Assembly: GCA_015522685.1 (NCBI GenBank)
Contig: WALU01000032.1
Coordinates: 32,001-96,000, forward strand
Direction of reading: 5' to 3'
Length of the DNA stretch: 64,000 nucleotides
From: Thermoproteota archaeon
Lineage (GTDB): Archaea > Korarchaeota > Korarchaeia > Korarchaeales > Korarchaeaceae
Under the pieces are notes generated by a model, which was not told the origin of the DNA, did not search any database, and saw only the letters and a program-made list of their open reading frames with translations. Shown here one piece after another: positions 1 to 64,000 of the stretch. Both the position numbers and the translations under genes were made by a program. Each line of letters opens with the position of its first letter. Position 1 is the first letter of the stretch.

Positions 1-473
1 ACATAGGCCTTCTTTCCAATCAACTCAATGAAAATTTCTTGGTTAGGGTTTGTGAGGTCCACAGGTCTACCTATCTGCTCCTTAATTACCGAACCAACAA
101 GCCTAGCGGTCTCTATTGATGTCAAAGGAAAATTCTTTGTGATTCTCCGCACCCTAACAGCGAAACTTCCTCGTTCCTTTGCAGCTATTGATAGTGAAGC
201 TTTTTTTAGTTCCTCAATATCCGCTTCGGTTTCCAATGTAGGACTATAAGACTTAACTCCAAATACTAATTTAGTCACTTCCCTTACTTTAGGGTCCGAT
301 GTATAAACAACGATCCTACTAGCTCTTTTCAATACTTGTATGAAGTTGACTCCTTCGCTCCTATAAGCCTTCTCTAAATTCTTAATTAGCCTCTTCTCCA
401 TCTCTCTCCTAACTTGAGAGCTCTTAAGTCCTATCTCAGAATATCTAACTATCAATGAATTAAAATTTTCCAC
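1..473 (-). CDS. thiI: tRNA sulfurtransferase ThiI-like, N-terminal ferredoxin-like/THUMP part (runs off window edge)
   Basis: Manual translation from GTG at 473 (GGTGA RBS upstream): VRYSEIGLKS...FGVKSYSP...SFAVRVRR...VDLTNP. Not in ORF track; catalytic domain lies outside the window. Confidence 0.75.
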   Translation of the reverse strand, partial: MENFNSLIVRYSEIGLKSSQVRREMEKRLIKNLEKAYRSEGVNFIQVLKRASRIVVYTSDPKVREVTKLVFGVKSYSPTLETEADIEELKKASLSIAAKERGSFAVRVRRITKNFPLTSIETARLVGSVIKEQIGRPVDLTNPNQEIFIELIGKKAY

Positions 474-518
474 AAATCTCACCGGGCAACCTTATAGCTC
501 TCACCAAAAACAATATCG

Positions 519-2741
519 TTGAGTGAAATGTCGGGGATTTATTATCATCTCGAAGATTTAGATGAAGCTATTGAGATATGGTTTAGCGGTGGGGCTAGTA
601 GAAAGATGAGATATAAACCGTACTTCTACACATTCCCTGATGAGGAAAATAAAGTTTCTGGATTTATAGATAAAGAAAGGGTTCGGGTAAAGGTACTTGG
701 TGTGGATAAAGAGCTAGTAAAGTTCAGCTTTTTGGATGATAAATCGAGAAAGAAGGCAGCTAAGAAAGTAAAGAGGCCCTTTAATCTGGAAATATCTCCA
801 TGGTTTCAGCTAATTATAGATAAAGGATTAGTACCTTTCAGTGAATTAGATGAGGATCTAAAGCCAGTAGGGCCGCTGAGAGGCCAGGAAGAGATAAAGA
901 AGCTCTTCTTCTCAGGGCTCATATACAGTGAGGACGGCTTCCCATTGGAAGGAAAAAGCCCAGTAGTAGCTATAGCTTATGCAATAGAGGATGGTCCGAT
1001 AGAGATAATATCAACTAAAGATGGGGATGATAAAAAGATCATCGAAGAGTTCGTCTCATTAATCAAAAAGGAAGATCCAGATGCCCTAGCTGGGTACGGT
1101 CACGATGTTGATGAACTCAAGCATTTAAAGGCGAGGTCTCAATATCATGGAATTAAATTGGCTATAGGAAGGGATGGATCTGAGCCTAATGAGACGGGAA
1201 GGTTCTTTAGAGGAACTATCTTAGTGGAGAATAGAATAAAAGGGAGAGCCAACTTAGATATGTTCCCCATTGCTTGGAGAGATTTTCCTCAATTACCAGA
1301 AAGAACGTGGTATGAGCTGGCCGATAAGATAGGGGTAAGGAGACCAAAAGCTCTCATGAAATTCAGAATTGCAGAGGTCTGGAAATCTGATGAAGACAGA
1401 GCACTGGCTTATCTAAAGGGGAAGCTTTCTACGATTAGAGAAATATATGGGAAGATTATGGGTCACCAAGTAGAGCTATCTAAACTTACTTTGAGGCCCA
1501 TTCATAGACTCATAAGAACTCCGGTTGGTGAAATTGTGGAATCATATATACTTAAGGAGGCTAAGAAGGTGGGGTGGGTTTTCTCTGCTAAGGAACCACA
1601 TAAGGAGAGCGGCTATGTCGGAGGGTATGTTTGGTTGAGATCTCCAGGACTATACGAGGAGATGGGCTATTGGGATTTTGCAAGCATGTATCCATCCATA
1701 ATGGCGTATCATAACATAAGCTTTGAGACGGTTAATCCTCCTCCTAGACTCTGTGATAGTGCTGAGAAGATAGAGGTGGAAGGGGTCTCAGCTGAGGTAT
1801 GTCAAAACATTAGGGGTCTAATTCCGGTGCTAGTCACGAAATTAATGAAGGAAAGATCTAAAATAAAAAATCAAATGAAGAATTTATCAGCGGACAGTCC
1901 AGAATACAAGAGGCTTGATTCAATTCAAAGAGCTGTTAAGGTAGTCACTAATGCGATGTATGGGTATATGGGCTGGGCTAATGCTCTTCTAATGAATCTA
2001 GATGCAGCGAGATTGACTTCGGCTTTAGGGAGATATTACATTAAGAGGGTAAAGAAATATGCAGAGGGAAAAGGCCTAACAACGATATACATAGATACAG
2101 ATGGCATCCAACTAATAGGAGGAAATCCAGAGGTTTATACATCGCTTCTCGAGGAGATAAATGAGAAATTACCAATAAGACTTGAGTTAGAATATATTGC
2201 GGAGAAGGGCCTCTATCTTGCGAAGAAGAAGTACGCTCATCTAGTTAATGGTAAATTAGTGGCTAAGGGGTTCGAGTTCGTTAGAAGAGACTATCCTAGC
2301 ATAATCAAAGAAGCCCAGAAAAAAGTAGTAGAGATGGCTCTAAATGGCAAAAGCTTAGAGGAGATAAAGAAGGAGATCAATAGTTTCAGAAATAAAATAG
2401 TAAATAAGCAGATAGAAAAAGAGGATCTTATAATAATGGAGACTATGGGGAAGGAGCTCGAGAGATTCGAGAGGAAAACAAAGGGATTCTATGCTGCTAC
2501 ATGGCTCTCGGATAAGAAAGGCATAGAGGTACATAGAGGTCAGGTACTCAGAATACTCATAATAAAGGGGCTAGGAAATGTTAATGAGAGAGCAAGACCT
2601 GCTGCTTTCTTCGATATAGATAATTTGGATTTAGGATATTACATTAGGCTATTCGATCAAGTTATGGAAAGGACTATATCATCGCTAAAGAAGGTAGGAA
2701 TATCAGAGAAGGAAGTAAAGGGGCTTGAAGAGTGGTTCTAA
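519..2741 (+). CDS. polB: Family B DNA polymerase, PolB3-like, degenerate 3'-5' exonuclease
   Basis: Polymerase motifs DFASMYPS, KVVTNAMYGY, YIDTDG, KKY, KGFEFVRRD; C-terminal PIP-like GLEEWF; Exo I-III acidic residues missing. Confidence 0.92.
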   Translation: MSEMSGIYYHLEDLDEAIEIWFSGGASRKMRYKPYFYTFPDEENKVSGFIDKERVRVKVLGVDKELVKFSFLDDKSRKKAAKKVKRPFNLEISPWFQLIIDKGLVPFSELDEDLKPVGPLRGQEEIKKLFFSGLIYSEDGFPLEGKSPVVAIAYAIEDGPIEIISTKDGDDKKIIEEFVSLIKKEDPDALAGYGHDVDELKHLKARSQYHGIKLAIGRDGSEPNETGRFFRGTILVENRIKGRANLDMFPIAWRDFPQLPERTWYELADKIGVRRPKALMKFRIAEVWKSDEDRALAYLKGKLSTIREIYGKIMGHQVELSKLTLRPIHRLIRTPVGEIVESYILKEAKKVGWVFSAKEPHKESGYVGGYVWLRSPGLYEEMGYWDFASMYPSIMAYHNISFETVNPPPRLCDSAEKIEVEGVSAEVCQNIRGLIPVLVTKLMKERSKIKNQMKNLSADSPEYKRLDSIQRAVKVVTNAMYGYMGWANALLMNLDAARLTSALGRYYIKRVKKYAEGKGLTTIYIDTDGIQLIGGNPEVYTSLLEEINEKLPIRLELEYIAEKGLYLAKKKYAHLVNGKLVAKGFEFVRRDYPSIIKEAQKKVVEMALNGKSLEEIKKEINSFRNKIVNKQIEKEDLIIMETMGKELERFERKTKGFYAATWLSDKKGIEVHRGQVLRILIIKGLGNVNERARPAAFFDIDNLDLGYYIRLFDQVMERTISSLKKVGISEKEVKGLEEWF

Positions 2742-2744
2742 CCC

Positions 2745-3086
2745 CTAAACCTTTAAGAATTTGAGAGGTAACTTAGAAGATTTCTTTTTTCTGTAAGGTC
2801 TATTTAGAGGGACGGCTACACGCCTTTCCTCCTCAGCTCTCGGTTTCACAATACCCAGATATACTGCGCAGCTTATACAGTAATATCTAGTCTCAAGCCT
2901 CTTTGATATGTACGCCCCCTGCCTCTCTAGGTCCTTACCTAAACTTCCGCCTACAGGAGAGACCCATCTAGTTACTTTCACTGCTTTATCGGCGGGTATC
3001 GCTCTTCCACACTGATAGCATTGAACTATCCTCTCATGACCAGAACCACCTAGCTTCCTACCTCTGTTCTTTCTTTTTTTTGGCAT
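2745..3086 (-). CDS. rps26e: 30S ribosomal protein S26e
   Basis: MPKKRKNRGR...CYQC...PADKA...YCISCA; start trimmed to MPKK. Confidence 0.95.
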   Translation of the reverse strand: MPKKRKNRGRKLGGSGHERIVQCYQCGRAIPADKAVKVTRWVSPVGGSLGKDLERQGAYISKRLETRYYCISCAVYLGIVKPRAEEERRVAVPLNRPYRKKKSSKLPLKFLKV

Positions 3087-3214
3087 ATATTTCCCCGGAT
3101 GGTCTAACATATGGGCGAAAATAAAGGTTTGCTTTGATAGTCTGGGGTCATCTAAACCTAAAGGCCGCTGAAAATCTCAAAATATACTACGATATAATAA
3201 TGAATTGAAGGAAA

Positions 3215-4654
3215 TTAATATGATCTACCTATCCAAGCTTTATGTTTTGCTTTTCTACCACAGATAATACACTTCTCTCCTGAATCAACGAGGGTATTCT
3301 CCTCATATCCAAGTATGCTGTAACCAACTTTCTCCTCAACTTCATGGCCGCATTCATCCAGCCCGCACCAAGCAAAGGATATCATCTTATCTCCGATATT
3401 CTTCTTTATCCCTTCTATACTAGTAACATGAACAGTCCTCTTGTTAAAGTAATCCTCAGCCTGAGATCTCATGCTGTCTTCTATATCCCTGAAAATGCTA
3501 CTGAGAGATTCTACGATGTCATCGGCTGAAATCTTTACTCTTTCCATGGAATCTCTCCTAGAAATTGTCAGCGTCCTCTCTTTATATTCCTTCTTTCCTA
3601 TTTCTATCCTAATAGGTACACCTTTCATTTCCCACTTATAGAACTTGTATCCAGGTCTGTCCTCACTATCATCTAGAAATACTCTAAACTCTTTAGATAA
3701 GGTATCCGATACCTCCCTACAGTACTCATTTATCTTCTCTTCATACCCCTTAGATACTATTGGTATGATGACTATTTGAATTGGAGCTAGCTTAGGTGGT
3801 AGCTTTAATCCCCTATTATCTCCATGTATTGATACTAGAGCTGCAAGAGACCTCTCAGAGATGCCAAAGGAAGTCGTATTAACATGCTTCTTCTCTCCAT
3901 TCTTATCCATGTATTCGAGACTATATGCCTTAGCAAATAGATCTCCAAAGTTTATCACACTACCTAGCTCTAATGCCTTGCCATCGGGCATTATAGTTAA
4001 GATATCATAATTATACTTAGCTCCTGGAAAAGTATCCCAAGGAGTTGTTTTAACTATGACATAAGGAACCAGCAACTCATCGTAGAACTTTTTATATATT
4101 CTAATACCCAGTTCAACCTGCTTGACTGCATCTTCATAGGTAGCATGGAATGTATGACCCTCTTTGAAGAATGCAATTTCCCTAACCCTAAGCATAGGTC
4201 TTGTTGCCTTTGTCTCATACCTGTATACAGGTACTATCTGATAGATCCTGAGCGGTAGATCCTTATAACTCGTTATCCATCTATTTAATACCTCATACAT
4301 TATAGCCTCGCTAGTAGGTCTCAAAGCCAACTTCTCTTCTATATTTTGCCTTCCTAGCTTAGTGATCCAGTATATAGAGTCCTCAAAACCTTTTATAAAC
4401 TTAAATTCTCTTCCTAACACCCTTTCCGGGACTACACCAGGGAAGTAGACTCTTTTATGTCCAGTATCCCTCATTAGTCGCTCCATTATATCCATTACAT
4501 TTTCTATTAGTTCATATCCGAAAGGTAGCCATATATACATACCCTTTATAGGATACTTCTCATCTAAGATCTCAGCTTTGAAGAGAACTTCATCGAACCA
4601 ACGGGAGAAGTTTTCTTCTTTAGGCGTAAGTTCGAAGGCTTCTCTTCCCGACAT
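3215..4654 (-). CDS. proS: Proline--tRNA ligase
   Basis: LRPTSE, YRYETKATRPMLRVRE, GISER, PGYKFYKWEMKGVP, C-terminal Zn site. Confidence 0.97.
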   Translation of the reverse strand: MSGREAFELTPKEENFSRWFDEVLFKAEILDEKYPIKGMYIWLPFGYELIENVMDIMERLMRDTGHKRVYFPGVVPERVLGREFKFIKGFEDSIYWITKLGRQNIEEKLALRPTSEAIMYEVLNRWITSYKDLPLRIYQIVPVYRYETKATRPMLRVREIAFFKEGHTFHATYEDAVKQVELGIRIYKKFYDELLVPYVIVKTTPWDTFPGAKYNYDILTIMPDGKALELGSVINFGDLFAKAYSLEYMDKNGEKKHVNTTSFGISERSLAALVSIHGDNRGLKLPPKLAPIQIVIIPIVSKGYEEKINEYCREVSDTLSKEFRVFLDDSEDRPGYKFYKWEMKGVPIRIEIGKKEYKERTLTISRRDSMERVKISADDIVESLSSIFRDIEDSMRSQAEDYFNKRTVHVTSIEGIKKNIGDKMISFAWCGLDECGHEVEEKVGYSILGYEENTLVDSGEKCIICGRKAKHKAWIGRSY

Positions 4655-4697
4655 AATACTCCCTCACTGGAAAGGTCCCAACTTTCCCTGATTAGTC

Positions 4698-5393
4698 CTA
4701 TCTAAAAACTATGCCTATTGACTTCAGAAGATCAATCCTTTCAAGAGATCTTAAAAAGTTAAATCTAGCTCCAGGAATGGCCTCTTCTAGCTTTAAAATC
4801 ATACTTAAATATCGGTTTTTTGATATATAATCTAGTATATCTTCTACATTATCAATCTTATTGGTTAGGAGAGCCCATGCTTCCTCAATGGGAATTCCAA
4901 CAAATGGTATAATAGTCCTATCAATCTCTCTCATAGCTAAGAATACTCTTCCCTTTGCAATAAAAATGCTAGGAGATCCTTGAAAGATGAACTTAAGGAA
5001 AAGGGCTACGACATCATCTAGAACAAGAGGGATTACCAGTTTTTTCCCTTTATGGGACTCTTCGACTGTTTCATAAAGAGAATTCCATAGACCTTCGGAC
5101 GTCTCTACATCTACATATGTGGATTCTACTGTAACAGGAAATTCAGATTCCATTTCCTGAAAAAGCTCCCATAGAACACTATCATAAGGAAGCCCCGTTC
5201 TAATATATAAGAGCCTATCTCTCCTTGTTAATAAGCCATATTTGCTGACAGATCTTCTCATTCTTGATAGAAGAGAATTTCTCAAACAATTACGACATAA
5301 AGCTTCTCCTGAATATTTTCTAACTAAAATTACCTCCTTAGAGCCGCATCTGCTGCACCTGAGTTCCTTTTTATTATCCTCTTCACTTATCAT
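4698..5393 (-). CDS. TtuA/Ncs6 (PP-loop tRNA thiolase)-like protein, catalytically degenerate
   Basis: N-terminal CSRC...YSGEALCRNC Zn finger typical of TtuA; SGGKDS replaced by TGLPYDS; GHNLDD replaced by PLVLDD; no internal CxxC. Confidence 0.6.
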   Translation of the reverse strand: MISEEDNKKELRCSRCGSKEVILVRKYSGEALCRNCLRNSLLSRMRRSVSKYGLLTRRDRLLYIRTGLPYDSVLWELFQEMESEFPVTVESTYVDVETSEGLWNSLYETVEESHKGKKLVIPLVLDDVVALFLKFIFQGSPSIFIAKGRVFLAMREIDRTIIPFVGIPIEEAWALLTNKIDNVEDILDYISKNRYLSMILKLEEAIPGARFNFLRSLERIDLLKSIGIVFR

Positions 5394-5410
5394 ACGATTG
5401 ATCTCTACCT

Positions 5411-6100
5411 TGCTTGATATAAAACCAGAGGTTAAGGTCTTCTATAGCCTAAAAGATGGAAAATACTGACTAAAAAGAGAGATAGAGCAAAATTTATCCT
5501 TAAGGTTCTAGAAGAAATTAGCATAACTGCCTATGTATGTATATGGTAGCGTGGCAAGAGGGGGAGGTTCATCAAAGGACGATATATATGATAGTTATGG
5601 AGTCTACGCTACCTCTTTCTCTTTTCGAGAAAACTCTATCTAAACACTTAGATAATCCTATTTTTCGAGGGATAATTTAAGCTACCTTACATAGCACCAA
5701 AAAATACTATACTAGCATACATTTCGATAAGGTGACAGTATCCTCTCCTGCTGGTAAATTAAGGGAGAAAAAAGGAAGAGTTCTATAAATTCAGCGATAA
5801 AGTAAGCCTAGATGAGCTTATAACTAATATTAGAGTTCTAAGAGTAAATAAGAAAGTAAGGTTAATGGTACCTAACAAAAAAGGTCACCTAGAATATCTA
5901 ATTAGGGAATATAAGGAGATCATAGCTAAGGTACTGGAGTGCTAAGAAGGAGCTGATAGAGGAAAGGGTGAAAGTACCGATCAAGAGGCGCACTATGGAA
6001 TGGCGGAGCTTTTCTAGGCTATTACCTTACGCTTAGAGAAATCTTTGAAGAAACCGCATTAAGGCATAGGAGGTTAAAAGTTTAGAAAGAGATTAAGTAA
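5411..6100 (+). pseudogene. Degraded archaeal Pol-beta-type nucleotidyltransferase (COG2413-like)
   Basis: Fragments in several frames: WKILTKKRDRA, YVYGSVARG, ELYKF, RVLRVNKKVRLMVP..KGH, IIAKVL; several stops and frameshifts. Boundaries approximate. Confidence 0.7.
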
Positions 6101-6109
6101 GAATTCTCT

Positions 6110-7195
6110 TTAATCAGATACTTGAAACCTAAGCCTAGCAGCAATACCTCCTAGTGAAGCTAGTTTTTCCCCAGGTTCGCTCTCCGTGTCTATTATATGA
6201 AACTTAGCTCTAATCCTCTCGCATTTCTCCAGAAGTCGGAGAGTTTCCTCCCTAGTTTTTGGATTAAAGAGGAGAGAACTAACTACCAAGACCTCCTCTA
6301 CAGCACCATATCCTACAGCCTTTCTCACCTCACCAAATCCATAAGTGACTAACCTAGAATTTTTAGCTAGCAACTCAAAAATTTTCTCTACGGATTCCAT
6401 GTCATGAGATAAAGTAAACTCTTTCGTCACTTTCTCCACATCTCCTCTTTTTATCATTTCCAATATACCAGAAAATGTTGAACTGCTTGCTCTTCCCAGT
6501 CGCATCTTCTCTGAGATCTTGGGCTTTTTTTCTCTAATATAAGAGAGAAACTTATCTTTAATGTATCCAGGTCCTCCAATTATTATAGCCTCAGGATTAA
6601 TCCTAGAGTTTAATTCATCGACTAAGTTAGATAGATCATTATAATATCTTCTTTCAGAATCCTCCCTCCTCCTCACGTCATCTCTCTTGGGTGGAAGATT
6701 GGATCTAACATAAGCAATTTCTTTCGCTCTGTAAGCGTCCAATTTCGCTACTGTAGCACCTTCATCATCCATCGCTACTAGGAGGATACTCCCTTTTTTT
6801 GAGTATTCCCTAGCTCTCTTCAGGATATCTAGATGAAGTTTGTTCCAATTTCTCTTCTCAATTTTTATTATTGAGCCCTCCATGACGTTGAGAGTATGAT
6901 GCTGGCCTTGAATTCCAAATCTATCTGGTCCTATTCTTACAATACCGGTCACTCTGAGCCTCTCAGAATACTGATCTATCTTTATCTTCTCTACCTCCAG
7001 TGTTAAGGTCATTGTAATTCTCTCTCCACTATCAGCCCTAATGCCTTCTTGCTTGATCCTTCGAGTAGTTCTCATTGTTACTAGGTCTCCAGGCTCCAAA
7101 ATAGATAGAAGCCAATATAGATCATCTAAATTACCTACCTTAAGCTTAATAAATCCCTTTTTCAGATTTTGCTCCAAAATCTTCAACAGGAGCAC
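6110..7195 (-). CDS. pelA: mRNA surveillance protein Pelota
   Basis: NLDDLYWL..ILEPGD, RLRVTG, GQHHTL, GPGYIK, YGAVEEVL, LGGIAARLRF. Confidence 0.96.
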   Translation of the reverse strand: MLLLKILEQNLKKGFIKLKVGNLDDLYWLLSILEPGDLVTMRTTRRIKQEGIRADSGERITMTLTLEVEKIKIDQYSERLRVTGIVRIGPDRFGIQGQHHTLNVMEGSIIKIEKRNWNKLHLDILKRAREYSKKGSILLVAMDDEGATVAKLDAYRAKEIAYVRSNLPPKRDDVRRREDSERRYYNDLSNLVDELNSRINPEAIIIGGPGYIKDKFLSYIREKKPKISEKMRLGRASSSTFSGILEMIKRGDVEKVTKEFTLSHDMESVEKIFELLAKNSRLVTYGFGEVRKAVGYGAVEEVLVVSSLLFNPKTREETLRLLEKCERIRAKFHIIDTESEPGEKLASLGGIAARLRFQVSD

Positions 7196-8407
7196 CTACT
7201 GAACAGTATAGATCGCTATTCCAGTGGGCCTTCTAACTATATTCTTAGCGAGACCTCCAACTATCGCCCTTACCCCGACCTCATAGGACTTATCCACAAT
7301 CCTTTGCGTTATTATCCTATCATAAACTATATATCTAACTTCCTTTAGGCTATTAAGCTCATCAAGTAAATCACCTACTAAGATTTCCTTAATTATGTGG
7401 AGATTGTCATCAATCAAAAGCACCTTATCCGTACCTTTAATCTTGGAGTAGTGCTCCCTAAACATCTCTGGTATTCTAGCGAGTCTCTCATCTCCCTCTG
7501 CTATCTTCTTTTGGGTGGTAATGACCGGTGCCTCTTCTTTAGGAGGAGAGATTCCTAATTCTCTTCTAACATCATCTACTGGAACGGCTGAGGATAGTGT
7601 TCTCCTTACCTCCTTAGCTGTCATTTCTTCTACAACCTTACCCTCAGGAGCTCTAGCTACGTAATCTATATCTGTTTGTTCGAGTAGTGTCCTCAAAACC
7701 ATTTCTCCGCCTCTATCCCCATCAACGAAAGCAATTGCTTCCTTCTCTGAGATGAGCTTAATTAAAGATTTAGGAACTTTTTCTACCGCTCCTCCCATGG
7801 CTATGACGTTATCGTACCCATACTTTAGGAGGTTCATTACATCCGCTCTTCCCTCGACGACTATTATCTCTTCAGCATCCTCTACTCCTCTTGCAGCAGG
7901 CAGTTCCTCACCTCCATAGAGTATAAAATTAGACTTGGCGCTTTCTCTTTGGACAAATTCTATTAACTTTCTAAAGTTATCCTCCCTCTCTACGGACCAT
8001 TTCCTTAAAATTTCAGCAGCTCTCTTTGCCACATCATTTCTCCTTTCTTCCCTATCATCTAATATCCTCATAAGTCTGAATTTAGCTGGATAAGGACCAA
8101 CCTTATCTACTGTCTCCATAGCTGCCGCTAATAATGCTGTTCTAACTTTATCAAGACCTGAATAAAGTTCTACAATTCCTCTTGATCTATCACCTTCTCT
8201 CCTCATCCTAATGTTTATTCTCCCGATTTTACCCGTTCTCTGGAGTTCCTTAAGCTCTAATTCTGGACCTAAGAGCCCTTCTAGCTGACCGAAGATGGCA
8301 CCTATTACATCGCTTGTTTCGACTATACCATTAACTAGAACCTCCAATTTGGCTATATATTTATGATGAAAACTATCCTTTCTCAAATTATCAGCCAAAT
8401 TAATCAT
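7196..8407 (-). CDS. dnaG: Archaeal DnaG (TOPRIM; exosome-associated)
   Basis: DVIGAIFGQLEGLLG, LQRTGKIGRI, VVEGRADV, FVDGDRGG. Confidence 0.96.
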   Translation of the reverse strand: MINLADNLRKDSFHHKYIAKLEVLVNGIVETSDVIGAIFGQLEGLLGPELELKELQRTGKIGRINIRMRREGDRSRGIVELYSGLDKVRTALLAAAMETVDKVGPYPAKFRLMRILDDREERRNDVAKRAAEILRKWSVEREDNFRKLIEFVQRESAKSNFILYGGEELPAARGVEDAEEIIVVEGRADVMNLLKYGYDNVIAMGGAVEKVPKSLIKLISEKEAIAFVDGDRGGEMVLRTLLEQTDIDYVARAPEGKVVEEMTAKEVRRTLSSAVPVDDVRRELGISPPKEEAPVITTQKKIAEGDERLARIPEMFREHYSKIKGTDKVLLIDDNLHIIKEILVGDLLDELNSLKEVRYIVYDRIITQRIVDKSYEVGVRAIVGGLAKNIVRRPTGIAIYTVQ

Positions 8408-8422
8408 CCTCCCATTAGATAA

Positions 8423-8510
8423 TGTCCACCTGCCAACTAATCCCCACAGGTCATCGATCAGCCCACGCTTTCCTCCCTACCTGCGGGGTCATTCGGTGAC
8501 AGGTGGCCAT
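8423..8510 (-). ncRNA. Structured GC-rich element upstream of dnaG (leader or H/ACA-like sRNA candidate)
   Basis: Nested stems 8426-8435/8497-8506 and 8442-8451/8479-8488, followed directly by ACA on the minus strand; TATA-like ATTATATTT about 25 nt upstream. Confidence 0.5.
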
Positions 8511-8568
8511 TATACGACACTTGCCGCAAATATAATCTCTTCGGTTCATCCATGTCATCCTCAAAGTC

Positions 8569-8590
8569 CCTCTAATTAGCTAATTAGAGG
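8569..8590. promoter_or_regulatory. Perfect 22-bp palindrome CCTCTAATTAGCTAATTAGAGG
   Basis: Directly visible in the divergent dnaG/rps17e intergenic region; function inferred only. Confidence 0.4.
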
Positions 8591-8699
8591 AAAAGAGTTC
8601 ACTAGCTGTTCTCTAGAGAATGAACTAGCCAGTTTCTAGCTTACTGCTTATGTATCTAAAGATTTAAAATAGGAAGCTATCTTGCTACATAGATCTACA

Positions 8700-8903
8700 A
8701 TGGGAACTGTCAGAGAGAAGATAATAAAGAGAACGGCCTATAAGCTAGTGAAAAGTTATCCTGATCTATGGACTGAAGATTTCGAATATAATAAGGGAGT
8801 GCTGTCTCAAATAGCTGAAATAAAATCAAAGGTATATAGAAACAGAATAGCTGGATATATAACACGGCTGAAGGTGCGAGAAAGAGAAGGGACCTTAGTA
8901 TGA
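8700..8903 (+). CDS. rps17e: 30S ribosomal protein S17e
   Basis: MGTVR..IKR...DFEYNK...SKVYRNRIAGYIT. Confidence 0.95.
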   Translation: MGTVREKIIKRTAYKLVKSYPDLWTEDFEYNKGVLSQIAEIKSKVYRNRIAGYITRLKVREREGTLV

Positions 8904-8997
8904 ACTCTCTAGTGCTTTTTAAATTCTATTTCAATAAATTTCGATCTTTTCAATACTACTATTTTTAGAAGTTTATCGCTATATTGAACAGGTAAAA

Positions 8998-10380
8998 ATG
9001 AGGAGGGTCCTAGTCGAAGACCTAGAAGCGATCATCAGATCAAGAGAGGCTAAAGTTTCCGTCGTCGGGCAAGGATATATAGGGTTACCGACATCCCTAC
9101 TTATAGCAAAAGCGGGTTTTTCGGTGTATGGTTACGATATTAATCAGAGCTTGGTAAGGAATCTCTCAATTGGGAAAACTAAACTTACTAAGGAGAGAGG
9201 GATAAAGAATCTAATCAGTGAGCTAAAAGGCAAAAATTACATACCAACAAGTAACCTCGAAGATCTTCTTGGATCGGATGTTGTAATAATAGCGGTCCCA
9301 ACTCCTAAAAGTAGAGAAAGACCTGACATAAGCATGGTATTGGAGGCTTTAAAAAGTGCTTTAGAATCTATAAGAGCTGGCGGACTTATAATAATAGAGA
9401 GTACCCTTCCACCTAGGACATTTTACGATGTAGTAATCTCTAGAGTAGAGGAACATGGTTTCAGAGTAGGCCGAGATATTTTCCTAGCCTACTGCCCGGA
9501 AAGAGCGCTTCCAGGGAATCTCCTTCACGAGCTAGTTAATAATTTCAGAGTAATCGGCGCAGCTGATGAACGTTCAGGTCGGCTAGCTAGACTCCTCTAT
9601 AGCTCATTTGTTAAGGCAGATATAGAGATAGTCGATCCACTTACAGCTGAAATGGTTAAACTGGTTGAGAATTCTTATAGGGATGTGAATATAGCATTCG
9701 CTAATGAGGTAGTGAGAATATGCGAAGTCCTAGGTCTTGATGTAAGAGAAGTGAGGAGATTGGCTAATAAGCATCCAAGAGTTCACATGCTAGTTCCAGG
9801 GATAGGCGTTGGAGGAAGCTGCCTAACAAAAGATCCTCTATTTCTCTTCTGGATATCGAAGGAAAATGGTTATTCACCGGATTTGATAAAAAATGCTAGA
9901 GATCTAAACTCTGAAATGCCCTATCACTACGCTAGGATCCTAGATGACGTAATTAGGAGAATAACTGACAGAAGTACAGGTATTATAGCAGTTTTGGGAG
10001 CAACTTATAAAGGAGGTGTTCCTGATCCTAGAGAATCACCAGTAGAGCCCTTTGTTAAAGAACTTATAAAGAGAGGGCACACTGTAAAGGTCTATGATCC
10101 TCTAGTTAGATCTTCTTTCGGAGGTATCTATGTTTCGAACATGATGGAAGCCGTTAAGGATTCGGATGCTATAGCTTTTGTTACGGATCATAGTGAATTC
10201 AAGTTCATCGATCTAAATAAGCTAAGAAAATCTACTGATAAAAAGCAGGTTGTTCTTTTTGATGGAAGATTATTATTTGATCCATCTGAGGCAGAAAAAG
10301 CTGGATTTATTTACATATCCGTTGGCAGGTCTCTTAGAAGATTAGAGGAAAGAATGATAAAATTAAATCACCATTCATGA
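8998..10380 (+). CDS. Nucleotide-sugar dehydrogenase (UDP-ManNAc dehydrogenase/WecC family)
   Basis: GQGYIGLP, IAVPTP, ESTLPP, CPER, KLVENSYRDVNIA, GVGGSCL. Confidence 0.9.
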   Translation: MRRVLVEDLEAIIRSREAKVSVVGQGYIGLPTSLLIAKAGFSVYGYDINQSLVRNLSIGKTKLTKERGIKNLISELKGKNYIPTSNLEDLLGSDVVIIAVPTPKSRERPDISMVLEALKSALESIRAGGLIIIESTLPPRTFYDVVISRVEEHGFRVGRDIFLAYCPERALPGNLLHELVNNFRVIGAADERSGRLARLLYSSFVKADIEIVDPLTAEMVKLVENSYRDVNIAFANEVVRICEVLGLDVREVRRLANKHPRVHMLVPGIGVGGSCLTKDPLFLFWISKENGYSPDLIKNARDLNSEMPYHYARILDDVIRRITDRSTGIIAVLGATYKGGVPDPRESPVEPFVKELIKRGHTVKVYDPLVRSSFGGIYVSNMMEAVKDSDAIAFVTDHSEFKFIDLNKLRKSTDKKQVVLFDGRLLFDPSEAEKAGFIYISVGRSLRRLEERMIKLNHHS

Positions 10381-11457
10381 TATATGATTAACTAAAAAGC
10401 TAGGAAATGATATTATCTTCATCCCTTTATACTTATTTTTCCCCTCTAATACTTTAGATATCATGGAATAGCATGCAGGTTCTTCTATCATAAAATAGTC
10501 TGCGTCTGAATCGCTTGCTATCTCCGATATCTTCTTAAACCACTCATCGAACTTCTCTGGTTCAGATTGATAGATGAGAGTTGCCCCACAATCACAGCAG
10601 ATCCAATTAGGAGTATCGATCACAACAGCATTTTTTATTCTCTCTAATATTCTCCTTGCCGCACCATTTGAGTGGCACGATCTTATTAAAAAGATCTTGT
10701 TCTTTTTTCTCTTCATGCTCTTAGTTTTTATTTTATTTGACTCTAATGCCTCATCCACGAAGGATGAGAAATATTTCATCTCAAGATCTGGAAATAGACT
10801 GGCGCATAGAGAACAACCTGATACAACTACCTTAGGAGAGAGTTCTTTAATGAACTTTAATAGATTCTCCTTAGATTCCTCTGCACTATCTCTTTCTCCT
10901 ATTACATATAAGAGTCCTCCACAGCATGGTTCGTTTGGGCCAGCGGGAGCGACATTTGGAGCTATCTTCTGCAGGATTTTGCTCATATTGATAGCTACAT
11001 CCGGGGCTGTATGAACCCAACATCCAGCAAAGAAAAGAATATCTGCGTTTTTCTCCGGTTGGAAATCAGGAGGTAGCCAAACTCCCTTGGTTAGCCCCTC
11101 CCCTATAGGGCTTCCAGTTCTCCTTCTAGCATCTCTCATATCCACAGTTACCAAGGGCACATATCCTATATCTACCAGAGAAGACCGAGATTTTACTATA
11201 ATATCAAATACATCAATTCCTACTGGACAAAGATCCATGCAAAGGCCACAATTAATACATGTAAATATGTATCCAAGGAATTCCTCTGTCAAATCTATCT
11301 TATTATTTCCTAGCATGGATATGAGCTTTATCCTCGCTCTGGCTCCCTCAGTTTCTTTAAAATCACTTACATGAAACATGGGACAGGAAATATTGCATGC
11401 TCCGCATCCTATACAACGGCTTAGTTCCTTCATTAAGCTACGGCTGAATTTAACCAC
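10375..11457 (-). CDS. Fe-S oxidoreductase (GlcF/HdrD-like: two [4Fe-4S] motifs plus CCG domains)
   Basis: CIGCGACNISCP, CINCGLCMDLCP, FFAGC, CCGG, SGCSLC. Confidence 0.85.
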   Translation of the reverse strand: MVKFSRSLMKELSRCIGCGACNISCPMFHVSDFKETEGARARIKLISMLGNNKIDLTEEFLGYIFTCINCGLCMDLCPVGIDVFDIIVKSRSSLVDIGYVPLVTVDMRDARRRTGSPIGEGLTKGVWLPPDFQPEKNADILFFAGCWVHTAPDVAINMSKILQKIAPNVAPAGPNEPCCGGLLYVIGERDSAEESKENLLKFIKELSPKVVVSGCSLCASLFPDLEMKYFSSFVDEALESNKIKTKSMKRKKNKIFLIRSCHSNGAARRILERIKNAVVIDTPNWICCDCGATLIYQSEPEKFDEWFKKISEIASDSDADYFMIEEPACYSMISKVLEGKNKYKGMKIISFPSFLVNHIS

Positions 11458-11463
11458 CCACTT

Positions 11464-12801
11464 TCACCTCTCGATCAACTTTCCAGGGTTCATTATCCAG
11501 TTCGGATCGAGTGCCTCCTTAACACTGGAAAAGATAGATACAAATCCCTCATCCATATCAGAAGTTATCTTAGTAATGCCTGCTCCTATACCAAAACCTA
11601 TAGAACCGCCTAAAGCTATAGTCCTATCTATCACATTAAATATAGCTTTCTCTGTTCTTTTAACCTCTTTCTCATCTGTTGGATCATAAAGAAAGATTGC
11701 CATTACCCATCCTAATAACGGGTTAAATACTGTAACTACAGGGAGTTTAAGTCTAGATCCAGTCCTATCTATCTCTTGAATGGCATCTCTAGTAAGATGA
11801 GTATGTACTAATAAGCTTATGACTCTCATAGCCGATTTTCTCCTTTTTGCAAGCTCGTAAATGCTTTTTCTTCTCTCCCATATACTATCTGCCTCTTCTG
11901 TGTCTATTTCCTCGAAAGGTATATCCATCTCCTTAAAGATGGACCTGAGCTTGGAACTCCATACATCGGCACATTCCTTTGTTCCAGATACTTCCAAAAA
12001 AGAGACAGCCTCGGCACCCTTCTCACCAATTAGCTCTTTATAGTTATGATATGCTTCAAAACCGGCTATGGATATGTTTGCTCTCTTAATGGCCGTTTGT
12101 ATAGACACAGCATCGGATATATCGATCATCTCTATCTTATAGGCGATTCTGCTCTCCGGCCTCAAAGGAAGCCTTAAAAGAGCGGACGTAAATATTCCCA
12201 AAGTTCCCTCGGATCCTATAAGCAGGTTGAGTATATTCCTCTTGCTAGGGGGACCAGGTTGTTCTACTAAAAGAGTTTCTCCTGTAGGCAGGACTACCTC
12301 AACTCCCAAAACCATCGCTGCCGTCGTACCATACTTAACAGAAAGAGGAGATGCCGCATCCTCTGCTATAAGGCCCCCAACTGTAGAAAATCCCATACCA
12401 TCTGGGTTTATTGGCATAAACCTATTGGATAAGACTTTGTTAAGGTCCAATAATCTTAGGCCAGCTTCTACCCTAACAAGCCCAGTATACTCATCTTTCT
12501 CAAGGATCTTGTTCATCATCTGCATATCTACTACTATACTACCTTCGATGGGAAGGGGACCTCCAACCAAAGAAGTACCTGAGCCTCTAGGTACTAAAGG
12601 CACGCCATATTTATTCGCCACTTCAATGATGAAGGATATATCCTCTAGCTCAACTGGTCGGACTACTGCTGAGGGGATGTATTGCATTCCAGATGCATCA
12701 TAAGAATATGCTGATCTATCTAGATCCTCAATTAGAACATATCTTTCACCCAATTGAGAGGCAATTTCTTCTACAGCTTTAATAGCAGGTTCTTCAGCCA
12801 T
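11464..12801 (-). CDS. FAD-linked oxidoreductase (GlcD/D-lactate dehydrogenase family)
   Basis: PRGSGTSLVGG, STVGG, KYG, GSEGTLGI, K.ALDPNWIMNPGK; start trimmed to MAEEP. Confidence 0.85.
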   Translation of the reverse strand: MAEEPAIKAVEEIASQLGERYVLIEDLDRSAYSYDASGMQYIPSAVVRPVELEDISFIIEVANKYGVPLVPRGSGTSLVGGPLPIEGSIVVDMQMMNKILEKDEYTGLVRVEAGLRLLDLNKVLSNRFMPINPDGMGFSTVGGLIAEDAASPLSVKYGTTAAMVLGVEVVLPTGETLLVEQPGPPSKRNILNLLIGSEGTLGIFTSALLRLPLRPESRIAYKIEMIDISDAVSIQTAIKRANISIAGFEAYHNYKELIGEKGAEAVSFLEVSGTKECADVWSSKLRSIFKEMDIPFEEIDTEEADSIWERRKSIYELAKRRKSAMRVISLLVHTHLTRDAIQEIDRTGSRLKLPVVTVFNPLLGWVMAIFLYDPTDEKEVKRTEKAIFNVIDRTIALGGSIGFGIGAGITKITSDMDEGFVSIFSSVKEALDPNWIMNPGKLIER

Positions 12802-12871
12802 GTTTAACCCTAAGATCAGAATAGATCTAGAAAATGTAATAACTTTTCCTTGAGAGATTTTATGGTGAGCG

Positions 12872-13981
12872 GTGATGCTTAGGCTATTACTCGAGAATCT
12901 CCACGCTAAGTTAGGTGCGAAGTTTTTCAAATTCGCTGGATGGAACATGCCAATGAAGTACACAAATTCGCTGAAGGAGACCCTTGCTGTGCGAAATTAT
13001 GCCGGGGTGTTTGATATATCTCATATGGGTCGATTCATCCTAGAGGGACCTAATGTAATAGAGTTCCTTCAGAGAGCAACGTCTAATAATATAAAAATTT
13101 CAAATGGTAAGACTAGATATACACTAACTCTGAACGAGAATGGTGGCATAAAAGATGATAATGTAATGTTTAAGCTCTCAGATGATAAAGTATTATTCAT
13201 TGTCAATGCGTCTAATAGAGAGAAAATATGGAATTGGTTTCAGAATCTCCTCTCACAATGGAATCTGAATGTTAAAATTAGTGATGAAACTCTAAAAACG
13301 GTTATGATAGCTATTCAGGGTCCAAAGGCTAAAAAACTTACTCATGAAGTGTTAGGCATAACATACAATCTCCGAAAATTTAGGGTAGTAAAAAGTAGAC
13401 AGAATGGAGTCGATTATGTTCTAAGTACGACGGGATATACAGGAGAAGATGGGTATGAGATAGTGACCTGGGATATAAAATGGGCAGAGAGGATACTAAA
13501 TTCTTTGATTGAAAAAGGGACTGTTCCTTGTGGCTTGGTAGCTAGAGACATTCTCAGGCTTGAAGCCGGACTTGTCCTCTATGGGAACGATATAGAAGAG
13601 GACATAAACCCATTCGAAGCTAAACTAGACTTCGCGGTCAATCTGTCTAAGGAATACTTCGTAGGTAAAGAGGCTCTAGAAAAAGTGAAACAGAAAGGTA
13701 TTTCAAGGATAAGAGTTGGATTTTTGAGCAAAACGAGAAATTCTCCTAGGAAGGGTGATACTATATATAAAAACGGCAGTCAAGTAGGGATGATCACTAG
13801 CGGAACGTTCAGTCCTACAATAGGCAAAGGGATCGGAATAGGATATATTTCACCGGATTTAGCAGGAATAGACAAGGAATTAACCGTAAAAGGTGTAAAA
13901 GAGCTGAAAGTAAGGATATGCAAACTGCCCTTCTACAATGAAAGTATGTTTGGATGGAGAAGAAAAACGAGAGCTACCTGA
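12872..13981 (+). CDS. gcvT: Glycine cleavage system aminomethyltransferase T
   Basis: FAGWNMP, FDISHMG, TGYTGEDGYE, ARDILRLEAG. Confidence 0.93.
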   Translation: MMLRLLLENLHAKLGAKFFKFAGWNMPMKYTNSLKETLAVRNYAGVFDISHMGRFILEGPNVIEFLQRATSNNIKISNGKTRYTLTLNENGGIKDDNVMFKLSDDKVLFIVNASNREKIWNWFQNLLSQWNLNVKISDETLKTVMIAIQGPKAKKLTHEVLGITYNLRKFRVVKSRQNGVDYVLSTTGYTGEDGYEIVTWDIKWAERILNSLIEKGTVPCGLVARDILRLEAGLVLYGNDIEEDINPFEAKLDFAVNLSKEYFVGKEALEKVKQKGISRIRVGFLSKTRNSPRKGDTIYKNGSQVGMITSGTFSPTIGKGIGIGYISPDLAGIDKELTVKGVKELKVRICKLPFYNESMFGWRRKTRAT

Positions 13982-14306
13982 CCTTACCTAACACCACATG
14001 ACTTACGGTTTTAGCGAGCCTTCTCGTTTCAACTATTTTTACAAGATCTCCCTCACTAACCTCCATACATGGAGGAAGATGTGCATGGATTTTGCTTCTT
14101 CTTTTCTCATATCTCTTGTATTTCGGTTTATACTGAAGGTATTCTACTAAAACGGTTATGGTGCCAGTCATCTTCATGCTTAATACTCTTCCTACGGTAG
14201 CCTTCCCTCTAATAGAGATTGATCCATGCCATGGACATCTATCATCATTGCATTCTCTCTCAGGAGGAACTACATCTCTGATTAGACTTTCAGGTAGCCT
14301 TTTCAT
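13974..14306 (-). CDS. rps17: 30S ribosomal protein uS17
   Basis: CNDDRCPWHG, KYKRYEKRRSKIHAHLPPC, ETRRLAKT. Confidence 0.96.
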   Translation of the reverse strand: MKRLPESLIRDVVPPERECNDDRCPWHGSISIRGKATVGRVLSMKMTGTITVLVEYLQYKPKYKRYEKRRSKIHAHLPPCMEVSEGDLVKIVETRRLAKTVSHVVLGKVR

Positions 14307-14575
14307 GCTCTCTTCACCCTCTCCTCAGGCCTTCCTATCAATTTATCACCTATTATGGTAACTTCCCTATCGTCCGGGAGTCTAAATAAAAATATCCTCT
14401 TCTCTTTAGATATCATGGAATCATGCTCCTTGGTCCTTATTATAAGCGTGTTCTTCGTTTCGTAAATAACTTGGCCCTCAATACTCATCTCTCTTAAATT
14501 AGGTGTCAATAACAACATCACCTCTAAGCCTATTAATTCATGATAGAGAATATTGGATGGCTTTATTGGCGCTAT
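14303..14575 (-). CDS. rnp1: RNase P protein Rpp29/Pop4 (probable ATA start)
   Basis: HELIGLEV, GQVIYETKNTL, GRPEERVK; position between L29 and S17. HELIGL lies upstream of the first canonical start (GTG 14521). Confidence 0.88.
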   Translation of the reverse strand: MAPIKPSNILYHELIGLEVMLLLTPNLREMSIEGQVIYETKNTLIIRTKEHDSMISKEKRIFLFRLPDDREVTIIGDKLIGRPEERVKRA

Positions 14576-14781
14576 AACTTAATCCCTCTTTCTCTGAGAA
14601 TTGTTAGTATTCTAGCCTTCTCTTTTCTCAAGGATCTGCTTAAGTGTATCTTCTCAGCTGCGCCCAGCAGTCTCTTAGCCTCCATTAAAAAATACTCTTT
14701 TTCAACATCCCTTAATCTCTCAAATAGCTCTTCATTAGTCATTCCTCTCAATTCTTCAACTTCCCTTGGTGACATTGCCAT
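14572..14781 (-). CDS. rpl29: 50S ribosomal protein uL29
   Basis: ELRGMTNEEL...RKEKARILTILRE; GGAGGTG RBS; cluster position. Confidence 0.92.
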   Translation of the reverse strand: MAMSPREVEELRGMTNEELFERLRDVEKEYFLMEAKRLLGAAEKIHLSRSLRKEKARILTILRERGIKL

Positions 14782-15589
14782 CCACCTCCTCAGAAGGTTT
14801 ATCTTCTCCCTTCTCATTATCCTTATTTAGGCTTTCTTGCTCCTCAGCTTGACCAGTTTCTTCCTTGATAGCAGGTTCTATGGCCTCTACAAGCTCCTCA
14901 GGAACCTCCACACTAACCTCTGGCGTAGTTAACTTCTCCCTTTCCTCACTGAGCTTCTGTTTAACCTCCTCTATTAGCTTCTCATTTATCCTTATTTCAT
15001 CAGCTCTCTCTACATCAGGTCTTACTATTCTAACTTTCACTCCTATAATACCTTGAGGCATGAGTATGTGCTTTACGATATAATCAACCTTCTCTATCTG
15101 ATCCTGTCCACACCTGTAAATGACTCCCGCTCTAAATCTCTCTTCTCTCGCTCTTTGGCTACCGAACTTACCAGATAGTCTTATCTCTACTCCCTTAGCT
15201 CCAGCCATCATGACACGCCTAAGAGTGGAAAAAGCTACCCTTTTATACCTCTCTCCTCTAGCTATCCTCCTAGCTATATAACTAGCAACTATTCTTGCAC
15301 TTAAGAATGGCTCCTCTACCTTTTTAGCCTGAATGTAAGGATTAGAAATACCTAAATTTTCTTTTATCATCTCGCCTATCTTCTTAGAAGTTCTTCCTCC
15401 TCTTCCTATTATTATACCTGGTCTCTCCACGTAAACGGTTATTATATCCCTCACAGGAGTAGAGGATACATTGACCCCATGAAAGCCTGCCTTTTCGGCT
15501 ACTCTCTCCATGAGTTCATGGAGAGAATAACGGACAATGCCTTCTTGGACTACCTTCTTATAACTAGGCTGAGTTTTCATACTACTCAT
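14756..15589 (-). CDS. rps3: 30S ribosomal protein uS3 with acidic C-terminal tail
   Basis: ERPGIIIGRGG KH motif, GAKGVEIRLSGK, QGIIGVKVRI. Confidence 0.96.
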   Translation of the reverse strand: MSSMKTQPSYKKVVQEGIVRYSLHELMERVAEKAGFHGVNVSSTPVRDIITVYVERPGIIIGRGGRTSKKIGEMIKENLGISNPYIQAKKVEEPFLSARIVASYIARRIARGERYKRVAFSTLRRVMMAGAKGVEIRLSGKFGSQRAREERFRAGVIYRCGQDQIEKVDYIVKHILMPQGIIGVKVRIVRPDVERADEIRINEKLIEEVKQKLSEEREKLTTPEVSVEVPEELVEAIEPAIKEETGQAEEQESLNKDNEKGEDKPSEEVDGNVTKGS

Positions 15590-16056
15590 TCTTCCACCTC
15601 TCTTTCCTCTAATACTATCTCTACGTGAACCATCTGCTCAATCCTAGGACTAGCTCTCCCATATGCTCTGGGAAATATCCTCTTAAGCTTTGCACCTATT
15701 TGAGCGGCGGCATGTTTAACATAAAGGTTGTCCGGATCTAAGTCCTTACTAGTTGCATTATGCTCTGCACTTTTCAGGATCTTCTTCACAAGCTTGGCGG
15801 CCTTCACCGGATATCTGCCGGGTTTCCACTCCTTCAGCTCCTTTCTATGAGGCACTGTTCTCTTAAACCTTCTAAAGGGTACGGCCCTCTTTAGAGCTAT
15901 CACATCATCAAGTATCTGATAAGCCTCAGAGAGCTCCTTTCCTCTAATGCTCCTTAGAAGCTCTACTGTTTCTTTAAATGATACCCTTAGATCCCTTCCA
16001 GAAGCCATTGCCTCTCGCTCGTCAGTAGCGCTATATGAGTATCCCCATGTTGGCAA
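15586..16056 (-). CDS. rpl22: 50S ribosomal protein uL22
   Basis: LRVSFKET, GRYPVKAA, PRAYGRA, HVEIVL. Confidence 0.96.
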   Translation of the reverse strand: MPTWGYSYSATDEREAMASGRDLRVSFKETVELLRSIRGKELSEAYQILDDVIALKRAVPFRRFKRTVPHRKELKEWKPGRYPVKAAKLVKKILKSAEHNATSKDLDPDNLYVKHAAAQIGAKLKRIFPRAYGRASPRIEQMVHVEIVLEEREVEE

Positions 16057-16103
16057 CTTTCTTTACCTCCTTCGGTTGGCATACCTTGGAGGTGTTTATA
16101 AAA

Positions 16104-16808
16104 ATGCTTGAAGCTGTCAGCTTAGTAGCTATAGATGTAGATGGTACCCTAACTTATAAGGAGCCATATATTCACTTGGGTGCCATTAAATCTCTTAGAT
16201 CTCTAGGTAAGGAGGTACCTATCACCTTGGTTACTGGAAATCCTTATCCTATCGCCTATGCTCTCACCGTTTATCTGAGGCCATATGACAAAGTGATAGG
16301 TATAGCAGAAAACGGTGCTGTAATCTATATAGGAAATAGAGAGATATTAGAGGGAAATATTGAAGTGATGGAAAATGTGAGGAAATTTTTGATGAAGCGA
16401 GGATACTATAAATATATTTCTGAAGATTCCAAATTCAGATTTGTGGATATAGCGCTCAGAATGAAGCCGGAGGATCAGGAGAGGCTGAAGAAGGATTTAT
16501 CTGAGGCTGGATTTGATGTTGAGACAACTTCCAGTGGATACGCTATACATGTACTTCCACGAGAAATCAGCAAAGGAACAGGTCTTCTTACCCTATGCAA
16601 GGAGATGAATATAAGTTGTAAAGAAGTCGTAGCGATAGGGGACTCCTATAACGACATAAGCATGTTCTCTGCCGCTGGTCTCTCTATAACCCTCCCAAAT
16701 GCTCCTGAAGATGTGAAAAAGAAAGCAGATATTGTGATAGGCGGACCTGGTTATGGCTATAGCCTGCCTTTGGCCCTAAAAGTGGTTAAAAGGATCATTT
16801 CTCCTTAG
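16104..16808 (+). CDS. HAD IIB phosphatase (archaeal phosphoglycolate phosphatase type)
   Basis: DVDGTLT, VTGN, AENGA, SKG, GDSYND; start trimmed to MLEAV. Confidence 0.88.
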   Translation: MLEAVSLVAIDVDGTLTYKEPYIHLGAIKSLRSLGKEVPITLVTGNPYPIAYALTVYLRPYDKVIGIAENGAVIYIGNREILEGNIEVMENVRKFLMKRGYYKYISEDSKFRFVDIALRMKPEDQERLKKDLSEAGFDVETTSSGYAIHVLPREISKGTGLLTLCKEMNISCKEVVAIGDSYNDISMFSAAGLSITLPNAPEDVKKKADIVIGGPGYGYSLPLALKVVKRIISP

Positions 16809-17763
16809 ATTCTCTTCTCTTAGAACCTCTTTCGAGCTTGATCCTCCAGTACACATAAGCACTAACTATTATTGGGAGTATTGAAGCTAATAATATCTCT
16901 TGCACAGGAAGATGAGGTTCCGTCTTTTGTACTATGACTATTAAAGACTTTCCATCCTCTTGAAGCTGAGGAACGAATTCCCATAAGGCATCATTCCATA
17001 ATACTAGCTTAGGAGTGGGACTTCCTCCTAAAACCTCAATGTTATTGTTTGTAAAGTTGACCCACACATTAGCGGATATATCGTTTGGTAAGGCTATGGT
17101 TAAAGGGGTTAGATCTATATAATAGTAGCCACTAGTGCTTTTTCTTAATTCCAGAGGGAGCGTGTCAACTGTAACAGCGTAATCTACAATCATAGCCCCG
17201 GTGGCAGCTTGGATCTCAGTCTTGTAGGATACACTGAGGCGCTTAATCTTGCTATCTCTCGTTGAGCAAGAAGCTATGGCAGTTATTCCCGTATAGTTTA
17301 CGAAGGGAGTGACTCTATATGTCACATTAACAAAATTCCACCTTATACCGTATAATAGAAGAAACTTATCTCCATAGAGGAAGTTCATCATAGTATAGAC
17401 TGTTGCATTGTTAAATTGCCCCATTGCTGCAGCCTTGGTGAAGAAGCTAGCTCTTATTGTAGGCTCTCCCGGTCTAGGGATGGCAATCATAGAATAGGTC
17501 CCTCTAGGGCCGGCTTGGGTCATTTTCAATGTTATGTTTCCACTATAGTTGATCCAATTAAGGATGGGAGCCTTTAGCATATTGGAGAAGTATAGAGTCT
17601 CTGGCTTATGTATAAGACGAAATATCTCCGCTTTCATTGTAGTAGATAGATCATTATGAATCTCTATTGTCACTTTAGGCATAGGTCTCGATGAATGAGC
17701 TGGTAGCACGTTAAGGCTAATGAGAATGATAGATGCTATCAGTACTGTTTGAAGTTTTCTCAT
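16795..17763 (-). CDS. Hypothetical exported protein with C-terminal membrane anchor
   Basis: N-terminal signal peptide, beta-rich body with N-x-S/T sequons, C-terminal hydrophobic helix plus basic tail. Confidence 0.7.
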   Translation of the reverse strand: MRKLQTVLIASIILISLNVLPAHSSRPMPKVTIEIHNDLSTTMKAEIFRLIHKPETLYFSNMLKAPILNWINYSGNITLKMTQAGPRGTYSMIAIPRPGEPTIRASFFTKAAAMGQFNNATVYTMMNFLYGDKFLLLYGIRWNFVNVTYRVTPFVNYTGITAIASCSTRDSKIKRLSVSYKTEIQAATGAMIVDYAVTVDTLPLELRKSTSGYYYIDLTPLTIALPNDISANVWVNFTNNNIEVLGGSPTPKLVLWNDALWEFVPQLQEDGKSLIVIVQKTEPHLPVQEILLASILPIIVSAYVYWRIKLERGSKRRESKEK

Positions 17764-17831
17764 GATTCACACCTTTCGACAAACCCTAACTGCATTCTTT
17801 ATTTAAATAACCACCCTCAACTTACTCGGAT

Positions 17832-20321
17832 ATGTCTAACAAGAAGGGTATCTTACTCTCAGTGTTTTACTTAGGCAGTGATAAAACTGCTATACTGAAA
17901 TTTTATGACCTTGAAAATGGCCAGGTTTTCCTAGTTAAAGATAGTACTGACCATAAGCCCTACCTTCTCACTAATGCTCCTCCAGACATTATAGAAAATA
18001 TCTTACCTCCCAATCTTATCTCTCGTATCTATAATATCTCCACAGTGAATAAGTATGATGTCCTTCGAGATCAGCAGATTGGGCTAACTAAGATTGAAGC
18101 CAAAGATCCCCTGGCGATCGGAGGATCTTCCCATAATATAAGAGACGAGCTTGTTAAGAAGGGATTTAACGTTTGGGAGGCTAAGATAAAATACTACGAC
18201 TGCTATGTCTACGATAGAGGTCTAATACCCGGATGCTCATATGAGGTAGATGAAGAAGGTAATTTAAGGAGGACTTTAATTGAGAGGAATCTACCCGGTG
18301 AGTTCAGGGATCTAAATCCTAAAATAAAGGAAATTTTGGGATCATTCATACCACTATTTGATGAACCTTCGCCACCGATGCGCAATGCTGCTCTTGATAT
18401 AGAAGTTCTATCTTCTCCAGATAGGATACCAGATCCCTCGAAGCCGGATAGGCCTGTTGCCGCTGTGGCATTGGTGGATAGTGATGGAAGAAAGGAGGTC
18501 CATGTACTGGCTAGAGGAGGGGATATACCAGATAAGTTGAGAAATGGAGCCAGAATTGTGAAGTATGAAAATGAAGGGAGGCTTATAAGATCAGTCCTAG
18601 ATATAATCTCAGATTATCCCATAATCTTCACCTACAATGGAGATAATTTCGATATGCCTTACTTGGCCAGAAGGGCTAGAGAGTTGGGTGTAAGTGATAG
18701 GCCTATAAGGCTAGAGAGGGATCGCGCTCTGCTGGATACTGGAATGCATATAGATCTATACAAACTTTTCAGTAACAGATCAATTCAAGTTTACGTTTTC
18801 GGCAACAAATATCTGGGTTATACATTAGATGAGGTCTCTGAAGCTCTACTAGGAGAAGGAAAGATTCAACTAGGGACTAGAGACTTTTACTCGGTTGGAG
18901 TGAAGGATTTAGCGGAGTATTGCTTACAAGATGCGGAACTCACTTTCAAACTAGGAAATATAGGATCAAGGGAATTGATACATCTGCTGTTCCTCCTATC
19001 TAGGATAAGCAAGATGTCCTTAGAAGAGGTGTCTAGACAAGGTGTCTCTTCATGGATAAGAAACATGATATTCTTCGAATACAGGAAAAGAAATTGGTTA
19101 ATACCAGAGAAAGATGAAATAAAGGCCATTAGAGGAGAGAGAACATATTCCCAAGCAATAATAAAGGGAAAGAAGTATATGGGAGCCATAGTGCTTGAAC
19201 CTGTACCAGGAGTACACTTTAACGTAGCTGTCATGGATTTCGCAAGCCTATATCCTTCCATAATAGGGAGATGGAAGGTGAGTTTTGAGACAATAAATTG
19301 CCCTCATACTGATTGTAAGGACAACAAACCAGTTAGGGAATTGCCCCACTGGATCTGTAAGAAAGGGCTTGGCATAATTCCTTATATGATCCAAGCTCTC
19401 AGAGATGTGAGAGTCAGGAGATATAAGAGGATAGCTAGAGAAGAAAAGAACGAGGAAATGAGAAGGTGGTACGATACAGTTCAGAGAAGCCTCAAGGTAT
19501 TCCTCAATGCTTCTTATGGGATATTTGGATATGAGAATTTTCCTTTATACTCTCCACCTGCAGCGGAAATGATCACAGCTCTAGCAAGGAAATCAATGGT
19601 CCTTTCGATAGAGGAGGCTAAAAAAATGGGGCTAAAAGTGATATATGGTGATACAGATAGCTTATTCATAAAACAAGCTACAAAAAGTAGCATTGAATCC
19701 TTGGAGGCTGTTATAGAATCTAAGCTTGGTATAGATCTAGAGCTGGATAAGTGGTATCGCTACGTTGTCCTATCTAAGCTAAAGAAGAACTACCTAGGAG
19801 TTACAAAAGAGGGAGTTATTGATGTAAAAGGTCTCCTAGGTAAAAAGAGGAACATACCCAGATTTGTGAAAGAAGCATTCAATGAGGTCTTAGAAATTTT
19901 GAGGGGTGTCGAGGCTCCTGAGGAATTTGAGGAGGCCAAGCATAAAGTAGCTGAAACCATAAAGTTATATGTTAAAAAATTAAAATCAGGTGAATTTGAT
20001 CTAGAGGAATTAGCTTTCAGAACAATGCTCTCTAAGAGATTAGATAGCTACAAAAAAACAACGCCGCAGCATGTTAAGGTAGCTAGAATGATGGAAAGCA
20101 TGGGTTACAAGATAGTACCTGGCCAGGTTATAAAATACGTTAAAGTTAGGGGTAGAGAGGGGGTCATGCCAATTGAGCTGGCCAATAAATCCCAGATAGA
20201 CAAAGGAAAATACTTAGAAATAATAAAAACAACATTTGAGCAAATACTTGATTCCTTAGATATGAATTTCGATAGCATAGTCAAAGAGAGGAAATCAACT
20301 AGCTTGGAGGAATTCTTCTAG
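17832..20321 (+). CDS. polB1: Family B DNA polymerase PolB1
   Basis: Exo motifs LDIEV, YNGDNFD, YCLQD intact; DFASLYPS, KVFLNASYG, YGDTDS; B1-type DSTDHKPY, DPLAIGG, TPQHVK; PIP-like SLEEFF. Confidence 0.95.
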   Translation: MSNKKGILLSVFYLGSDKTAILKFYDLENGQVFLVKDSTDHKPYLLTNAPPDIIENILPPNLISRIYNISTVNKYDVLRDQQIGLTKIEAKDPLAIGGSSHNIRDELVKKGFNVWEAKIKYYDCYVYDRGLIPGCSYEVDEEGNLRRTLIERNLPGEFRDLNPKIKEILGSFIPLFDEPSPPMRNAALDIEVLSSPDRIPDPSKPDRPVAAVALVDSDGRKEVHVLARGGDIPDKLRNGARIVKYENEGRLIRSVLDIISDYPIIFTYNGDNFDMPYLARRARELGVSDRPIRLERDRALLDTGMHIDLYKLFSNRSIQVYVFGNKYLGYTLDEVSEALLGEGKIQLGTRDFYSVGVKDLAEYCLQDAELTFKLGNIGSRELIHLLFLLSRISKMSLEEVSRQGVSSWIRNMIFFEYRKRNWLIPEKDEIKAIRGERTYSQAIIKGKKYMGAIVLEPVPGVHFNVAVMDFASLYPSIIGRWKVSFETINCPHTDCKDNKPVRELPHWICKKGLGIIPYMIQALRDVRVRRYKRIAREEKNEEMRRWYDTVQRSLKVFLNASYGIFGYENFPLYSPPAAEMITALARKSMVLSIEEAKKMGLKVIYGDTDSLFIKQATKSSIESLEAVIESKLGIDLELDKWYRYVVLSKLKKNYLGVTKEGVIDVKGLLGKKRNIPRFVKEAFNEVLEILRGVEAPEEFEEAKHKVAETIKLYVKKLKSGEFDLEELAFRTMLSKRLDSYKKTTPQHVKVARMMESMGYKIVPGQVIKYVKVRGREGVMPIELANKSQIDKGKYLEIIKTTFEQILDSLDMNFDSIVKERKSTSLEEFF

Positions 20322-22220
20322 CTTCCTCTTTACTCTTCTACTAACTATGGCCCCATCTATTTTCCCTCTAACTTCCTTCATAACCTCTCCCATTATCATA
20401 CCAAAGGATCTCTCTCCTCTTTCTCTAATAATTTCAGATTTTCTTATCAAGATCTCCTTTATTATGGAATCTAACTTCTCCATAGATATCTGATGATCTT
20501 TGACATAATATTCGGCGCTTGTATATTCCCCTTTTGCGATAGCTCTCAAAACTTCCGGTACAGCTTCCTTAGCAAGCCTACCTTCTCCCAGCAGCTTGGC
20601 GATCTCTATGAAATTATCTTCTTTGAGCTTTTCAATGGGTTCTTCATCTCTCTTAAGAGATCTGATCACTGATATGAGCATGGAGGCCAAGAACCTAGTT
20701 GGAACATTATACTTCGAGATTCTTTCAAAGAGAGCCACTTTATCTTCATCAAATAGTTCCCAAGCTAGGTCCTCCGTAAGGTTATATCGCTCAACTAGCT
20801 TCTCAACGATCTGCTCAGGAGCTGGTGGAAGATACTTTATCCTTCTAAGGATAGGTACTGTCTTAACTGGTAAAACATCAGTTTCAGGATACATTCTCGC
20901 CGAACCTGGTATGGGTCTCATAAAGGATGTATTACCATCGAGTAAAGCTCTCCTAGTCTCATTAGGGACTCTCTTAAGGGCGTACTTAAGTCTCTCTCTT
21001 ATAGATCCAAAAGCCAGCTCTACAGGCTTTCTTTTACCCATAACGAGTATGAAAGAATCTCCTTCCTCACATGATAACTCTGATCTCACTCTCCTAACGT
21101 GATCCTCATCTATTCCATAATTGGGCAGCTCATCTCCGTGTAATATTCCCTTAACCCCCCCAAATACCTTAGCATAATCAGATAACTCTGTCCCAAATCT
21201 CCTTCCAAGCTGGATTTCACTCCCTAATATGCCGGAGAATCCGACAACCCTCATCCCATATACCTTATCTCCTCTAGCTAGCGCTTTCCTTACAAGGTGA
21301 GACTTGGAATCAGCTAAAGCATTCGTTACATCTACTATGGGTGTCCTCAAATATTCTTCCTTGATACCCCTAGATATCAAGCTATCTTTGATCTTTATGA
21401 GGGTTATCTGTCTCTGAACCTCCCTTCTCACAATCTCCGGTATTAAATCTAGATCTTGCACTCCTTTTATCTCCTGCCTAGCTCCATCCCTTATGGATAC
21501 GTTGATATCCTGCCTTATTGTCCCTAACCCCCTCTGAACCCTGCCTGTAGCTCTGAGCATTCTTCCAAGTTTAAGAGCTGCCTCTTTAGCTTGATCTGGG
21601 TGCCAAATGTCTGGTTTAGTTGCCAACTCTACTAGAGGAATACCAAGCCTATCCAACCTATACTTGGCTATTTCAGGCCTGCTTTCAACTATATAAGCGG
21701 ATTCTTCCTCTAAACATAGAGTAGCCATCCTCACAAAACCCCAATTAGTTTCTATACAGCTCTCCTTTCCTCCAATAGCTACAAGGGCTGTTCTTTGAAA
21801 GCCAGTAGTGTTACTCCCATCCACAACTATCTTCCTCATAACATGAATTTCATCTATGGGCTTCATTTTCAACATCAAGGCTATGGTTAGAGCGATCTCC
21901 AGAGCATCCTCATTTAGTGGATATGGAGGAGATTCATCAGCTTCAACTTCACATGTGTTATCATAATATACACCATAAAGGAACATCCTTCTTCTCAGAG
22001 ATTCAAATTTAGCAGCTGGATCCACAGCTCCTAGCTCACTGTAGGAGATACCTAGCTTTCTCTTGATCCACGAATCTGGTTCATCCTCTCTCATAATTGA
22101 TGGGCATTCACAGAAGAGTTTATGAGAATTAAGTCTCTGATGAATCTCAAGGCCGACCTTAAGACCTAAATCCTTATAGTCTAGATCCGTAAGCTCACCT
22201 CCAGCAGGAGGGGAATACAT
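20295..22220 (-). CDS. gatE: Glu-tRNA(Gln) amidotransferase subunit E
   Basis: GLKVGLEIHQ, MRKIVVDGSNTTGFQRT, GTIRQD, ARMYPETD. Confidence 0.97.
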   Translation of the reverse strand: MYSPPAGGELTDLDYKDLGLKVGLEIHQRLNSHKLFCECPSIMREDEPDSWIKRKLGISYSELGAVDPAAKFESLRRRMFLYGVYYDNTCEVEADESPPYPLNEDALEIALTIALMLKMKPIDEIHVMRKIVVDGSNTTGFQRTALVAIGGKESCIETNWGFVRMATLCLEEESAYIVESRPEIAKYRLDRLGIPLVELATKPDIWHPDQAKEAALKLGRMLRATGRVQRGLGTIRQDINVSIRDGARQEIKGVQDLDLIPEIVRREVQRQITLIKIKDSLISRGIKEEYLRTPIVDVTNALADSKSHLVRKALARGDKVYGMRVVGFSGILGSEIQLGRRFGTELSDYAKVFGGVKGILHGDELPNYGIDEDHVRRVRSELSCEEGDSFILVMGKRKPVELAFGSIRERLKYALKRVPNETRRALLDGNTSFMRPIPGSARMYPETDVLPVKTVPILRRIKYLPPAPEQIVEKLVERYNLTEDLAWELFDEDKVALFERISKYNVPTRFLASMLISVIRSLKRDEEPIEKLKEDNFIEIAKLLGEGRLAKEAVPEVLRAIAKGEYTSAEYYVKDHQISMEKLDSIIKEILIRKSEIIRERGERSFGMIMGEVMKEVRGKIDGAIVSRRVKRKLEEFLQAS

Positions 22221-23523
22221 TAAGCCCTAAATGAGCTCCAACTTCTCCAGTCATGTTCTCTTTTATCATCTTCCTGATCTCTTCTAAATTATCTGTATGC
22301 CCCAATACATACATTAACTTCACTAAAGCTACTTCTGGAAGCATATCCTCTCCAGATATAGCTCCGGCCATTAGGAGTCTCCTTCCTGTCTCATATACAT
22401 TAAGATTTACTCTACCAAACAAGCATTGAGATGTGATTACCACCGGGATCCCACTCTTTACTATCTCAGCCACTTCTGGAATCAAATATCTGGGAGTATG
22501 ACCTAAGCCGGTGCCAGCTAAAACTAAGCCCTTAAATCTCTCAGCAAGGGTAGATAGAAATCCGTTTGGGATTCCTGGCCATATCTGCACTAAAGCTACA
22601 TTGGGATCAAGTCTATCATCTAGCTCTACATTACTAGGCCCCTCTCTTTTTCTTCTGAAGTTCTCAGTGAGGAATCTTATGCTATCGTAAGTTACTCTCG
22701 CAATAGGCGGCTCATTTATTGATTGGAAAGCATCCCTCCTGGATGTATGCATCTTTCTAGCCCTTACTCCCCTTATAACATAGGCATACTCATCGCTCGG
22801 GCTGCCATGCATCGCGATCACTGACTCGGCTATTGGGCTTTCTGCAGCCACCCTAGCTGCAGCAATTAGATTAAGGACAGCATCTGTGGATGGTCTATCT
22901 ATAGATCTCTGTGATCCCACGAGAACTACAGGCTTATCTAGGCTGTGGAGCATGAAGGCTAATGCAGCTGCTGTGTAGTGCATAGTATCGGTACCATGAG
23001 CTATAAGAACTCCATCAGCCCCTTTCCTTAACTGCTCATAGACGGCCTTAGCTATAAGCTTCCAATGATTTGGTGTAAGATTCTCACTGAATTCTGAGAA
23101 TAATGTAACATACTTCGTGTTAATAATGTTGGCAAGTTCAGGTACGATATCAAGCAATTCTTCCGGCTTCTCATGAGATATAACAGCACCCGTAGAGTAA
23201 TCTACCTTAGAAGTTATTGTCCCACCAGTGACTATTAGGGGGACGAATGGTAAGTCATCCCTATACCTCAATTTAGGTATCTTCCTCTCTCTAGAAAGAT
23301 TTGCCTTACTAATTAGCTTCATCTTAGCTCCTTCTATATTTATCCCTATATTATACCCATTATCGAGCTTTATTATGAGATGTTCATCATCCAATATTTC
23401 TGGTCTAGGTATTAGGATACCTTCATAGACTCTCCCATCTTTTAGGACACGAATTCTATCGTAATCACCTATCCTCAAACTAGAGAGCAGTTTGCCAACT
23501 CTTCCTCTGTAATGCAGGGTCAT
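22195..23523 (-). CDS. gatD: Glu-tRNA(Gln) amidotransferase subunit D
   Basis: KLDNGYNIG, TGGTI, HGTDT, GSQRSIDRPS, RKMHTSRRDAF. Confidence 0.97.
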   Translation of the reverse strand: MTLHYRGRVGKLLSSLRIGDYDRIRVLKDGRVYEGILIPRPEILDDEHLIIKLDNGYNIGINIEGAKMKLISKANLSRERKIPKLRYRDDLPFVPLIVTGGTITSKVDYSTGAVISHEKPEELLDIVPELANIINTKYVTLFSEFSENLTPNHWKLIAKAVYEQLRKGADGVLIAHGTDTMHYTAAALAFMLHSLDKPVVLVGSQRSIDRPSTDAVLNLIAAARVAAESPIAESVIAMHGSPSDEYAYVIRGVRARKMHTSRRDAFQSINEPPIARVTYDSIRFLTENFRRKREGPSNVELDDRLDPNVALVQIWPGIPNGFLSTLAERFKGLVLAGTGLGHTPRYLIPEVAEIVKSGIPVVITSQCLFGRVNLNVYETGRRLLMAGAISGEDMLPEVALVKLMYVLGHTDNLEEIRKMIKENMTGEVGAHLGLNVFPSCWR

Positions 23524-23572
23524 CGCTTCTCTTAGCAGGATGTACTAAAAAAATTAGGTTAGATGGATAAGA

Positions 23573-23992
23573 TCATCGAATTACCGGCCTAAACTTGTAT
23601 GAATAAGCTATGATGCCAGATTCCCCGCTAACTTTGGTTTTCCTTAGCACCATCTCCACTTCCATTCCCTTCTTTGCTTCTGAAGGAGAGATATCGGTTA
23701 GCTGAGCCATTATCCTACTTCCATCCTCCAATTCTATGATAGCTAGTACGTATGGCGTATAATATTCATATCCTCTTAAAGCATTCCATACAACAGTATA
23801 ATTGAGCACTTTCCCTTTCCTAGGAAGAATGACTGTTTCTATATTCTTAGAACCACATACAGGACATATATCTTCTTTAGGCAGCATTATATAGCCACAA
23901 TCCATACACCTGCCTCCTTCTAGCCTATATCTGGCCGGTATCTCTCTCCAGTGAGCAGGTACGCTCTGCCAATATGCCCACATATCGTTCAC
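23573..23992 (-). CDS. DUF35 Zn-ribbon/OB-fold scaffold protein
   Basis: RYRLEGGRCMDCG...CPVCG, OB fold, YSYKFRP; operon with HMGS and thiolase. Confidence 0.92.
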   Translation of the reverse strand: MNDMWAYWQSVPAHWREIPARYRLEGGRCMDCGYIMLPKEDICPVCGSKNIETVILPRKGKVLNYTVVWNALRGYEYYTPYVLAIIELEDGSRIMAQLTDISPSEAKKGMEVEMVLRKTKVSGESGIIAYSYKFRPVIR

Positions 23993-25128
23993 ACCCCCCT
24001 AACTAGGTGAACTACGGAATTACTTCCTATCCCCCCGATACCAAGAGTCAATCCACTCATGGCTCCTTTAACTTGCCATCCATCTGCTCTTCCAGTTACT
24101 TGTAGATATGCCTCAGCTACTTGGTATACCCCTGTAGCTCCAACGGGATTACCTCTGGCCTTCAATCCTCCCTCCGGATTTATTGGAACGGGCCCATCCC
24201 TATTGGCCTCGCCACTGCTGAATAGGCGAGACGCTTTCCCTCTCTCCGCTAATCCCAATTCCTCCACTGCAATATATCCCATAATGCTAGAGTAATCATG
24301 TATTATGTAAAAGTCTGGCTTGAAGTTAGTATTCTCCATGGCTCTTTTGAAAGCAGTTCTAATAGAAGGCATTTCTGTCAAATCTCTCCTCCTATATAGC
24401 GATATGGAGTCTGTGGCTTGTCCCGAGGAAACTATCTCAGCATTCCCATTAGATCCCTCAGCATCTTTAGATAACACTACTGCTGCAGCTCCATCACCTA
24501 GAGGCGCTAGATCAAGCATTGTGAGGGGTTCCGCTATGACTGGAGAAGAAGAATAGCTTTCTGGTTTCAATTTGAATCTGAGCTGAGCATGAGGAGTATC
24601 TACTGCATTTTCATGCATGAGTAAAGGTAGATATGAGAACTCCTCCTTAGATACATTATATTTCCACATATATGCCCTCATAACTAATGCATGCATGGCA
24701 TCTAGCGTTCCTCCATGAAAAGCCTCATATTCTGAATCTATTGATGTAGAAAGAGCTGAATTAGAGTCTTCGAGGGCTGTATAATCGGTGACTTTTTCTA
24801 CACCAACAACAAGTACTCTATCCGCCATTTTAGAGGATACTAGACTGCTGGCTAAGAGGACAGCAGCTCCTCCCGAAGCCCCAGCGGCCTCGATTTTAAC
24901 TGCAGGGAGGCCTATCTTTCCCAAATGAGTAGCTACATAGGAACCTAGGTTCTCTTGACCATTAACAACTCCCGATAGAGCATTTGCGACGACTATATAA
25001 TCTATATTCTTATTACAAGATTCTAGCGCCTTTAAAGATGCCTCGACTGCAAGATGCCTCAAGGACTTATTCCAGTGATTTCCGACATTAGTTAAACCAA
25101 CTCCAACTATATATACCATTAGGCACAC
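23989..25128 (-). CDS. Acetyl-CoA acetyltransferase (thiolase)-like protein with catalytic Cys and His replaced
   Basis: Thiolase motifs DGAAAVVL and INPEGGLKARG.PVGATG present, but EAAGASG (normally EAACASG) and GNP (normally GHP). Confidence 0.85.
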   Translation of the reverse strand: MCLMVYIVGVGLTNVGNHWNKSLRHLAVEASLKALESCNKNIDYIVVANALSGVVNGQENLGSYVATHLGKIGLPAVKIEAAGASGGAAVLLASSLVSSKMADRVLVVGVEKVTDYTALEDSNSALSTSIDSEYEAFHGGTLDAMHALVMRAYMWKYNVSKEEFSYLPLLMHENAVDTPHAQLRFKLKPESYSSSPVIAEPLTMLDLAPLGDGAAAVVLSKDAEGSNGNAEIVSSGQATDSISLYRRRDLTEMPSIRTAFKRAMENTNFKPDFYIIHDYSSIMGYIAVEELGLAERGKASRLFSSGEANRDGPVPINPEGGLKARGNPVGATGVYQVAEAYLQVTGRADGWQVKGAMSGLTLGIGGIGSNSVVHLVRGV

Positions 25129-25131
25129 CCC

Positions 25132-26226
25132 CTAATAAGAGCTAAAATCATGGAGCATACGTATCATCCTTCTGTAGCGAGCATAGGTTGTGTAATCAAC
25201 GTATTCTTTTCTATTAACATAATTTAGTGTCTTAGGAGCTAAATTTTGCACCTCCTCAATGCCATCATTGACCTCTATATGAAAAGCATCGCTGCCAGCT
25301 CCAGAACCAAATGACACAACTAGAATGCGCTGTCCAGGCTTTGCCTGATCAAGAACGGCCGACAAACCAACTAAGGCCGATCCACTGTATGTGTTTCCTA
25401 TGTATGGAGTGATCAGACCTGGCTTTACCTTATCCGGGGTGAAACCAAGTCTAGTACCTACTCTCAACGGATATTTGCCATTGGGCTGATGAAATACTGC
25501 ATAATCATAATCCTCGGGTTTTGTTCCGATGAAGTTCATTAGTTCCTTGGCTGCCGTCATTATATGCTTAAAGTAAGCAGGTCCGCCAGTAAAGGCCCTT
25601 GTGTGGGCTGGGTAATGCTCATGCTGCCTCCTCCAGAAATCTGGTGTGTCTGTCACATGAGAGAGTGAAGCTTTTATAACAGCTACTGAGTCCGCTGCAG
25701 GCCCTAATATATAAGCAGATCCTCCAGCCGCTGCAGTATATTCTAAGGCATCTCCTGGCGCTCCCTGTGCAGTGTCTGCTCCTACTGCTAAGCCATAGTC
25801 TATCATATTGGAGCCTATAAGCCCTATTACTGCTTGGATCGCTTCAGTGCCAGCCTTGCAGGCGAACTCGTAGTCAGCACCTGTAGTAAGCCTTCTCTCG
25901 CCACCTGCACCTAAGGCCTCTATAAGCATGGTGGCTGTAGTCTTAACGGCATAAGGTTTAGATTCTGTTCCTACGTAGACAGCTCTCAGTTTAGAAGCCT
26001 CTATATGGGCTCTTTTTAAGGCATTAATTGAGGATTCGTAAGCTATGGTGAAGGCATCTTCATCTATACCCGGTACGCTCTTCTCTTGGACCATTATACC
26101 TGCTGCATATCTATTCCAATCCCTGCCCCACTCTCTAGCAAGCTCTTCGGATCTTACCCTCCATTTAGGAACATAAACTCCCCATCCAACTATACCTACT
26201 TTCCTATTTGCTTTCATAAGGATCAC
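25132..26226 (-). CDS. Hydroxymethylglutaryl-CoA synthase (archaeal)
   Basis: GTESKPYAVK, EFACKAG, DTPDFWRR, HQPN, GNTYSG, SFGSGAGSD. Confidence 0.95.
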   Translation of the reverse strand: MILMKANRKVGIVGWGVYVPKWRVRSEELAREWGRDWNRYAAGIMVQEKSVPGIDEDAFTIAYESSINALKRAHIEASKLRAVYVGTESKPYAVKTTATMLIEALGAGGERRLTTGADYEFACKAGTEAIQAVIGLIGSNMIDYGLAVGADTAQGAPGDALEYTAAAGGSAYILGPAADSVAVIKASLSHVTDTPDFWRRQHEHYPAHTRAFTGGPAYFKHIMTAAKELMNFIGTKPEDYDYAVFHQPNGKYPLRVGTRLGFTPDKVKPGLITPYIGNTYSGSALVGLSAVLDQAKPGQRILVVSFGSGAGSDAFHIEVNDGIEEVQNLAPKTLNYVNRKEYVDYTTYARYRRMIRMLHDFSSY

Positions 26227-26660
26227 CTACCAGAATTGATGAGCATAGCTGTCTAAATCGGCGTCTATAGATCTTACTTATTCTTCCTTCCCTAGCATAT
26301 TAAAAATCATTATGTTATAAGGAGAAAATAAATAGGAATTATATTAACATAAGCTTATTGATTTTATCATAATATAATGCGCCATTAAGTATTATTTCAT
26401 TTACTATCGAAAAAATAGGAGTAAAAATAAGTCTATTGACAAACCTTAGACATGATAGAGCTTTGATTGGCCTTAAGAAGAGCTAATTCAACCATATCAA
26501 TGGATCTTATGGAACCTATAAGAATGTAGATGAATCTTTCTAGGAATGAAAGATTTAGAAGCTGGTTTAGATATGCGGAGACTATTAGAAAGATGATTAT
26601 TATAAGATTAAATGAGATCAGGCCTGAGCCAAGAACTGGCTTCCAGCAATCTTCTGATTT

Positions 26661-27305
26661 CTATTTAAGAACTTTTCCGGTTTCCATATACCAAAGGTAA
26701 AGATCAAGCTCTGCAAGGCTCAGTCCTGTTCTCTGGGCTATCTCCTCTAGTATTCTTTCTATTTCTAGGTACTTCTTTCTAGTAATGCTTTTAGGTCTCT
26801 CTATCAATTCATACCTAGATAACAGATCCACTATATGAAAATCCACTATAGCTAAGTTTTTGAATCCTATGTTTCTAAGAAAGTGACTCGCTTCCTTATA
26901 TCCCAATCCTTTAACATTCTTTACGAACCACTCCCTCAGAGCCTTCTCGTCTTTAAAGCTTTCCAATATGCTCTTGAGTTTAGGGATGAGCTCTCTGGCC
27001 TTAACTATATATCTAGCCCTAGTCTTGGGAAAACGATATCCTAAATCCCTAAGCTTAATCTCAAGCTCCTCCTTAGATAGGTTTATTAGACCATCATTCA
27101 GTGACTTTTGGATTTTTATCCCTCCCTCAGCGCTATAATTTGCAGTTAGTATGCAGAAAGCTAGTTCCTTAAATATCTTCTCATTGTTACTCTTGTCAAT
27201 TTCTTCAAATTCCATTATTCTCTCTTTTATAGTTTTTGTTACACTACTCTTTCCTAGACTTTCTATCTCCATCACTATCCTATCCATTCTGTCTGATCTT
27301 CTCAT
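26661..27305 (-). CDS. ogg: 8-oxoguanine DNA glycosylase/AP lyase
   Basis: ELAFCILTAN, KGLGYKEASHFLRN, IVDFH, LDLYLWY..TGKVLK. Confidence 0.93.
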   Translation of the reverse strand: MRRSDRMDRIVMEIESLGKSSVTKTIKERIMEFEEIDKSNNEKIFKELAFCILTANYSAEGGIKIQKSLNDGLINLSKEELEIKLRDLGYRFPKTRARYIVKARELIPKLKSILESFKDEKALREWFVKNVKGLGYKEASHFLRNIGFKNLAIVDFHIVDLLSRYELIERPKSITRKKYLEIERILEEIAQRTGLSLAELDLYLWYMETGKVLK

Positions 27306-27825
27306 GATCTAAGCCACCTTTATATGTAACTTATATAACATTACCAGCCTTATCCTAACAACTATTATCCTTCTAGCTGTTATCTCTTAAATTAAAAGCA
27401 TTATGGGATCAGGACTCGGCAAAATCCTCATAATTCAGTCTCTAGTTTTCCTCATCTCCCAGCTAATAATAAAAAAGCTCATTTATAAGAGGTAGCTAGC
27501 TCCGAAGAAAAATAGAATGAAAGGGAGGGAGACATATTCCTCATCATAGTAACAACAATAGTCGCTTTAGGTATACAAACACTCTCGATCACTATTATAA
27601 CCTTGCGGGCTTATATTTTGAAATTTTTACAATAACCTTTAGATAAATATTACTTATCACTAAAGTAACAAGTCATGTCAGGTATATAAACAAATCAGTC
27701 ACATCTTCTTAATATTCTCATCTCTCCTATATCCTCTTTCTCTTTTTTTACTTTAACATGCAGTAGGTAAGGCCCTCGACTCTCAATCACAAATCCTTAT
27801 TATACTGAATTAGGTTGATTCTACT

Positions 27826-28617
27826 ATGAACAGAGACAGCCTGATAGTTGTCGGGGTGATAATAGTAGTAGCCATAGTGCTTGGTTCTGCATATATTACA
27901 ATTTCAAGGGGCGTAGCTCCATCTTTGCTAGGAACAATGACGTCCGGTAGCGAGCGTGGGAGTGCTCGCACTACTATGACATCAGCCAGTGGAGGTAAAA
28001 CACAGACTAAAACAAATGCAGGAAATGGCCCTAGCTTTAGCTCTCTATTCCTCAAGAAAGGGAAATTTTCAGCTACATATGATTTGTATAAGAATCTAAA
28101 GAAAGAAGGTACTGCTAGCATATATGTCAAAGGGGCTAAGGAGAGTAGATTCGACTTGAGCATACCTCAGAGTCAATACATAACTATAAGAAATGACACA
28201 AGCTATATAACTTGTTTCAAACAGGCTAAACAAAGTTGGCAATGCTTCAAGGCTAAGGAGGGGCAGTATCCACAATCTCAGGGAGGAGGCAGACCTCAAG
28301 TTAGTGATCCTGTCAAAGAGGGTGAGGAATTCAAGAGTCCTATATATAATGGAACTAGGAAGTATGCTGGTAAGACCTGTTATTGCTATTACGTAAAGAA
28401 GCAGAAGAAGATTATGATAAATGGGAGCGAAAAAATGGGATCTGCTTATATAGAGATATGCATAACATCGGATGGAGTACCAGGCTATTTCTTATCTCTA
28501 TGGAATTCCCCTAGTGGAAAGGACATAGTTAGATATGAAGGCGTAGCAAAGACTATCTTATATTCTGTTCCAGAAAATGTATTTAATCCTCCTGCTCAGC
28601 CAAGGAGTCTTCCATAA
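27826..28617 (+). CDS. Membrane-anchored exported protein, Ser/Thr linker, Cys-containing LolA/DUF4412-like domain
   Basis: N-terminal TM helix, S/T/G linker, five Cys, C-terminal VPENVFNPP. Fold assignment is inference. Confidence 0.6.
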   Translation: MNRDSLIVVGVIIVVAIVLGSAYITISRGVAPSLLGTMTSGSERGSARTTMTSASGGKTQTKTNAGNGPSFSSLFLKKGKFSATYDLYKNLKKEGTASIYVKGAKESRFDLSIPQSQYITIRNDTSYITCFKQAKQSWQCFKAKEGQYPQSQGGGRPQVSDPVKEGEEFKSPIYNGTRKYAGKTCYCYYVKKQKKIMINGSEKMGSAYIEICITSDGVPGYFLSLWNSPSGKDIVRYEGVAKTILYSVPENVFNPPAQPRSLP

Positions 28618-28719
28618 ACTTCCGCTTCCTTTATGTTTCATAAGCGCTATATGCTGGAGAATGACCAGTAGGCATGATGGTTATCAAGTTTTTATTTGAC
28701 CTAATCTAGAAGCTAATAC

Positions 28720-30354
28720 GTGAGCTTTAAGTTAATTTTAGTTACTGGTGGAGTAATCAGTGGTTTAGGTAAGGGAATAATAGCAGCTTCTATTGGAAAG
28801 TTGATGCAGTCAAGGGGATTCCCTATCTCTATGATAAAAATGGATCCCTACCTCAATCCAGATCCAGGTACGCTAAATCCGGTTGAACATGGTGAAGTTT
28901 TTGTAACAGAAGAGGTATGGCATTTTCACCCAGGCAAGGGCGTAGAGTTCGATATAGCTGAAATAGATGAAGATTTTGGCCATTATGAGAGATTTCTCAA
29001 TGTGAATATGCATCCCTCTAATAACATAACCAGCGGCCAAATAATGCTGAGTGTTATACTAGGGGAGAGAAAAGGCGTTTATCTAGGACAAACGATAAGG
29101 CTTATTCCACATGTTACTGAAGAAATAAAGAAGAGAGTATACCGCGTAGCTGAGAGGGAAAACCCAGATATACTGATAGTGGAGCTCGGAGGTACTGTTG
29201 GTGACTATGAAGCTATGGCCTTTGTGGAAGCCTTGAGGCAGATGAGATTAGAGGTTGGAGTGAGTAACTCCGTTCATATCCATGTAACATATGTTCCCTT
29301 CATAGAAACTCTTGGAGAGTTCAAGACGAAACCTGCTCAACTATTCTTCAGGGAAGTTCTAGCAGCTGGACTGCCACCTGATTTCGTTATAGCTAGAACT
29401 CCTTCTCCTTTGCCTAAGAATGTGAAAAAGAAACTTGCCCTATATGCAAGTGTTCCGTATGACGCGGTCTTTGAAGACCCTGACCTTGATACGGTTTACA
29501 ATCTCCCATTATATTTCGAGAGGGAAGGCTTAGGAGGTAAGATCGAGAAAAGACTTAAACTAAAGGGAAAGCCTGATATGAGCGAGTGGGAGGAAGTGGT
29601 GAGGAAATTCAAAGAAGGAGAGCCAAGAAAAATAGCAATGATAGGGAAGTACTGGAGGATGTCTGATGTCTATATATCTATACTAGAAGCCATAAAACAC
29701 GCTGGAGCTGAGGCTGGAGTAAAACCTCAGATAATCCCTGTAGATTCAGAAGAGTTAGAAAGAGAAAGTGGAAGTGGATGGGATAAGCTTAAGAAATCTA
29801 ATGGCATCCTACTAACGCCGGGTTTTGGCTCCAGAGGAACTGAAGGAATGATATCGGCAGCTGCATGGGCATTGAAGCAAGATAAGCCTTTCTTAGGTAT
29901 ATGCTTCGGCGCTCAACTTGCTACGGTGGCTTTCGCTAGAGAATTCATGGGGTGGACTGAAGCCAACTCTACTGAAATAGATCCGAAGACGCCTTGGCCT
30001 GTTGTAGATCTCTTGCCTGAGCAAAAACAGATAGATGAAGTAGGAGGCACCATGAGACTTGGAGGGCATAAGGTTTTACTTCTCGAAGGAATACTTCGCA
30101 AGGCCTACGGTAGAGAGAAAGTGGTGGAGAGATTTAGACATCGCTATCATATAATCAGGGAGTATGCAGAGGGGATGGCGGGGAAGGGATATAAAATAGC
30201 GGCTGTAGATGCCACTAGAAGAATAATCAATGCATTTGAGGTGGAAAATCACCCTTACTTCATTGGGGTTCAGTTTCATCCAGAGTTCAAGTCGAGGCCA
30301 GGTAACCCAAGTCCAGTGTATCTCTCATTCATTGAAGCAGTCAAAGAGATTTAA
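28720..30354 (+). CDS. pyrG: CTP synthase
   Basis: TGGVISGLGKG, KMDPYLN.DPGT, GHYERF, ELGGTVGD, GICFG, GVQFHPEF. Confidence 0.95.
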   Translation: MSFKLILVTGGVISGLGKGIIAASIGKLMQSRGFPISMIKMDPYLNPDPGTLNPVEHGEVFVTEEVWHFHPGKGVEFDIAEIDEDFGHYERFLNVNMHPSNNITSGQIMLSVILGERKGVYLGQTIRLIPHVTEEIKKRVYRVAERENPDILIVELGGTVGDYEAMAFVEALRQMRLEVGVSNSVHIHVTYVPFIETLGEFKTKPAQLFFREVLAAGLPPDFVIARTPSPLPKNVKKKLALYASVPYDAVFEDPDLDTVYNLPLYFEREGLGGKIEKRLKLKGKPDMSEWEEVVRKFKEGEPRKIAMIGKYWRMSDVYISILEAIKHAGAEAGVKPQIIPVDSEELERESGSGWDKLKKSNGILLTPGFGSRGTEGMISAAAWALKQDKPFLGICFGAQLATVAFAREFMGWTEANSTEIDPKTPWPVVDLLPEQKQIDEVGGTMRLGGHKVLLLEGILRKAYGREKVVERFRHRYHIIREYAEGMAGKGYKIAAVDATRRIINAFEVENHPYFIGVQFHPEFKSRPGNPSPVYLSFIEAVKEI

Positions 30355-31480
30355 ATACCCTCCTGGCTTTCTCCACAACCTCCTTCACTTCTTCATCCTT
30401 CATACATGAATATATTGGAAGATATAGCAGCTCCCTTGCTAGCTTCTCAGCATTGGGCGTCTCAATATCGGAATAGCTCACGCCCTTGAAAAGAACATGA
30501 AGGAAATTGTATTTTCTATCAGCTAGCCTTGACATCACAGGTTGCTTCTGAAGAGGCATCGGGTAGGCAGGCCTTGCTAAAATACCGAGGTATCTGAGCC
30601 TCTTTACTGCCTCATCTCTCCTCCTACCTACCCTCACAGGGTAAAGATGCCACACAGGATCGGCCCACTCGGCTACGAAAGGTGTATCAACCAACCCAGA
30701 CAGCTCCTGCGTATATATAGAAGCAATCTCCCTTCTTCTAGCATTAAATTCATCTAATTTTTTCAACTGAACAATTCCTATGGCAGCATTAATTTCAGTC
30801 ATCCTATAGTTAAATCCGACGTAATGGTGCTCATATTTTGAGACCTGTCCTTGATCCCTTATGGCCCTAGCCTTCTCATAAACATACTCATCATCCGTTG
30901 TTATAATCCCCCCTTCACCAGTAGTCATGTTCTTCGTTGGGTAGAAGCTGAAAGCACCAGCTTCTCCTAGGCTTCCTACCTTGGATCCCTTGTAGAGCGC
31001 ACCATGGGCTTGAGCTGAATCTTCTAAGATGCATATTTCTCTACCTCCTAATACCTCCCTAATAGAATCCAAATCTGCTGGATGGCCATGTATATGTACA
31101 GGAATTATCACTTTAGTCTTGCTAGTTATCTTGCTAGCTAGATTGTTTGGATCCATAGTGCCTGTTCTGACATCAACATCAATGAATACTGGCCTTGCTC
31201 CAGATAGAATAACTGATGAAGCTGTGGAGTAGAAAGTATAGCTCGGAACTGCAACCTCATCTCCAGGACCCACATCCAACGATATTAAGGCGACATGTAA
31301 GGCTGCTGTTCCATTTGATACTGCTACAGCATACTTGCTCCCTATATAGGAAGCGAAAGCTTCCTCAAATTCCTTTACTAGCTTCCCTTGAGCGATCATG
31401 CCTGATTCTATTACTTTCTTTACCTCTCTTATCTCTTCCTCGCCTAAACAGGGTCTAGCTATTGGTATCATCATATGCAC
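30341..31480 (-). CDS. DegT/DnrJ/EryC1/StrS sugar aminotransferase
   Basis: SNGTAALH, EDSAQAHG, SFYPTKNMTTGEGG. Confidence 0.93.
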   Translation of the reverse strand: MHMMIPIARPCLGEEEIREVKKVIESGMIAQGKLVKEFEEAFASYIGSKYAVAVSNGTAALHVALISLDVGPGDEVAVPSYTFYSTASSVILSGARPVFIDVDVRTGTMDPNNLASKITSKTKVIIPVHIHGHPADLDSIREVLGGREICILEDSAQAHGALYKGSKVGSLGEAGAFSFYPTKNMTTGEGGIITTDDEYVYEKARAIRDQGQVSKYEHHYVGFNYRMTEINAAIGIVQLKKLDEFNARRREIASIYTQELSGLVDTPFVAEWADPVWHLYPVRVGRRRDEAVKRLRYLGILARPAYPMPLQKQPVMSRLADRKYNFLHVLFKGVSYSDIETPNAEKLARELLYLPIYSCMKDEEVKEVVEKARRVFKSL

Positions 31481-31779
31481 CTTTCAGCTTACAACCTCCA
31501 TTCGAATTACATAAAGGTATGTTAGCAAAACTTGAGATGTTCGATTTCTGGAATGGAGAACTTCCTTATAAATGGAACAGAGAAATCGTAGGGAGCTAGA
31601 GTGGAAGAAATAGTATCAGGTAAAATGCAGTTTCTCATAACTCCTAATCAAATAGTTAGATTGATTATGCATATAAATTGCAATTAAATTTTAATATTGC
31701 TTAGAAAAATTTTAGATCTCATTTCGCGCGCGACCTTTAACAGAAGAGCTAGATATGGGATAGATACTAAAATACTTGT

Positions 31780-32424
31780 CTATGGGAGTTGAATGGATGG
31801 GGCACCTATGAGAAAAGCGGTCAATGTAGAGATTACAGGGATAGAAATGTTATCCTCTCCACCATAGAGTTCTGCTATAGAAGATGCTGCAGCTATTACG
31901 AGAGCTAGTTGAGGAATGCCTGTTAGATATGTAAGGACCGCATAATAGGAGAGGAAGCCAGCAAGAGTTCCTTCAACAGTCCCATCAGATAATGGAATTC
32001 TAATCTTGCCTAAAAGTATTCCCACTATGGAGGAGATGCCATCAGTTAAAATGAGAGCCAGTATTCCATAGGAAGCCAGTAATCCGAATAGAAAGTATGT
32101 CGATGACACTCCAACTAACCCGGATAGGGCGCCCAGCCATCCAACTCTTCTCTCATAATCCCTCTCAACTAGGCGAACTAGATGGTTAAATGAATCTAGA
32201 ACTACTTCTATGCCTTTTGGCTGGGGTATCTGCATACTGGTTTTAAGCCATTGAGGTGGGCCCTTAACCTGCATTGAGTAGATCCACCCACCTAAAGCAA
32301 GAGCACCAGCATAGATCATTGCTGGATCTATTAAAGGAGGGAGAGCTAAAGGAATCAATAAAACAGCGGAGAATGTTATATGTATCAGCTTTCTCAATAT
32401 TTCATTGGTCTCCAATTCAACCAC
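31780..32424 (-). CDS. SEC59/dolichol-phytol kinase-like membrane protein (COG0170)
   Basis: RKLIH, DGISSIVG, GTVEG, AE...EDNISIP. Confidence 0.75.
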   Translation of the reverse strand: MVELETNEILRKLIHITFSAVLLIPLALPPLIDPAMIYAGALALGGWIYSMQVKGPPQWLKTSMQIPQPKGIEVVLDSFNHLVRLVERDYERRVGWLGALSGLVGVSSTYFLFGLLASYGILALILTDGISSIVGILLGKIRIPLSDGTVEGTLAGFLSYYAVLTYLTGIPQLALVIAAASSIAELYGGEDNISIPVISTLTAFLIGAPSIQLP

Positions 32425-33100
32425 CCGAGATCAGAACCATAACAATTGCTGATATTAAGGGAACTGTGATATTATCATCTATTCGAGGCCATTTCTCTAC
32501 TAAAGTTGCAACTAATGCTCCTATTATCCCTGGAATCCCCTTATAATACCATCCTATAGGGAGAGTTGTTAAAAGCATTGCTATGCTTCCAGCCAAGCCC
32601 TTGGTCCACCTCTTATAGACTTTATTTCTGACTATTCCAGTGACTCCATCGCCAACCGACATAAAGAGAGCAGCAGCTATCCCTACCTTTAGATCAATGT
32701 ACCATAACCCCACTATTACTATCGTCCAAGTAATACAAAACCACACTTCTCCCATATTCCTCTCTACCTGAAACCAGTCCATCCTCTCTCCCTTAAGCCT
32801 GGGAAGTAATATTAGAGCAAGCATTCCGATGCCTCCTATTAATGGAATTGCTGGAGATTTGAATATGTAAGGAGACGCAAATGCTACTATACCTCCAGCA
32901 AATATGTGAATAATCTTTCTAGCGACATATATGTTTTGCTTCTTGGAGACCCACTTAGAGAGAACGAAAACTACAAAGAGAACCCAAATAACCAAGCCAA
33001 AAAGCCATTCATATTCGGCAATGCCAGGATGCCAATAGATTAGAGAAACTATAGCAATAAGTAGTGAAAGGAAGAGCAGGGTGATAGTTTTTGGATTCAT
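32417..33100 (-). CDS. SEC59/dolichol-phytol kinase-like membrane protein (COG0170)
   Basis: ARKIIH, GDGVTG, KGLAGS, VE...DDNITVP. Confidence 0.8.
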   Translation of the reverse strand: MNPKTITLLFLSLLIAIVSLIYWHPGIAEYEWLFGLVIWVLFVVFVLSKWVSKKQNIYVARKIIHIFAGGIVAFASPYIFKSPAIPLIGGIGMLALILLPRLKGERMDWFQVERNMGEVWFCITWTIVIVGLWYIDLKVGIAAALFMSVGDGVTGIVRNKVYKRWTKGLAGSIAMLLTTLPIGWYYKGIPGIIGALVATLVEKWPRIDDNITVPLISAIVMVLISGG

Positions 33101-33134
33101 TGATGTTATGATGAAGAGGATTACTATAAGAGTT

Positions 33135-33203
33135 AGGGGGATTTAAGGGAGGCTACCTCATCATTGTCGGAGGCTCATGGGAAGCCGGCTGACCTTCCCC
33201 GGA
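33135..33203 (-). ncRNA. Candidate small RNA (GC-rich, contains box C AUGAUGA)
   Basis: GC-rich island downstream of BRE/TATA-like AAAGGTAAATATA (33224-33236, minus); GGGAAG/CTTCCC hairpin; ACA followed by ATGATGA. Confidence 0.3.
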
Positions 33204-33254
33204 AGTTTCAAGGTTCATCGCGATATATTTACCTTTCACTTCCTCCTATAATAA

Positions 33255-33644
33255 GTGATATCGATGCATTATAAGAGTAAATTAAGAGAGGTATTGATCA
33301 GGCTAAAGGAGGGGGATAATCCAACTGAGAAGGATGTGGCTAGTGCCTTCTCAGAATTGAAAGAGAGATACTCGGAAGTTTCTGATATATTATTTGATGA
33401 TGAGCTAAGAATAGCTATTTACCTACTCATTCAGAGGGGAATCATGATCGCAGATGAAGATCTCTTCAATATCTGCGATAAGCATGATTCTCTAAGGAAG
33501 CTAGCCTACAGAGCAGTTAGATTGATGAATCTAGAAGCCTCAGAGGAAGCCTCCAATGAGATTTTAGCTAAAGATCTGGAGAGAACTCTCCTCGGGAGCT
33601 ATGTACTAAAGAAGATATCTGGTGGTCGGGGCGGGGGGACTTGA
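33255..33644 (+). CDS. Hypothetical helical protein
   Basis: 129-aa ORF filling the gap; 3' end overlaps tRNA-Tyr. Confidence 0.55.
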   Translation: MISMHYKSKLREVLIRLKEGDNPTEKDVASAFSELKERYSEVSDILFDDELRIAIYLLIQRGIMIADEDLFNICDKHDSLRKLAYRAVRLMNLEASEEASNEILAKDLERTLLGSYVLKKISGGRGGGT

Positions 33645-33742
33645 ACCCCCGACCTGCCGGTATCTGTGAGAACGGGCCGCTGACGGAGCGCCACCCGGCG
33701 CCCTCTACAGCCGGCCGCTCTGCCAGGCTGAGCTACGCCCCG
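33623..33742 (-). tRNA. tRNA-Tyr(GTA) with 43-nt intron at 37/38 (33662-33704), CCA encoded
   Basis: Cloverleaf CGGGGCG/CGCCCCG (C1-G72, A73), anticodon arm GCCGG-CTGTAG^A-CCGGC, T arm GGGGG-TTCAAGT-CCCCC; BHB central helix CTGT/ACAG. Confidence 0.96.
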
Positions 33743-33813
33743 CCATCTAGGTAGATAGCATCTCTCTATATTAATTTTTACATTGAATCTCAATGTATGG
33801 CCCATGTTATAAC

Positions 33814-34329
33814 CTACTCTCTCACATGAGCTTTTATATCCATTTCAGAGGCTACACGCCGAAATATCTCGAAGTCCCTATCGCTCCAAGCTACTAATAT
33901 GACTTCATCTAGATTAGAGTCTGATATCTCCTCTAAAGTTATCTTTATTGCGGTATCAACAGGCACGCTCCCAACTCCAGTTCCCATAGCTGGAAATGCT
34001 ATGCTTTTGAGTCCTAATTCCTCTGCCTTTCTTATAGCTGCTCTTACAGCCTTTCTCACAAACTCAGAGTTGCTCCTTCCTCCTGGAGACTTAACAGTAG
34101 GAGTATGTATCACATATCTAGCTTTGAGGTCGCCTGCGGCTGTCTCCACAGCTTTTCCAATATCGATAGGGGCCTTTTTTAGAACTTCTCTCTGTATGGT
34201 CTCTCCCCCCTTCCTCCTTATTGCCTCAGCTACACCTCCTCCCATCAAGAGATGTATGTTTGCAGGGTTAACTATGGCATCAGCCTCTATATCCGTGATA
34301 TCTCCCTTGATTATAACTATCTTCGGCAT
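33814..34329 (-). CDS. Macro domain (ADP-ribose binding/hydrolase) protein
   Basis: GDIT..ADAIVNPAN, GGGVA, SIAFPAMGTGVG. Confidence 0.93.
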   Translation of the reverse strand: MPKIVIIKGDITDIEADAIVNPANIHLLMGGGVAEAIRRKGGETIQREVLKKAPIDIGKAVETAAGDLKARYVIHTPTVKSPGGRSNSEFVRKAVRAAIRKAEELGLKSIAFPAMGTGVGSVPVDTAIKITLEEISDSNLDEVILVAWSDRDFEIFRRVASEMDIKAHVRE

Positions 34330-34341
34330 CTTGCCACCTCA

Positions 34342-34650
34342 TTATGAGTTAATGGAGTTATTCTTATCTATTCCTGGCTTCAACATTCTCGGGACTCCTG
34401 CTTCTATTATGTACTCAGCCCCACAATTCTCGCAAATCAGCTTGCCTGATACAACTTCTTTCTTCATGCACTCAAAGCAGAGAGCTGGATCTTTAGGTTC
34501 AGATTCTTTGTAGGCGCACCATCTCTCACACAAGGGCTTGCTGGGCATGGAAGGAAGACCTTTCACCTCTTCCTCAACTTCCACTACTAGCTTTAGGGGG
34601 AAGTGGTGGCAGGACGGGCAAGCTAACAGATCAAGTAACCTCCTCCTCAA
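34342..34650 (-). CDS. Trm112 family methyltransferase activator
   Basis: LLDLLACPSC...G.LICENCG..Y.I..GVPRML. Confidence 0.88.
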   Translation of the reverse strand: MRRRLLDLLACPSCHHFPLKLVVEVEEEVKGLPSMPSKPLCERWCAYKESEPKDPALCFECMKKEVVSGKLICENCGAEYIIEAGVPRMLKPGIDKNNSINS

Positions 34651-34654
34651 AGGA

Positions 34655-35338
34655 TCACCCTAATAATCTGGGTAGTTCCCTTAAACTCTTAATTATACCA
34701 TCTGATGGAGGGGCATTAAGCCCTTCTCTGAACATCCATATCGTTCTAATGCCCAAGCGTTTGGCTCCTAGTATATCTTCATAAGGCGAATCCCCTATCA
34801 TAACAGCCTTATCAACGCTTCCTCCTAGAGATTCTAATGCATATTCAAATATCCATCCGTGAGGTTTTCTAACACCAACTCTATGTGAAGATATGACGGA
34901 GCTGAAGAACTGAAGCATATTTTCCTTCTTCAATTTCTCCACGACCATATCGTGATAAGGAGTGTTAGAGACTATTGCCATGCTGAAACCCTGTCTGAGG
35001 AAATATTCAAGGATCTGCTTGGCTCCTGGCTTAGGCATAGTCAGGTCCACCATGGGAGCGGCATAAGCTTTCATATGTTCTTCTTCCAATTTCTCAATTC
35101 CTAAATAACTAAGGAACGTTGAAACCTCTAAACTAGCTGGTATCTCTATGCTTCTGGCTTTTCTTTTAGAATTAAAGAGGTCTAATACCCTCTTATAGAC
35201 TGATAAGGTAGAATCTGCGGAAAATTTACTCTCCATCCCGCTGACCTTTAGCAGTTTAGTGACCCTATATCTGTAGTAATGATCTAAGTCTGGAGGATCC
35301 ACAATGGTTCTCCAAAAATCAAAGAGGAGGTAAAGCAT
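34655..35338 (-). CDS. HAD IA hydrolase
   Basis: FDFWRT, VSNT, RKP, GDSPYEDILGA; start trimmed to MLYLLFD. Confidence 0.85.
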   Translation of the reverse strand: MLYLLFDFWRTIVDPPDLDHYYRYRVTKLLKVSGMESKFSADSTLSVYKRVLDLFNSKRKARSIEIPASLEVSTFLSYLGIEKLEEEHMKAYAAPMVDLTMPKPGAKQILEYFLRQGFSMAIVSNTPYHDMVVEKLKKENMLQFFSSVISSHRVGVRKPHGWIFEYALESLGGSVDKAVMIGDSPYEDILGAKRLGIRTIWMFREGLNAPPSDGIIKSLRELPRLLG

Positions 35339-35390
35339 ATTACTTCTAATTAGGTGAGGCCATAATAACCTAGCGGAGAGTGTACTTCCA

Positions 35391-35651
35391 ATGTCCGACC
35401 ATAAATATGAATTACAGGTTATAAGACTGCAAAGAGCTATAAGGATTTCCAAAAAATATAAAGAAAAATTGAAAAATTTATATGGAAATAAAGTTATATC
35501 AAAATTTTCTAAAGATGCTGTCGATTGTCCGGTGTTGAAAAAGAGGGTTAGCTTTCTGGTATGTATGGGCTGCCCTAACTACGTTAGAAGATTTAAGGGA
35601 TATGTTCATTGTAAAGGTGACCCTCTCGATGGAGAGCCCACACCGCAGTGA
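35391..35651 (+). CDS. Small Cys-rich putative Zn-binding protein
   Basis: VDCPV...CMGCPNY...VHC. Confidence 0.65.
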   Translation: MSDHKYELQVIRLQRAIRISKKYKEKLKNLYGNKVISKFSKDAVDCPVLKKRVSFLVCMGCPNYVRRFKGYVHCKGDPLDGEPTPQ

Positions 35652-36268
35652 TTAACGCGGCAAGGAGAGAGGCAGCTACTCCAAAGATAAGTATGATCAT
35701 GCGATCCTCGCTGGCCTTAGATGGAGCACTAATGAACACAGGCTTTGCTTCCTCTCCCTTACCTGTTCCAATAGTAGTAGTAGGTACAGTGGCAGATGGA
35801 GTCCCCTTAGTCGTGGATTCAGCAATAGTAACCTTGAGGGACTGAGATGCTCTATACCCCATTAAGTACCAAGGCATCCCTACAACAAAGATAGCCGCAA
35901 GTAAGCCCACTATTAAGCTTCTAACTATTATCCCCCTTGGAGGAGCTATGTGTTCTATGAGGTTCCTCACGAATGATTCCTTCTCATCTCTCCTTACTGG
36001 TAATATAAGGAAGGCTGGAGAAACCAATGTATAAAGGATTTTCTTTCCCCTCTTACCTTCCATCTTCCTTGGTTTTATAACTCCAGTATTCACCAGCTTA
36101 TCTATATGAAACATTACAGAGTAGTAAGAGGTTGATTTAACTCTTTAGCCAGATCATTGGGGCTCTTAGGTATCTTGACTGTTCTATTATCCTTTAGTCT
36201 AATTCATTAGATATCTCCTGGCCTAGCAGCTTAGTTTCCTCATCATCCAGCATGAATATCTTCCGCAT
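35593..36268 (-). pseudogene. Disrupted ArsR-type HTH regulator with two C-terminal TM helices
   Basis: 5' part MRKIFMLDDEETKLLGQEISNELD* then, after a shift, PKSPNDLAKELNQPLTT, then shifted into MFHIDKLVNTG (ORF 35593-36114). Confidence 0.7.
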
Positions 36269-36317
36269 CTTATATAAGCTGTAATAGAGGAACATAAAGT
36301 GAGTGATTTACTTTCAT

Positions 36318-36956
36318 CTACTTCGAACCTTTCCATTCCAATAGTATCTTCGCAGCTTCGAGGAGATCTCCCACAGAATAATCAGCTAGTCTAATTATGC
36401 GCTCAGATTTCGCTCTAAAGGCTATCTTCATTCCTATATTCATCTGGAAAATTGAGAGATCGCTGTCTCCATCTCCTACGAAAGCCACCCCACAGAGAGG
36501 AATGTCATAGCTCTCAGCGATGGATTTAAGTATACTTCCCTTTAACTCTGGGGCTAATTCCCTTTTTATACCTATGACCTTACCATTTGCTATATTTAAA
36601 GTGGCTGATCTACAGAAATCCATGTCCAACTCTCTGCATACCTTTCTAGCTACTACATCAAGACCAGAGCTTACTAAACCAACTATGAAGTCATTTTCCT
36701 TTAGAGATGATATAGCTTCTCTCGCATGTTCCATCAGATCCAAGTCCTCTATCCTATTAAGAACTAAAGTGAAGTCCTTACCCCTCCATGTGGAGACATC
36801 TAGCTCAGCCCATCTTCTATAACTTATCCTTCCCTCTTCATACATCCTCCTATACTTAGAAGCTATTTCTAATGTCCCTAGCATCCGATGAATGAAAGAC
36901 CATGAACTATCTATAGGAATTAGTGTTTCATCCATATCGAAGGTCACTAAATACAC
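36318..36956 (-). CDS. HAD IB phosphoserine phosphatase-like hydrolase
   Basis: FDMDETL, SSW, VSSG, K, VGDGDSD. Confidence 0.85.
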   Translation of the reverse strand: MYLVTFDMDETLIPIDSSWSFIHRMLGTLEIASKYRRMYEEGRISYRRWAELDVSTWRGKDFTLVLNRIEDLDLMEHAREAISSLKENDFIVGLVSSGLDVVARKVCRELDMDFCRSATLNIANGKVIGIKRELAPELKGSILKSIAESYDIPLCGVAFVGDGDSDLSIFQMNIGMKIAFRAKSERIIRLADYSVGDLLEAAKILLEWKGSK

Positions 36957-36962
36957 TTCACT

Positions 36963-37079
36963 TCACCTCGCCCCCCTGTTTTCTATCTTAACCTCCTCTT
37001 GATCTCCTAAACCCGATAAAATTCTCTTACCATGGACCATTATATATTTAGTTAAGGCTTCTGTAACTCTTCCTCTCAT
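36963..37079 (-). CDS. Possible 38-aa small protein upstream of the HAD gene
   Basis: MRGRVTEALTKYIMVHGKRILSGLGDQEEVKIENRGAR; starts near a TATA-like element and ends at the RBS of the next gene. Confidence 0.3.
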   Translation of the reverse strand: MRGRVTEALTKYIMVHGKRILSGLGDQEEVKIENRGAR

Positions 37080-37129
37080 CACCAATACCCCCTTTATATT
37101 AATGTCACATTAACCCTACCTGATAAAGA

Positions 37130-38095
37130 ATGGAGAGAGTCGTTGAGGATATAAAGCCTCACCTTGGGATGACCGTATCTGATCTAATTAATGAAATGGA
37201 GAAGGCAGGAGGATTCACAGCTAAATTTATCGCTGAGGGCGTTGTTATTCTGGAGGAAATGGTAAAAGACGAGGATTCCATAAACTTTCTCTCCTTCCCA
37301 GCAGATATAATCTCAACTGGTGTAAGGGGTATACTAGTAGATATGATCAAGAGAAATCTATTCGATGTTATAATAACGACTGGAGGAGCAGTAGATCACG
37401 ATATAGCTAGATGTTTTGCGAGCTACTATCACGGTACATTCGGCGCTGATGATAAGGAGCTGTACAATCGAGGTATCCATAGACTTGGCAATATTTTTAT
37501 ACCATTTGATAATTATGGGCTCGTAATTGAGAAATTTGTGAGAAAAGAGGTGCCTAGAGCATTAGATGAGCTTGGAAATAGGTTTTCTCTGAGTGAGCTG
37601 CTTAATTTTTTAGGAGGTCGGTTATGTGAAGGTTCTCTGCTCAGGGCGGCTTATGAATCTCGCATACCAATGTTCTCCCCAGGAATCCTAGATTCATCCT
37701 TCGGTACAGCTCTGAGTCTGCTCTCTCAGGAGAAGGATTTTTACCTAGATCTGATCAAGGACATGCTTAAGCTTGCTAATCTGGCTTTTACTATGAAAAA
37801 GAGTGGAGCTTTGGTCCTAGGGGGTGGAATCTCAAAGCACCATACTATATGGTGGAATCAGTTTAAAGAGGGGCTTGATTATGTAATATACATTTCAACT
37901 GCTGTGGAATGGGACGGAAGCCTCAGCGGTGCTAGAGAAAGAGAGGCTATTAGCTGGGGGAAGGTTTCAAAAGAAGCTGAGAGAACATTTATACCCGGTG
38001 AAATAACCGCATTGCTTCCCATGATGTATGTAGCGCTTTTGGAGAAAATTAATGGATATAAGAGGAAGGGCAAGAGTTTGATCGGGAAGTTTTAA
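37130..38095 (+). CDS. dys: Deoxyhypusine synthase
   Basis: GGFTA, HRLGNI, GGGISKHH, DGSLSGA..EAISWGK (catalytic Lys). Confidence 0.95.
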   Translation: MERVVEDIKPHLGMTVSDLINEMEKAGGFTAKFIAEGVVILEEMVKDEDSINFLSFPADIISTGVRGILVDMIKRNLFDVIITTGGAVDHDIARCFASYYHGTFGADDKELYNRGIHRLGNIFIPFDNYGLVIEKFVRKEVPRALDELGNRFSLSELLNFLGGRLCEGSLLRAAYESRIPMFSPGILDSSFGTALSLLSQEKDFYLDLIKDMLKLANLAFTMKKSGALVLGGGISKHHTIWWNQFKEGLDYVIYISTAVEWDGSLSGAREREAISWGKVSKEAERTFIPGEITALLPMMYVALLEKINGYKRKGKSLIGKF

Positions 38096-38137
38096 AACGA
38101 GGTATCATGAAATTGGTCTCGTAAGGAGGGAGAAATA

Positions 38138-39547
38138 TTGAGTCAAGAACTGGTCTTGAAACTCATGCAAACTGGTCAGAGTGATTGGCTCTCATGGATA
38201 CTCTTCCTAGTTGTCATAACTGTGATGCAATTCTACGCCAGCAAACTACAAGCTCAGCTCTGGATTAATGAGATAAGGAAGGCCTTATCAAAGCTAGAGG
38301 AATACATGAATGATGCTACCACTAAGTTCGTGAAAGAGGCCTCAAAATATGGTAGGTCTGAGGAGGAGGTAAAATCCCTTTTCCAGAGGATAAAGGGATT
38401 CTTCATCATAGAGCCAGTTACTTTAGATCCATTTGGGGCTGTAAAAAGGTTAGAACACTTAATTGAGAATTCTAGAAATCATTTAAATAGCTTCATGAAA
38501 GAGATAGCCCCAAATGCAGATGAATGGAAGAGATCTAACTTAAGGGATCAGCTAGCTGGAGTTCTTGCCTTGGACATGATATATAGGATAGTTAGGCATT
38601 ACTTCATACTTGGTAGGAAGACTCAAAATCTCATATATATTGCTCAAATACAGATGTTATTACCCGAAATACTCAGGGCAGCAAAGGCTTACTGGAAAGC
38701 TGGAGAGGCCTTTAGGAAGGGGATACCAATAGGAGATAGTATAGGGCCTATGGTAGCTCTGAAGCTTATGAATAACGCTAATCCAGAAGAAGTAGCTGAA
38801 GAGATAGTTGGAGCTGAAGTAGAGCTTAAAGGTAGGAGGGTTTACGTCATAAAAGCTAAAGGTCCAGGATCAGAGGTAGGTAGACCCGGTGTCGCCATAG
38901 AGAGAATAGTAGAGGGTAGGAATGGGGACGTATCTTTGATAGTAATGATAGATGCAGCTGCAAAGCTTGAAGGAGAACCTACAGCAGAAGTAGTTGAAGG
39001 AATAGGCGCTGCTATAGGAGATCCAGGTCCCGAGAAGTACAGGATTGAGGAGGTAGCCACGAAGTATAATATACCCCTTTATGCAATAGCCATAAAGGAA
39101 GATCCCTTAGACGCCATAACTGTAATGAGGGAGGAAATTGCTAAATCTGTAGATGAAGTCCTGAAGAGGATAGAGCTTGCCATAGAATCAAAGACCCTCC
39201 CAGGTGATTTTGTACTAGTTGCTGGTATAGGAAATACTGCAGGTGTTGGAAATATTCTAGAGAGAGATAGCGCGAAGTCTGCTGAACCACTTACTGATAC
39301 AGTTGTGGATGGTTGGAGGAGTAAGGTAATGGAGGCAGCTAGAGAAGGATTGATAGATAATAAATTAAGAGATGCTCTACTCTCAACCCATGTCGATGAG
39401 GAGGCTAAGAATATATTAGATTTGATAATAGAGATAAGAGAAAAGACAGACATATCTGGGGGGACTAAGGAAAAGCTGCTGGAAGAACTTAGAGAGAGAT
39501 TAAGGGAATATTCTCATAAAATATCTAAGGGTGTTTCTAATGCCTGA
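38138..39547 (+). CDS. DUF1512 family membrane protein with extra C-terminal helical extension
   Basis: GIPIGDSIGP, KAKGPG, IDAAAKLEGE, G.AIG.PGPEK, GIGNTAGVG. Confidence 0.8.
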   Translation: MSQELVLKLMQTGQSDWLSWILFLVVITVMQFYASKLQAQLWINEIRKALSKLEEYMNDATTKFVKEASKYGRSEEEVKSLFQRIKGFFIIEPVTLDPFGAVKRLEHLIENSRNHLNSFMKEIAPNADEWKRSNLRDQLAGVLALDMIYRIVRHYFILGRKTQNLIYIAQIQMLLPEILRAAKAYWKAGEAFRKGIPIGDSIGPMVALKLMNNANPEEVAEEIVGAEVELKGRRVYVIKAKGPGSEVGRPGVAIERIVEGRNGDVSLIVMIDAAAKLEGEPTAEVVEGIGAAIGDPGPEKYRIEEVATKYNIPLYAIAIKEDPLDAITVMREEIAKSVDEVLKRIELAIESKTLPGDFVLVAGIGNTAGVGNILERDSAKSAEPLTDTVVDGWRSKVMEAAREGLIDNKLRDALLSTHVDEEAKNILDLIIEIREKTDISGGTKEKLLEELRERLREYSHKISKGVSNA

Positions 39548-39977
39548 GGAGAAAAAGAAGATTTCTCTTGGATTTTATGCCTTCTGGGCTGCTTCTATGG
39601 TGGGTATAGTGCTAATATCCCTCTTATTCTTTTACTTAGGAATGCAGTCTCTTAATTCAAATAACATGAATGATGCCCTTCTTAATATTCTAATGGGAAT
39701 TGCTGGTATAGGCATCGCTGCTAAAGTGGCATATGATATGGTAAAAGCTAAACTGGCTTTCCAAGAGGAGAAACAGGAGATATTAACGGAGCTACATTGC
39801 CCAAAATGTGGAAGAAAAATGCTAAGGCCATTCAAAGAGGGGGATTATGTTGGCAAGGTGGCTCAAGATAAATGTCCTCAGTGTGGTACTTCAATGGCTA
39901 TAGTTTCGGTATTCGCTAAGGTTCCTAAGCAGAAGAAAAAGTCATTCTTTACTTCTAGCAGCGGTGAAAAGGCTTGA
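39540..39977 (+). CDS. Two-TM protein with C-terminal Zn ribbon
   Basis: CPKCG...RPFKEGDYV...CPQCG; coupled to DUF1512. Confidence 0.7.
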   Translation: MPEEKKKISLGFYAFWAASMVGIVLISLLFFYLGMQSLNSNNMNDALLNILMGIAGIGIAAKVAYDMVKAKLAFQEEKQEILTELHCPKCGRKMLRPFKEGDYVGKVAQDKCPQCGTSMAIVSVFAKVPKQKKKSFFTSSSGEKA

Positions 39978-40414
39978 AGAAAATAAAAATGCATGTTGTA
40001 CCCTGCATTGTAGTTTTTGACAAAAGTGGGATAGTTCTTCTCCTAAAGAGAACTAAAAGCAAGAGAAACGGTGGGAGATGGGAAATTCCAGGTGGGAGCC
40101 TGAGATACGGCGAATCTCCTAGGAGAGGGGCCCTCAGAGAATTGAGAGAAGAAACCGGTTTCAAGCTCAGCCCCTTTGATATTAAATCAGTTGATACTTT
40201 TGGTATGTTATATCCTGAGATGAAGATGGAGTTTATAATACCCCTCTACACGGCAGTGATTAATGGGGCTGAGCCAGTCATAAGGCCAGAAGAGCATGAT
40301 GATTGGGGATGGTTTACCATAGATCAGGTTAAGGAAATGGAGTTAAAGGATGAGACTATGAAAGGTGCCTACTCCATGATAAAGGCGGCCAAGAAAGTTA
40401 TAAATAACAATTAA
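39974..40414 (+). CDS. NUDIX hydrolase
   Basis: WEIPGG...GE....ALRELREETG. Confidence 0.92.
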   Translation: MKKIKMHVVPCIVVFDKSGIVLLLKRTKSKRNGGRWEIPGGSLRYGESPRRGALRELREETGFKLSPFDIKSVDTFGMLYPEMKMEFIIPLYTAVINGAEPVIRPEEHDDWGWFTIDQVKEMELKDETMKGAYSMIKAAKKVINNN

Positions 40415-40498
40415 TTAGTTAATCTATTATTAAATAGAATGAATGAAGCAGAAATAAATTAATTAAAAGGGAAAATACTACTAACTAATGAGCGAAGA

Positions 40499-41671
40499 TC
40501 ATATCTCAAATCCTAGCTTAGCTAAGGGCCATCTCCTAATCATGGCCATTAAGACGCCGATGCTCTTCCAGCCGATATCCTTCTTAGATATTGAACTGAA
40601 GCCTATGACTCTCTTAGTTTTCTTATCATATACTATGTAGGCATGATCTCCCCACTCATCTCCACTCATATAAACCCTATCTGCCTCAAATCCTTCCTTA
40701 GACGCCTCTATACTGGTTAGGCCAGCTGATGCTATGTGAATCCCGCCGAAGAATACGTCTCTCTGATATCTAGGAACTTTGTAGGAAGCTTTGAATCCTG
40801 TTAATGCCTTGGCCACGTTTAAAGACATTATACTCGCAGCAGTACCAATTCCCATATATATAGGCTTATTGATCAGCGTATCAATCACTGTAGCGTTATC
40901 CCCGACAGCAAATATATTAGAATCAGAGGTCCTCCCCTGTCTATCCGTCTTTATAACCCATTCATTCATCAATTCGAGTCCTGCTTCTTTTGCTAGAGCG
41001 ATCTCAGGAGAGACTCCTGTCGCCATAAATGTCATCTCAGATGGAACTTCACTTCCATCTTCCAACTCTAATTTACCATCATATACTTCCTTAGGCTTGC
41101 CATGAATGAATTCAACACCCTTTTCAGCTAGAAATTTCTCTAGCTTGGCGGAAAGTTCAGGTTCAAGGCTTCTCCTTATTAATCTAGATCTAACTATAAC
41201 CTTAGGCTTTGCTCCTATTGCCCTTGATGCATCAGCTACATGAAGCGCAACGAAGCTAGCGCCTATTATAGCGACCTCATTGGGTTTCTCATCTATCAAT
41301 TTATGGACGTCTTCTAACTTCCTAAATACAGCACACTTTTCTCCTCCCTTCAGCTTAGATGGTATCGTTGGATTAGAACCCGTTGCTAATACCAAATAAT
41401 CATACTGAAGTGTCTGTCCACTTGCCAGTACAACTTCCTTTTGCTCTCTTCTTACTCTTGTTACCCTATCCAGTATTATCTCAACTCCTTTAGACTCTAT
41501 GTGCTTCGTATTAACCCAGAGATTCATGCCTTGAGTTACCAACCTTAGTTTATGCCTGACATATGGTCTTTCATCTCCTACAATGGTGACCTTAGCATCT
41601 GGAGCCTGATCAGCTATATGTCTCGCTGAGCCCAAGCCTCCTAATCCGAACCCAACAATAACAACCTTCAC
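40499..41671 (-). CDS. FAD-dependent pyridine nucleotide oxidoreductase (NADH oxidase/rubredoxin reductase-like)
   Basis: GFGLGG, YDYLVLATGS, ATGVSP, TSDSNIFAVGD. Confidence 0.85.
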   Translation of the reverse strand: MKVVIVGFGLGGLGSARHIADQAPDAKVTIVGDERPYVRHKLRLVTQGMNLWVNTKHIESKGVEIILDRVTRVRREQKEVVLASGQTLQYDYLVLATGSNPTIPSKLKGGEKCAVFRKLEDVHKLIDEKPNEVAIIGASFVALHVADASRAIGAKPKVIVRSRLIRRSLEPELSAKLEKFLAEKGVEFIHGKPKEVYDGKLELEDGSEVPSEMTFMATGVSPEIALAKEAGLELMNEWVIKTDRQGRTSDSNIFAVGDNATVIDTLINKPIYMGIGTAASIMSLNVAKALTGFKASYKVPRYQRDVFFGGIHIASAGLTSIEASKEGFEADRVYMSGDEWGDHAYIVYDKKTKRVIGFSSISKKDIGWKSIGVLMAMIRRWPLAKLGFEI

Positions 41672-41727
41672 CTAGGCACCGCGAAAGTTAGAGCATAGGA
41701 TACTTGAAAAACTTAAACAAAATTACT

Positions 41728-43026
41728 TTAGCCATATATAACAGACTCCCTTCCGAACATTTTCGAGCTCAACCATAGAAATGCGACTAAGTAAATTATA
41801 GATGATGCCAATGAGGTTGTTACAGGCATTATATCTCCAGGATTCACGATTATATCCCTTGCAAACATAGCTAGGCTCGATATGGGCAATATCCTAAGTA
41901 TAGAGTAAATGCTTTGTGGAGCATAAGGTATAGCTATCATAGGAAGTATGAGGATGAATGTCAGGAATCCGACATACTGTTGGGCCTCTTTGAATGTTTT
42001 GGCGAAGGAAGCTGCTATGACCATAATAGCATTTCCTGTTAAACCACCTAGGGCGACTGTGATCAGGATACCTGCGGTTACATATGGAAGCTTGGAAGCT
42101 TCTATAAGCTGGGAGATTTGTGGATGAGCTACTGATGTCGCTTCTACTAAAGAAGTTACTGCTAGGCCTATTCCTATTAATGCAGAGAGGAGCGTTGAGA
42201 TGCCGCTTACTATTGATAATATTGTTAAGGCACTAAATTTACCCAGAAGGATCTCTCCTCTACTAACTGGAGCTGTAAAGAGAGCTTCTATGGTCTTCCT
42301 TTCTCTTTCTCCTGCTATCATATCTATAGCGAATGTGCCGGCGCCTGTGATGGCTATCAGGCCCACCATCATAGGAAGTATCATGGCAGTCATTACCTCA
42401 CTAGTTGTAGCTACCTTTCCAGTAGAAGTAATTTGTTTAACAATAGTATCTATGGGTCTTATGTACCTCTCGCTCAAGTTAACTGCAGCCAACCTCTCAT
42501 TAAGAATTCTCTCGGAATACTTTTCTATTATCTCCTGTACCATACTCATAGCAACGGAAGATCTTGTGCCATATGGATCATAATAGTAGATTATATATCC
42601 GCTCTTCCCCAATGAGATGTTACGTGAAAAACCAGGTAGTATCTCAACAATTAGATCTATACCCCTATTGAGAATGAGGTTAGCGTAATTGCCTCCATTC
42701 GCTGTTATAGATACATAAGCTCCCGATTCATTGTGCAGCTTCTTTATACTTCTTGCTAAATCTATCGCTTCCTTATCTTCCACAACTACAAGTATCTTGG
42801 GAGGAACCGTTTTAGGATTCAGCATCATCATTGGGAGCGCTATAACTATGGGCATTATTATCATTGGCAAGAGCACTACGTTTATCATCGTCCTCTTATC
42901 TCTAAGTGCCTCTAAAAGTTCTTTCCAAGCCACTACTAACCAAGGCTTATCAGGTAGAGAATAGCCTTTCCGCCCAAATCCTCTAGATAGTTTGACTATC
43001 CCTGAAGATCCTTTAAACAGTTTCAA
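41728..43026 (-). CDS. ABC-2 permease (NatB-like)
   Basis: KELLEALRDKRT, AGERERKTIEALF..P, GK, KTFKEAQ. Confidence 0.88.
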   Translation of the reverse strand: MKLFKGSSGIVKLSRGFGRKGYSLPDKPWLVVAWKELLEALRDKRTMINVVLLPMIIMPIVIALPMMMLNPKTVPPKILVVVEDKEAIDLARSIKKLHNESGAYVSITANGGNYANLILNRGIDLIVEILPGFSRNISLGKSGYIIYYYDPYGTRSSVAMSMVQEIIEKYSERILNERLAAVNLSERYIRPIDTIVKQITSTGKVATTSEVMTAMILPMMVGLIAITGAGTFAIDMIAGERERKTIEALFTAPVSRGEILLGKFSALTILSIVSGISTLLSALIGIGLAVTSLVEATSVAHPQISQLIEASKLPYVTAGILITVALGGLTGNAIMVIAASFAKTFKEAQQYVGFLTFILILPMIAIPYAPQSIYSILRILPISSLAMFARDIIVNPGDIMPVTTSLASSIIYLVAFLWLSSKMFGRESVIYG

Positions 43027-43753
43027 TAGTCTCGCCCCTCACAAGTCTGATAAACACATCTTCGAACTCCTTTTCTCCCGCGAGTTTTTCTAGCTCATCC
43101 TTGCTTCCTATGTACCTAAGTTGGCCGTTGCTGATTATCCCTATCCTCCCACATAGCTTCTCCACCTCCCACATGTTATGAGTGGAGAGCATGACTGTCT
43201 TTCCTGAGGAAGCATATTCCTTTATCAATCTTCTGATTTCCCTAGCACTCATGACATCTACACCTAAAGTTGGTTCATCTAAGAGGAGAATAGGAGGCTC
43301 ATCTAATATCGCTCTAGCGAAGGCGACCTTCTGCTTTTGTCCCCTTGATAACTTATCAGCTATAATGTAGCGCTTCTTCTCCAGCTTAAGGATACCTAAG
43401 AGATTATCTATTCTCATCTCTAGAGTACTCCTTTCCATCCCTCGGAGCTTTCCGAAGTATATCAGATTTTCCTCAGCAGTTAATCTTGGGTAAATACCAG
43501 TATCTTCAGGAAGTATACCCATTAACTTCTTAGCCTTTAAGGGCTCCTTAGCTACATCTACCCCTAATATTTTAGCAATGCCAGAAGTGGGCTTGAGTGC
43601 GCCATAAATCATCCTCAATGTGGTCGTTTTACCAGCTCCGTTTGGACCTAATAACCCGAAAATAATTCCTTCCTTCACCTTAAAGCTCAAGTCTCTTACA
43701 GCAGTAAAACTGCCAAACTTCTTAGTAAGAGAGAATGTCTCTATTGCTATCAT
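43013..43753 (-). CDS. ABC transporter ATP-binding protein (NatA-like)
   Basis: GPNGAGKTT, LSRGQ, LLDEPT, STH. Confidence 0.93.
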   Translation of the reverse strand: MIAIETFSLTKKFGSFTAVRDLSFKVKEGIIFGLLGPNGAGKTTTLRMIYGALKPTSGIAKILGVDVAKEPLKAKKLMGILPEDTGIYPRLTAEENLIYFGKLRGMERSTLEMRIDNLLGILKLEKKRYIIADKLSRGQKQKVAFARAILDEPPILLLDEPTLGVDVMSAREIRRLIKEYASSGKTVMLSTHNMWEVEKLCGRIGIISNGQLRYIGSKDELEKLAGEKEFEDVFIRLVRGETIETV

Positions 43754-43794
43754 CGAAATCCCCTTTAAATACTGTGTAAACCTCTTACTTTCTG

Positions 43795-45030
43795 ATGAGA
43801 TACCTCATCGTAGCTTCGCTTATAATGATGATATTGATGCTTCCTATAGTGAATAATGCTAAGGCTCAGGCGGCCCTATTGGGAGTCTCTAATACTGACG
43901 TCATAGCTGGAAGCACTTTTTTTGCCTTTTATAATATAACAACTACGAAAGATAGGCCAATAGTAGGATTTAATCTCTCTCTAATGGTCCCAAATGGATG
44001 GGAAATCTCACCTTATGGAGCTAGTGGGATAACTCCTAATGGAGATGAAATAAAGGTAGAATGGAAGGAAAAGAATGCTATCTACAAAGGGACTGGGGCA
44101 TCAGTAGCCCATATTTCCTTCAAGGTGAGAGTTCCTTTGGAGGATATGAATGTAAAGAGGACTATCTTTGCCAGCGGATATATAGCAGTCAAAGAAGGAG
44201 GTGCTACTAAGAAATACTTTGTAACTGGAAAGAAGGAGATTTTTATTCACAAGTGGGAACCCTTCATATTCTTAAATCTCAGCAAGATAGAGGTGATCCC
44301 CCCAGCTATCTTAGTTGCATATGTAAGAGTGTTAACTGGTCCACCCCTCTATTCCGTCGCTATGAGGAATGTCCTGGTGAAAGTGGGGGATACCGCAACT
44401 GGCACTCTCTACAATGAGAAATTCGGTTATTGGAGATATGGTTATGCCACAGATGTCAGGATACCCATAAAGATACCGCTCAATGCTAGTGGAGGAATTC
44501 AGAAGGTTTATGTGACGGTGGATTATGAAGTAGCAGGACATAAGCTTAGGAGCTATGTAGAATATCCTTATAAGATTATGAAGCCGTCTGAAGTTAAAAT
44601 AGATCAAATGAACGTACCTAAAAAAGTAAAAGCTGGTAAATACCTTGTCTTAAATGCAACAATTGTAAATCCTTCTTCTTTTAAGGCATTAGAGGCGGAG
44701 TTCCATGCAAAGCTAGGTGAAGATCACAAGGTCGTTAAGCTAGGAGATATGAGGGCAGGATCTTTTGCTCATGTGAGCCTGAAGTTTAAGATACCTAGGT
44801 CAGGACGAAACCTTACTCTAACGGTTTGGACAGCTTGGAAGCAGGAATATCCCGAAGAAATTAAGATGATGAAAGAAGGAACTTACAATATTCAGGTGAT
44901 CAGTTCCTCGTCTGGAATCTCGACTTCTTGGTGGCTCATCCTTGCATTGGTGGTGATCGCTGGTGCGGCAGTTGAGTACTTGGTTAAAAGAAGAAGAAAT
45001 AGAAAGGCTGAAAATTATAGTGAAATCTAA
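43795..45030 (+). CDS. Exported Ig-like/CARDB-type surface protein with C-terminal anchor
   Basis: Signal peptide, beta-sandwich-like segments, Ser linker, TM helix plus KRRR. Confidence 0.7.
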   Translation: MRYLIVASLIMMILMLPIVNNAKAQAALLGVSNTDVIAGSTFFAFYNITTTKDRPIVGFNLSLMVPNGWEISPYGASGITPNGDEIKVEWKEKNAIYKGTGASVAHISFKVRVPLEDMNVKRTIFASGYIAVKEGGATKKYFVTGKKEIFIHKWEPFIFLNLSKIEVIPPAILVAYVRVLTGPPLYSVAMRNVLVKVGDTATGTLYNEKFGYWRYGYATDVRIPIKIPLNASGGIQKVYVTVDYEVAGHKLRSYVEYPYKIMKPSEVKIDQMNVPKKVKAGKYLVLNATIVNPSSFKALEAEFHAKLGEDHKVVKLGDMRAGSFAHVSLKFKIPRSGRNLTLTVWTAWKQEYPEEIKMMKEGTYNIQVISSSSGISTSWWLILALVVIAGAAVEYLVKRRRNRKAENYSEI

Positions 45031-45667
45031 AGGTGAGATAAAAGAGCCAAAAAGTCCATGGGAATCCTTTAGGTTTCATATCAGAGGATATATGGGAATA
45101 GTATACTCAAGCGGAAAGGTAGTTTATCACAAGCCTCTTGCTTCTGTCATAGAAGAAGCACTGATAGAAGAGGGAATGGAGATAGGGTCTGATGAGGCAG
45201 GTAAAGGGGAGAAAACCGGTCCTATAGTAGTAGCTTCTGTTGCTCTAGATCCTGCAGCAAGGAAGCGACTGAGATCAAGAGGTCTACTTGAGTCAAAATC
45301 CATCCCCCAAGGTAGATTGGAGGAGCTCGTGGCTCTAATTAAGAAGTCAGCTAAGGCTTACGCTATCAAGATTGTATATCCAGACGAACTATCCCTTATC
45401 TGGAAAAAAGGGAACTTAAACGAGCTGCTGGCAAAATGGCACTTTGAAGTGATATCGAATGTCCTAAGCGAAGTTGAAGCTTCTAGAATAATTATAGATT
45501 CCTTTGACAAGAAGAAACTAGAGAATATTCTCTCTTCCTTGAGTGAGACAATTAAGGTGGTAATAGAGCCTAAAGCAGATGAAAAATATGCGGTAGTTGC
45601 GGCAGCCAGCCTGTTAGCCAAACTTTCTTACATTAAAAATGAGAAGAGAGGAATTAAATGGAGCTAA
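44963..45667 (+). CDS. Type 2 RNase H with N-terminal TBP-like domain (RNase HIII-like)
   Basis: N-terminal IVYSSGKVV; GSDEAGKGE..GP, ESK, IIIDSF, KADEKY.VVAAASLLAK. Confidence 0.78.
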   Translation: MRQLSTWLKEEEIERLKIIVKSKGEIKEPKSPWESFRFHIRGYMGIVYSSGKVVYHKPLASVIEEALIEEGMEIGSDEAGKGEKTGPIVVASVALDPAARKRLRSRGLLESKSIPQGRLEELVALIKKSAKAYAIKIVYPDELSLIWKKGNLNELLAKWHFEVISNVLSEVEASRIIIDSFDKKKLENILSSLSETIKVVIEPKADEKYAVVAAASLLAKLSYIKNEKRGIKWS

Positions 45668-45668
45668 T

Positions 45669-46166
45669 TTAAGGATATGGATGCTTATATCCAAATTTCC
45701 TCAGTAAATCCATTCTCTCCTTAACATCTTCTTCTTTCTCGACTCCCAGAGGAGTATCTCCATCTATAACTCCTAAGATCCCCCTTCCTTCACCAAAATC
45801 AGCCACTACTACCTTGAGGGGGTTAGCCGTGGCAGCATGCAGGGTAACTATCTCAGGTACCTGCCTCAACCTCGGCAGGATGTTCACTGGCCAAGCATTT
45901 TTCACCAATATCACAAGACAGTGACCTGCAGCTACCTTCCTAGCTCTTTTAACGGCGGCCTCTACCAAACCTGGATCATTTCCTGCCTTTCTTATGAGTC
46001 TGGGACCCGATGATTCGCAGAATGCAAATCCGAACTTTATGCTAGCACAGGAATCAGCTAATGCCTCATATACATCCTCAACCGTCTTAATAAAGTGAGA
46101 AGTAGCTAGAATTATGTTAGTTCCCTCAGGAGGGGCTATATCAGCTACTTCAAGTTTTAGCTCCAT
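45669..46166 (-). CDS. DUF355 adenosine-specific kinase family protein
   Basis: SHFIKTVEDVYE, FCESSG, AAGH, ATANP, GVIDG. Confidence 0.88.
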   Translation of the reverse strand: MELKLEVADIAPPEGTNIILATSHFIKTVEDVYEALADSCASIKFGFAFCESSGPRLIRKAGNDPGLVEAAVKRARKVAAGHCLVILVKNAWPVNILPRLRQVPEIVTLHAATANPLKVVVADFGEGRGILGVIDGDTPLGVEKEEDVKERMDLLRKFGYKHPYP

Positions 46167-46551
46167 ACTCTCGCCCTCTTATCGTTCTTCCTAATGTATC
46201 AAAAAGATTTAGCAGGGTATCTTTCTGTATCCTATATATTCTATATTTACCCTTAACAGTCTCCTTAACGAGGCCAGCTGCCTTAAGGTCCGAGAGATGA
46301 TGAGAAATGAGGGACTGATCCTTTCCCAAGATATATGAGATCAAGCATACGGGCATATCTGTGGCTGCAAGTAGAAGAATTATGTCAAGCTTTGTAGTAT
46401 TTGATAATGCCTTAAATGCCCAAGCCATTCCTTCTTTATCTCTTATACTCTCCAGATTATCTAGAGATCTACCCAACTTTCCTACATAATCTCTAATATC
46501 CTCAATACATCTTTTTGGTACCTTTTTGAGGATCTCTTCCGCCTTCATCAT
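46150..46551 (-). CDS. ArsR/SmtB transcriptional regulator
   Basis: FKALSN.TKL.I, VC, QSLISHHL..LK.AGLV. Confidence 0.88.
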   Translation of the reverse strand: MMKAEEILKKVPKRCIEDIRDYVGKLGRSLDNLESIRDKEGMAWAFKALSNTTKLDIILLLAATDMPVCLISYILGKDQSLISHHLSDLKAAGLVKETVKGKYRIYRIQKDTLLNLFDTLGRTIRGREYGAKT

Positions 46552-46634
46552 GTTTTGACACCATTGAACAAATGTTTCTTTAGATATATATCTTCCTTAT
46601 CTTTAAAAATATCATCGAGCTAAGCCAAGTTAAT

Positions 46635-47729
46635 ATGTGGGACATTGCAATAGTCGGGGCGGGTCCATCGGGATCAACGGCAGCTTATCTACTAGCTAAA
46701 ATAGGATTTAAAACTTTACTCTTGGATAAGAAGAACTTTCCTAGGCCAAAACCTTGCGGTGGGGGGATAACTCTCAAAGCCGGGAAGCTCTTGTCAGAGT
46801 TGGGTCTTCCTCTAGAACCTGTCGAGGCTTATCATAGGGAAGTAATAGTTAAAGGATATGATAAAGAGATTACGGTTAGTACATCTCCGGGAGGATATGC
46901 TATAGCAGTAGTTAGGAGAGAAGAATTTGATAAGAGACTCCTTGAAGAGGCGGTCTCATGGGGAGCATCCTTTCAAGTATCAAAAGTATATGGAATAAGG
47001 GAGAGAGGTAATGTAGTGAAGATAGTAGGAGCTGATGAAGAAGCTAGATATGTAATAGGGGCTGATGGGGCGAATTCTATTGTAGCAATCTCCTCTGGCA
47101 TTAGAGGATCTTGGAATAAAGGAGATTTGATAATAGGAATAGAAGGCGTAGCTCCTCATTACGAAAAACTAACTTTTATGGTAGATGCAGCTCCCTACGG
47201 ATATGGATGGATATTTCCGCGATCTACCGATTCTAATGCTGGAGTGGGGGGAATGATCGAGAAATCTAGCGAAATATTATCAGCTTTTAATATGTTTTCG
47301 TTGAAATATAAAGCTAAAATGAATAGATCTTGGGTAATCCCCATTGGAGGACATAGAAAGCCCATTGCTAAGGGAAGGGTTTTATTAGTTGGTGATTCTG
47401 CTGGATTAGCTGACCCTTTAACTGGAGAAGGACTGTATTATGCTATTAGAAGCTCCCTTGAAGCGGCAAATTCCCTTGAAAGTGGGGAGCCGGATAAAGA
47501 TTACATGAGAAGGATGGAACCCATAATTGAAGAGCTTAGAAGCAAAAGAAAAGCAGCTAAGATCATAATACCGCGGATAAATTTCTTCTTCAATCTATTC
47601 GTCTCTTATCCAGAGATAGCAAGGAGGTATATGCTCACGTCCATAGGGAAAGTAGAGTTCAAGGATTTCTGGAGGTGGTCCATAACAAGAATTCCTAGAG
47701 CTCTCATAAGAAGCAAACTCGGTATATAA
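46635..47729 (+). CDS. Geranylgeranyl reductase family FAD oxidoreductase
   Basis: GAGPSG, FPRPKPCGGG, GADG, YGWIFP, GDSAG..DPLTGEG. Confidence 0.88.
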   Translation: MWDIAIVGAGPSGSTAAYLLAKIGFKTLLLDKKNFPRPKPCGGGITLKAGKLLSELGLPLEPVEAYHREVIVKGYDKEITVSTSPGGYAIAVVRREEFDKRLLEEAVSWGASFQVSKVYGIRERGNVVKIVGADEEARYVIGADGANSIVAISSGIRGSWNKGDLIIGIEGVAPHYEKLTFMVDAAPYGYGWIFPRSTDSNAGVGGMIEKSSEILSAFNMFSLKYKAKMNRSWVIPIGGHRKPIAKGRVLLVGDSAGLADPLTGEGLYYAIRSSLEAANSLESGEPDKDYMRRMEPIIEELRSKRKAAKIIIPRINFFFNLFVSYPEIARRYMLTSIGKVEFKDFWRWSITRIPRALIRSKLGI

Positions 47730-47869
47730 GCTCTAAATTCTATAATACTTGCTTCCTAATAGCATGATAGTATAAAGAACCTGAATTTATTACATTCTTG
47801 AGGTGCCGCGCTATTAATAGACTACCCACTTTCTTAACATATATCTTCGGGATTTCAAGAAATTCACTT

Positions 47870-48175
47870 TCATAGAGAAGAAATCATATCACCGTAGATG
47901 CATCTAATTAATTTTAGTTGACTATTATAGAGGAAGCTGGGCGTTACTCGGATACTCGAGACAGTACATCTTTTCCCTTCATCTATTCGTCTAATATCTT
48001 TATTCTCGAGCTCTTTGATTCTCCCGTTATTATCCTTCTTGAGACAGATCTCTCTAGCCTCTTCAGTTAACTGAGAGATATTGAGTGGGGCCTTGCTTAC
48101 CAGCACCCCTAACACGCCTCTGATTATAATTGTAGTGGCTGCTATAGCGGCTCTCCCAGTAACAAAAAGGATCAT
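47870..48175 (-). pseudogene. Possible decayed winged-HTH protein
   Basis: VLGVLVSKAPLNISQLTEE resembles an HTH start; the rest looks frameshifted. Confidence 0.3.
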
Positions 48176-49623
48176 CTTGGAGAGTTCTTAATCTTTCCAT
48201 AGGATACAAGGGCTTTCATGGCTCTAGCAGCTCTTTCAGATTCTGGATATGCAGGTATCCCCTCCGCCTCGAACATTTCCCTGAAGGCTTTAGCATATTG
48301 CGAGGATCCAACGTCCATTGCCACCACTGGCTTATCATAGCTCTTAGATAAGCCTGCTAATCTATTTGGAAGATTGGTGGTCACTCCTGGGACATGATGA
48401 AGGGCAAGAATCATTATACCATCTACATTATCATCCTCTAAGAGTATCCTCATAGTCTCTACGAAGGAATCATCTGTTGCGCTGCCTGTTAAGTCTATTG
48501 GGTCGATAGTAGCTGCAATAGGGGGGATTATCCTTTTTTCCTTGAGATTTTGAAATATGTTCTGGCTTTCTTCAGATAAATTAGCTAGTTTGAGGCCCAA
48601 AGCCTCAGTTTCATCTGCAGCCATGACGCCTACGCCTCCTCCATCTGTCAAAATAGCTATCCTATTCCCCCTAGCAGGAGGCTGCATTACTAGAGCTTTA
48701 GCAACATCGAAGAGCTCCTCCATATCTCTAACCCTAATCACACCTGCCTGCTTAAAGGCAGCATCATAAACATTATCACTACCAGCCATGGCAGCGGTAT
48801 GTGAATTCGCTGCTCTTGCTCCAGCACTTGTTCTTCCTGCCTTAAAGATCACTATAGGCTTTTCTTTCGTTATCTCTCTAGCTAACTTTAAGAATTCCCT
48901 TCCCCTATCTATTGACTCGGCATATATGAGGATTACCTTTGTCTCCTCATCTCTCCTAAGATATTCTAGAACATCAACCTCATCTACATCCAATTTGTTG
49001 CCATAGCTAATGAATTTAGCTAGGCCAATTCCTTCACCATGCATGTAATCAAGACAGGCAACGCCAAAAGCTCCAGATTGAGTGCTTAGTGATATATTGC
49101 CAGGTTTCGGTCTAGGAGATGATATATATTTCTTGTCTAGGAACTCCTTCTCTACAGGTAAAAACATGGTATCTACTCCAGTTGATGGGACAACCACACC
49201 GACGCAGTTAGGACCTATAACTCTCATCTCATATCTATCCCTAAGAGCTTCAAGTTCCCTCTGGAGTTCTACTCCTTCTCCACCTACCTCCGCAAAGCCA
49301 CCACTTATAACTATGACATTCTTTATTCCCCTCTTTCCACAATCCTCCATGGCCGAAGGAGTGTACTTAGCAGGTGTTACTAAAATAGCTAGATCTGGGG
49401 CATCAGGTAGTTCTAAGATAGACTTGTAAGTAGGTACGCCAAGTATCATCTCATTCGATTTAGGATTTACGGCATACAGCTTCCCCTTATAGATACCCAT
49501 TTGTGAATTTTCGACCAATATCCTCAACAGCTCATAGCCTATCTTTCTTGGAGTTCTAGAGGCACCTACAATTGCCATGGACCTAGGATTGAAGAAACTA
49601 TCTAGCGAAGACACCTTATTCAC
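48172..49623 (-). CDS. acdA: ADP-forming acyl-CoA synthetase alpha subunit
   Basis: FFNPRS.AIVGAS, GPNCVG, QSGA, GNK.D, SHTAAMAG (phospho-His), DP.DLTG. Confidence 0.92.
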   Translation of the reverse strand: MNKVSSLDSFFNPRSMAIVGASRTPRKIGYELLRILVENSQMGIYKGKLYAVNPKSNEMILGVPTYKSILELPDAPDLAILVTPAKYTPSAMEDCGKRGIKNVIVISGGFAEVGGEGVELQRELEALRDRYEMRVIGPNCVGVVVPSTGVDTMFLPVEKEFLDKKYISSPRPKPGNISLSTQSGAFGVACLDYMHGEGIGLAKFISYGNKLDVDEVDVLEYLRRDEETKVILIYAESIDRGREFLKLAREITKEKPIVIFKAGRTSAGARAANSHTAAMAGSDNVYDAAFKQAGVIRVRDMEELFDVAKALVMQPPARGNRIAILTDGGGVGVMAADETEALGLKLANLSEESQNIFQNLKEKRIIPPIAATIDPIDLTGSATDDSFVETMRILLEDDNVDGIMILALHHVPGVTTNLPNRLAGLSKSYDKPVVAMDVGSSQYAKAFREMFEAEGIPAYPESERAARAMKALVSYGKIKNSPR

Positions 49624-49700
49624 CAGGAAGTATAACCCAATCTTAATAAAGAGATTTCACTGGCATATCACTTAAGCTAAAAGCCATCTGAAATATACCT

Positions 49701-49713
49701 AAAAAAAGAAAAA
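49701..49713 (-). terminator. Oligo(T) terminator after the histone gene
   Basis: TTTTTCTTTTTTT on the minus strand just downstream of the histone stop. Confidence 0.55.
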
Positions 49714-49739
49714 GGTCCGAGTGAGGGGAAACAGGAATC

Positions 49740-49964
49740 TTATGTCCTCCAAACTGCCCTGATGGCCAGCTCTATATCATCACCGGTTACGGTCTTCCTA
49801 TTGGCGTGCTTAGCTAAACTAACAGCATGCCTGCTTGTTTCGGTGGCAAACTTCTCCATATAGCGCTCCAGCCTCTCAACGGCAGCATCGCTTACCCTTT
49901 CAGCACCTGCCTCCCGGATTATCCTCCCAATGGGAGCTAAAGGTAGATACCTTGTCTTAGGCAT
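49740..49964 (-). CDS. Archaeal histone
   Basis: LPLAPIGRIIR.AGAERVS...HANRKTV..DDIELA. Confidence 0.96.
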   Translation of the reverse strand: MPKTRYLPLAPIGRIIREAGAERVSDAAVERLERYMEKFATETSRHAVSLAKHANRKTVTGDDIELAIRAVWRT

Positions 49965-50300
49965 AAGAAAAGGTATCTCATGTTAAATAAAAAATTTACT
50001 CTTCTATTGCAAGTGAGGTTTGTAGTAGAACATTTCATTTATAATGAAGATCATCATCTGTTACTATGAAATCCACTTAATTTAACAAGTGGGATCTTGG
50101 AAATCAGAGAAATTACTGGATTTCATTGGGTATGATTAGAGGTATTATCGTTTATAAGGAAGAAATTAAGAATAAGCAAAATAGCTACCTCATCCTGGGA
50201 CATGAGCCTCACATAAGCAGATTGGAAATTGGCGAAAACGACTGTCCTACTATAAACTTTGTAGAGTCTTATACTATAAAGAGAATTGCTATTTACTACT

Positions 50301-51290
50301 CTATTCTAACTTCCTAAGCAGCAGGTAAGGGTCATTTGATTCAGATGGAAATTCTTCTATCTTCTCATTCACTATAATAGATCTTCCCTTACCTTTCAGT
50401 TTCCCTATAATGCTAACTGGGAAGCCATGCGACTCTATCAATTCCCTTAGAAAATCTAGGGGAGAATTTCTAGGAATTGCCGCTAATATAACACCCGAGC
50501 TAGAAGCAGCCAAAGGATCAAAGTTTAAGATCTCTCCTAGCCTAACAAGCTCCGGTGGGAATAGAAAGCTTTTCCTTCTCACAATAAAGCCAAGCCCAGA
50601 TGCATCAGCGAAATCATTAAGGAGTCTTACCATGCCACCTTCTGCCCCATCTTTCATTCCATTGACTCTAGAGAACATAGCTAGGTCTCTCGCCTTATCA
50701 ACAACCGTTAGCATCCATCTAGCTCTTCTCCATCTCTCTACCGTTATCCTATCAGAGACCCTCTGAAGAACTTCTGGATTAAAATGAGCTGCTCCATAAA
50801 GGAACTCCGCTCCTAGAATGCCTACAAGCATTAACAAATCTCCTTCCTTAGCCAATTTAGGAGATATTATTTTCCTCGCCTCTCCTATAACTGTAGTCGC
50901 AACTACAGGCTCGTTGATTGAGTCATACCATCCTGTATGACCTGTGATTATAGAAACATTATACCTATAAGCCTCCCAATTTAGATCTTCAGCGATCTTG
51001 ACTGCCTTTTCTTCCTTAAAACCTGAGGGGAGGAGGATTGTGCTAGTCATAATGCGAGGTTTTGCTCCTAAAACTGCTACATCTGATGCGGAAAAATGGA
51101 ACCCAAAGTAACCTATATCATCTAATGGAACCCCCAAAGATGGGTCTGCAGCATATACTCTAGTGAGACCCATCAATCTCTCTGCTCCCGCATCAAGATT
51201 AGGATTTGGAGGAATATATATATTGCTGTTTAGCTTACCTACCAGCCTAGTTATCCTCTCAAGCAAGGCTTTCCTCGCCTTTCCTCTCAT
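50301..51290 (-). CDS. AIR synthase/HypE/ThiL superfamily protein
   Basis: ADP, SDVAVLGAKP, TGHT, AKEGD, MKDGAEGG, SSG. Confidence 0.8.
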   Translation of the reverse strand: MRGKARKALLERITRLVGKLNSNIYIPPNPNLDAGAERLMGLTRVYAADPSLGVPLDDIGYFGFHFSASDVAVLGAKPRIMTSTILLPSGFKEEKAVKIAEDLNWEAYRYNVSIITGHTGWYDSINEPVVATTVIGEARKIISPKLAKEGDLLMLVGILGAEFLYGAAHFNPEVLQRVSDRITVERWRRARWMLTVVDKARDLAMFSRVNGMKDGAEGGMVRLLNDFADASGLGFIVRRKSFLFPPELVRLGEILNFDPLAASSSGVILAAIPRNSPLDFLRELIESHGFPVSIIGKLKGKGRSIIVNEKIEEFPSESNDPYLLLRKLE

Positions 51291-51353
51291 TTTGAGTTAT
51301 GCAAGGAGTTTTAATGATAACTTTTTTGAATGAGCCTTTCACTACTCAAGCAA

Positions 51354-52168
51354 TGAGAGTAGCTATACAGGGAGAGAAAGGATCCTACAGTGATGAGGCT
51401 GCTAGAAAATTCTTCGGAGATTACGAGGCAATCTATAACAGGTTTTTAGAGGAAGTCTTTGACTCAGTAGCTTCTAAAGAAGCTGATTATGGAATAATTC
51501 CAGTTGAGAATTCAACAACCGGTAGTATAAGGAAGGCTCTCGATCTTCTTCTTGAGAACGATGCTAAGGTAATCGGAGAGATAGAGGTCAGAGTTAGACA
51601 TGCCCTTTTATCAGTAAAGAGTGCTAATTTAGAAGATATAAAAGTAATTTACTCGCACCCTGAAGCCATCTCTCAGTGTGAGAGATTTCTCAGGTCTAGA
51701 AAATGGACTGTAATCCCCAGCTTTGATACAGCAGGTGCGGCAAGGGAAGTAGCTAGGCTAGGAGATCCCAGGAAAGCAGCCATAGCAGGAGAACAAGCGG
51801 CAGGTATATACAAACTCAATATCTTAGCTAGGGATATACAAGACCTATATCACAACACAACTCGCTTCTTTGTGGTGAGCAGAGAAGGGAAATGGATTGA
51901 TAAGGAAGCAGATACAACTTCTCTATTCTTCGCAACTAGGCATATACCGGGAGCCCTATGGAGAGCTCTAGGCGCCTTTGCAAGGAGGAGTATAAATCTT
52001 CTGTGGCTTGAATCTAGGCCCATAAGGAAAGAACCTTGGAATTATTCCTTTTTCGTGGAGTTTGAAGGTTCTTTATCAAGTGAGAATATCAAAGAAGCTC
52101 TAGATGAGCTGAAAGATCGTACCCTATGGTTAAAGGTTCTTGGAAGCTATAAAAAAAATAAGATTTAG
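51354..52168 (+). CDS. pheA: Prephenate dehydratase with ACT domain
   Basis: QGEKGSYS, PVENSTTGS, SHPEA..QC, NTTRF, LESRP; start trimmed to MRVAI. Confidence 0.93.
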
Positions 52169-52202
52169 CTAAGCTAAGATATATTAGTGGGGAGAAGGTG
52201 TT

Positions 52203-52590
52203 ATGACTAGGATAGCGATTCTAGTTTAACGATCAAGTGGAAGATGATGAGTTTGCTATCTCCTTTACTATTTTAAATGGAAAGGACCTGATATCATAAT
52301 AGGTCACCCATTAGAGGAGTTCGGCAGCAAATATGGTTACAGAAAATGGAAAACTGACATAAGAGCTTCGGAGATAGAGCCTAGTGAACTGTATGTATGC
52401 ATTATACCGTAAGGCTACAGTCCAGACAAGCTAAGATTGGATAAGTCCACTCCTCAACCTTGTGAGAGAGTTGATCAATACTGAGGCGGAATGGATCGAT
52501 GAAGCCATGGTTATCGATAGAAGTCTAATAATCTTTAGGCATCCCTCAGATATTCCAGAATTCGTTGAAGCGATAGGAAGGATTTTACTC
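52203..52590 (+). pseudogene. Degraded PfpI/DJ-1 family gene
   Basis: MTRIAILV / NDQVEDDEF / GSKYGY / IIP*GYSPDKLR / AEWIDEAMVIDRSLIIFRHPSDIPEF; stops, frameshifts, and the ICHG segment is missing. Confidence 0.75.
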
Positions 52591-53088
52591 CATTAGCTCC
52601 TCTCTAAATTTTCCATTCAGATTTCTAATCTCCTCCTCATTTTTTACACTCGAATATAAGTCCAATCTCTGCTTATTTATGTATATGAACTCCATTCCCC
52701 ATTTAAATGGATTGAGTAGCCTTAAAGAGTCTTCTTGATTCTTAGTTATGTAAAGGGCAGATGCAAGGGCTTCTACAGTTGATAGATATTCTGGTATACC
52801 ATAATTTATCGGATTGGCTGCAACAAGAAAAGGAAGCCTTCTATATATTCCCCTCGGCCATTTGACTTCTTTGATTCTCCTCCAAGAGGCATCTACAGCC
52901 AATATGCCCTTGGCGACTTCTGCATCCAAAGGACTAAGGTATTTTCTAGAAAAAGGATTTAATACTATGAGCCCACGAACAGGCCTGTATCTCTCAGCTA
53001 ATCTGAGCCTTAAAAGTTTAGATCCTGTTGCCTTTTTAGGATCATCCTGTCTAAGCCTCAGAATATAAACTTTCATTGCTTCATTCAC
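52585..53088 (-). CDS. tsr3: rRNA aminocarboxypropyltransferase Tsr3
   Basis: QDDPKKATG, DASW, RRLPFLVAANPINYG...LSTVEALA, FKWG. Confidence 0.93.
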   Translation of the reverse strand: MNEAMKVYILRLRQDDPKKATGSKLLRLRLAERYRPVRGLIVLNPFSRKYLSPLDAEVAKGILAVDASWRRIKEVKWPRGIYRRLPFLVAANPINYGIPEYLSTVEALASALYITKNQEDSLRLLNPFKWGMEFIYINKQRLDLYSSVKNEEEIRNLNGKFREELME

Positions 53089-53348
53089 TTAAGTTTCTCA
53101 AGCACGATAAATGTGACAGTATTCTCTATACCTTCCTGACTTCTCAGGCTTTCTATTATCCTCGCTAATTCGAAGGTATTAGCGGCCTCTACCCTGAGCA
53201 GAAAGTCAAATTCACCTGTTACGTAGAATACCTCCTTAACTTTGTCATTCTCTGAAAATATCTTCTTCAAATCGATGGTACTTGAAGGTCTGACACTTAT
53301 AGCTATGAATGCCTCCAACATTCCCATACTTATCCCTCTTCGCTCCAA
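53085..53348 (-). CDS. Lrp/AsnC ligand-binding (RAM) domain protein
   Basis: VKEVFYVTGEFDFLLRV...T.TFIVL; no HTH. Confidence 0.85.
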   Translation of the reverse strand: MERRGISMGMLEAFIAISVRPSSTIDLKKIFSENDKVKEVFYVTGEFDFLLRVEAANTFELARIIESLRSQEGIENTVTFIVLEKLK

Positions 53349-53549
53349 GCATAGTAGTAATAGGCTTCTAATAAATTACTCTTTACATTTAATTACATGG
53401 AATGTATGGAGCATTGCTATCTGAGAGTCATTTCAGATATGAGATGCTAGTCATCCATAGCTAGATTTTATAGTCGTCAAATGTCGTTTTAAGCTTCTGC
53501 AATAATCGCTTGTATAGAAGCTACATGCCTACTTGTCTAAGGTGATATA

Positions 53550-53750
53550 ATGAACCAGCAAACCTTCCTAAGAGTAGATAAGAACCTCATCGATGTCATC
53601 GATGCCTTAGTGTTGGAAGGTATGTTTAAAAGTAGATCAAGAGCTATAAAAGCAGCTCTTATGGGCTTTATAAGAACCAAGAATGCTGAGAGAGTTAGAG
53701 CTATTTATGAGGAATTCATATCTGAAGCCATTTCTAATTTCCGAAGGTGA
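53550..53750 (+). CDS. Ribbon-helix-helix (CopG-like) protein
   Basis: IDALVLEGMFKSRSRAIKAAL; GGTGA RBS. Confidence 0.75.
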   Translation: MNQQTFLRVDKNLIDVIDALVLEGMFKSRSRAIKAALMGFIRTKNAERVRAIYEEFISEAISNFRR

Positions 53751-53879
53751 TTATTTCCAGGCATGTTTCACCTATTGCCTCGATTTCTTTGGTAAGTTTT
53801 TATTTTTTGTATGAATAATCAAGGATAAAAGATGCTACTTAACCTTAACTAAAAATTATTATCAATATTAGCATTCATC

Positions 53880-55076
53880 CTACTCTATCTTCTTTTTCCT
53901 CTCTCTTTCATAGAAAACATAGAGCTTCTGCACATTCTGTAAAGCAACTAAATCAGCTCTTCTGCCTCTGAAGCTCAGTTTATCTAATCCCTCTAGCTCC
54001 GAAGCTACCCTCAAAGCATCGAACATTATAACCTCTGGCCTTAATGTTTTAGAATGTTCTATGCATGCAGTATCTGCTAGATTTATGTAATCAGGGTAAG
54101 ACGGACCTCTCGTATGCTTCGCAGAGTACTCTGCGAAATTCTTCAAATATAAATTAAATCCAGTCAGTTTTATTACTGGTCCATTAATCGCATGAGGTCT
54201 GTAGAAACCGACCTCTACATCGTTGAATAAAGGATTTTGAAGAAATAATGAAGCCATTCTGTCTACATAATGCCTCTTCCTCCTTACCATAGATGAGAAA
54301 TAGGAAATGGTGAACTTAGAGTCTTCATATTCATCACCATATCTTCCTACGTTTATGAACTCTCCTGGATCCATCAATAGCCATCCAATGATTGAATCTG
54401 ACAAGAGGTCTGAGAGTATAGGTCTAGGAATGTCTTTTGGAGCATTATCTATGATCTCCATCAGCTCACTTCCTAGGAATTTGTACGCAATAAGGGAGGT
54501 GCTAATCCTCTTCACTAAACCAACTAAACCCTTCTTCTTAGCTTTTGCATGCTTCATTATCCTATGAGAAAGCCCTGTTATACTTGATCCCTTCCTTAAC
54601 TGAAATATTGCATCGGCAGGAGGAAAATCCCCATCTCTAACTAAGATGTCAAAATCTTCTCTCCTTGAAATAATATCTTCCATAAGCTTTAGCTCTTCTC
54701 TTTTGGCCATGACTGAAGAAAGAGAGGAGTATAACTCTTCTTCTTCATTAAAATCTTCTCTAATTGATTTAAGTCTGAATATCGGTCTTCTTGCCTTAGG
54801 ATATGTTACAGCCGCTAGAAGGATGAATTCAGCTCTTAGTCCTCTTAGAGATAGAGTAGGAGAGAAAGTGGAGTCTATGGCTACTATCTCATATTCCTTG
54901 GGAGGATCACCAAGCCTCAAAACATTCTCCCTCAAAAATCTCCCTAATTTATCATATATTGGAATGAGATATTTCCATGCTCTCCTCATATGAATCGTAA
55001 TTTTCCTTGCTCTATCGAGAGCAGCAGAATATATATCAGGATCTAGGAGATCCCCTTTCCATTCAACATCGCTCAT
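53880..55076 (-). CDS. NurA-family nuclease (divergent)
   Basis: IVAIDST, REE, LVRDGD, GLVKR, SD, YPDYINLAD; ATGA overlap with herA. Confidence 0.78.
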   Translation of the reverse strand: MSDVEWKGDLLDPDIYSAALDRARKITIHMRRAWKYLIPIYDKLGRFLRENVLRLGDPPKEYEIVAIDSTFSPTLSLRGLRAEFILLAAVTYPKARRPIFRLKSIREDFNEEEELYSSLSSVMAKREELKLMEDIISRREDFDILVRDGDFPPADAIFQLRKGSSITGLSHRIMKHAKAKKKGLVGLVKRISTSLIAYKFLGSELMEIIDNAPKDIPRPILSDLLSDSIIGWLLMDPGEFINVGRYGDEYEDSKFTISYFSSMVRRKRHYVDRMASLFLQNPLFNDVEVGFYRPHAINGPVIKLTGFNLYLKNFAEYSAKHTRGPSYPDYINLADTACIEHSKTLRPEVIMFDALRVASELEGLDKLSFRGRRADLVALQNVQKLYVFYERERKKKIE

Positions 55077-56491
55077 GAACCTTCACCGAATGTATGCATC
55101 AGTATGGGTCTCCTAAAGGGAGAAAGGAGACCAGTTACATAGAAATCTCCAGTTCCCAGTATGCCAGTATCTATGTCCCCTAAGCTAACTATTTTTCCTA
55201 TATCATCCAAATCGCTCGAAGATTGAAGAGAGCTGAAAACAACGCTGTTTATGTTCGCCCTTATATTAATATCTAAGTCAGATACCCATCTCTGGCTGAC
55301 AAGAATTAAGCCGATACCCCACTTCCTCCCTCTCCTAGCTACGTCTGATAAAGCTCCTGTAGGGGGCTGTCCCTTAGCGTATACCTGAGCTTCATCTACA
55401 ACTATTGCGATGTTTAGCTTATCTTCTCTTCTCTCAGCCCTATCCATAATTCCCGACATAACGCCTCTCATTATACCATATCTTATGGGTAAGGTCTCAG
55501 AGCTTATGTCAAGTATTGTTAGGTCTTCATCTAAAATATGATCTATTAGATCATTGATATCATATTTTCTGCCATTAAACGAACTCAGGGATATTCCAGA
55601 TTTCGCAAGTCTGAATAAGGACTTGGCTATTGTATGATCTTTTCTCTTGAGATATCCCATAACTACCCTCAAAGTGGCTATAAATGGTTCATCATCCCAA
55701 TTAATATTCATGGGACTTATCTCCCTCAACTTTGATATGGCTTCCATGTCAAATTCTCCGCTTCCAAAACCTAGAGATTCCATGAAGTTCCTAACCTTCT
55801 CTAGATCTCCTTCACTATACAAGTAGGTATAAAGGGATACCTCGGCATCATCCAAGTAATCTTTTCCAAGGACCTTATTGGCCATAACCTCAGCTAGAGA
55901 AAACAAATCCGGGAATATATTGTCATCAGTTATTACCTGATCTCTAAAATATGGAGAATAGTCAACTCCTGTATGATCAAAGACAACAACCCTCTTGCCA
56001 GTCCTTACAAGCTCCTTCACCAAAAGCCTGACGAGATGAGATTTGCCTGAACCAGTTGCTCCAACTACAGCCACATGATAATCTATCGCTCTGGAATCTA
56101 GGGGAAGAGGCCACTTAGACGATGGATGTTCTCCTACAAAGATGGGATTCTCTATAAACGCTAGCTCCTCAAGATCCCCCCTCTCTACTTTATAGGCAGG
56201 TGTCCCGGTTGGTATAGCTGAGAGTATTCGAGGATCGAACCTGCCTCGATTGATCGATCCATATAGCTCCACATTGGCATTTTGATATTCATAAGCCTTT
56301 ATAGCTTCCACATTAGTAGGCGTAAAAGGTGAGTAAGGCGACATGGTTGGATTAGCATAGGAAACTCCTCTTACAACACCTAGAAGCCCATTTCCCACAA
56401 TTATTAAATCGTCTATAAGGACCTTATCCTCTAGTCTAACCGTGATCCACTTGGTAGAGGTCCTCCCTACAGCAAACCCGACTTTTCTCAT
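55073..56491 (-). CDS. HerA/FtsK-family ATPase (DUF87)
   Basis: N-terminal HAS-like barrel, HVAVVGATGSGKS, FDHTG, VDEAQ, RRGRKWG, SQR. Confidence 0.9.
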   Translation of the reverse strand: MRKVGFAVGRTSTKWITVRLEDKVLIDDLIIVGNGLLGVVRGVSYANPTMSPYSPFTPTNVEAIKAYEYQNANVELYGSINRGRFDPRILSAIPTGTPAYKVERGDLEELAFIENPIFVGEHPSSKWPLPLDSRAIDYHVAVVGATGSGKSHLVRLLVKELVRTGKRVVVFDHTGVDYSPYFRDQVITDDNIFPDLFSLAEVMANKVLGKDYLDDAEVSLYTYLYSEGDLEKVRNFMESLGFGSGEFDMEAISKLREISPMNINWDDEPFIATLRVVMGYLKRKDHTIAKSLFRLAKSGISLSSFNGRKYDINDLIDHILDEDLTILDISSETLPIRYGIMRGVMSGIMDRAERREDKLNIAIVVDEAQVYAKGQPPTGALSDVARRGRKWGIGLILVSQRWVSDLDINIRANINSVVFSSLQSSSDLDDIGKIVSLGDIDTGILGTGDFYVTGLLSPFRRPILMHTFGEGS

Positions 56492-56587
56492 TTATGAGAT
56501 CTCTGCAGCTGGAATTAAAAAGGTATTCTGTCAACTGAGATATTTGCTTGAACGTTCTCCATACTCTCGACGGGACAATGCATATTT

Positions 56588-57682
56588 ATGAATAGAGAGA
56601 ACTATTGGAAGACGGTGTGTCTAATGGATATTGAAAAGGAATTACAGGAAAACAGAAGACTCATAGACTCAATAATAAAGAGCAAGTTTCCTAGGAATAT
56701 AGACTCTAGCTATCTAAAGTGGCTTGCAGGAGATACATCCTATTTATATGATCTCGAAGTAGTTCAAAAAACTATATTTGATCCTATGTGGGATCTACTC
56801 TCAAGAGGAGGAAAGAGATGGAGACCTTGGCTCTTTCTAATCCTCGCAAATAACCTAGGAGTTGATTTGGATAAGTTTAGGGATCTAGTCACAATAGTAG
56901 AGTTACTCCACAATGGCTCCCTTGTTGCTGATGACATCGAAGATGGAGCCGACATAAGGAGAGGAGATAAAGCAATACATCTGAAATATGGGTTGGATAT
57001 TGCTGTGAACTTATCATCAGCTATGTATTTCATGCCTCTTAGGATCTTAATGGAGATGGACGTGAGCAGGGATATCTATAGGAGACTGGTTGAGGCATAT
57101 ATAGAGGACATGATCCGCATACATCTAGGGCAGGCTACGGATATTGGGTGGCATAGGGGATTAAGGGATCCAGAGAGTATAAAGGTGGAACATTATCTAC
57201 AGATGTGTGCTAATAAGACGGGGGTACTCCCTAGACTAGCTGCTAGATTTGCGGCAATACTTGCTCAATTAAGCCCTGAGAATGAGGCAAAGATAGGTAA
57301 ATTTGCCGAATCCATAGGAATAGCCTTCCAAATACAGGACGATATAATCAACGTTATAGGAGCTGAAAAATTAGGAAAAAGCTTTGGGGAGGATATAACT
57401 GAGGGAAAAATAACATTGATGACAATATACACACTTTCAAGGGCAAGCGAGGAAGATAAGAGGAGGCTGAAAGAGATATTAGAAATGCATACGAGAGATA
57501 GGGCGCTTATTGAGGAAGCAATTTCAATCTTAAAGAGGTATGGCTCAATAGAATATGCGAAGAAGTTCGCTAAGGATCTTGTAAAGAAATCTTGGGAGAA
57601 TGTAGAGAGCATATTGCCAAATAATGAATATAAAGAGAAGCTTAGATCCTTGGCTAATTTTATGGTTGAGAGGGAATTCTGA
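56588..57682 (+). CDS. Polyprenyl (geranylgeranyl) diphosphate synthase
   Basis: GGKRWRP, LVADDIED...RRG, GQATD, KT, FQIQDD, DITEGK. Confidence 0.93.
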   Translation: MNRENYWKTVCLMDIEKELQENRRLIDSIIKSKFPRNIDSSYLKWLAGDTSYLYDLEVVQKTIFDPMWDLLSRGGKRWRPWLFLILANNLGVDLDKFRDLVTIVELLHNGSLVADDIEDGADIRRGDKAIHLKYGLDIAVNLSSAMYFMPLRILMEMDVSRDIYRRLVEAYIEDMIRIHLGQATDIGWHRGLRDPESIKVEHYLQMCANKTGVLPRLAARFAAILAQLSPENEAKIGKFAESIGIAFQIQDDIINVIGAEKLGKSFGEDITEGKITLMTIYTLSRASEEDKRRLKEILEMHTRDRALIEEAISILKRYGSIEYAKKFAKDLVKKSWENVESILPNNEYKEKLRSLANFMVEREF

Positions 57683-57685
57683 AGA

Positions 57686-58960
57686 TTATCTAGGAGGAAG
57701 TAATCCCTTCTTGGATATGAATTCCAGCCTCCTTGTCTTTACTATTGATGAGAGGAAAACGAGGGTAGCAGAAGATATGTAAAGGCCGGTTAATCCTATG
57801 AGTTCGAAGGCAAATCCTCCAAATAGCGCTCCAATAGACCAGCCTAAAGATCTAATGAAATTTACATGTCCTAAGTATTCAAGGGAAACCTTAAGGCCCC
57901 TTCTAGATATAGAGACTAATATAAAGGACCAAGTGGCTCCATCTAGGATCATAAAGGCTATGAAGTACTCTAAAGGCGAGATAATCTTCATAATTACTAC
58001 AGGTACGCTTAAGAGCATGAAAGATCTCATCATAGCTGAATAATTTAGGTTCTTAACCTCTCCTCCTTTACCGGCTCTCGAGTAAAATATGCTGGATATC
58101 AAGGAGCTTAGAGCAGATAACATGAATATCTCAGAATTATTAAGCCCTAGAGATTTTTGCACCCCTACCAGTTGTGGATATGCAAGGCCAAGTCCAATGA
58201 AAGCTAAAAATACCTTTAAACCGAATGGAACTCCTTTTCTTGGGATGCCAAGGAGTAAGTAAGATGGCCTCTGAAAGAAGGTTCCTCTGGTAGCCCTCGA
58301 TATTTGAGCTAGAGTCCACTCCAAGGCTTCCTCCTCTGCCCTTTGGACAGCTTCTAACCCATCTTCTATTATGGGGAGCACTCCAATCTCTTCCTCATAT
58401 ATCTTCCTGAGGATCCTAACTACATTAATCTCTAAGGAGATCACTATCATAGGGAAGAGAGCTAGGTCTAGTATTATTCCAGCTAAAGCTAGCATGCTGA
58501 TGCTTAGAAAGTTCAGAGCTGTACCACCAACAACGAGTCCAGAGAACCAAGCCCAGCCAGAAACAGATTCATAAGAAGATGAGGTGACGGAAGAATCTCC
58601 TAACTTATCGTAAGCATAAAACAGGCCTGAAAAGTAGGAGATAGGTGAAATAAAGGCTATTAGAAAGGATACAATTAAAGCGACGTTTATATCTTCAATC
58701 GTTAGGGCAAGAAGTGGTATTATAAGAGCTAGATGACCTAGCGAGATGCCTGTAGTGTGGCGATGTCTAGGGGATAGAGCCTTGGTCCAGATCATATTGC
58801 CTAGCATCAGTCCTATATACATGAAGAAGAAGGAGAAAGAAAGATGTTCCGGCCCTCCTCCATAATCTAGAACTGCTAGAGGAGCTAACTGATATATCAT
58901 TGAGGAGAGAAATCTATGAGGGATAGAGGCCGTTTTCCACTTCTCCATTTCTCTTCTCAC
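57686..58960 (-). CDS. MFS-like multi-pass membrane protein
   Basis: Two bundles of about six TM helices separated by a long cytoplasmic loop. Confidence 0.65.
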   Translation of the reverse strand: MRREMEKWKTASIPHRFLSSMIYQLAPLAVLDYGGGPEHLSFSFFFMYIGLMLGNMIWTKALSPRHRHTTGISLGHLALIIPLLALTIEDINVALIVSFLIAFISPISYFSGLFYAYDKLGDSSVTSSSYESVSGWAWFSGLVVGGTALNFLSISMLALAGIILDLALFPMIVISLEINVVRILRKIYEEEIGVLPIIEDGLEAVQRAEEEALEWTLAQISRATRGTFFQRPSYLLLGIPRKGVPFGLKVFLAFIGLGLAYPQLVGVQKSLGLNNSEIFMLSALSSLISSIFYSRAGKGGEVKNLNYSAMMRSFMLLSVPVVIMKIISPLEYFIAFMILDGATWSFILVSISRRGLKVSLEYLGHVNFIRSLGWSIGALFGGFAFELIGLTGLYISSATLVFLSSIVKTRRLEFISKKGLLPPR

Positions 58961-59627
58961 TTTCGCCTTCCAAAATTTCCCTTAAAGCTGATTTGATGTA
59001 AGGTCTCAGCTCATCCTTCAGGACGAGGCCTACAGCTATTCCCACAGCCACTCCAATTAATATGGTGACTGAGGCAACAGCTATTACTGTTATCTCCACT
59101 AGGAGGCCTGCCTCCACTCCCATCGCAGAAAGGGCGAATACTGTGAAAACGAACATGTTTCCAAACTTTAAAAGAGATCCTAAGATGCTTTTCCCAGCTA
59201 CAGCTGATGACATGACCTGTTTCTTCATCAGGGCACCAACTACGAGGCCTATGAATATCAGAAATATACTAGCTAATATCCTAGGTGAATACCGGACGAA
59301 GGATCTAGTACTATCCATCAAAAATCCTGACCCAATGTTCTCAGCAGATATCCCCATGAATAAGAAGTAGATATACCATTTCACTAGACCAGCAATTACT
59401 CTAGAAGGACTTATCCCATATAACTCTCTCATTAATCCCTTCTTTCTAACCCATTTATCTAATCCTATAAATTTCCTCAGGAGTCCGCTTATCAGAATGT
59501 CAGCTAATCTCCCTATTGCATACCCCACAAGCAAGATGATTCCAGCAGACAGCAATCTCGGCGCAATAACTCGGAATGCCAGCCATAGGCCTCTTAAGGC
59601 CACCATGATGCCTTGAAGACCTTGCAT
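58914..59627 (-). CDS. MscS-associated TM-helix repeat (CmpX-like) membrane protein
   Basis: Repeated PRLLSAGIILLVG / PRILASIFLIFIG helices; GVAVGIAVGL. Confidence 0.7.
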   Translation of the reverse strand: MQGLQGIMVALRGLWLAFRVIAPRLLSAGIILLVGYAIGRLADILISGLLRKFIGLDKWVRKKGLMRELYGISPSRVIAGLVKWYIYFLFMGISAENIGSGFLMDSTRSFVRYSPRILASIFLIFIGLVVGALMKKQVMSSAVAGKSILGSLLKFGNMFVFTVFALSAMGVEAGLLVEITVIAVASVTILIGVAVGIAVGLVLKDELRPYIKSALREILEGESEKRNGEVENGLYPS

Positions 59628-59847
59628 TTTCTCAACTCAGCCGTGTGCTTTCTCTATTCCATTTATAAACATTACTACCCATATCCTAGAAAGAATCTAT
59701 TATAACTGTAGATATATTTTATAGAATAATATTAGTATAATCTATGAGAATATAGTTTAACTATTTTTGCAAACTAATATAGCGTCAATTATTTTAACTC
59801 AAAATGGATAATATATATGCTAGAAGAAAAAGGTGAAGCTCAAGAAT

Positions 59848-61290
59848 TCAATCATGAGGAAGTCGGTCCATGGGCTTAACATCGTGAGGAGCTATCTCTC
59901 TAGTCCCTATAGGCGAAACAAGGGCCATTTTAGCCTTAATCTTTATCTCGGTTATATTTGCTGCTCCCACGTATCCAAAGGCTGCTTTTAATCCGGCTAC
60001 AAACTTCTCTATGACCGTTGCAACATCTCCTCTGTAGGGGACGAGTCCTTCAATTCCCTCAGCTATATCTTTTGAGGGCTTACTATATCTATCAAGGACG
60101 AATCTCCTCGATCTGGCAGAGGGACTTCCCATTCCTCTGTAAACTTTATACATCTTGCCACCTACTATAAGAGGAGATCCAGGAGACTCTTTAGTACCAG
60201 CTAAGGCAAATCCAAGCATTACAGCATCAGCTCCGGCAGTGAAAGATTTTGATGCTTCAGCAGGTCCTCTTACTCCCCCATCTGCTATTACAGCTGCACT
60301 AGAACCATATTTAGCTACTGCTTCTGATACTTTAGCTACAGCATAAAGTGTGGGAGCTGCAACGCCAGTAACCTCCCCCGTAGTGCATATACTTCCACTA
60401 GCTATTCCCACTCTCAAACCAGCGATATCTAACCTAGTTATTACTTCCTCAGCTGCCTCATAAGTGCCTATATTTCCAACTACTAAAGGAACATCCACTT
60501 CGTTGGTGATCCTCTTAGTTGCGGCTATCACATTCTCATTATGAAAGTGGGCTATATCAGTTACTAACAGATCGACGTAAGGCTCTAGAGCTTTAGCTCT
60601 CTCCAAATCGAATGGCGAAATAGCTGCAGCAACTCTTAACCTACCTTTATTATCTCTTGTTGCGAATGGGTGAGACTCCCTATAAAACACATCTTTAGCT
60701 GTTATCAATCCTACCAGATAGCCTTTCTTATCTACCACAGGCAATTTCTCTATCTTATACTCAGATATTATCTTTCTAGCATCTTGGGGCGTGATACCTG
60801 AGCTAACTGTTATGACGTCTTTTGTCATCACATCCTCGACTTTTAAACTGCCATTCTCAGCAAAATACACATCTCTCCTTGTGATAATGCCCTTCAGCTT
60901 TCCATCAACTACTACCGGCAGGCCCGAGATGTTCATCTCCCTCAGTATGCTCTTAGCTTTCTCAACACTATCTGTTGGAGATACAGTGATGACGTCCCTT
61001 ATAATGAAAGATTCAGCTCTCTTAACAGCCTTTACCATTCTAACTTGCTCATCTACCGTACAATTACGATGTATGACTCCCAATCCGCCCATTCTAGCTA
61101 TGGCGATTGCCATATTCTCTTCAGTTACTGTATCCATAGGAGATGATAGTATGGGAACATGAAGCCCCATCTCTCCTATATGAGTTGATAGATCCACCTC
61201 CGAGGGCTCCACTTCAGTCTTTCCAGGGAGTAGAATCACATCTCCAAAGGTGAATGCAACATCAGCATTAGCTAACTTATCCCAAGGCAT
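59848..61290 (-). CDS. guaB: IMP dehydrogenase with CBS pair
   Basis: SSPMDTVTE, GIASGSICTT, IADGG, YRGMGS, EGIEG. Confidence 0.96.
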   Translation of the reverse strand: MPWDKLANADVAFTFGDVILLPGKTEVEPSEVDLSTHIGEMGLHVPILSSPMDTVTEENMAIAIARMGGLGVIHRNCTVDEQVRMVKAVKRAESFIIRDVITVSPTDSVEKAKSILREMNISGLPVVVDGKLKGIITRRDVYFAENGSLKVEDVMTKDVITVSSGITPQDARKIISEYKIEKLPVVDKKGYLVGLITAKDVFYRESHPFATRDNKGRLRVAAAISPFDLERAKALEPYVDLLVTDIAHFHNENVIAATKRITNEVDVPLVVGNIGTYEAAEEVITRLDIAGLRVGIASGSICTTGEVTGVAAPTLYAVAKVSEAVAKYGSSAAVIADGGVRGPAEASKSFTAGADAVMLGFALAGTKESPGSPLIVGGKMYKVYRGMGSPSARSRRFVLDRYSKPSKDIAEGIEGLVPYRGDVATVIEKFVAGLKAAFGYVGAANITEIKIKAKMALVSPIGTREIAPHDVKPMDRLPHD

Positions 61291-61364
61291 ATTTAGAGAG
61301 GCCCACAGGAAGGATAAACTTTTCGTTGGATAAGCTATATTAGAGTAGTGAAAAGATAATCCAG

Positions 61365-61769
61365 TTAATCTTCCACTATCCTACTCTTAGGTATGAGGTT
61401 GTGTAAAATATTACCGTCATAATAACCAGAGCCAGCAAAAATAGGACCATATTTGGCTATATATACTCCTTTTTCTTCCAGCTTGAGGGAAAGATTCTCC
61501 CCTTTCATCCATCTAGAAAAAAAGTCTCTATCCAGCTCCACTACATGCTTCAAGGCCCGCCTTCCAATGATCCAAGATCCTTCTATACTGAGTATATAGC
61601 CATAGGGAGCCTTTTTGGCTATATATACCCCTCGGATAATGTCCTTTACCTTAAAACTCGCTACCCCCTTAGAAGTGCATCTTATTTTCTTCTTTCCAGA
61701 CCTAATTAAATCTATATCGCTTAGGTTAGCCTCAAACCATTTTCTAATCCATTTTAAGAACTCGCTTAC
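61365..61769 (-). CDS. NIP7/PUA-like RsmF accessory-domain protein (start uncertain)
   Basis: LSIEGSWIIG...VVELD...WMKGE...NLIPKSR; directly follows the m5C methyltransferase. Confidence 0.65.
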   Translation of the reverse strand, partial: VSEFLKWIRKWFEANLSDIDLIRSGKKKIRCTSKGVASFKVKDIIRGVYIAKKAPYGYILSIEGSWIIGRRALKHVVELDRDFFSRWMKGENLSLKLEEKGVYIAKYGPIFAGSGYYDGNILHNLIPKSRIVED

Positions 61770-62710
61770 ATTGGCTTCCTTATTAGAGCTACGTAGAACC
61801 CTAGAGTATCGTTGTCCTGCGGATAAATCCTCATGGTCTTTCTTATCTCTCCCCCAAATTCCCAACTGAGCCACCTCTCAATTCCGGATCTCCATTTCAG
61901 TCCTTTTATATGGATATCCTCTATTATTGCGCCTGCTTTCATTAGGTTATAAACAACCCACTCATTCTCCTTTGGCTCTAGTGTACATGTAGAGTAAACC
62001 ATTAATCCTCCAGGCTTTAATGTCCTATAAGCAGCTTTTGCAAGTGAAACTTGAAGTCTAGATATTTTACTAACCGATTTAGGGCTCCATCTAGCAAGAG
62101 CCCCCCATGATCTTCTTATCTCACCAAGAGAGCTACAAGGGGCATCTAAAAGTACCTTATCAAATATATCATGGCCCAACCTAGAAGAAACCAGTCTTCC
62201 ATCCATCATAGTAATTATCACATTTAGGGATCCCATCCTCTGAATATTAGCTATAAGAGTATCTACTCTACTAGGGTTTACATCGTTTGCTACTATAACT
62301 CCCTCATATTTCATCATTTCAGATATTTGTGTTGTTTTAGACCCGGGAGAAGCAGCAAGATCTAATATCTTCTCTCCTGATTTAGGTGAAAGTACTATGG
62401 GAGGTATCATTGATGCGGCTTCTTGGACATAATAGAAACCGAGCTGATGCCACTCAGTATTGCCTAATCTTTCAGGTCCTTCTATGACTCTGTACCCGTT
62501 CCCATACCATGAAATTTGCTGTAACCTCCAGCCTAATCTTTCAAGTTTCTCTACCATCCAATTTGGATCGACCTTCATTGGGTTAACCCTTATGCTTGGA
62601 ATAGGTTTCTTAGCCATAAAGGACAGGAGGATTTCATACTCCTCTCCTAAGAGTTTTCTATATCTTTTTTCAAATTCAGGCTTTATCATCTCCTTGAGTA
62701 TAATGCTCAT
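61766..62710 (-). CDS. NOL1/NOP2/Sun RNA m5C methyltransferase
   Basis: YYVQEAASM, DLAASPGSKT, LLDAPCS, YSTCT..P.ENE. Confidence 0.94.
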   Translation of the reverse strand: MSIILKEMIKPEFEKRYRKLLGEEYEILLSFMAKKPIPSIRVNPMKVDPNWMVEKLERLGWRLQQISWYGNGYRVIEGPERLGNTEWHQLGFYYVQEAASMIPPIVLSPKSGEKILDLAASPGSKTTQISEMMKYEGVIVANDVNPSRVDTLIANIQRMGSLNVIITMMDGRLVSSRLGHDIFDKVLLDAPCSSLGEIRRSWGALARWSPKSVSKISRLQVSLAKAAYRTLKPGGLMVYSTCTLEPKENEWVVYNLMKAGAIIEDIHIKGLKWRSGIERWLSWEFGGEIRKTMRIYPQDNDTLGFYVALIRKPM

Positions 62711-62774
62711 CAGTCATTATCTAGAAGCTCAGCTTTATGTAGGTTTTGCCAGATAATGCTTGAAGGGTGTTGAT

Positions 62775-64000
62775 TTGGAGGACATCAAAGAGCTAATAAT
62801 CAGATTAGCTGCAGAGAATGCCCTTAGATATGGAAAAGCTAGTCCTAAAGCTGTTCTTGGAAAACTGATTGCTGCTAGGCCAGATCTAAGACCCAAAGCT
62901 AAGGAGCTGATATCTATTGTGGAGGAGGTAGTGATAGGGGTAAATAAGATGTCTATGAATTCGCTAAAGGGCCTAGCTCCCCAAAGAAAAGCCAAGAAGG
63001 AGGAAGAGAGAATTTGGCCCCCATTAGAAGGTGTTGAAGAAGGGAAAGTGGTAACTAGAGTAGCTCCTGAGCCAAATGGCTATCCGACCCTAGGCCACGC
63101 AAAGGGGCTTCTAGTCCCTTTTATATATGCTCGCCTCTATAAAGGAAAATTTCTGCTTAGGTTTGAAGACACGAATCCAAGGGTGGAAAAGCTCGAGTAC
63201 TATGATGCAATTAGAGAAGAGTTTTCAAAGTTGTTAGAAGCAGCCGAAAGGGAGCTAGGTCTATCCCCTGGTAAGTGGGATGAGGAGATAATAGAGTCCT
63301 ATCACCTCCCAAAGATGTATGAATTAGCTAGAAAGCTGATAGAGCAAGGAGATGCTTACGTATGCACTTGTCCAGCCCATATAGTTAGAATGAAGAGAAA
63401 GCTTGGTGAACCATGCGAGCACAGGGATCAATCAGTGGAGAAGAACCTTGAGTTATGGGATAAAATGCTATCTGGGGAGTTTGGCGAAGGAGAGGCTCAT
63501 CTGAGGCTAAAGACTGATATGAAACATCCCAATATCACAATGAGAGATCCAGGCATCTTCAGGATAGTAGAAGCTCTCCATCCCATACATGGAGATAGAT
63601 TTAGAGTATATCCTGTTTACGACTTCTCCGTAAGCATTATGGATTCCCTCTCTGGAGTGACTCATGCCTTCAGGAGCAAGGAGTTCGAGCCTCATGTAGA
63701 AGTTCAGCTAGCAATACTTAGGAAGCTAGGACTTAGGGAGTACAGCATGATACAGTTCGGTAGGATAACCATAGAGGGGATTCCTCTTTCCAAGAGATAC
63801 ATACGTCCGCTGGTTGAGAGTAGGATTCTAGATGGATGGGATGATCCCCGCATCCCAACGCTGAGAGGACTCTTCAGGAGGGGAATATTACCTGAAGCAA
63901 TAGTTAGATTCTTCTATGAGTTGGGGCCAAGTAAAGTAGATGCTACAGTCAACATGGATATAATAGCAGCAATAAATAGGAAGATCCTTGATCCCAAAGT
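62775..64000 (+). CDS. gltX: Glutamate--tRNA ligase (runs off window edge)
   Basis: Manual translation: ENALRYGKA, TRVAPEPNGYPTLGH, LRFEDTNP, YPVYDF, THAFRSKE, LSKR, GWDDPRIPTL. Confidence 0.95.
   Translation, partial: MEDIKELIIRLAAENALRYGKASPKAVLGKLIAARPDLRPKAKELISIVEEVVIGVNKMSMNSLKGLAPQRKAKKEEERIWPPLEGVEEGKVVTRVAPEPNGYPTLGHAKGLLVPFIYARLYKGKFLLRFEDTNPRVEKLEYYDAIREEFSKLLEAAERELGLSPGKWDEEIIESYHLPKMYELARKLIEQGDAYVCTCPAHIVRMKRKLGEPCEHRDQSVEKNLELWDKMLSGEFGEGEAHLRLKTDMKHPNITMRDPGIFRIVEALHPIHGDRFRVYPVYDFSVSIMDSLSGVTHAFRSKEFEPHVEVQLAILRKLGLREYSMIQFGRITIEGIPLSKRYIRPLVESRILDGWDDPRIPTLRGLFRRGILPEAIVRFFYELGPSKVDATVNMDIIAAINRKILDPK

Follow-up and report, generated by a model that had tools for sequence, protein, structure and literature searches.

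A PolB3-like DNA polymerase of Korarchaeia without the canonical exonuclease ligands

Introduction

In reviews, PolB3 figures as the standard archaeal family-B DNA polymerase (PolB) with proofreading, and loss of that function is ascribed only to PolB2 and to eukaryotic Pol alpha and Pol zeta. Described PolB3s include those of Pyrobaculum calidifontis (5mdn), the Thermococcales (Tgo, KOD, 9N, Pfu and Pab) and Archaeoglobus fulgidus. The exonuclease (Exo) activity of Thermococcales PolB is reported to be disabled by D141A/E143A (PMC13136892) and also by D215A (PMC2794169), and in Pfu the Exo domain and the uracil-sensing pocket are described as jointly blocking copying past deaminated bases (PMC2794169). 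Proofreading is absent from two B-family enzymes, PolB2 (Sulfolobus Dpo2) and eukaryotic Pol zeta, both of which can extend primers beyond lesions and mismatches. Most PolB2s have a changed motif C; their Exo domain is decayed and their gene lies in an operon with iRadA and PPB2. Pol alpha combines an active polymerase with an Exo domain that is structurally retained but inactivated, and Sulfolobales Dpo3, itself a PolB3, is an accessory, non-essential enzyme found beside PolB1 and associated with a repair phenotype.

The window analysed here, a 64,000-nucleotide stretch of a contig from a korarchaeal genome (G000), carries a gene (Table 1) whose product has the fold, the polymerase motifs A/B/C and the PIP-like tail of the archaeal PolB3s. 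However, the lineage to which it belongs, termed clade A, differs from them in lacking the Exo metal ligands and in having apparently altered uracil-pocket walls, a longer hairpin and an AWRDFP motif. No description of clade A was found in the literature searched.

Table 1. Features of the polB3-like locus and its surroundings, in window coordinates
Feature	Position	Strand	Remarks
polB3-like gene, clade A	519..2741	+	TTG start gives 740 aa; ATG 528 (737 aa) is the more probable start
TATA-like TTATA	492..496	+	about 32 nt 5' of ATG 528; putative function
Apparently altered walls of the uracil-sensing pocket	738..821	+	residues 74-101; from MSA
Exo I remnant FFSGLIY	906..926	+	D141>S132, E143>L134
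Exo II remnant GYGHDVDE	1092..1115	+	N210>G194, F214>D198, D215>E199
Lengthened Exo beta-hairpin	1185..1244	+	residues 223-242; conserved F-R-G tip
Clade signature AWRDFP-x-LP	1272..1298	+	W253, R254, D255 and F256 invariant, 35/35
Exo III remnant AYLKGK	1407..1424	+	Y311 kept as Y298; D315>K302
Polymerase motif A DFASMYP	1674..1694	+	steric-gate Tyr; from sequence
Polymerase motif B KVVTNAMYG	1938..1964	+	from sequence
Polymerase motif C YIDTDG	2088..2105	+	two aspartates present; from sequence
PIP-like tail GLEEWF	2721..2738	+	matches the tail of this genome's FEN1
Convergent housekeeping block: S26e, ProRS, TtuA-like, pelota/eRF1-like, DnaG	2745..8407	-	marks the chromosomal slot
PolB1, Exo I/II/III intact	17832..20321	+	context, separate gene; 15.1 kb past the polB3-like stop codon

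Gene and Polymerase Site

ATG 528 is the likelier start because a database copy of the protein (P0003, 737 aa) begins there, and the TATA-like sequence lies inside the 36-nt intergenic gap that the gene shares with a divergent ThiI/THUMP gene. The product matches PF00136 (E 4e-48), and its AF2 model (mean pLDDT 91.3) is predicted to contain the complete N-terminal, Exo, palm, fingers and thumb fold. Compared with the 9N polymerase structure 4k8x, the model gives a TM of 0.84 by Foldseek, and a Z of 36.2 with an rmsd of 3.0 Å over 692 residues by VIA. With motifs A, B and C all complete, as had been claimed for this gene, the product is by its sequence a member of DNA polymerase family B whose polymerase site is intact. 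A pseudogene or a sequencing error was ruled out by the open frames and by a dN/dS far below 1. No viral relatives were found in viral_contigs, which was searched with two patterns.

Exo Residues and Constraint on the Exo Domain

The Exo register relative to intact B3 enzymes was set by a multiple sequence alignment (MSA) and by six independent pairwise alignments. In Thermococcales numbering, D141/E143/N210/D215/D315 read S/L/G/E/K in this protein, such that the canonical B3 set (D-x-E, N-x4-D, Y-x3-D) is absent and reads S/L, G..E and Y..K. The pairwise alignments place S132 at D141 (Asp in 6/6) and L134 at E143 (Glu in 5/6), while G194 at N210, D198 at F214, E199 at D215, Y298 at Y311 and K302 at D315 were recovered in 6/6 each. 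The three remnants named in the original prediction are thus present and their catalytic residues lost, with a conservative Asp-to-Glu swap at Exo II and a retained Tyr at Exo III. Across the 29 clade-A genomes, Asp occurs at Exo I in none of the 27 that are readable and at Exo III in none of the 29; therefore, the loss is shared by orthologs and is not due to chance or sequencing error. Position 315 varies within the clade (K, R, Y, T or G), and for this reason the idea that Lys302 might have become a lyase active-site residue was rejected.

Judged from its substitutions, the clade-A Exo domain is under strong purifying selection and not in decay. Its dN/dS of 0.02–0.15 (11 measurable pairs) is similar to that of the polymerase (Pol) domain, and Exo identity is 0.50 in clade A vs. 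0.39 in proofreading B3s at a Pol identity of 0.5–0.6, and 0.67 vs. 0.53 at 0.6–0.7. Acidic residues (D/E) are found at positions 198 (34/35), 199 (33/35), 237 (34/35), 255 (35/35) and 266 (35/35) of clade A; intact B3s show no such conservation of an acid at 198, 237, 255 or 266, with 199 as the exception. The original description of a dead proofreading domain therefore holds for the ligands, which are gone, but not in the sense of decay, since selection is strong and new acids are conserved. The hairpin, with strands predicted at 224-230 and 233-240 in the AF2 model, is 4–8 residues longer than in most intact B3s.

Uracil-Sensing Pocket and C-Terminal Tail

The pocket positions were taken from PMC2241895. 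In the MSA (Pfu/Tgo numbering), P90>D, V93>R, R97>A, E111>N, F116>P and R119>Q are changed, and Y7 (the lid Tyr), P36/Y37 (the base Pro-Tyr), I114 and D123 are retained. The pocket thus looks altered, although its register is less certain: V93 is replaced by Arg in 22/32 sequences by MSA, but only one of six pairwise alignments recovered the V93 register.

The GLEEWF tail is non-canonical as a PIP motif, having no Gln. It is probably one, as the genome's own FEN1 terminates in GGGLEAWF. A predicted complex of the tail with PCNA scored 0.50, vs. 0.01 for the best control, and the runs agreed on at least 87% of the contacts with a partner pLDDT of at least 51. This score is weak support, because only 5 of 78 solved complexes, together with all four passing mismatches, scored 0.60 or lower, and because similar complexes have already been solved.

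Phylogeny and Distribution

The best PDB matches are the Pyrobaculum and Thermococcales PolBs (E ~1e-75), with Sso PolB1 at 1e-24, and identity to archaeal PolB3s is about 30%; the stem of clade A is long and well supported. Free trees (IQ-TREE) place clade A as sister to B3 or inside it, and Table S4 of Kazlauskas 2020 classes korarchaeal second PolBs as B3. In AU tests, monophyly of clade A with B2 was rejected (p 0.033); LG+G4 also rejected a grouping with B1 (p 0.002), but PMSF C10 did not (p 0.19). The protein scores 151.5 bits against the NCBIfam PolB1-type equivalog, under the cut-off of 780, and its motif B reads NAMYG vs. NASYG in B1.

The PolB3-like, non-PolB2 assignment made from the sequence at the outset is supported. 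In contrast to PolB2, clade A has a canonical motif C and a full, conserved Exo fold; B2s of related genomes read HAL/HFL/HVL at motif C. A PolB2 form with an intact DxD has been described (PMC11791011), but this reading was rejected because of the same test and because no iRadA/PPB2-type operon lies beside the gene, whose neighbours are ThiI, S26e, ProRS, TtuA-like, pelota-like and DnaG genes. A crenarchaeal B3 likewise adjoins pelota and a convergent dnaG (PMC4104785). Exonuclease activity has been reported for Sulfolobales Dpo3 (PMC8764526, PMC7785828). Unlike clade A, Dpo3 occurs in genomes without PolD and on a different branch. Three sequences in the sample, which we take to be Dpo3-like, keep only 2/4 Exo ligands. 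Clade A also differs from Pol alpha in having no C-terminal zinc domain and no B-subunit docking, in its unrelated branch and in its PIP tail.

Clade A is carried by 29 genomes of the class, one Thermoproteota genome and Aciduliprofundum, and almost all class genomes of sufficient completeness have the gene, placed in a housekeeping slot. The N-terminal domain is absent in three clade-A members, and the Aciduliprofundum members lack it. A second Exo-dead B3 clade, clade B, for which no printed description was found, comprises Bathyarchaeia, Nitrososphaeria, Culexarchaeum and the korarchaeal genera g3 and g5. Clade B resembles clade A in its intact Pol, its dead Exo and its PolD-bearing genomes, and in g5 it occupies the identical chromosomal slot. 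However, it forms a separate branch nested among crenarchaeal-type B3s and has a short hairpin and variable Exo replacements, and its dead domain is conserved no more than in active enzymes. Joining the two clades was rejected (AU p 0.005 and 0.003), which speaks against one common Exo loss behind all the korarchaeal B3s, although the constrained searches were short, the LG test ran 2000 replicates with a program warning, and long-branch artefacts are possible in this split because the clades share a slot. Exo was apparently lost at least twice among the B3s of TACK-type archaea that carry PolD and PolB1.

Companion Polymerases

The PolB1 (P0002) noted previously some 15 kb away indeed keeps all its Exo motifs, and passes the equivalog (1155 vs. 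780 bits). The suggestion of PolB1 alone as partner is too narrow, since G000 also encodes DP2, PCNA and a primase-large-subunit-like ORF recognised by eye, the three adjacent to one another, and a DP1 of PolD with motifs that look intact by eye. PolY was not found in G000 or in any of 36 family genomes. A true PolB2 co-occurs in only 11/29 clade-A genomes; neither G000 nor the single-contig G012 yielded one, and no NucS/EndoMS turned up in G000, which is 92% complete.

Among 69 Thermoproteota genomes, B3 is Exo-dead in 30/30 with PolD and Exo-intact in 35/39 without it. The premise that archaeal PolB3s normally proofread thus fails for the PolD-bearing Thermoproteota sampled. This association reflects two or three independent losses only. 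PolY is present in 12/31 Thermoproteota genomes with Exo-dead B3s, mostly of clade B; Exo loss is therefore not simply a replacement of PolY, and a general replacement was ruled out.

Proposed Role

Lineage-wide loss of the Exo residues from a strongly conserved domain points to a non-proofreading helper in DNA repair. Our preferred, still tentative reading of the sequences is that the product may serve as a PCNA-loaded accessory polymerase that fills repair gaps and helps the cell tolerate damage, alongside PolD and PolB1. Missing D141, E143 and D315, it would not excise 3' ends and hence would be spared idling where a primer end is mismatched or damaged. Copying through uracil and hypoxanthine may be permitted by the apparently altered pocket or, in the Aciduliprofundum members, by the loss of the N-terminal domain. 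The GLxxWF tail would load the enzyme onto PCNA, and the Exo fold, long hairpin and AWRDFP motif would be retained to hold DNA and no longer to cut it, with proofreading dispensable if PolD (DP1) and PolB1 provide it. PolB2 and Pol zeta offer the functional model. The low fidelity originally proposed does not follow from Exo loss, as Exo-less Dpo2 is reported to insert nucleotides with high fidelity (PMC8764526).

Counted for the repair role, beside the Exo loss, the apparently altered pocket, the members lacking the N-terminal domain, the PolD- and PCNA-related observations and the constraint on Exo given above, were the absence of PolY in the family, the sparse occurrence of PolB2 and the report that a Sulfolobus PolB3 deletion is viable but 4-NQO sensitive (PMC8100216). 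Counted against it were the housekeeping slot, unlike the iRadA/PPB2 operon of damage-induced PolB2; the acids D198, E199, E237, D255 and E266, which could make another site; and the coexistence with PolY, the weak V93 register, the kept lid Tyr and base Pro-Tyr, the exonuclease report for Dpo3, and the small number of independent losses behind the association with PolD.

The main rival, which we consider unlikely, is an Okazaki maturation polymerase that would displace RNA primers on PCNA with FEN1 and ligase, Exo loss boosting displacement and the aromatic/basic hairpin acting as a wedge. Exo-minus B polymerases tend to displace strands more, which speaks in its favour, as do the near-universal gene in its housekeeping slot, the PIP style common to the polymerase and FEN1, and the gene of G025, which precedes a co-directional DNA ligase gene by 42 nt. 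Furthermore, Thermococcus PolB (B3) is reported to act on the lagging strand and to beat PolD in strand displacement (PMC13136892). However, routinely completing each Okazaki fragment without proofreading would cause mutations, with NucS/EndoMS not found in G000; PolB1 could take the same job; the ligase adjacency is one case among the clade-A neighbourhoods compared (P0030, P0123 and P0125 excluded); and displacement alone leaves the apparently altered uracil pocket unexplained.

A generalist backup, having lost proofreading merely through redundancy with PolD and PolB1 and keeping Exo for folding with no new role, is improbable. Exo loss does follow PolD, and the variable, no more than ordinarily conserved dead domain of clade B fits such a course, but relaxation alone would not predict the clade-A Exo domain, which exceeds that of proofreading B3s in conservation when Pol identity is matched and carries clade-specific invariants. 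Very improbable is a rebuilt Exo pocket, in which D198, E199, D255 and E266 would form a shifted metal site with another nuclease or nucleotide-binding activity: acids at 198, 199, 237, 255 and 266 are kept in 33–35 of 35, but every canonical metal-A ligand is gone, position 315 is variable and pairing with the conserved R231 and R254 would account for the acids just as well. Least probable of all is an initiator that would briefly extend primase RNA primers before hand-off to PolD or PolB1, since the match to Pol alpha architecture (active Pol, inactivated Exo; PMC7544198) is set against the absence of primase linkage in the neighbourhoods compared and of the Pol alpha C-terminal partner domain, the reported better extension of RNA primers by PolD than by PolB (PMC7776575), and a PIP tail that suggests clamp-loaded work.

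Significance

Returning to the accessory repair polymerase, clade A could, with less than even confidence, be a distinct, undescribed archaeal B-family lineage without proofreading or uracil read-ahead, in which Exo now serves as a DNA-handling module; an enzyme like Pol alpha or Pol zeta would then have arisen convergently at least twice in archaea where PolD and PolB1 proofread. This would be a natural parallel to the proofreading loss in Pol alpha and zeta, and a dead Exo domain under stronger constraint than a live one points to a further function. Biotechnology uses archaeal polymerases engineered to be exo-minus and mutated at V93, and the clade-A enzyme would be their natural and probably thermostable counterpart. 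For Korarchaeia and Bathyarchaeia, the finding offers a testable model in which labour may be split among three polymerases.

Exonuclease motifs of the window polymerase

The motifs from which a PolB3-like polymerase with a complete polymerase (Pol) site and a dead 3′–5′ exonuclease (Exo) domain had been predicted were all found again in the ORF, which probably starts at ATG 528 and whose homologues, at 55–57% identity, are named Ca. Korarchaeum sp., which makes a korarchaeal genome the probable source. An AF2 model based on an 82-sequence alignment has a complete polymerase fold (mean pLDDT 91.3). An alignment with solved B3s, an MSA numbered on P0191 (a protein of Thermococcales type by its motifs) and six pairwise alignments place S132 and L134 at D141 and E143 (Exo I), G194, D198 and E199 at N210, F214 and D215 (Exo II), and Y298 and K302 at Y311 and D315 (Exo III). 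According to two reports, the exonuclease of Thermococcales PolB is disabled by D141A/E143A (PMC13136892) and likewise by D215A (PMC2794169), which makes canonical proofreading by the window polymerase, as judged from its sequence, very unlikely. The nearby PolB1 with intact Exo motifs was borne out as well.

Coordinates of polymerase genes and other features
Feature	Location	Strand	Remarks
Family-B polymerase ORF	window 519-2741	+	740 aa
PolB1	window 17832-20321		all Exo residues present
TtuA/CTU1-like protein	window 4698-5393	-	231 aa; matches N-terminal LIM model only; conserved in block; may be a degenerate tRNA thiolase
Interval with no long ORF in the window's genome, G000	window 5394-6109		relatives carry a 230-270-codon ORF, unmatched in G000, at this place in the block; possibly a broken or diverged gene
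8-oxoguanine glycosylase	window 26661-27305		
HerA-like ATPase (55073-56491), then 398-aa protein	window 53880-56491	-	398-aa protein without Pfam match, possibly a NurA-like partner
Clade-A members, Aciduliprofundum/Thermoplasmata	L097:3800-5572, L098:3-1730, L099:2917-4662		P0031, P0032, P0124, P0379
Clade-A gene of genome G025	L053:6579-10655		directly upstream of ATP-dependent DNA ligase, same strand
Korarchaeal PIP motifs	G000:C31:24745-25776, L183		apparently without canonical Gln
PolD with intact B3, no PolB1 match	G031, G032, G033, G035, G037, G038, G039, G040		genomes

Distribution and phylogeny

Close orthologues of the window gene (clade A) occur in 29/40 genomes of the class (genera g1, g2, g4, g6 and g7), and a different B3 that has likewise lost the Exo residues (clade B) occurs in eight (g3 and g5), one of which, G045, has a frame break that makes Exo I unreadable. 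In genome G050 the B3 gene (L045) is partial, belongs to another lineage and retains the Exo III Asp; it groups with a distant lineage (P0219), not with korarchaeal genes, and may be contamination. The remaining two, both incomplete (63% and 66%), gave no match. Orthologues do share the Exo loss, as the Asp is missing from Exo I in all 27 readable clade-A genes and from Exo III in all 29.

Searching 1.84 billion representatives with a profile returned five near-full-length clade-A members (each at least 686 bits; next score down, 459) and two fragments. Clade A was also found in one Thermoproteota genome (G155) and in Aciduliprofundum/Thermoplasmata, whose proteins (581–590 aa) start at the Exo domain and wholly lack the N-terminal domain, with no separate gene for it evident among the ORFs of the three loci; these short members suggest transfer between hydrothermal archaea. 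Clade-B clusters bear the names Bathyarchaeia, Nitrososphaeria, Culexarchaeum and, once, bacterium HR11; the latter (P0166) is an Exo-dead archaeal-type PolB, with transfer to bacteria or misbinning both possible. A partly degenerate neighbour is from Freyarchaeota.

In trees of hand-picked subsets of about 260 sequences, obtained by short searches and without a named B1–B10 reference set, the stem of clade A is long and has support of 100 throughout, including the tree of Pol and thumb columns only, and clade B nests among crenarchaeal-type B3s (core-group support 96–99). Monophyly of A and B was rejected under LG+G4 (AU p 0.005, 48 rows) and also under PMSF LG+C10 (p 0.003, 30 rows). Clade A with B2 was rejected (p 0.033). 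For clade A with B1 the outcome depended on the model, with rejection under LG (p 0.002) and none under PMSF (p 0.19); the grouping of clade A with clade B plus crenarchaeal B3s was not rejected (p 0.07 and 0.16). The g5 clade-B gene occupies the slot that clade A holds in g1, g2 and g4, convergent with S26e-ProRS-pelota-dnaG (L040, L041, L043 and L044 against window 519–8407), so that two phylogenetically separate Exo-dead B3s share one place. Either one gene has replaced the other in situ, or there is hidden paralogy, or the tree is an artefact, and the shared place counts against an independent origin of the two clades. Taken with the tree tests, it makes PolB3-like the right label; at least two Exo losses are favoured.

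Conservation of the dead Exo domain and possible change of the uracil pocket

The dead Exo domain of clade A is not decaying. Against 172 intact B3s, in pairs that are not independent, Exo identity at Pol identity 0.5–0.6 is higher in clade A (0.50) than in intact B3s (0.39) or clade B (0.37), and at 0.6–0.7 the three values are 0.67, 0.53 and 0.46, respectively. Exo-domain dN/dS is 0.02–0.15 in 11 pairs, the twelfth being saturated, and is comparable to the Pol domain. Near-invariant residues specific to clade A concentrate in the beta-hairpin (T226, F230, R231, G232, I234, E237), with a second cluster at AWRDFPxLP. The hairpin-spanning segment has 33 residues in 27/28 measurable clade-A proteins and mostly 25–29 in 94 measurable intact B3s.

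The Pfu uracil pocket consists of Y7, P36/Y37, 90–97, 111–116, R119 and D123, and V93Q abolishes binding (PMC2241895). Among the 32 clade-A proteins with an N-terminal domain, Y7 (Y/F), P36, Y37 and D123 (D/E) are retained, P90, P94, R97, F116 and R119 are altered, and E111 is Glu in only 16; at V93, 22 have Arg, seven Met and three Leu, against V, I or L in 161/172 intact B3s. This register matches the strand-helix junction of the model but is reproduced by only one of six pairwise alignments, so the apparent pocket change is suggestive only. Since pocket and Exo jointly stop Pfu copying past deaminated bases (PMC2794169, in part), a joint change in clade A would be coherent.

Exo loss and PolD

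G000 (1.48 Mb, 92% complete) has two PolB genes, FEN1, two UDG-family genes and PolD, whose DP2 adjoins PCNA and an ORF that by eye is primase-large-subunit-like; the DP1 phosphoesterase motifs, also judged by eye, are intact. No NucS/EndoMS mismatch endonuclease was found in this 92% complete genome. DP2 is present in 29/29 class genomes searched, a set excluding G041–G051, and Exo residues are kept in 21/21 class PolB1 sequences read. PolY was not found in any of 36 family genomes; G025, which is not of the family, gave one short match. PolB2 was detected in 11/29 clade-A genomes, and found neither in G000 nor in the single-contig G012.

Among 121 Thermoproteota genomes, 70 had a B3-level match, and 69 remained after the partial gene of G110 was dropped. 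In all 30 with DP2, the B3 keeps at most one of four Exo carboxylates (G124 read only through Exo II). In the 39 without a DP2 match, the B3 Exo is intact in 35, two carboxylates are kept in three, which we take to be Sulfolobales Dpo3-like, and one B3 is dead (G071, a genome without known completeness). Eight more distant genomes have PolD and an intact B3, with no PolB1 match, and an Asgard B3 (L035) is intact. These data fit a loss of Exo from B3 in genomes that have PolD as well as PolB1, but amount to two or three events, not 30. The Dpo3-like B3s at L167, L168 and L170, in genomes without PolD, keep only 2/4 Exo carboxylates, and their Pol motifs are altered (motif C of L170 is YADLTS), although PMC8764526 and PMC7785828 report an exonuclease activity for Dpo3.

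Possible roles

The polymerase tail, GLEEWF, has no canonical PIP Gln; the corresponding tails in G000 are GGGLEAWF (FEN1), KGLEEWF (PolB3) and KKLIDFM (DP2). A predicted complex of residues 705–740 with PCNA scored 0.50 against 0.01 for the best control (87% or more of the contacts in agreement, partner pLDDT 51 or higher), weak by the tool's rating on a scale where 5/78 solved complexes and all four passing mismatches score at most 0.60; like complexes are already solved.

The likeliest, though still tentative, reading is a clamp-loaded accessory polymerase, which would fill repair gaps and extend past deaminated or mispaired sites without idling, with the dead Exo domain serving to hold DNA. 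Okazaki strand displacement, compatible with the repair-gap reading, is rather unlikely, and redundancy with no new role is improbable. Acids newly conserved in clade A (D198, E199, E237, D255, E266) leave room for a rebuilt nuclease site, which we hold to be highly improbable; Pol-alpha-like priming is marginally less probable still. The low fidelity originally predicted is not implied by Exo loss, as Dpo2 shows (PMC8764526, in part).

Among the matches listed in the supplement of PMC7544198, the second PolBs of korarchaea are classed as B3. A full-text literature search found no description of an Exo-dead korarchaeal or TACK PolB3, which subscription papers or supplementary alignments may mention, and none was seen in the accessible parts of PMC4104785, PMC7544198, PMC2527604, PMC3914693, PMC7785828, PMC2669801, PMC12680538, PMC11791011, PMC2794169, PMC2241895, PMC8764526, PMC7776575, PMC13136892 and PMC8100216. 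The Exo-dead PolB3 variant, apparently unpublished, is real and spans the whole lineage.

Follow-up and report, generated by a model that had tools for sequence, protein, structure and literature searches.

In archaea, a complex of thiolase, HMG-CoA synthase (HMGS) and a DUF35 protein is the accepted entry to membrane-lipid synthesis, and it is explained by channelling that pulls the unfavourable thiolase reaction. The archaeal enzyme depends on three motifs, Cys, HDxF and GHx, and the substitution H284A abolishes HMG-CoA formation in the complex (PMC12960953). As stated in the same paper, HMGS is inactive and the thiolase (ACAT) is insoluble when each is expressed alone (PMC12960953), and another describes the archaeal HMGS (HMGCS) as shortened by 50-100 residues, with a CoA site that is common to HMGS and thiolase and located at their interface (PMC11522927).

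The PfACAT/HMGS-DUF35 system of Pseudomonas fluorescens and the acyltransferases PhlABC and MucABC belong to the same three-part family and retain one dead catalytic subunit; in these systems it is the HMGS-like subunit that is dead, the thiolase being alive, and they stand outside the mevalonate pathway (PMC12960953). The steroid aldolases Ltp2 and Sal likewise have the SCP2-thiolase fold, lack the nucleophilic Cys and are bound to the DUF35 domains of ChsH2 and Shy (PDB 6OK1), and the source places their catalytic Tyr first in the motif YDHF or YDCY and gives steroid side chains as their substrates (PMC12329534). The "thiolase-like protein" ST0096 of Sulfolobus tokodaii (PDB 4YZO) is, as judged from the alignment alone (E 1.2e-56), a member of the same family that has a Ser in the nucleophile column and retains the His residues of the HD and GHP motifs, which means that Cys-less members occur in cultured archaea. 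In the literature, nothing was found on ST0096 beyond one mention in a listing.

The operon described in this study matches the solved archaeal complex (6et9) in its three genes, their order and their folds, and its HMGS and DUF35 protein are intact. It differs in that the thiolase lacks the nucleophilic Cys, the His of GHP and the Phe of HDxF. With these catalytic residues gone, channelling of acetoacetyl-CoA made in situ cannot operate here. The operon is the mirror image of the PfACAT, PhlABC and MucABC systems in that a dead thiolase accompanies a live HMGS and the operon has stayed in its pathway context. It differs from Ltp2 and Sal in that the catalytic Tyr is absent and the partner is HMGS.

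The HMGS operon and its thiolase-like protein

The window, which is the whole 64-kb stretch of DNA that was analysed, carries three co-directional ORFs on its minus strand, encoding HMGS, a thiolase-like protein and a DUF35 protein. The features are as follows, in window coordinates:

25132..26226, minus strand: HMG-CoA synthase, archaeal short type, 364 aa; NF003274 556 bits (cut-off 244), TIGR00748 524 bits (cut-off 353)
23989..25128, minus strand: pseudo-thiolase, an archaeal-type (DUF35-associated, SCP2-like) thiolase fold without the catalytic Cys, 379 aa; Pfam Thiolase_N and Thiolase_C_1
23573..23992, minus strand: DUF35 scaffold protein, zinc ribbon and OB fold, 139 aa; PF12172 and PF01796 over the cut-off
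24880..24882, minus strand: codon GGG of Gly83, aligned with the nucleophilic Cys of thiolase (alignment and codon reading)
24298..24300, minus strand: codon CAT of His277, the retained His of HDxF, which reads HDYS with the Phe lost (alignment and codon reading)
24148..24150, minus strand: codon AAT of Asn327, aligned with the His of G-H-P (alignment and codon reading)
25126..25132, minus strand: Shine-Dalgarno-like run GGGGGTG, 6 nt upstream of the thiolase ATG (read from the sequence)
23992..23999, minus strand: Shine-Dalgarno-like run GGGGGGTG, 8 nt upstream of the DUF35 ATG (read from the sequence)
23547..23553, minus strand: run of seven T past the DUF35 stop codon, a putative archaeal terminator ahead of gatD (read from the sequence)

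Pfam and NCBIfam assign the operon proteins the same names as an earlier note on this DNA had given them, and the gene order HMGS-thiolase-DUF35 is retained at every locus compared. The true start of the thiolase gene is likely the ATG at 25119 and that of the DUF35 gene likely the ATG at 23983, each a few codons inside the listed ORF. Since both are preceded by a GGGGGTG Shine-Dalgarno-like run, the genes would be separated by gaps of 12 and 5 nt and would not overlap.

The earlier note had also considered HMGS and DUF35 to be intact, which agrees with the alignments. The E-C-H-N tetrad of HMGS, consisting of E88, C123, H246 and N278, is invariant in all 26 aligned orthologues, and so are the zinc-ribbon residues C29, C32, C43 and C46 in 40 DUF35 sequences. 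No other DUF35 gene was found in the genome, which also encodes HMG-CoA reductase. The genome is metagenome-assembled. A search for sequencing runs that contain it gave one DNA source, a hydrothermal vent metagenome, and no RNA source.

The thiolase-like protein aligns over its full length with the solved thiolases 7yvy (E 1.3e-82) and 6esq (E 5.8e-65). The Thiolase_N and Thiolase_C_1 domains score over the Pfam cut-off and a DUF35 gene is located directly downstream, which places the protein in the DUF35-associated (SCP2-like) branch. Its scores are below the cut-offs for both NF053570, the equivalog of archaeal acetoacetyl-CoA thiolase (295 bits, cut-off 600), and NF004720 (342, cut-off 420). 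In the Protein Atlas, it matched nothing more specific than generic thiolase clusters. In the residue-by-residue alignment, Gly83 corresponds to the nucleophilic Cys of 7yvy and 6esq, and its codon, GGG, is two changes away from a TGY Cys codon. Asn327 corresponds to the His of G-H-P in the same two structures, and the His of GHx on which archaeal ACAT depends is hence missing. The HDxF motif reads HDYS, with His277 and Asp278 kept and the Phe replaced. The alignment and the codons bear out the substitutions described in the earlier note, with Gly at 24880-24882, GNP for GHP and HDYS.

The fold itself is retained. The AF2 model (pLDDT 92, pTM 0.93) has the five-layer thiolase fold, with TM-scores of 0.89-0.95 to 7yvy and 6et9, and superimposes on 6et9_C, the thiolase of the solved complex, with a TM-score of 0.95 and an rmsd of 1.6 Å. 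A complex prediction of the thiolase-like protein with HMGS and DUF35 received a score of 0.90, but a control in which HMGS was replaced still reached 0.81, and the prediction counts neither for nor against a complex. The best reading is that the middle gene of the operon encodes a thiolase-fold protein that would no longer be able to perform thiolase chemistry.

Conservation of the Cys-less state

None of the 21 species genomes in the genus, counting the fragment in G004, has the Cys in its operon thiolase; the residue is Gly in 14 and Asn in seven of these genomes. Among the 18 genus copies for which the codon was read, it is GGN in 12 and AAY (Asn) in six, while the residue in the other three was read from the protein. 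As the genomes are kin and not independent, these counts across the genus correspond to one or a few events. No substitute thiol is apparent, in that no alternative Cys column is conserved among the 18 full-length genus copies, 12 of which do not contain a single cysteine.

The remaining catalytic positions are variable. The GHP His position is occupied by Asn in 11, Asp in six, Tyr in four and His in one of the 22 Cys-less sequences. The HD His is replaced by Gly or Glu in six of these sequences, all from genomes of the same genus, and one subclade lacks the Cys, the HD His and the GHP His altogether. The independent loss of the remaining catalytic residues fits an unused site rather than a new catalytic set.

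Selection on the Cys-less protein has not been relaxed. With pairs having dS outside 0.05-2 excluded, the median dN/dS is 0.047 for the operon thiolase of the genus (21 pairs) and 0.065 for the operon copy of the sister genus, compared to 0.040-0.063 in genera that retain the Cys. Purifying selection on the Cys-less thiolase is as strong as on its active relatives. Moreover, of the 96 columns that are invariant across 14 active orthologues, 63 show the same residue in 21 or more of the 22 Cys-less sequences; in the comparison of active and Cys-less proteins, 33 columns are relaxed and six are newly fixed. The latter include residue 280, where Phe has been replaced by Ser in 22/22 Cys-less sequences, and residue 146, where all 22 have a His and the active orthologues an Asn.

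The missing catalytic residues and the metagenomic origin of the assembly could in principle reflect a decaying pseudogene, an assembly error or an inconsequential strain allele. The chance of this is negligible, however, since this genome and every relative have an open, full-length frame, the same state recurs across the genus (21 species genomes) and the sister genus (four), the dN/dS is 0.047 and the structure model is confident. The pseudogene reading is refuted by the open frames, the genus-wide Cys-less state and the low dN/dS. The earlier note had named close relatives with the Cys and His retained, together with relaxed selection, as an outcome that would speak against its reading; neither is the case, with 21/21 genomes of the genus being Cys-less.

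It is also highly unlikely that the protein is still a thiolase that makes acetoacetyl-CoA by a non-canonical mechanism, either with another nucleophile or by direct condensation without an acyl-enzyme. Although the fold, the operon position and the CoA-site partners are all retained and the His of the HD motif is present in this genome, cysteine is entirely absent from 12 of the 18 genus copies, and the Cys and both His residues are jointly gone in one subclade. The loss of product formation in the archaeal complex upon H284A alone (PMC12960953) argues against it as well, and so does the presence of another intact thiolase in each Cys-less genome checked, which would be needless if the subunit were active.

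The newly fixed His146 and Ser280 and a strength of selection that equals that on the active enzymes would also fit a Cys-less subunit that had acquired a new CoA-thioester chemistry alongside HMGS, for example as an aldolase, a decarboxylase or an acyl-transfer helper. The Cys-less state is common (84/150 nearest cluster representatives), and some Cys-less members of the fold are active: according to the source, Ltp2 and Sal act as aldolases, and the thiolase-like protein TbSLP slowly decarboxylates malonyl-CoA (PMC12329534). Such neofunctionalisation nevertheless seems unlikely. The sublineages differ in their residues (Gly/His/Asn, Asn/Gly-or-Glu/Asp, Gly/His/Tyr, Gly/His/His) and no common catalytic set is visible, the Tyr that defines Ltp2 and Sal is missing from the motif, which reads HDYS, GEYS or EEYS, and HMGS is unchanged. 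Nor is a source of malonyl-CoA evident, since no carboxyltransferase was found in the genome. The specific reading as an aldolase of the Ltp2/Sal type was dropped, as the position of the catalytic Tyr is taken by His, or by Gly or Glu in a subclade.

Probable source of acetoacetyl-CoA and proposed role of the Cys-less subunit

The genome (G000) encodes one other thiolase, a canonical enzyme of the AtoB/PhaA type on a separate contig (G000:C63:29849-31048). This protein matches canonical thiolase II, with 454 bits on TIGR01930 (cut-off 241) and a complete Cys-Asn-His-Cys set: the nucleophilic Cys, the Asn of NEAF, the His of GHP and the Cys of the C-terminal C-x-GGG, all four of which are intact in 23/23 orthologues. 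The gene was identified in 20 of the 21 genomes of the genus and is missing from one that is 80% complete. The protein is about 20-24% identical to the archaeal-type thiolases in BLAST alignments. Its gene is not linked to HMGS; it follows FixC/ETF-like genes and precedes molybdopterin genes, and the FixC-like and ETF-like neighbours could indicate another role for the enzyme.

A second archaeal-type thiolase was not found in any of the 21 genomes of the genus, including one that consists of a single contig, and G012 and G015, relatives assembled in one and two contigs respectively, give the same picture for archaeal-type and canonical thiolases. Other routes to acetoacetyl-CoA were searched for with single Pfam models in G000, which is 92% complete. 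No FabH/NphT7-like gene was found, as only HMGS itself was matched. The sole 3HCDH_N match over the cut-off (22.3 bits), for 3-hydroxyacyl-CoA dehydrogenase, is a UDP-sugar dehydrogenase gene at positions 8998-10380 of the window, and the best match for enoyl-CoA hydratase (19.7 bits) is below the cut-off. The same searches recovered no acyl-CoA dehydrogenase and no carboxyltransferase for the supply of malonyl-CoA.

Thiolase II of the AtoB/PhaA type serves mevalonate entry in bacteria and eukaryotes. Based on gene content, acetoacetyl-CoA in this genus is most likely made by the free-standing canonical thiolase, which is a concrete candidate for the real first step. The canonical enzyme alone does not cause loss of the Cys, since the related genera g4 and g6 have it together with a Cys-bearing operon thiolase.

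The earlier note had proposed a pseudo-thiolase with an active thiolase encoded elsewhere. The genus-wide Cys-less state, the purifying selection and the intact canonical thiolase on another contig all point in this direction. We consider it probable that the pseudo-thiolase is a scaffold for HMGS, with acetoacetyl-CoA supplied by the canonical thiolase. The formation of a complex, the scaffold role and the identity of the enzyme feeding HMGS are what we infer from the sequences. The Cys-less protein would be retained as a structural subunit of the HMGS/thiolase/DUF35 complex, while acetoacetyl-CoA would reach HMGS by diffusion and probably dock at the retained, shared CoA site. Since archaeal HMGS is inactive alone and shares its CoA site with the thiolase, the thiolase subunit could not be discarded even if its active site were no longer needed.

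The earlier note had also suggested that the dead thiolase forms a heteromer with an active one. Pairs of dead and live subunits have a precedent in ketosynthases and their chain-length factors. The thiolase is present as dimers in the archaeal complex, according to the published description (PMC11522927), and in the sister genus all four genomes encode an active archaeal-type copy elsewhere in addition to the Cys-less operon copy. Yet we find a heteromer quite improbable, and the proposal is not upheld for this genus, since a second archaeal-type thiolase is lacking in 21/21 genomes and the one remaining thiolase belongs to the distantly similar canonical type. The active copy in the sister genus sits behind IorA/IorB-like genes and has its own DUF35 in two of the four genomes, which suggests that it has a separate job. 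A heteromer of dead and active thiolase is possible in the sister genus.

No paper describing a Cys-less thiolase in an HMGS operon was found in the literature searched, which is in line with the claim of an undescribed architecture. If the scaffold reading is true, channelling is not universal and HMGS requires a thiolase subunit for non-catalytic reasons. Routine annotation would then misname these genes, and metabolic reconstructions of these uncultured archaea would credit the wrong protein with the first lipid step.

History of the loss and its recurrence in other lineages

In the thiolase tree, from which the contig-end fragments of G011 and G004 were omitted, the operon copies of the genus group with those of the sister genus in a single clade (support 100/100). 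The loss of the Cys predates the split of the genus from its sister genus and has a single origin. The stem of the Cys-less clade is 0.565 in the thiolase tree versus 0.081 for the same split in the HMGS tree, while the remaining genus stems are approximately equal in the two trees. The probable course of events is that the ancestor of the two genera had two archaeal-type thiolase copies, and that the operon copy changed from Cys to Gly and lost the Phe of HDxF in a burst of change. The other catalytic His residues would then have decayed independently in each sublineage, and the second, active archaeal-type copy would have been kept by the sister genus and lost from the genus studied here.

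Beyond the genus and its sister genus, the loss is also seen in two further families of the phylum, and three Asp-type genomes of the same phylum contain Cys-bearing paralogues as well. In a sample of 75 genomes from other archaeal phyla, 13 of the 74 HMGS-adjacent thiolases lack the Cys. This recurrence may represent a natural, repeated experiment on the origin of pseudoenzymes inside metabolic complexes. A general explanation would be that archaeal HMGS structurally needs the thiolase, and that lineages with another source of acetoacetyl-CoA repeatedly kill the active site of the partner but cannot lose the subunit, which becomes a docking module for acetoacetyl-CoA at the shared CoA site. 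Channelling would then be dispensable in many archaea, and many archaeal genes annotated as "acetyl-CoA acetyltransferase" would encode pseudoenzymes. We are evenly divided about this broader reading. The five Cys-less genomes from other phyla that were tested all carry another intact thiolase, which in two of them is exactly one canonical enzyme, as in the present genome. The Cys is kept in all eight genomes that have a single thiolase, as determined with archaeal-type and canonical thiolase queries.

The HMGS operon and its Cys-less thiolase

The operon spans positions 23573-26226 of the window and consists of three genes that all run in the same direction, on the minus strand, each identified with both Pfam and NCBIfam:

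25132-26226, minus strand, HMG-CoA synthase (HMGS), 364 aa
23989-25128, minus strand, thiolase-fold protein, 379 aa
23573-23992, minus strand, DUF35 protein, 139 aa

Translation probably starts at an ATG at 25119 for the thiolase-fold protein and at 23983 for the DUF35 protein. A GGGGGTG run precedes both codons, and the intergenic gaps counted from these starts are 12 and 5 nt. A run of seven T is located 3' of the DUF35 stop codon, gatD and gatE follow downstream on the same strand, and a gene for an Ogg-type glycosylase is located upstream. The HMGS scores 556 bits against the archaeal equivalog NF003274 (cut-off 244). Its E88/C123/H246/N278 tetrad is complete and all four zinc-ribbon cysteines are present in the DUF35 protein, so that both proteins are intact, as the earlier note had stated.

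The middle gene encodes a protein that clearly belongs to the DUF35-associated thiolase fold. It was aligned with HMMER over the full protein length to the Pyrococcus furiosus thiolase 7yvy (E 1.3e-82) and to 6esq, the thiolase from the complex of Methanothermococcus thermolithotrophicus (E 5.8e-65). Its AlphaFold2 model (pLDDT 92, pTM 0.93) fits the thiolase chain of the solved complex closely (TM score 0.95, rmsd 1.6 A). The nucleophilic Cys of 7yvy and 6esq corresponds to Gly83 (codon GGG, 24880-24882), the His of their G-H-P motif to Asn327 (codon AAT, 24148-24150), and the HDAF/HDCF motif of the solved thiolases to HDYS, with His277 encoded by CAT at 24298-24300. Archaeal thiolases are defined by the Cys of CxS and the HDxF and GHx motifs, and the substitution H284A by itself eliminates HMG-CoA production by the archaeal complex, according to a 2026 paper (PMC12960953). 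The protein thus lacks the Cys and the GHP His of an acetoacetyl-CoA thiolase, and it scores below the cut-offs of the archaeal acetoacetyl-CoA thiolase equivalog NF053570 (295 bits, cut-off 600) and of NF004720 (342, cut-off 420). The loss of catalytic residues in a full-length frame, as reported in the earlier note, was thereby confirmed.

The source genome (1.48 Mb, 63 contigs, 92% complete) was compared with the 20 other species genomes of the genus in our collection. The operon is present in all 21 genomes, and none has a Cys at the nucleophile column, which contains Gly in 14 genomes and Asn in seven, with the fragmentary copy of G004 included in the total. Members of the Gly group have a G-N-P motif, except the earliest-branching genome, which has G-H-P. 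Members of the Asn group have G-D-P and have also lost the His of the HD motif, which is replaced by Gly or Glu. Among the 18 full-length copies in the genus, 12 are cysteine-free throughout and no conserved alternative Cys column was found. A thiolase working by a non-canonical mechanism is very unlikely, given that cysteine-free proteins exist and that one subclade has lost the whole triad.

The dN/dS ratios of the thiolase genes are listed below; those of HMGS for the same pairs are 0.024-0.059. The allele is thus neither private nor decaying, which disposes of a concern in the earlier note, and the ratio within the genus together with the lack of the Cys in every genome excludes a pseudogene or an assembly artefact.

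Thiolase dN/dS (Nei-Gojobori, only pairs with dS 0.05-2)
This genus (Cys-less): 21 pairs, median 0.047, range 0.028-0.188
Sister-genus operon copy (Cys-less): 2 pairs, median 0.065
Four Cys-bearing genera: 11 pairs, medians 0.040-0.063

Evolution of the operon thiolase

The order comprises 38 species genomes in six genera. The operon thiolase contains the Cys, HDxF and GHP motifs in the genera g2 (5/5), g4 (1/1), g6 (2/2) and g3 (4/5). In the fifth g3 genome (loci L024 and L095), the nucleophile column has His and the HDAFS motif reads HDDPS; this genome also encodes another, intact thiolase that is accompanied by a separate DUF35. Here the loss of the Cys looks like a recent and independent event. 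In the sister genus, g5, all four genomes encode two copies of the archaeal-type thiolase. The operon copy is Cys-less, with Gly, HD-x-S and G-Y-P, while the second copy has all motifs and is placed elsewhere, behind genes for an IorA/IorB-like 2-oxoacid:ferredoxin oxidoreductase (L071, L075, L025, L073), and in two of the genomes a DUF35 of its own accompanies it. This suggests that the active second copy has a role in acyl-CoA metabolism apart from the mevalonate operon. The earlier note had also proposed a heteromer of the dead protein with an active thiolase, which is possible in the sister genus; the proposal is not supported for this genus, in whose 21 genomes no candidate partner was found.

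We inferred a thiolase phylogeny with IQ-TREE from 43 sequences, excluding contig-end fragments from two genomes (G011 and G004). The operon copies of the sister genus and all copies from this genus form one clade with 100/100 support, and the stem of this clade measures 0.565 changes per site. The two genera are also sisters in the HMGS tree (SH-aLRT 95), where the stem is just 0.081, while the stems of g2 (0.24 vs 0.23) and g3 (0.28 vs 0.29) are nearly equal in the thiolase and HMGS trees. The Cys was probably replaced by Gly, and the Phe of HDxF lost, only once, in a burst of change that preceded the split of the two genera. The leftover His residues would then have given way to Asn, Asp or Tyr separately in each sublineage, and the active second copy would have been lost later in this genus.

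Among 96 columns that are invariant in 14 active orthologues, 63 are unchanged in at least 21 of the 22 Cys-less sequences; the three catalytic sites and the positions next to them are among the other 33. Residue 146 (24691-24693) is His in all 22 Cys-less sequences and Asn in the 14 active orthologues, and residue 280 (24289-24291) is Ser in the former and Phe in the latter. The most serious alternative is that the protein has acquired a new enzymatic activity. Strong selection and the fixation of His146 and Ser280 speak for it, but the former catalytic positions vary among the sublineages, the Tyr that defines the Ltp2/Sal aldolases is missing, and a source of malonyl-CoA was not found in the source genome; we consider this reading improbable, at roughly one chance in eight. 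The lineage-specific decay of the former catalytic residues is what would be expected of an abandoned active site, and it speaks against a newly acquired catalytic set common to all sublineages.

Cys-less operon thiolases recur elsewhere. In families f4 and f5 of the same small phylum, the operon thiolase has Asp for Cys and both His residues in 3/3 genomes, each of which also encodes Cys-bearing paralogues. Of 75 archaeal genomes that belong to other phyla, are at least 90% complete and contain an HMGS match, 74 have an adjacent thiolase, with Cys in 61 and without it in 13; related genomes are not independent, and the recurrence figures are counts rather than statistics. The 13 Cys-less operons, from at least four families, have Asp (six), Glu with the HD His replaced by Phe (four), or Gly with G-Y-P (three). 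Five of these genomes were tested, and every one encodes a further thiolase whose catalytic set is complete; two of the five have just a single canonical thiolase, as does the source genome. Genomes in which the searches detected a single thiolase retain the Cys in 8/8 cases. In two bacterial HMGS-thiolase-DUF35 operons from Chloroflexota MAGs (L034, L035), the nucleophile column is occupied by Gly in one and by Glu in the other, and their thiolases are 37-40% identical. Among the nearest 150 representatives in a library of 1.84 billion proteins, viewed apart from genomic context, 65 have the Cys, 84 do not and one is truncated.

In other archaeal phyla, HMGS frames of 457-625 aa (L130, L167, L093/L169, L150, L153) also match DUF35 and appear to be HMGS-DUF35 fusions. 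At some of these loci the thiolase is upstream rather than downstream, and one has no thiolase within 1.8 kb.

Source of acetoacetyl-CoA and retention of the subunit

A Thiolase_N search of the source genome identified one further gene, located beyond the window (G000:C63:29849-31048). It encodes a canonical AtoB/PhaA-type thiolase of 399 aa (TIGR01930, 454 bits, cut-off 241) with the Cys, NEAF, GHP and C-x-GGG motifs, all four complete in 23/23 orthologues, and its contig has the same base composition as the genome (41.3% vs 41.8% G+C). It is present in 20/21 genomes of this genus, the missing one being 80% complete, and in g5 (3/4), g4 (1/1) and g6 (1/2); it was not found in g2 (0/5), g3 (0/5) or 16 searched genomes outside the order. 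A thiolase with an intact catalytic set is thus encoded elsewhere, one of the two options named in the earlier note, and it is a concrete candidate for the real first step.

In the 92% complete source genome, we found no other thiolase or FabH/NphT7-like gene, no second DUF35, no enoyl-CoA hydratase above the cut-off, no acyl-CoA dehydrogenase and no carboxyltransferase. The sole match to 3-hydroxyacyl-CoA dehydrogenase over the cut-off sits in a UDP-sugar dehydrogenase and was rejected. HMG-CoA reductase is encoded as well, and a polyprenyl synthase and a geranylgeranyl-reductase-like gene are in the window. Judged from gene content and the enzyme families searched, HMGS would be the sole evident user of acetoacetyl-CoA, with the canonical thiolase as the sole evident producer.

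At the canonical-thiolase loci (L040-L062), a FixC-like FAD oxidoreductase (NF007542, 383 bits, below the cut-off) is regularly located upstream, ETF beta/alpha-like genes also precede the thiolase in one single-contig relative, and MoaD/E-, MoaC- and MoaA-like genes are located 3' of it. This would link the thiolase to an electron-transfer flavoprotein set, in a genome that has no acyl-CoA dehydrogenase match.

As described in PMC11522927, the complex is built from thiolase and HMGCS, with two dimers of each, plus four DUF35 monomers; thiolase and HMGCS jointly form one CoA-binding site, and archaeal HMGCS is 50-100 residues shorter than the bacterial and eukaryotic forms. PMC12960953, citing Vogeli 2018, adds that archaeal HMGS is inactive and ACAT insoluble when each is expressed alone. 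The dead subunit probably completes the CoA site and holds the assembly together, and strong selection on it would persist after its own chemistry had become redundant, a role that would explain its retention. The scaffold interpretation of the earlier note gains support from the purifying selection and the intact second thiolase, the scaffold step itself being putative.

The system would work as the M. thermolithotrophicus complex does, but without its first reaction. The P. fluorescens ACAT/HMGS-DUF35 and the PhlABC/MucABC complexes show the reverse situation, since there the dead subunit is the HMGS-like one and not the thiolase. No description of a Cys-less thiolase in an archaeal HMGS operon was found in a full-text search that covered few subscription journals. 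The variant recurs and touches the accepted rationale for the complex.

Other genes in the window

At E 1e-5, Pfam gave no match for five ORFs of 263-424 aa:

16795-17763, minus strand
27826-28617, plus strand
43795-45030, plus strand
53880-55076, minus strand
57686-58960, minus strand

Two family-B DNA polymerase genes are located within 20 kb of each other, at 519-2741 and 17832-20321 (both plus strand); the first matches the Pfam polymerase domain only and not the exonuclease domain. Three further genes in the window relate to isoprenoids or acetyl-CoA, so that the operon has several such genes at distances of up to 35 kb:

46635-47729, plus strand, geranylgeranyl-reductase-like FAD protein
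48172-49623, minus strand, ADP-forming acyl-CoA synthetase-like protein
56588-57682, plus strand, polyprenyl synthase
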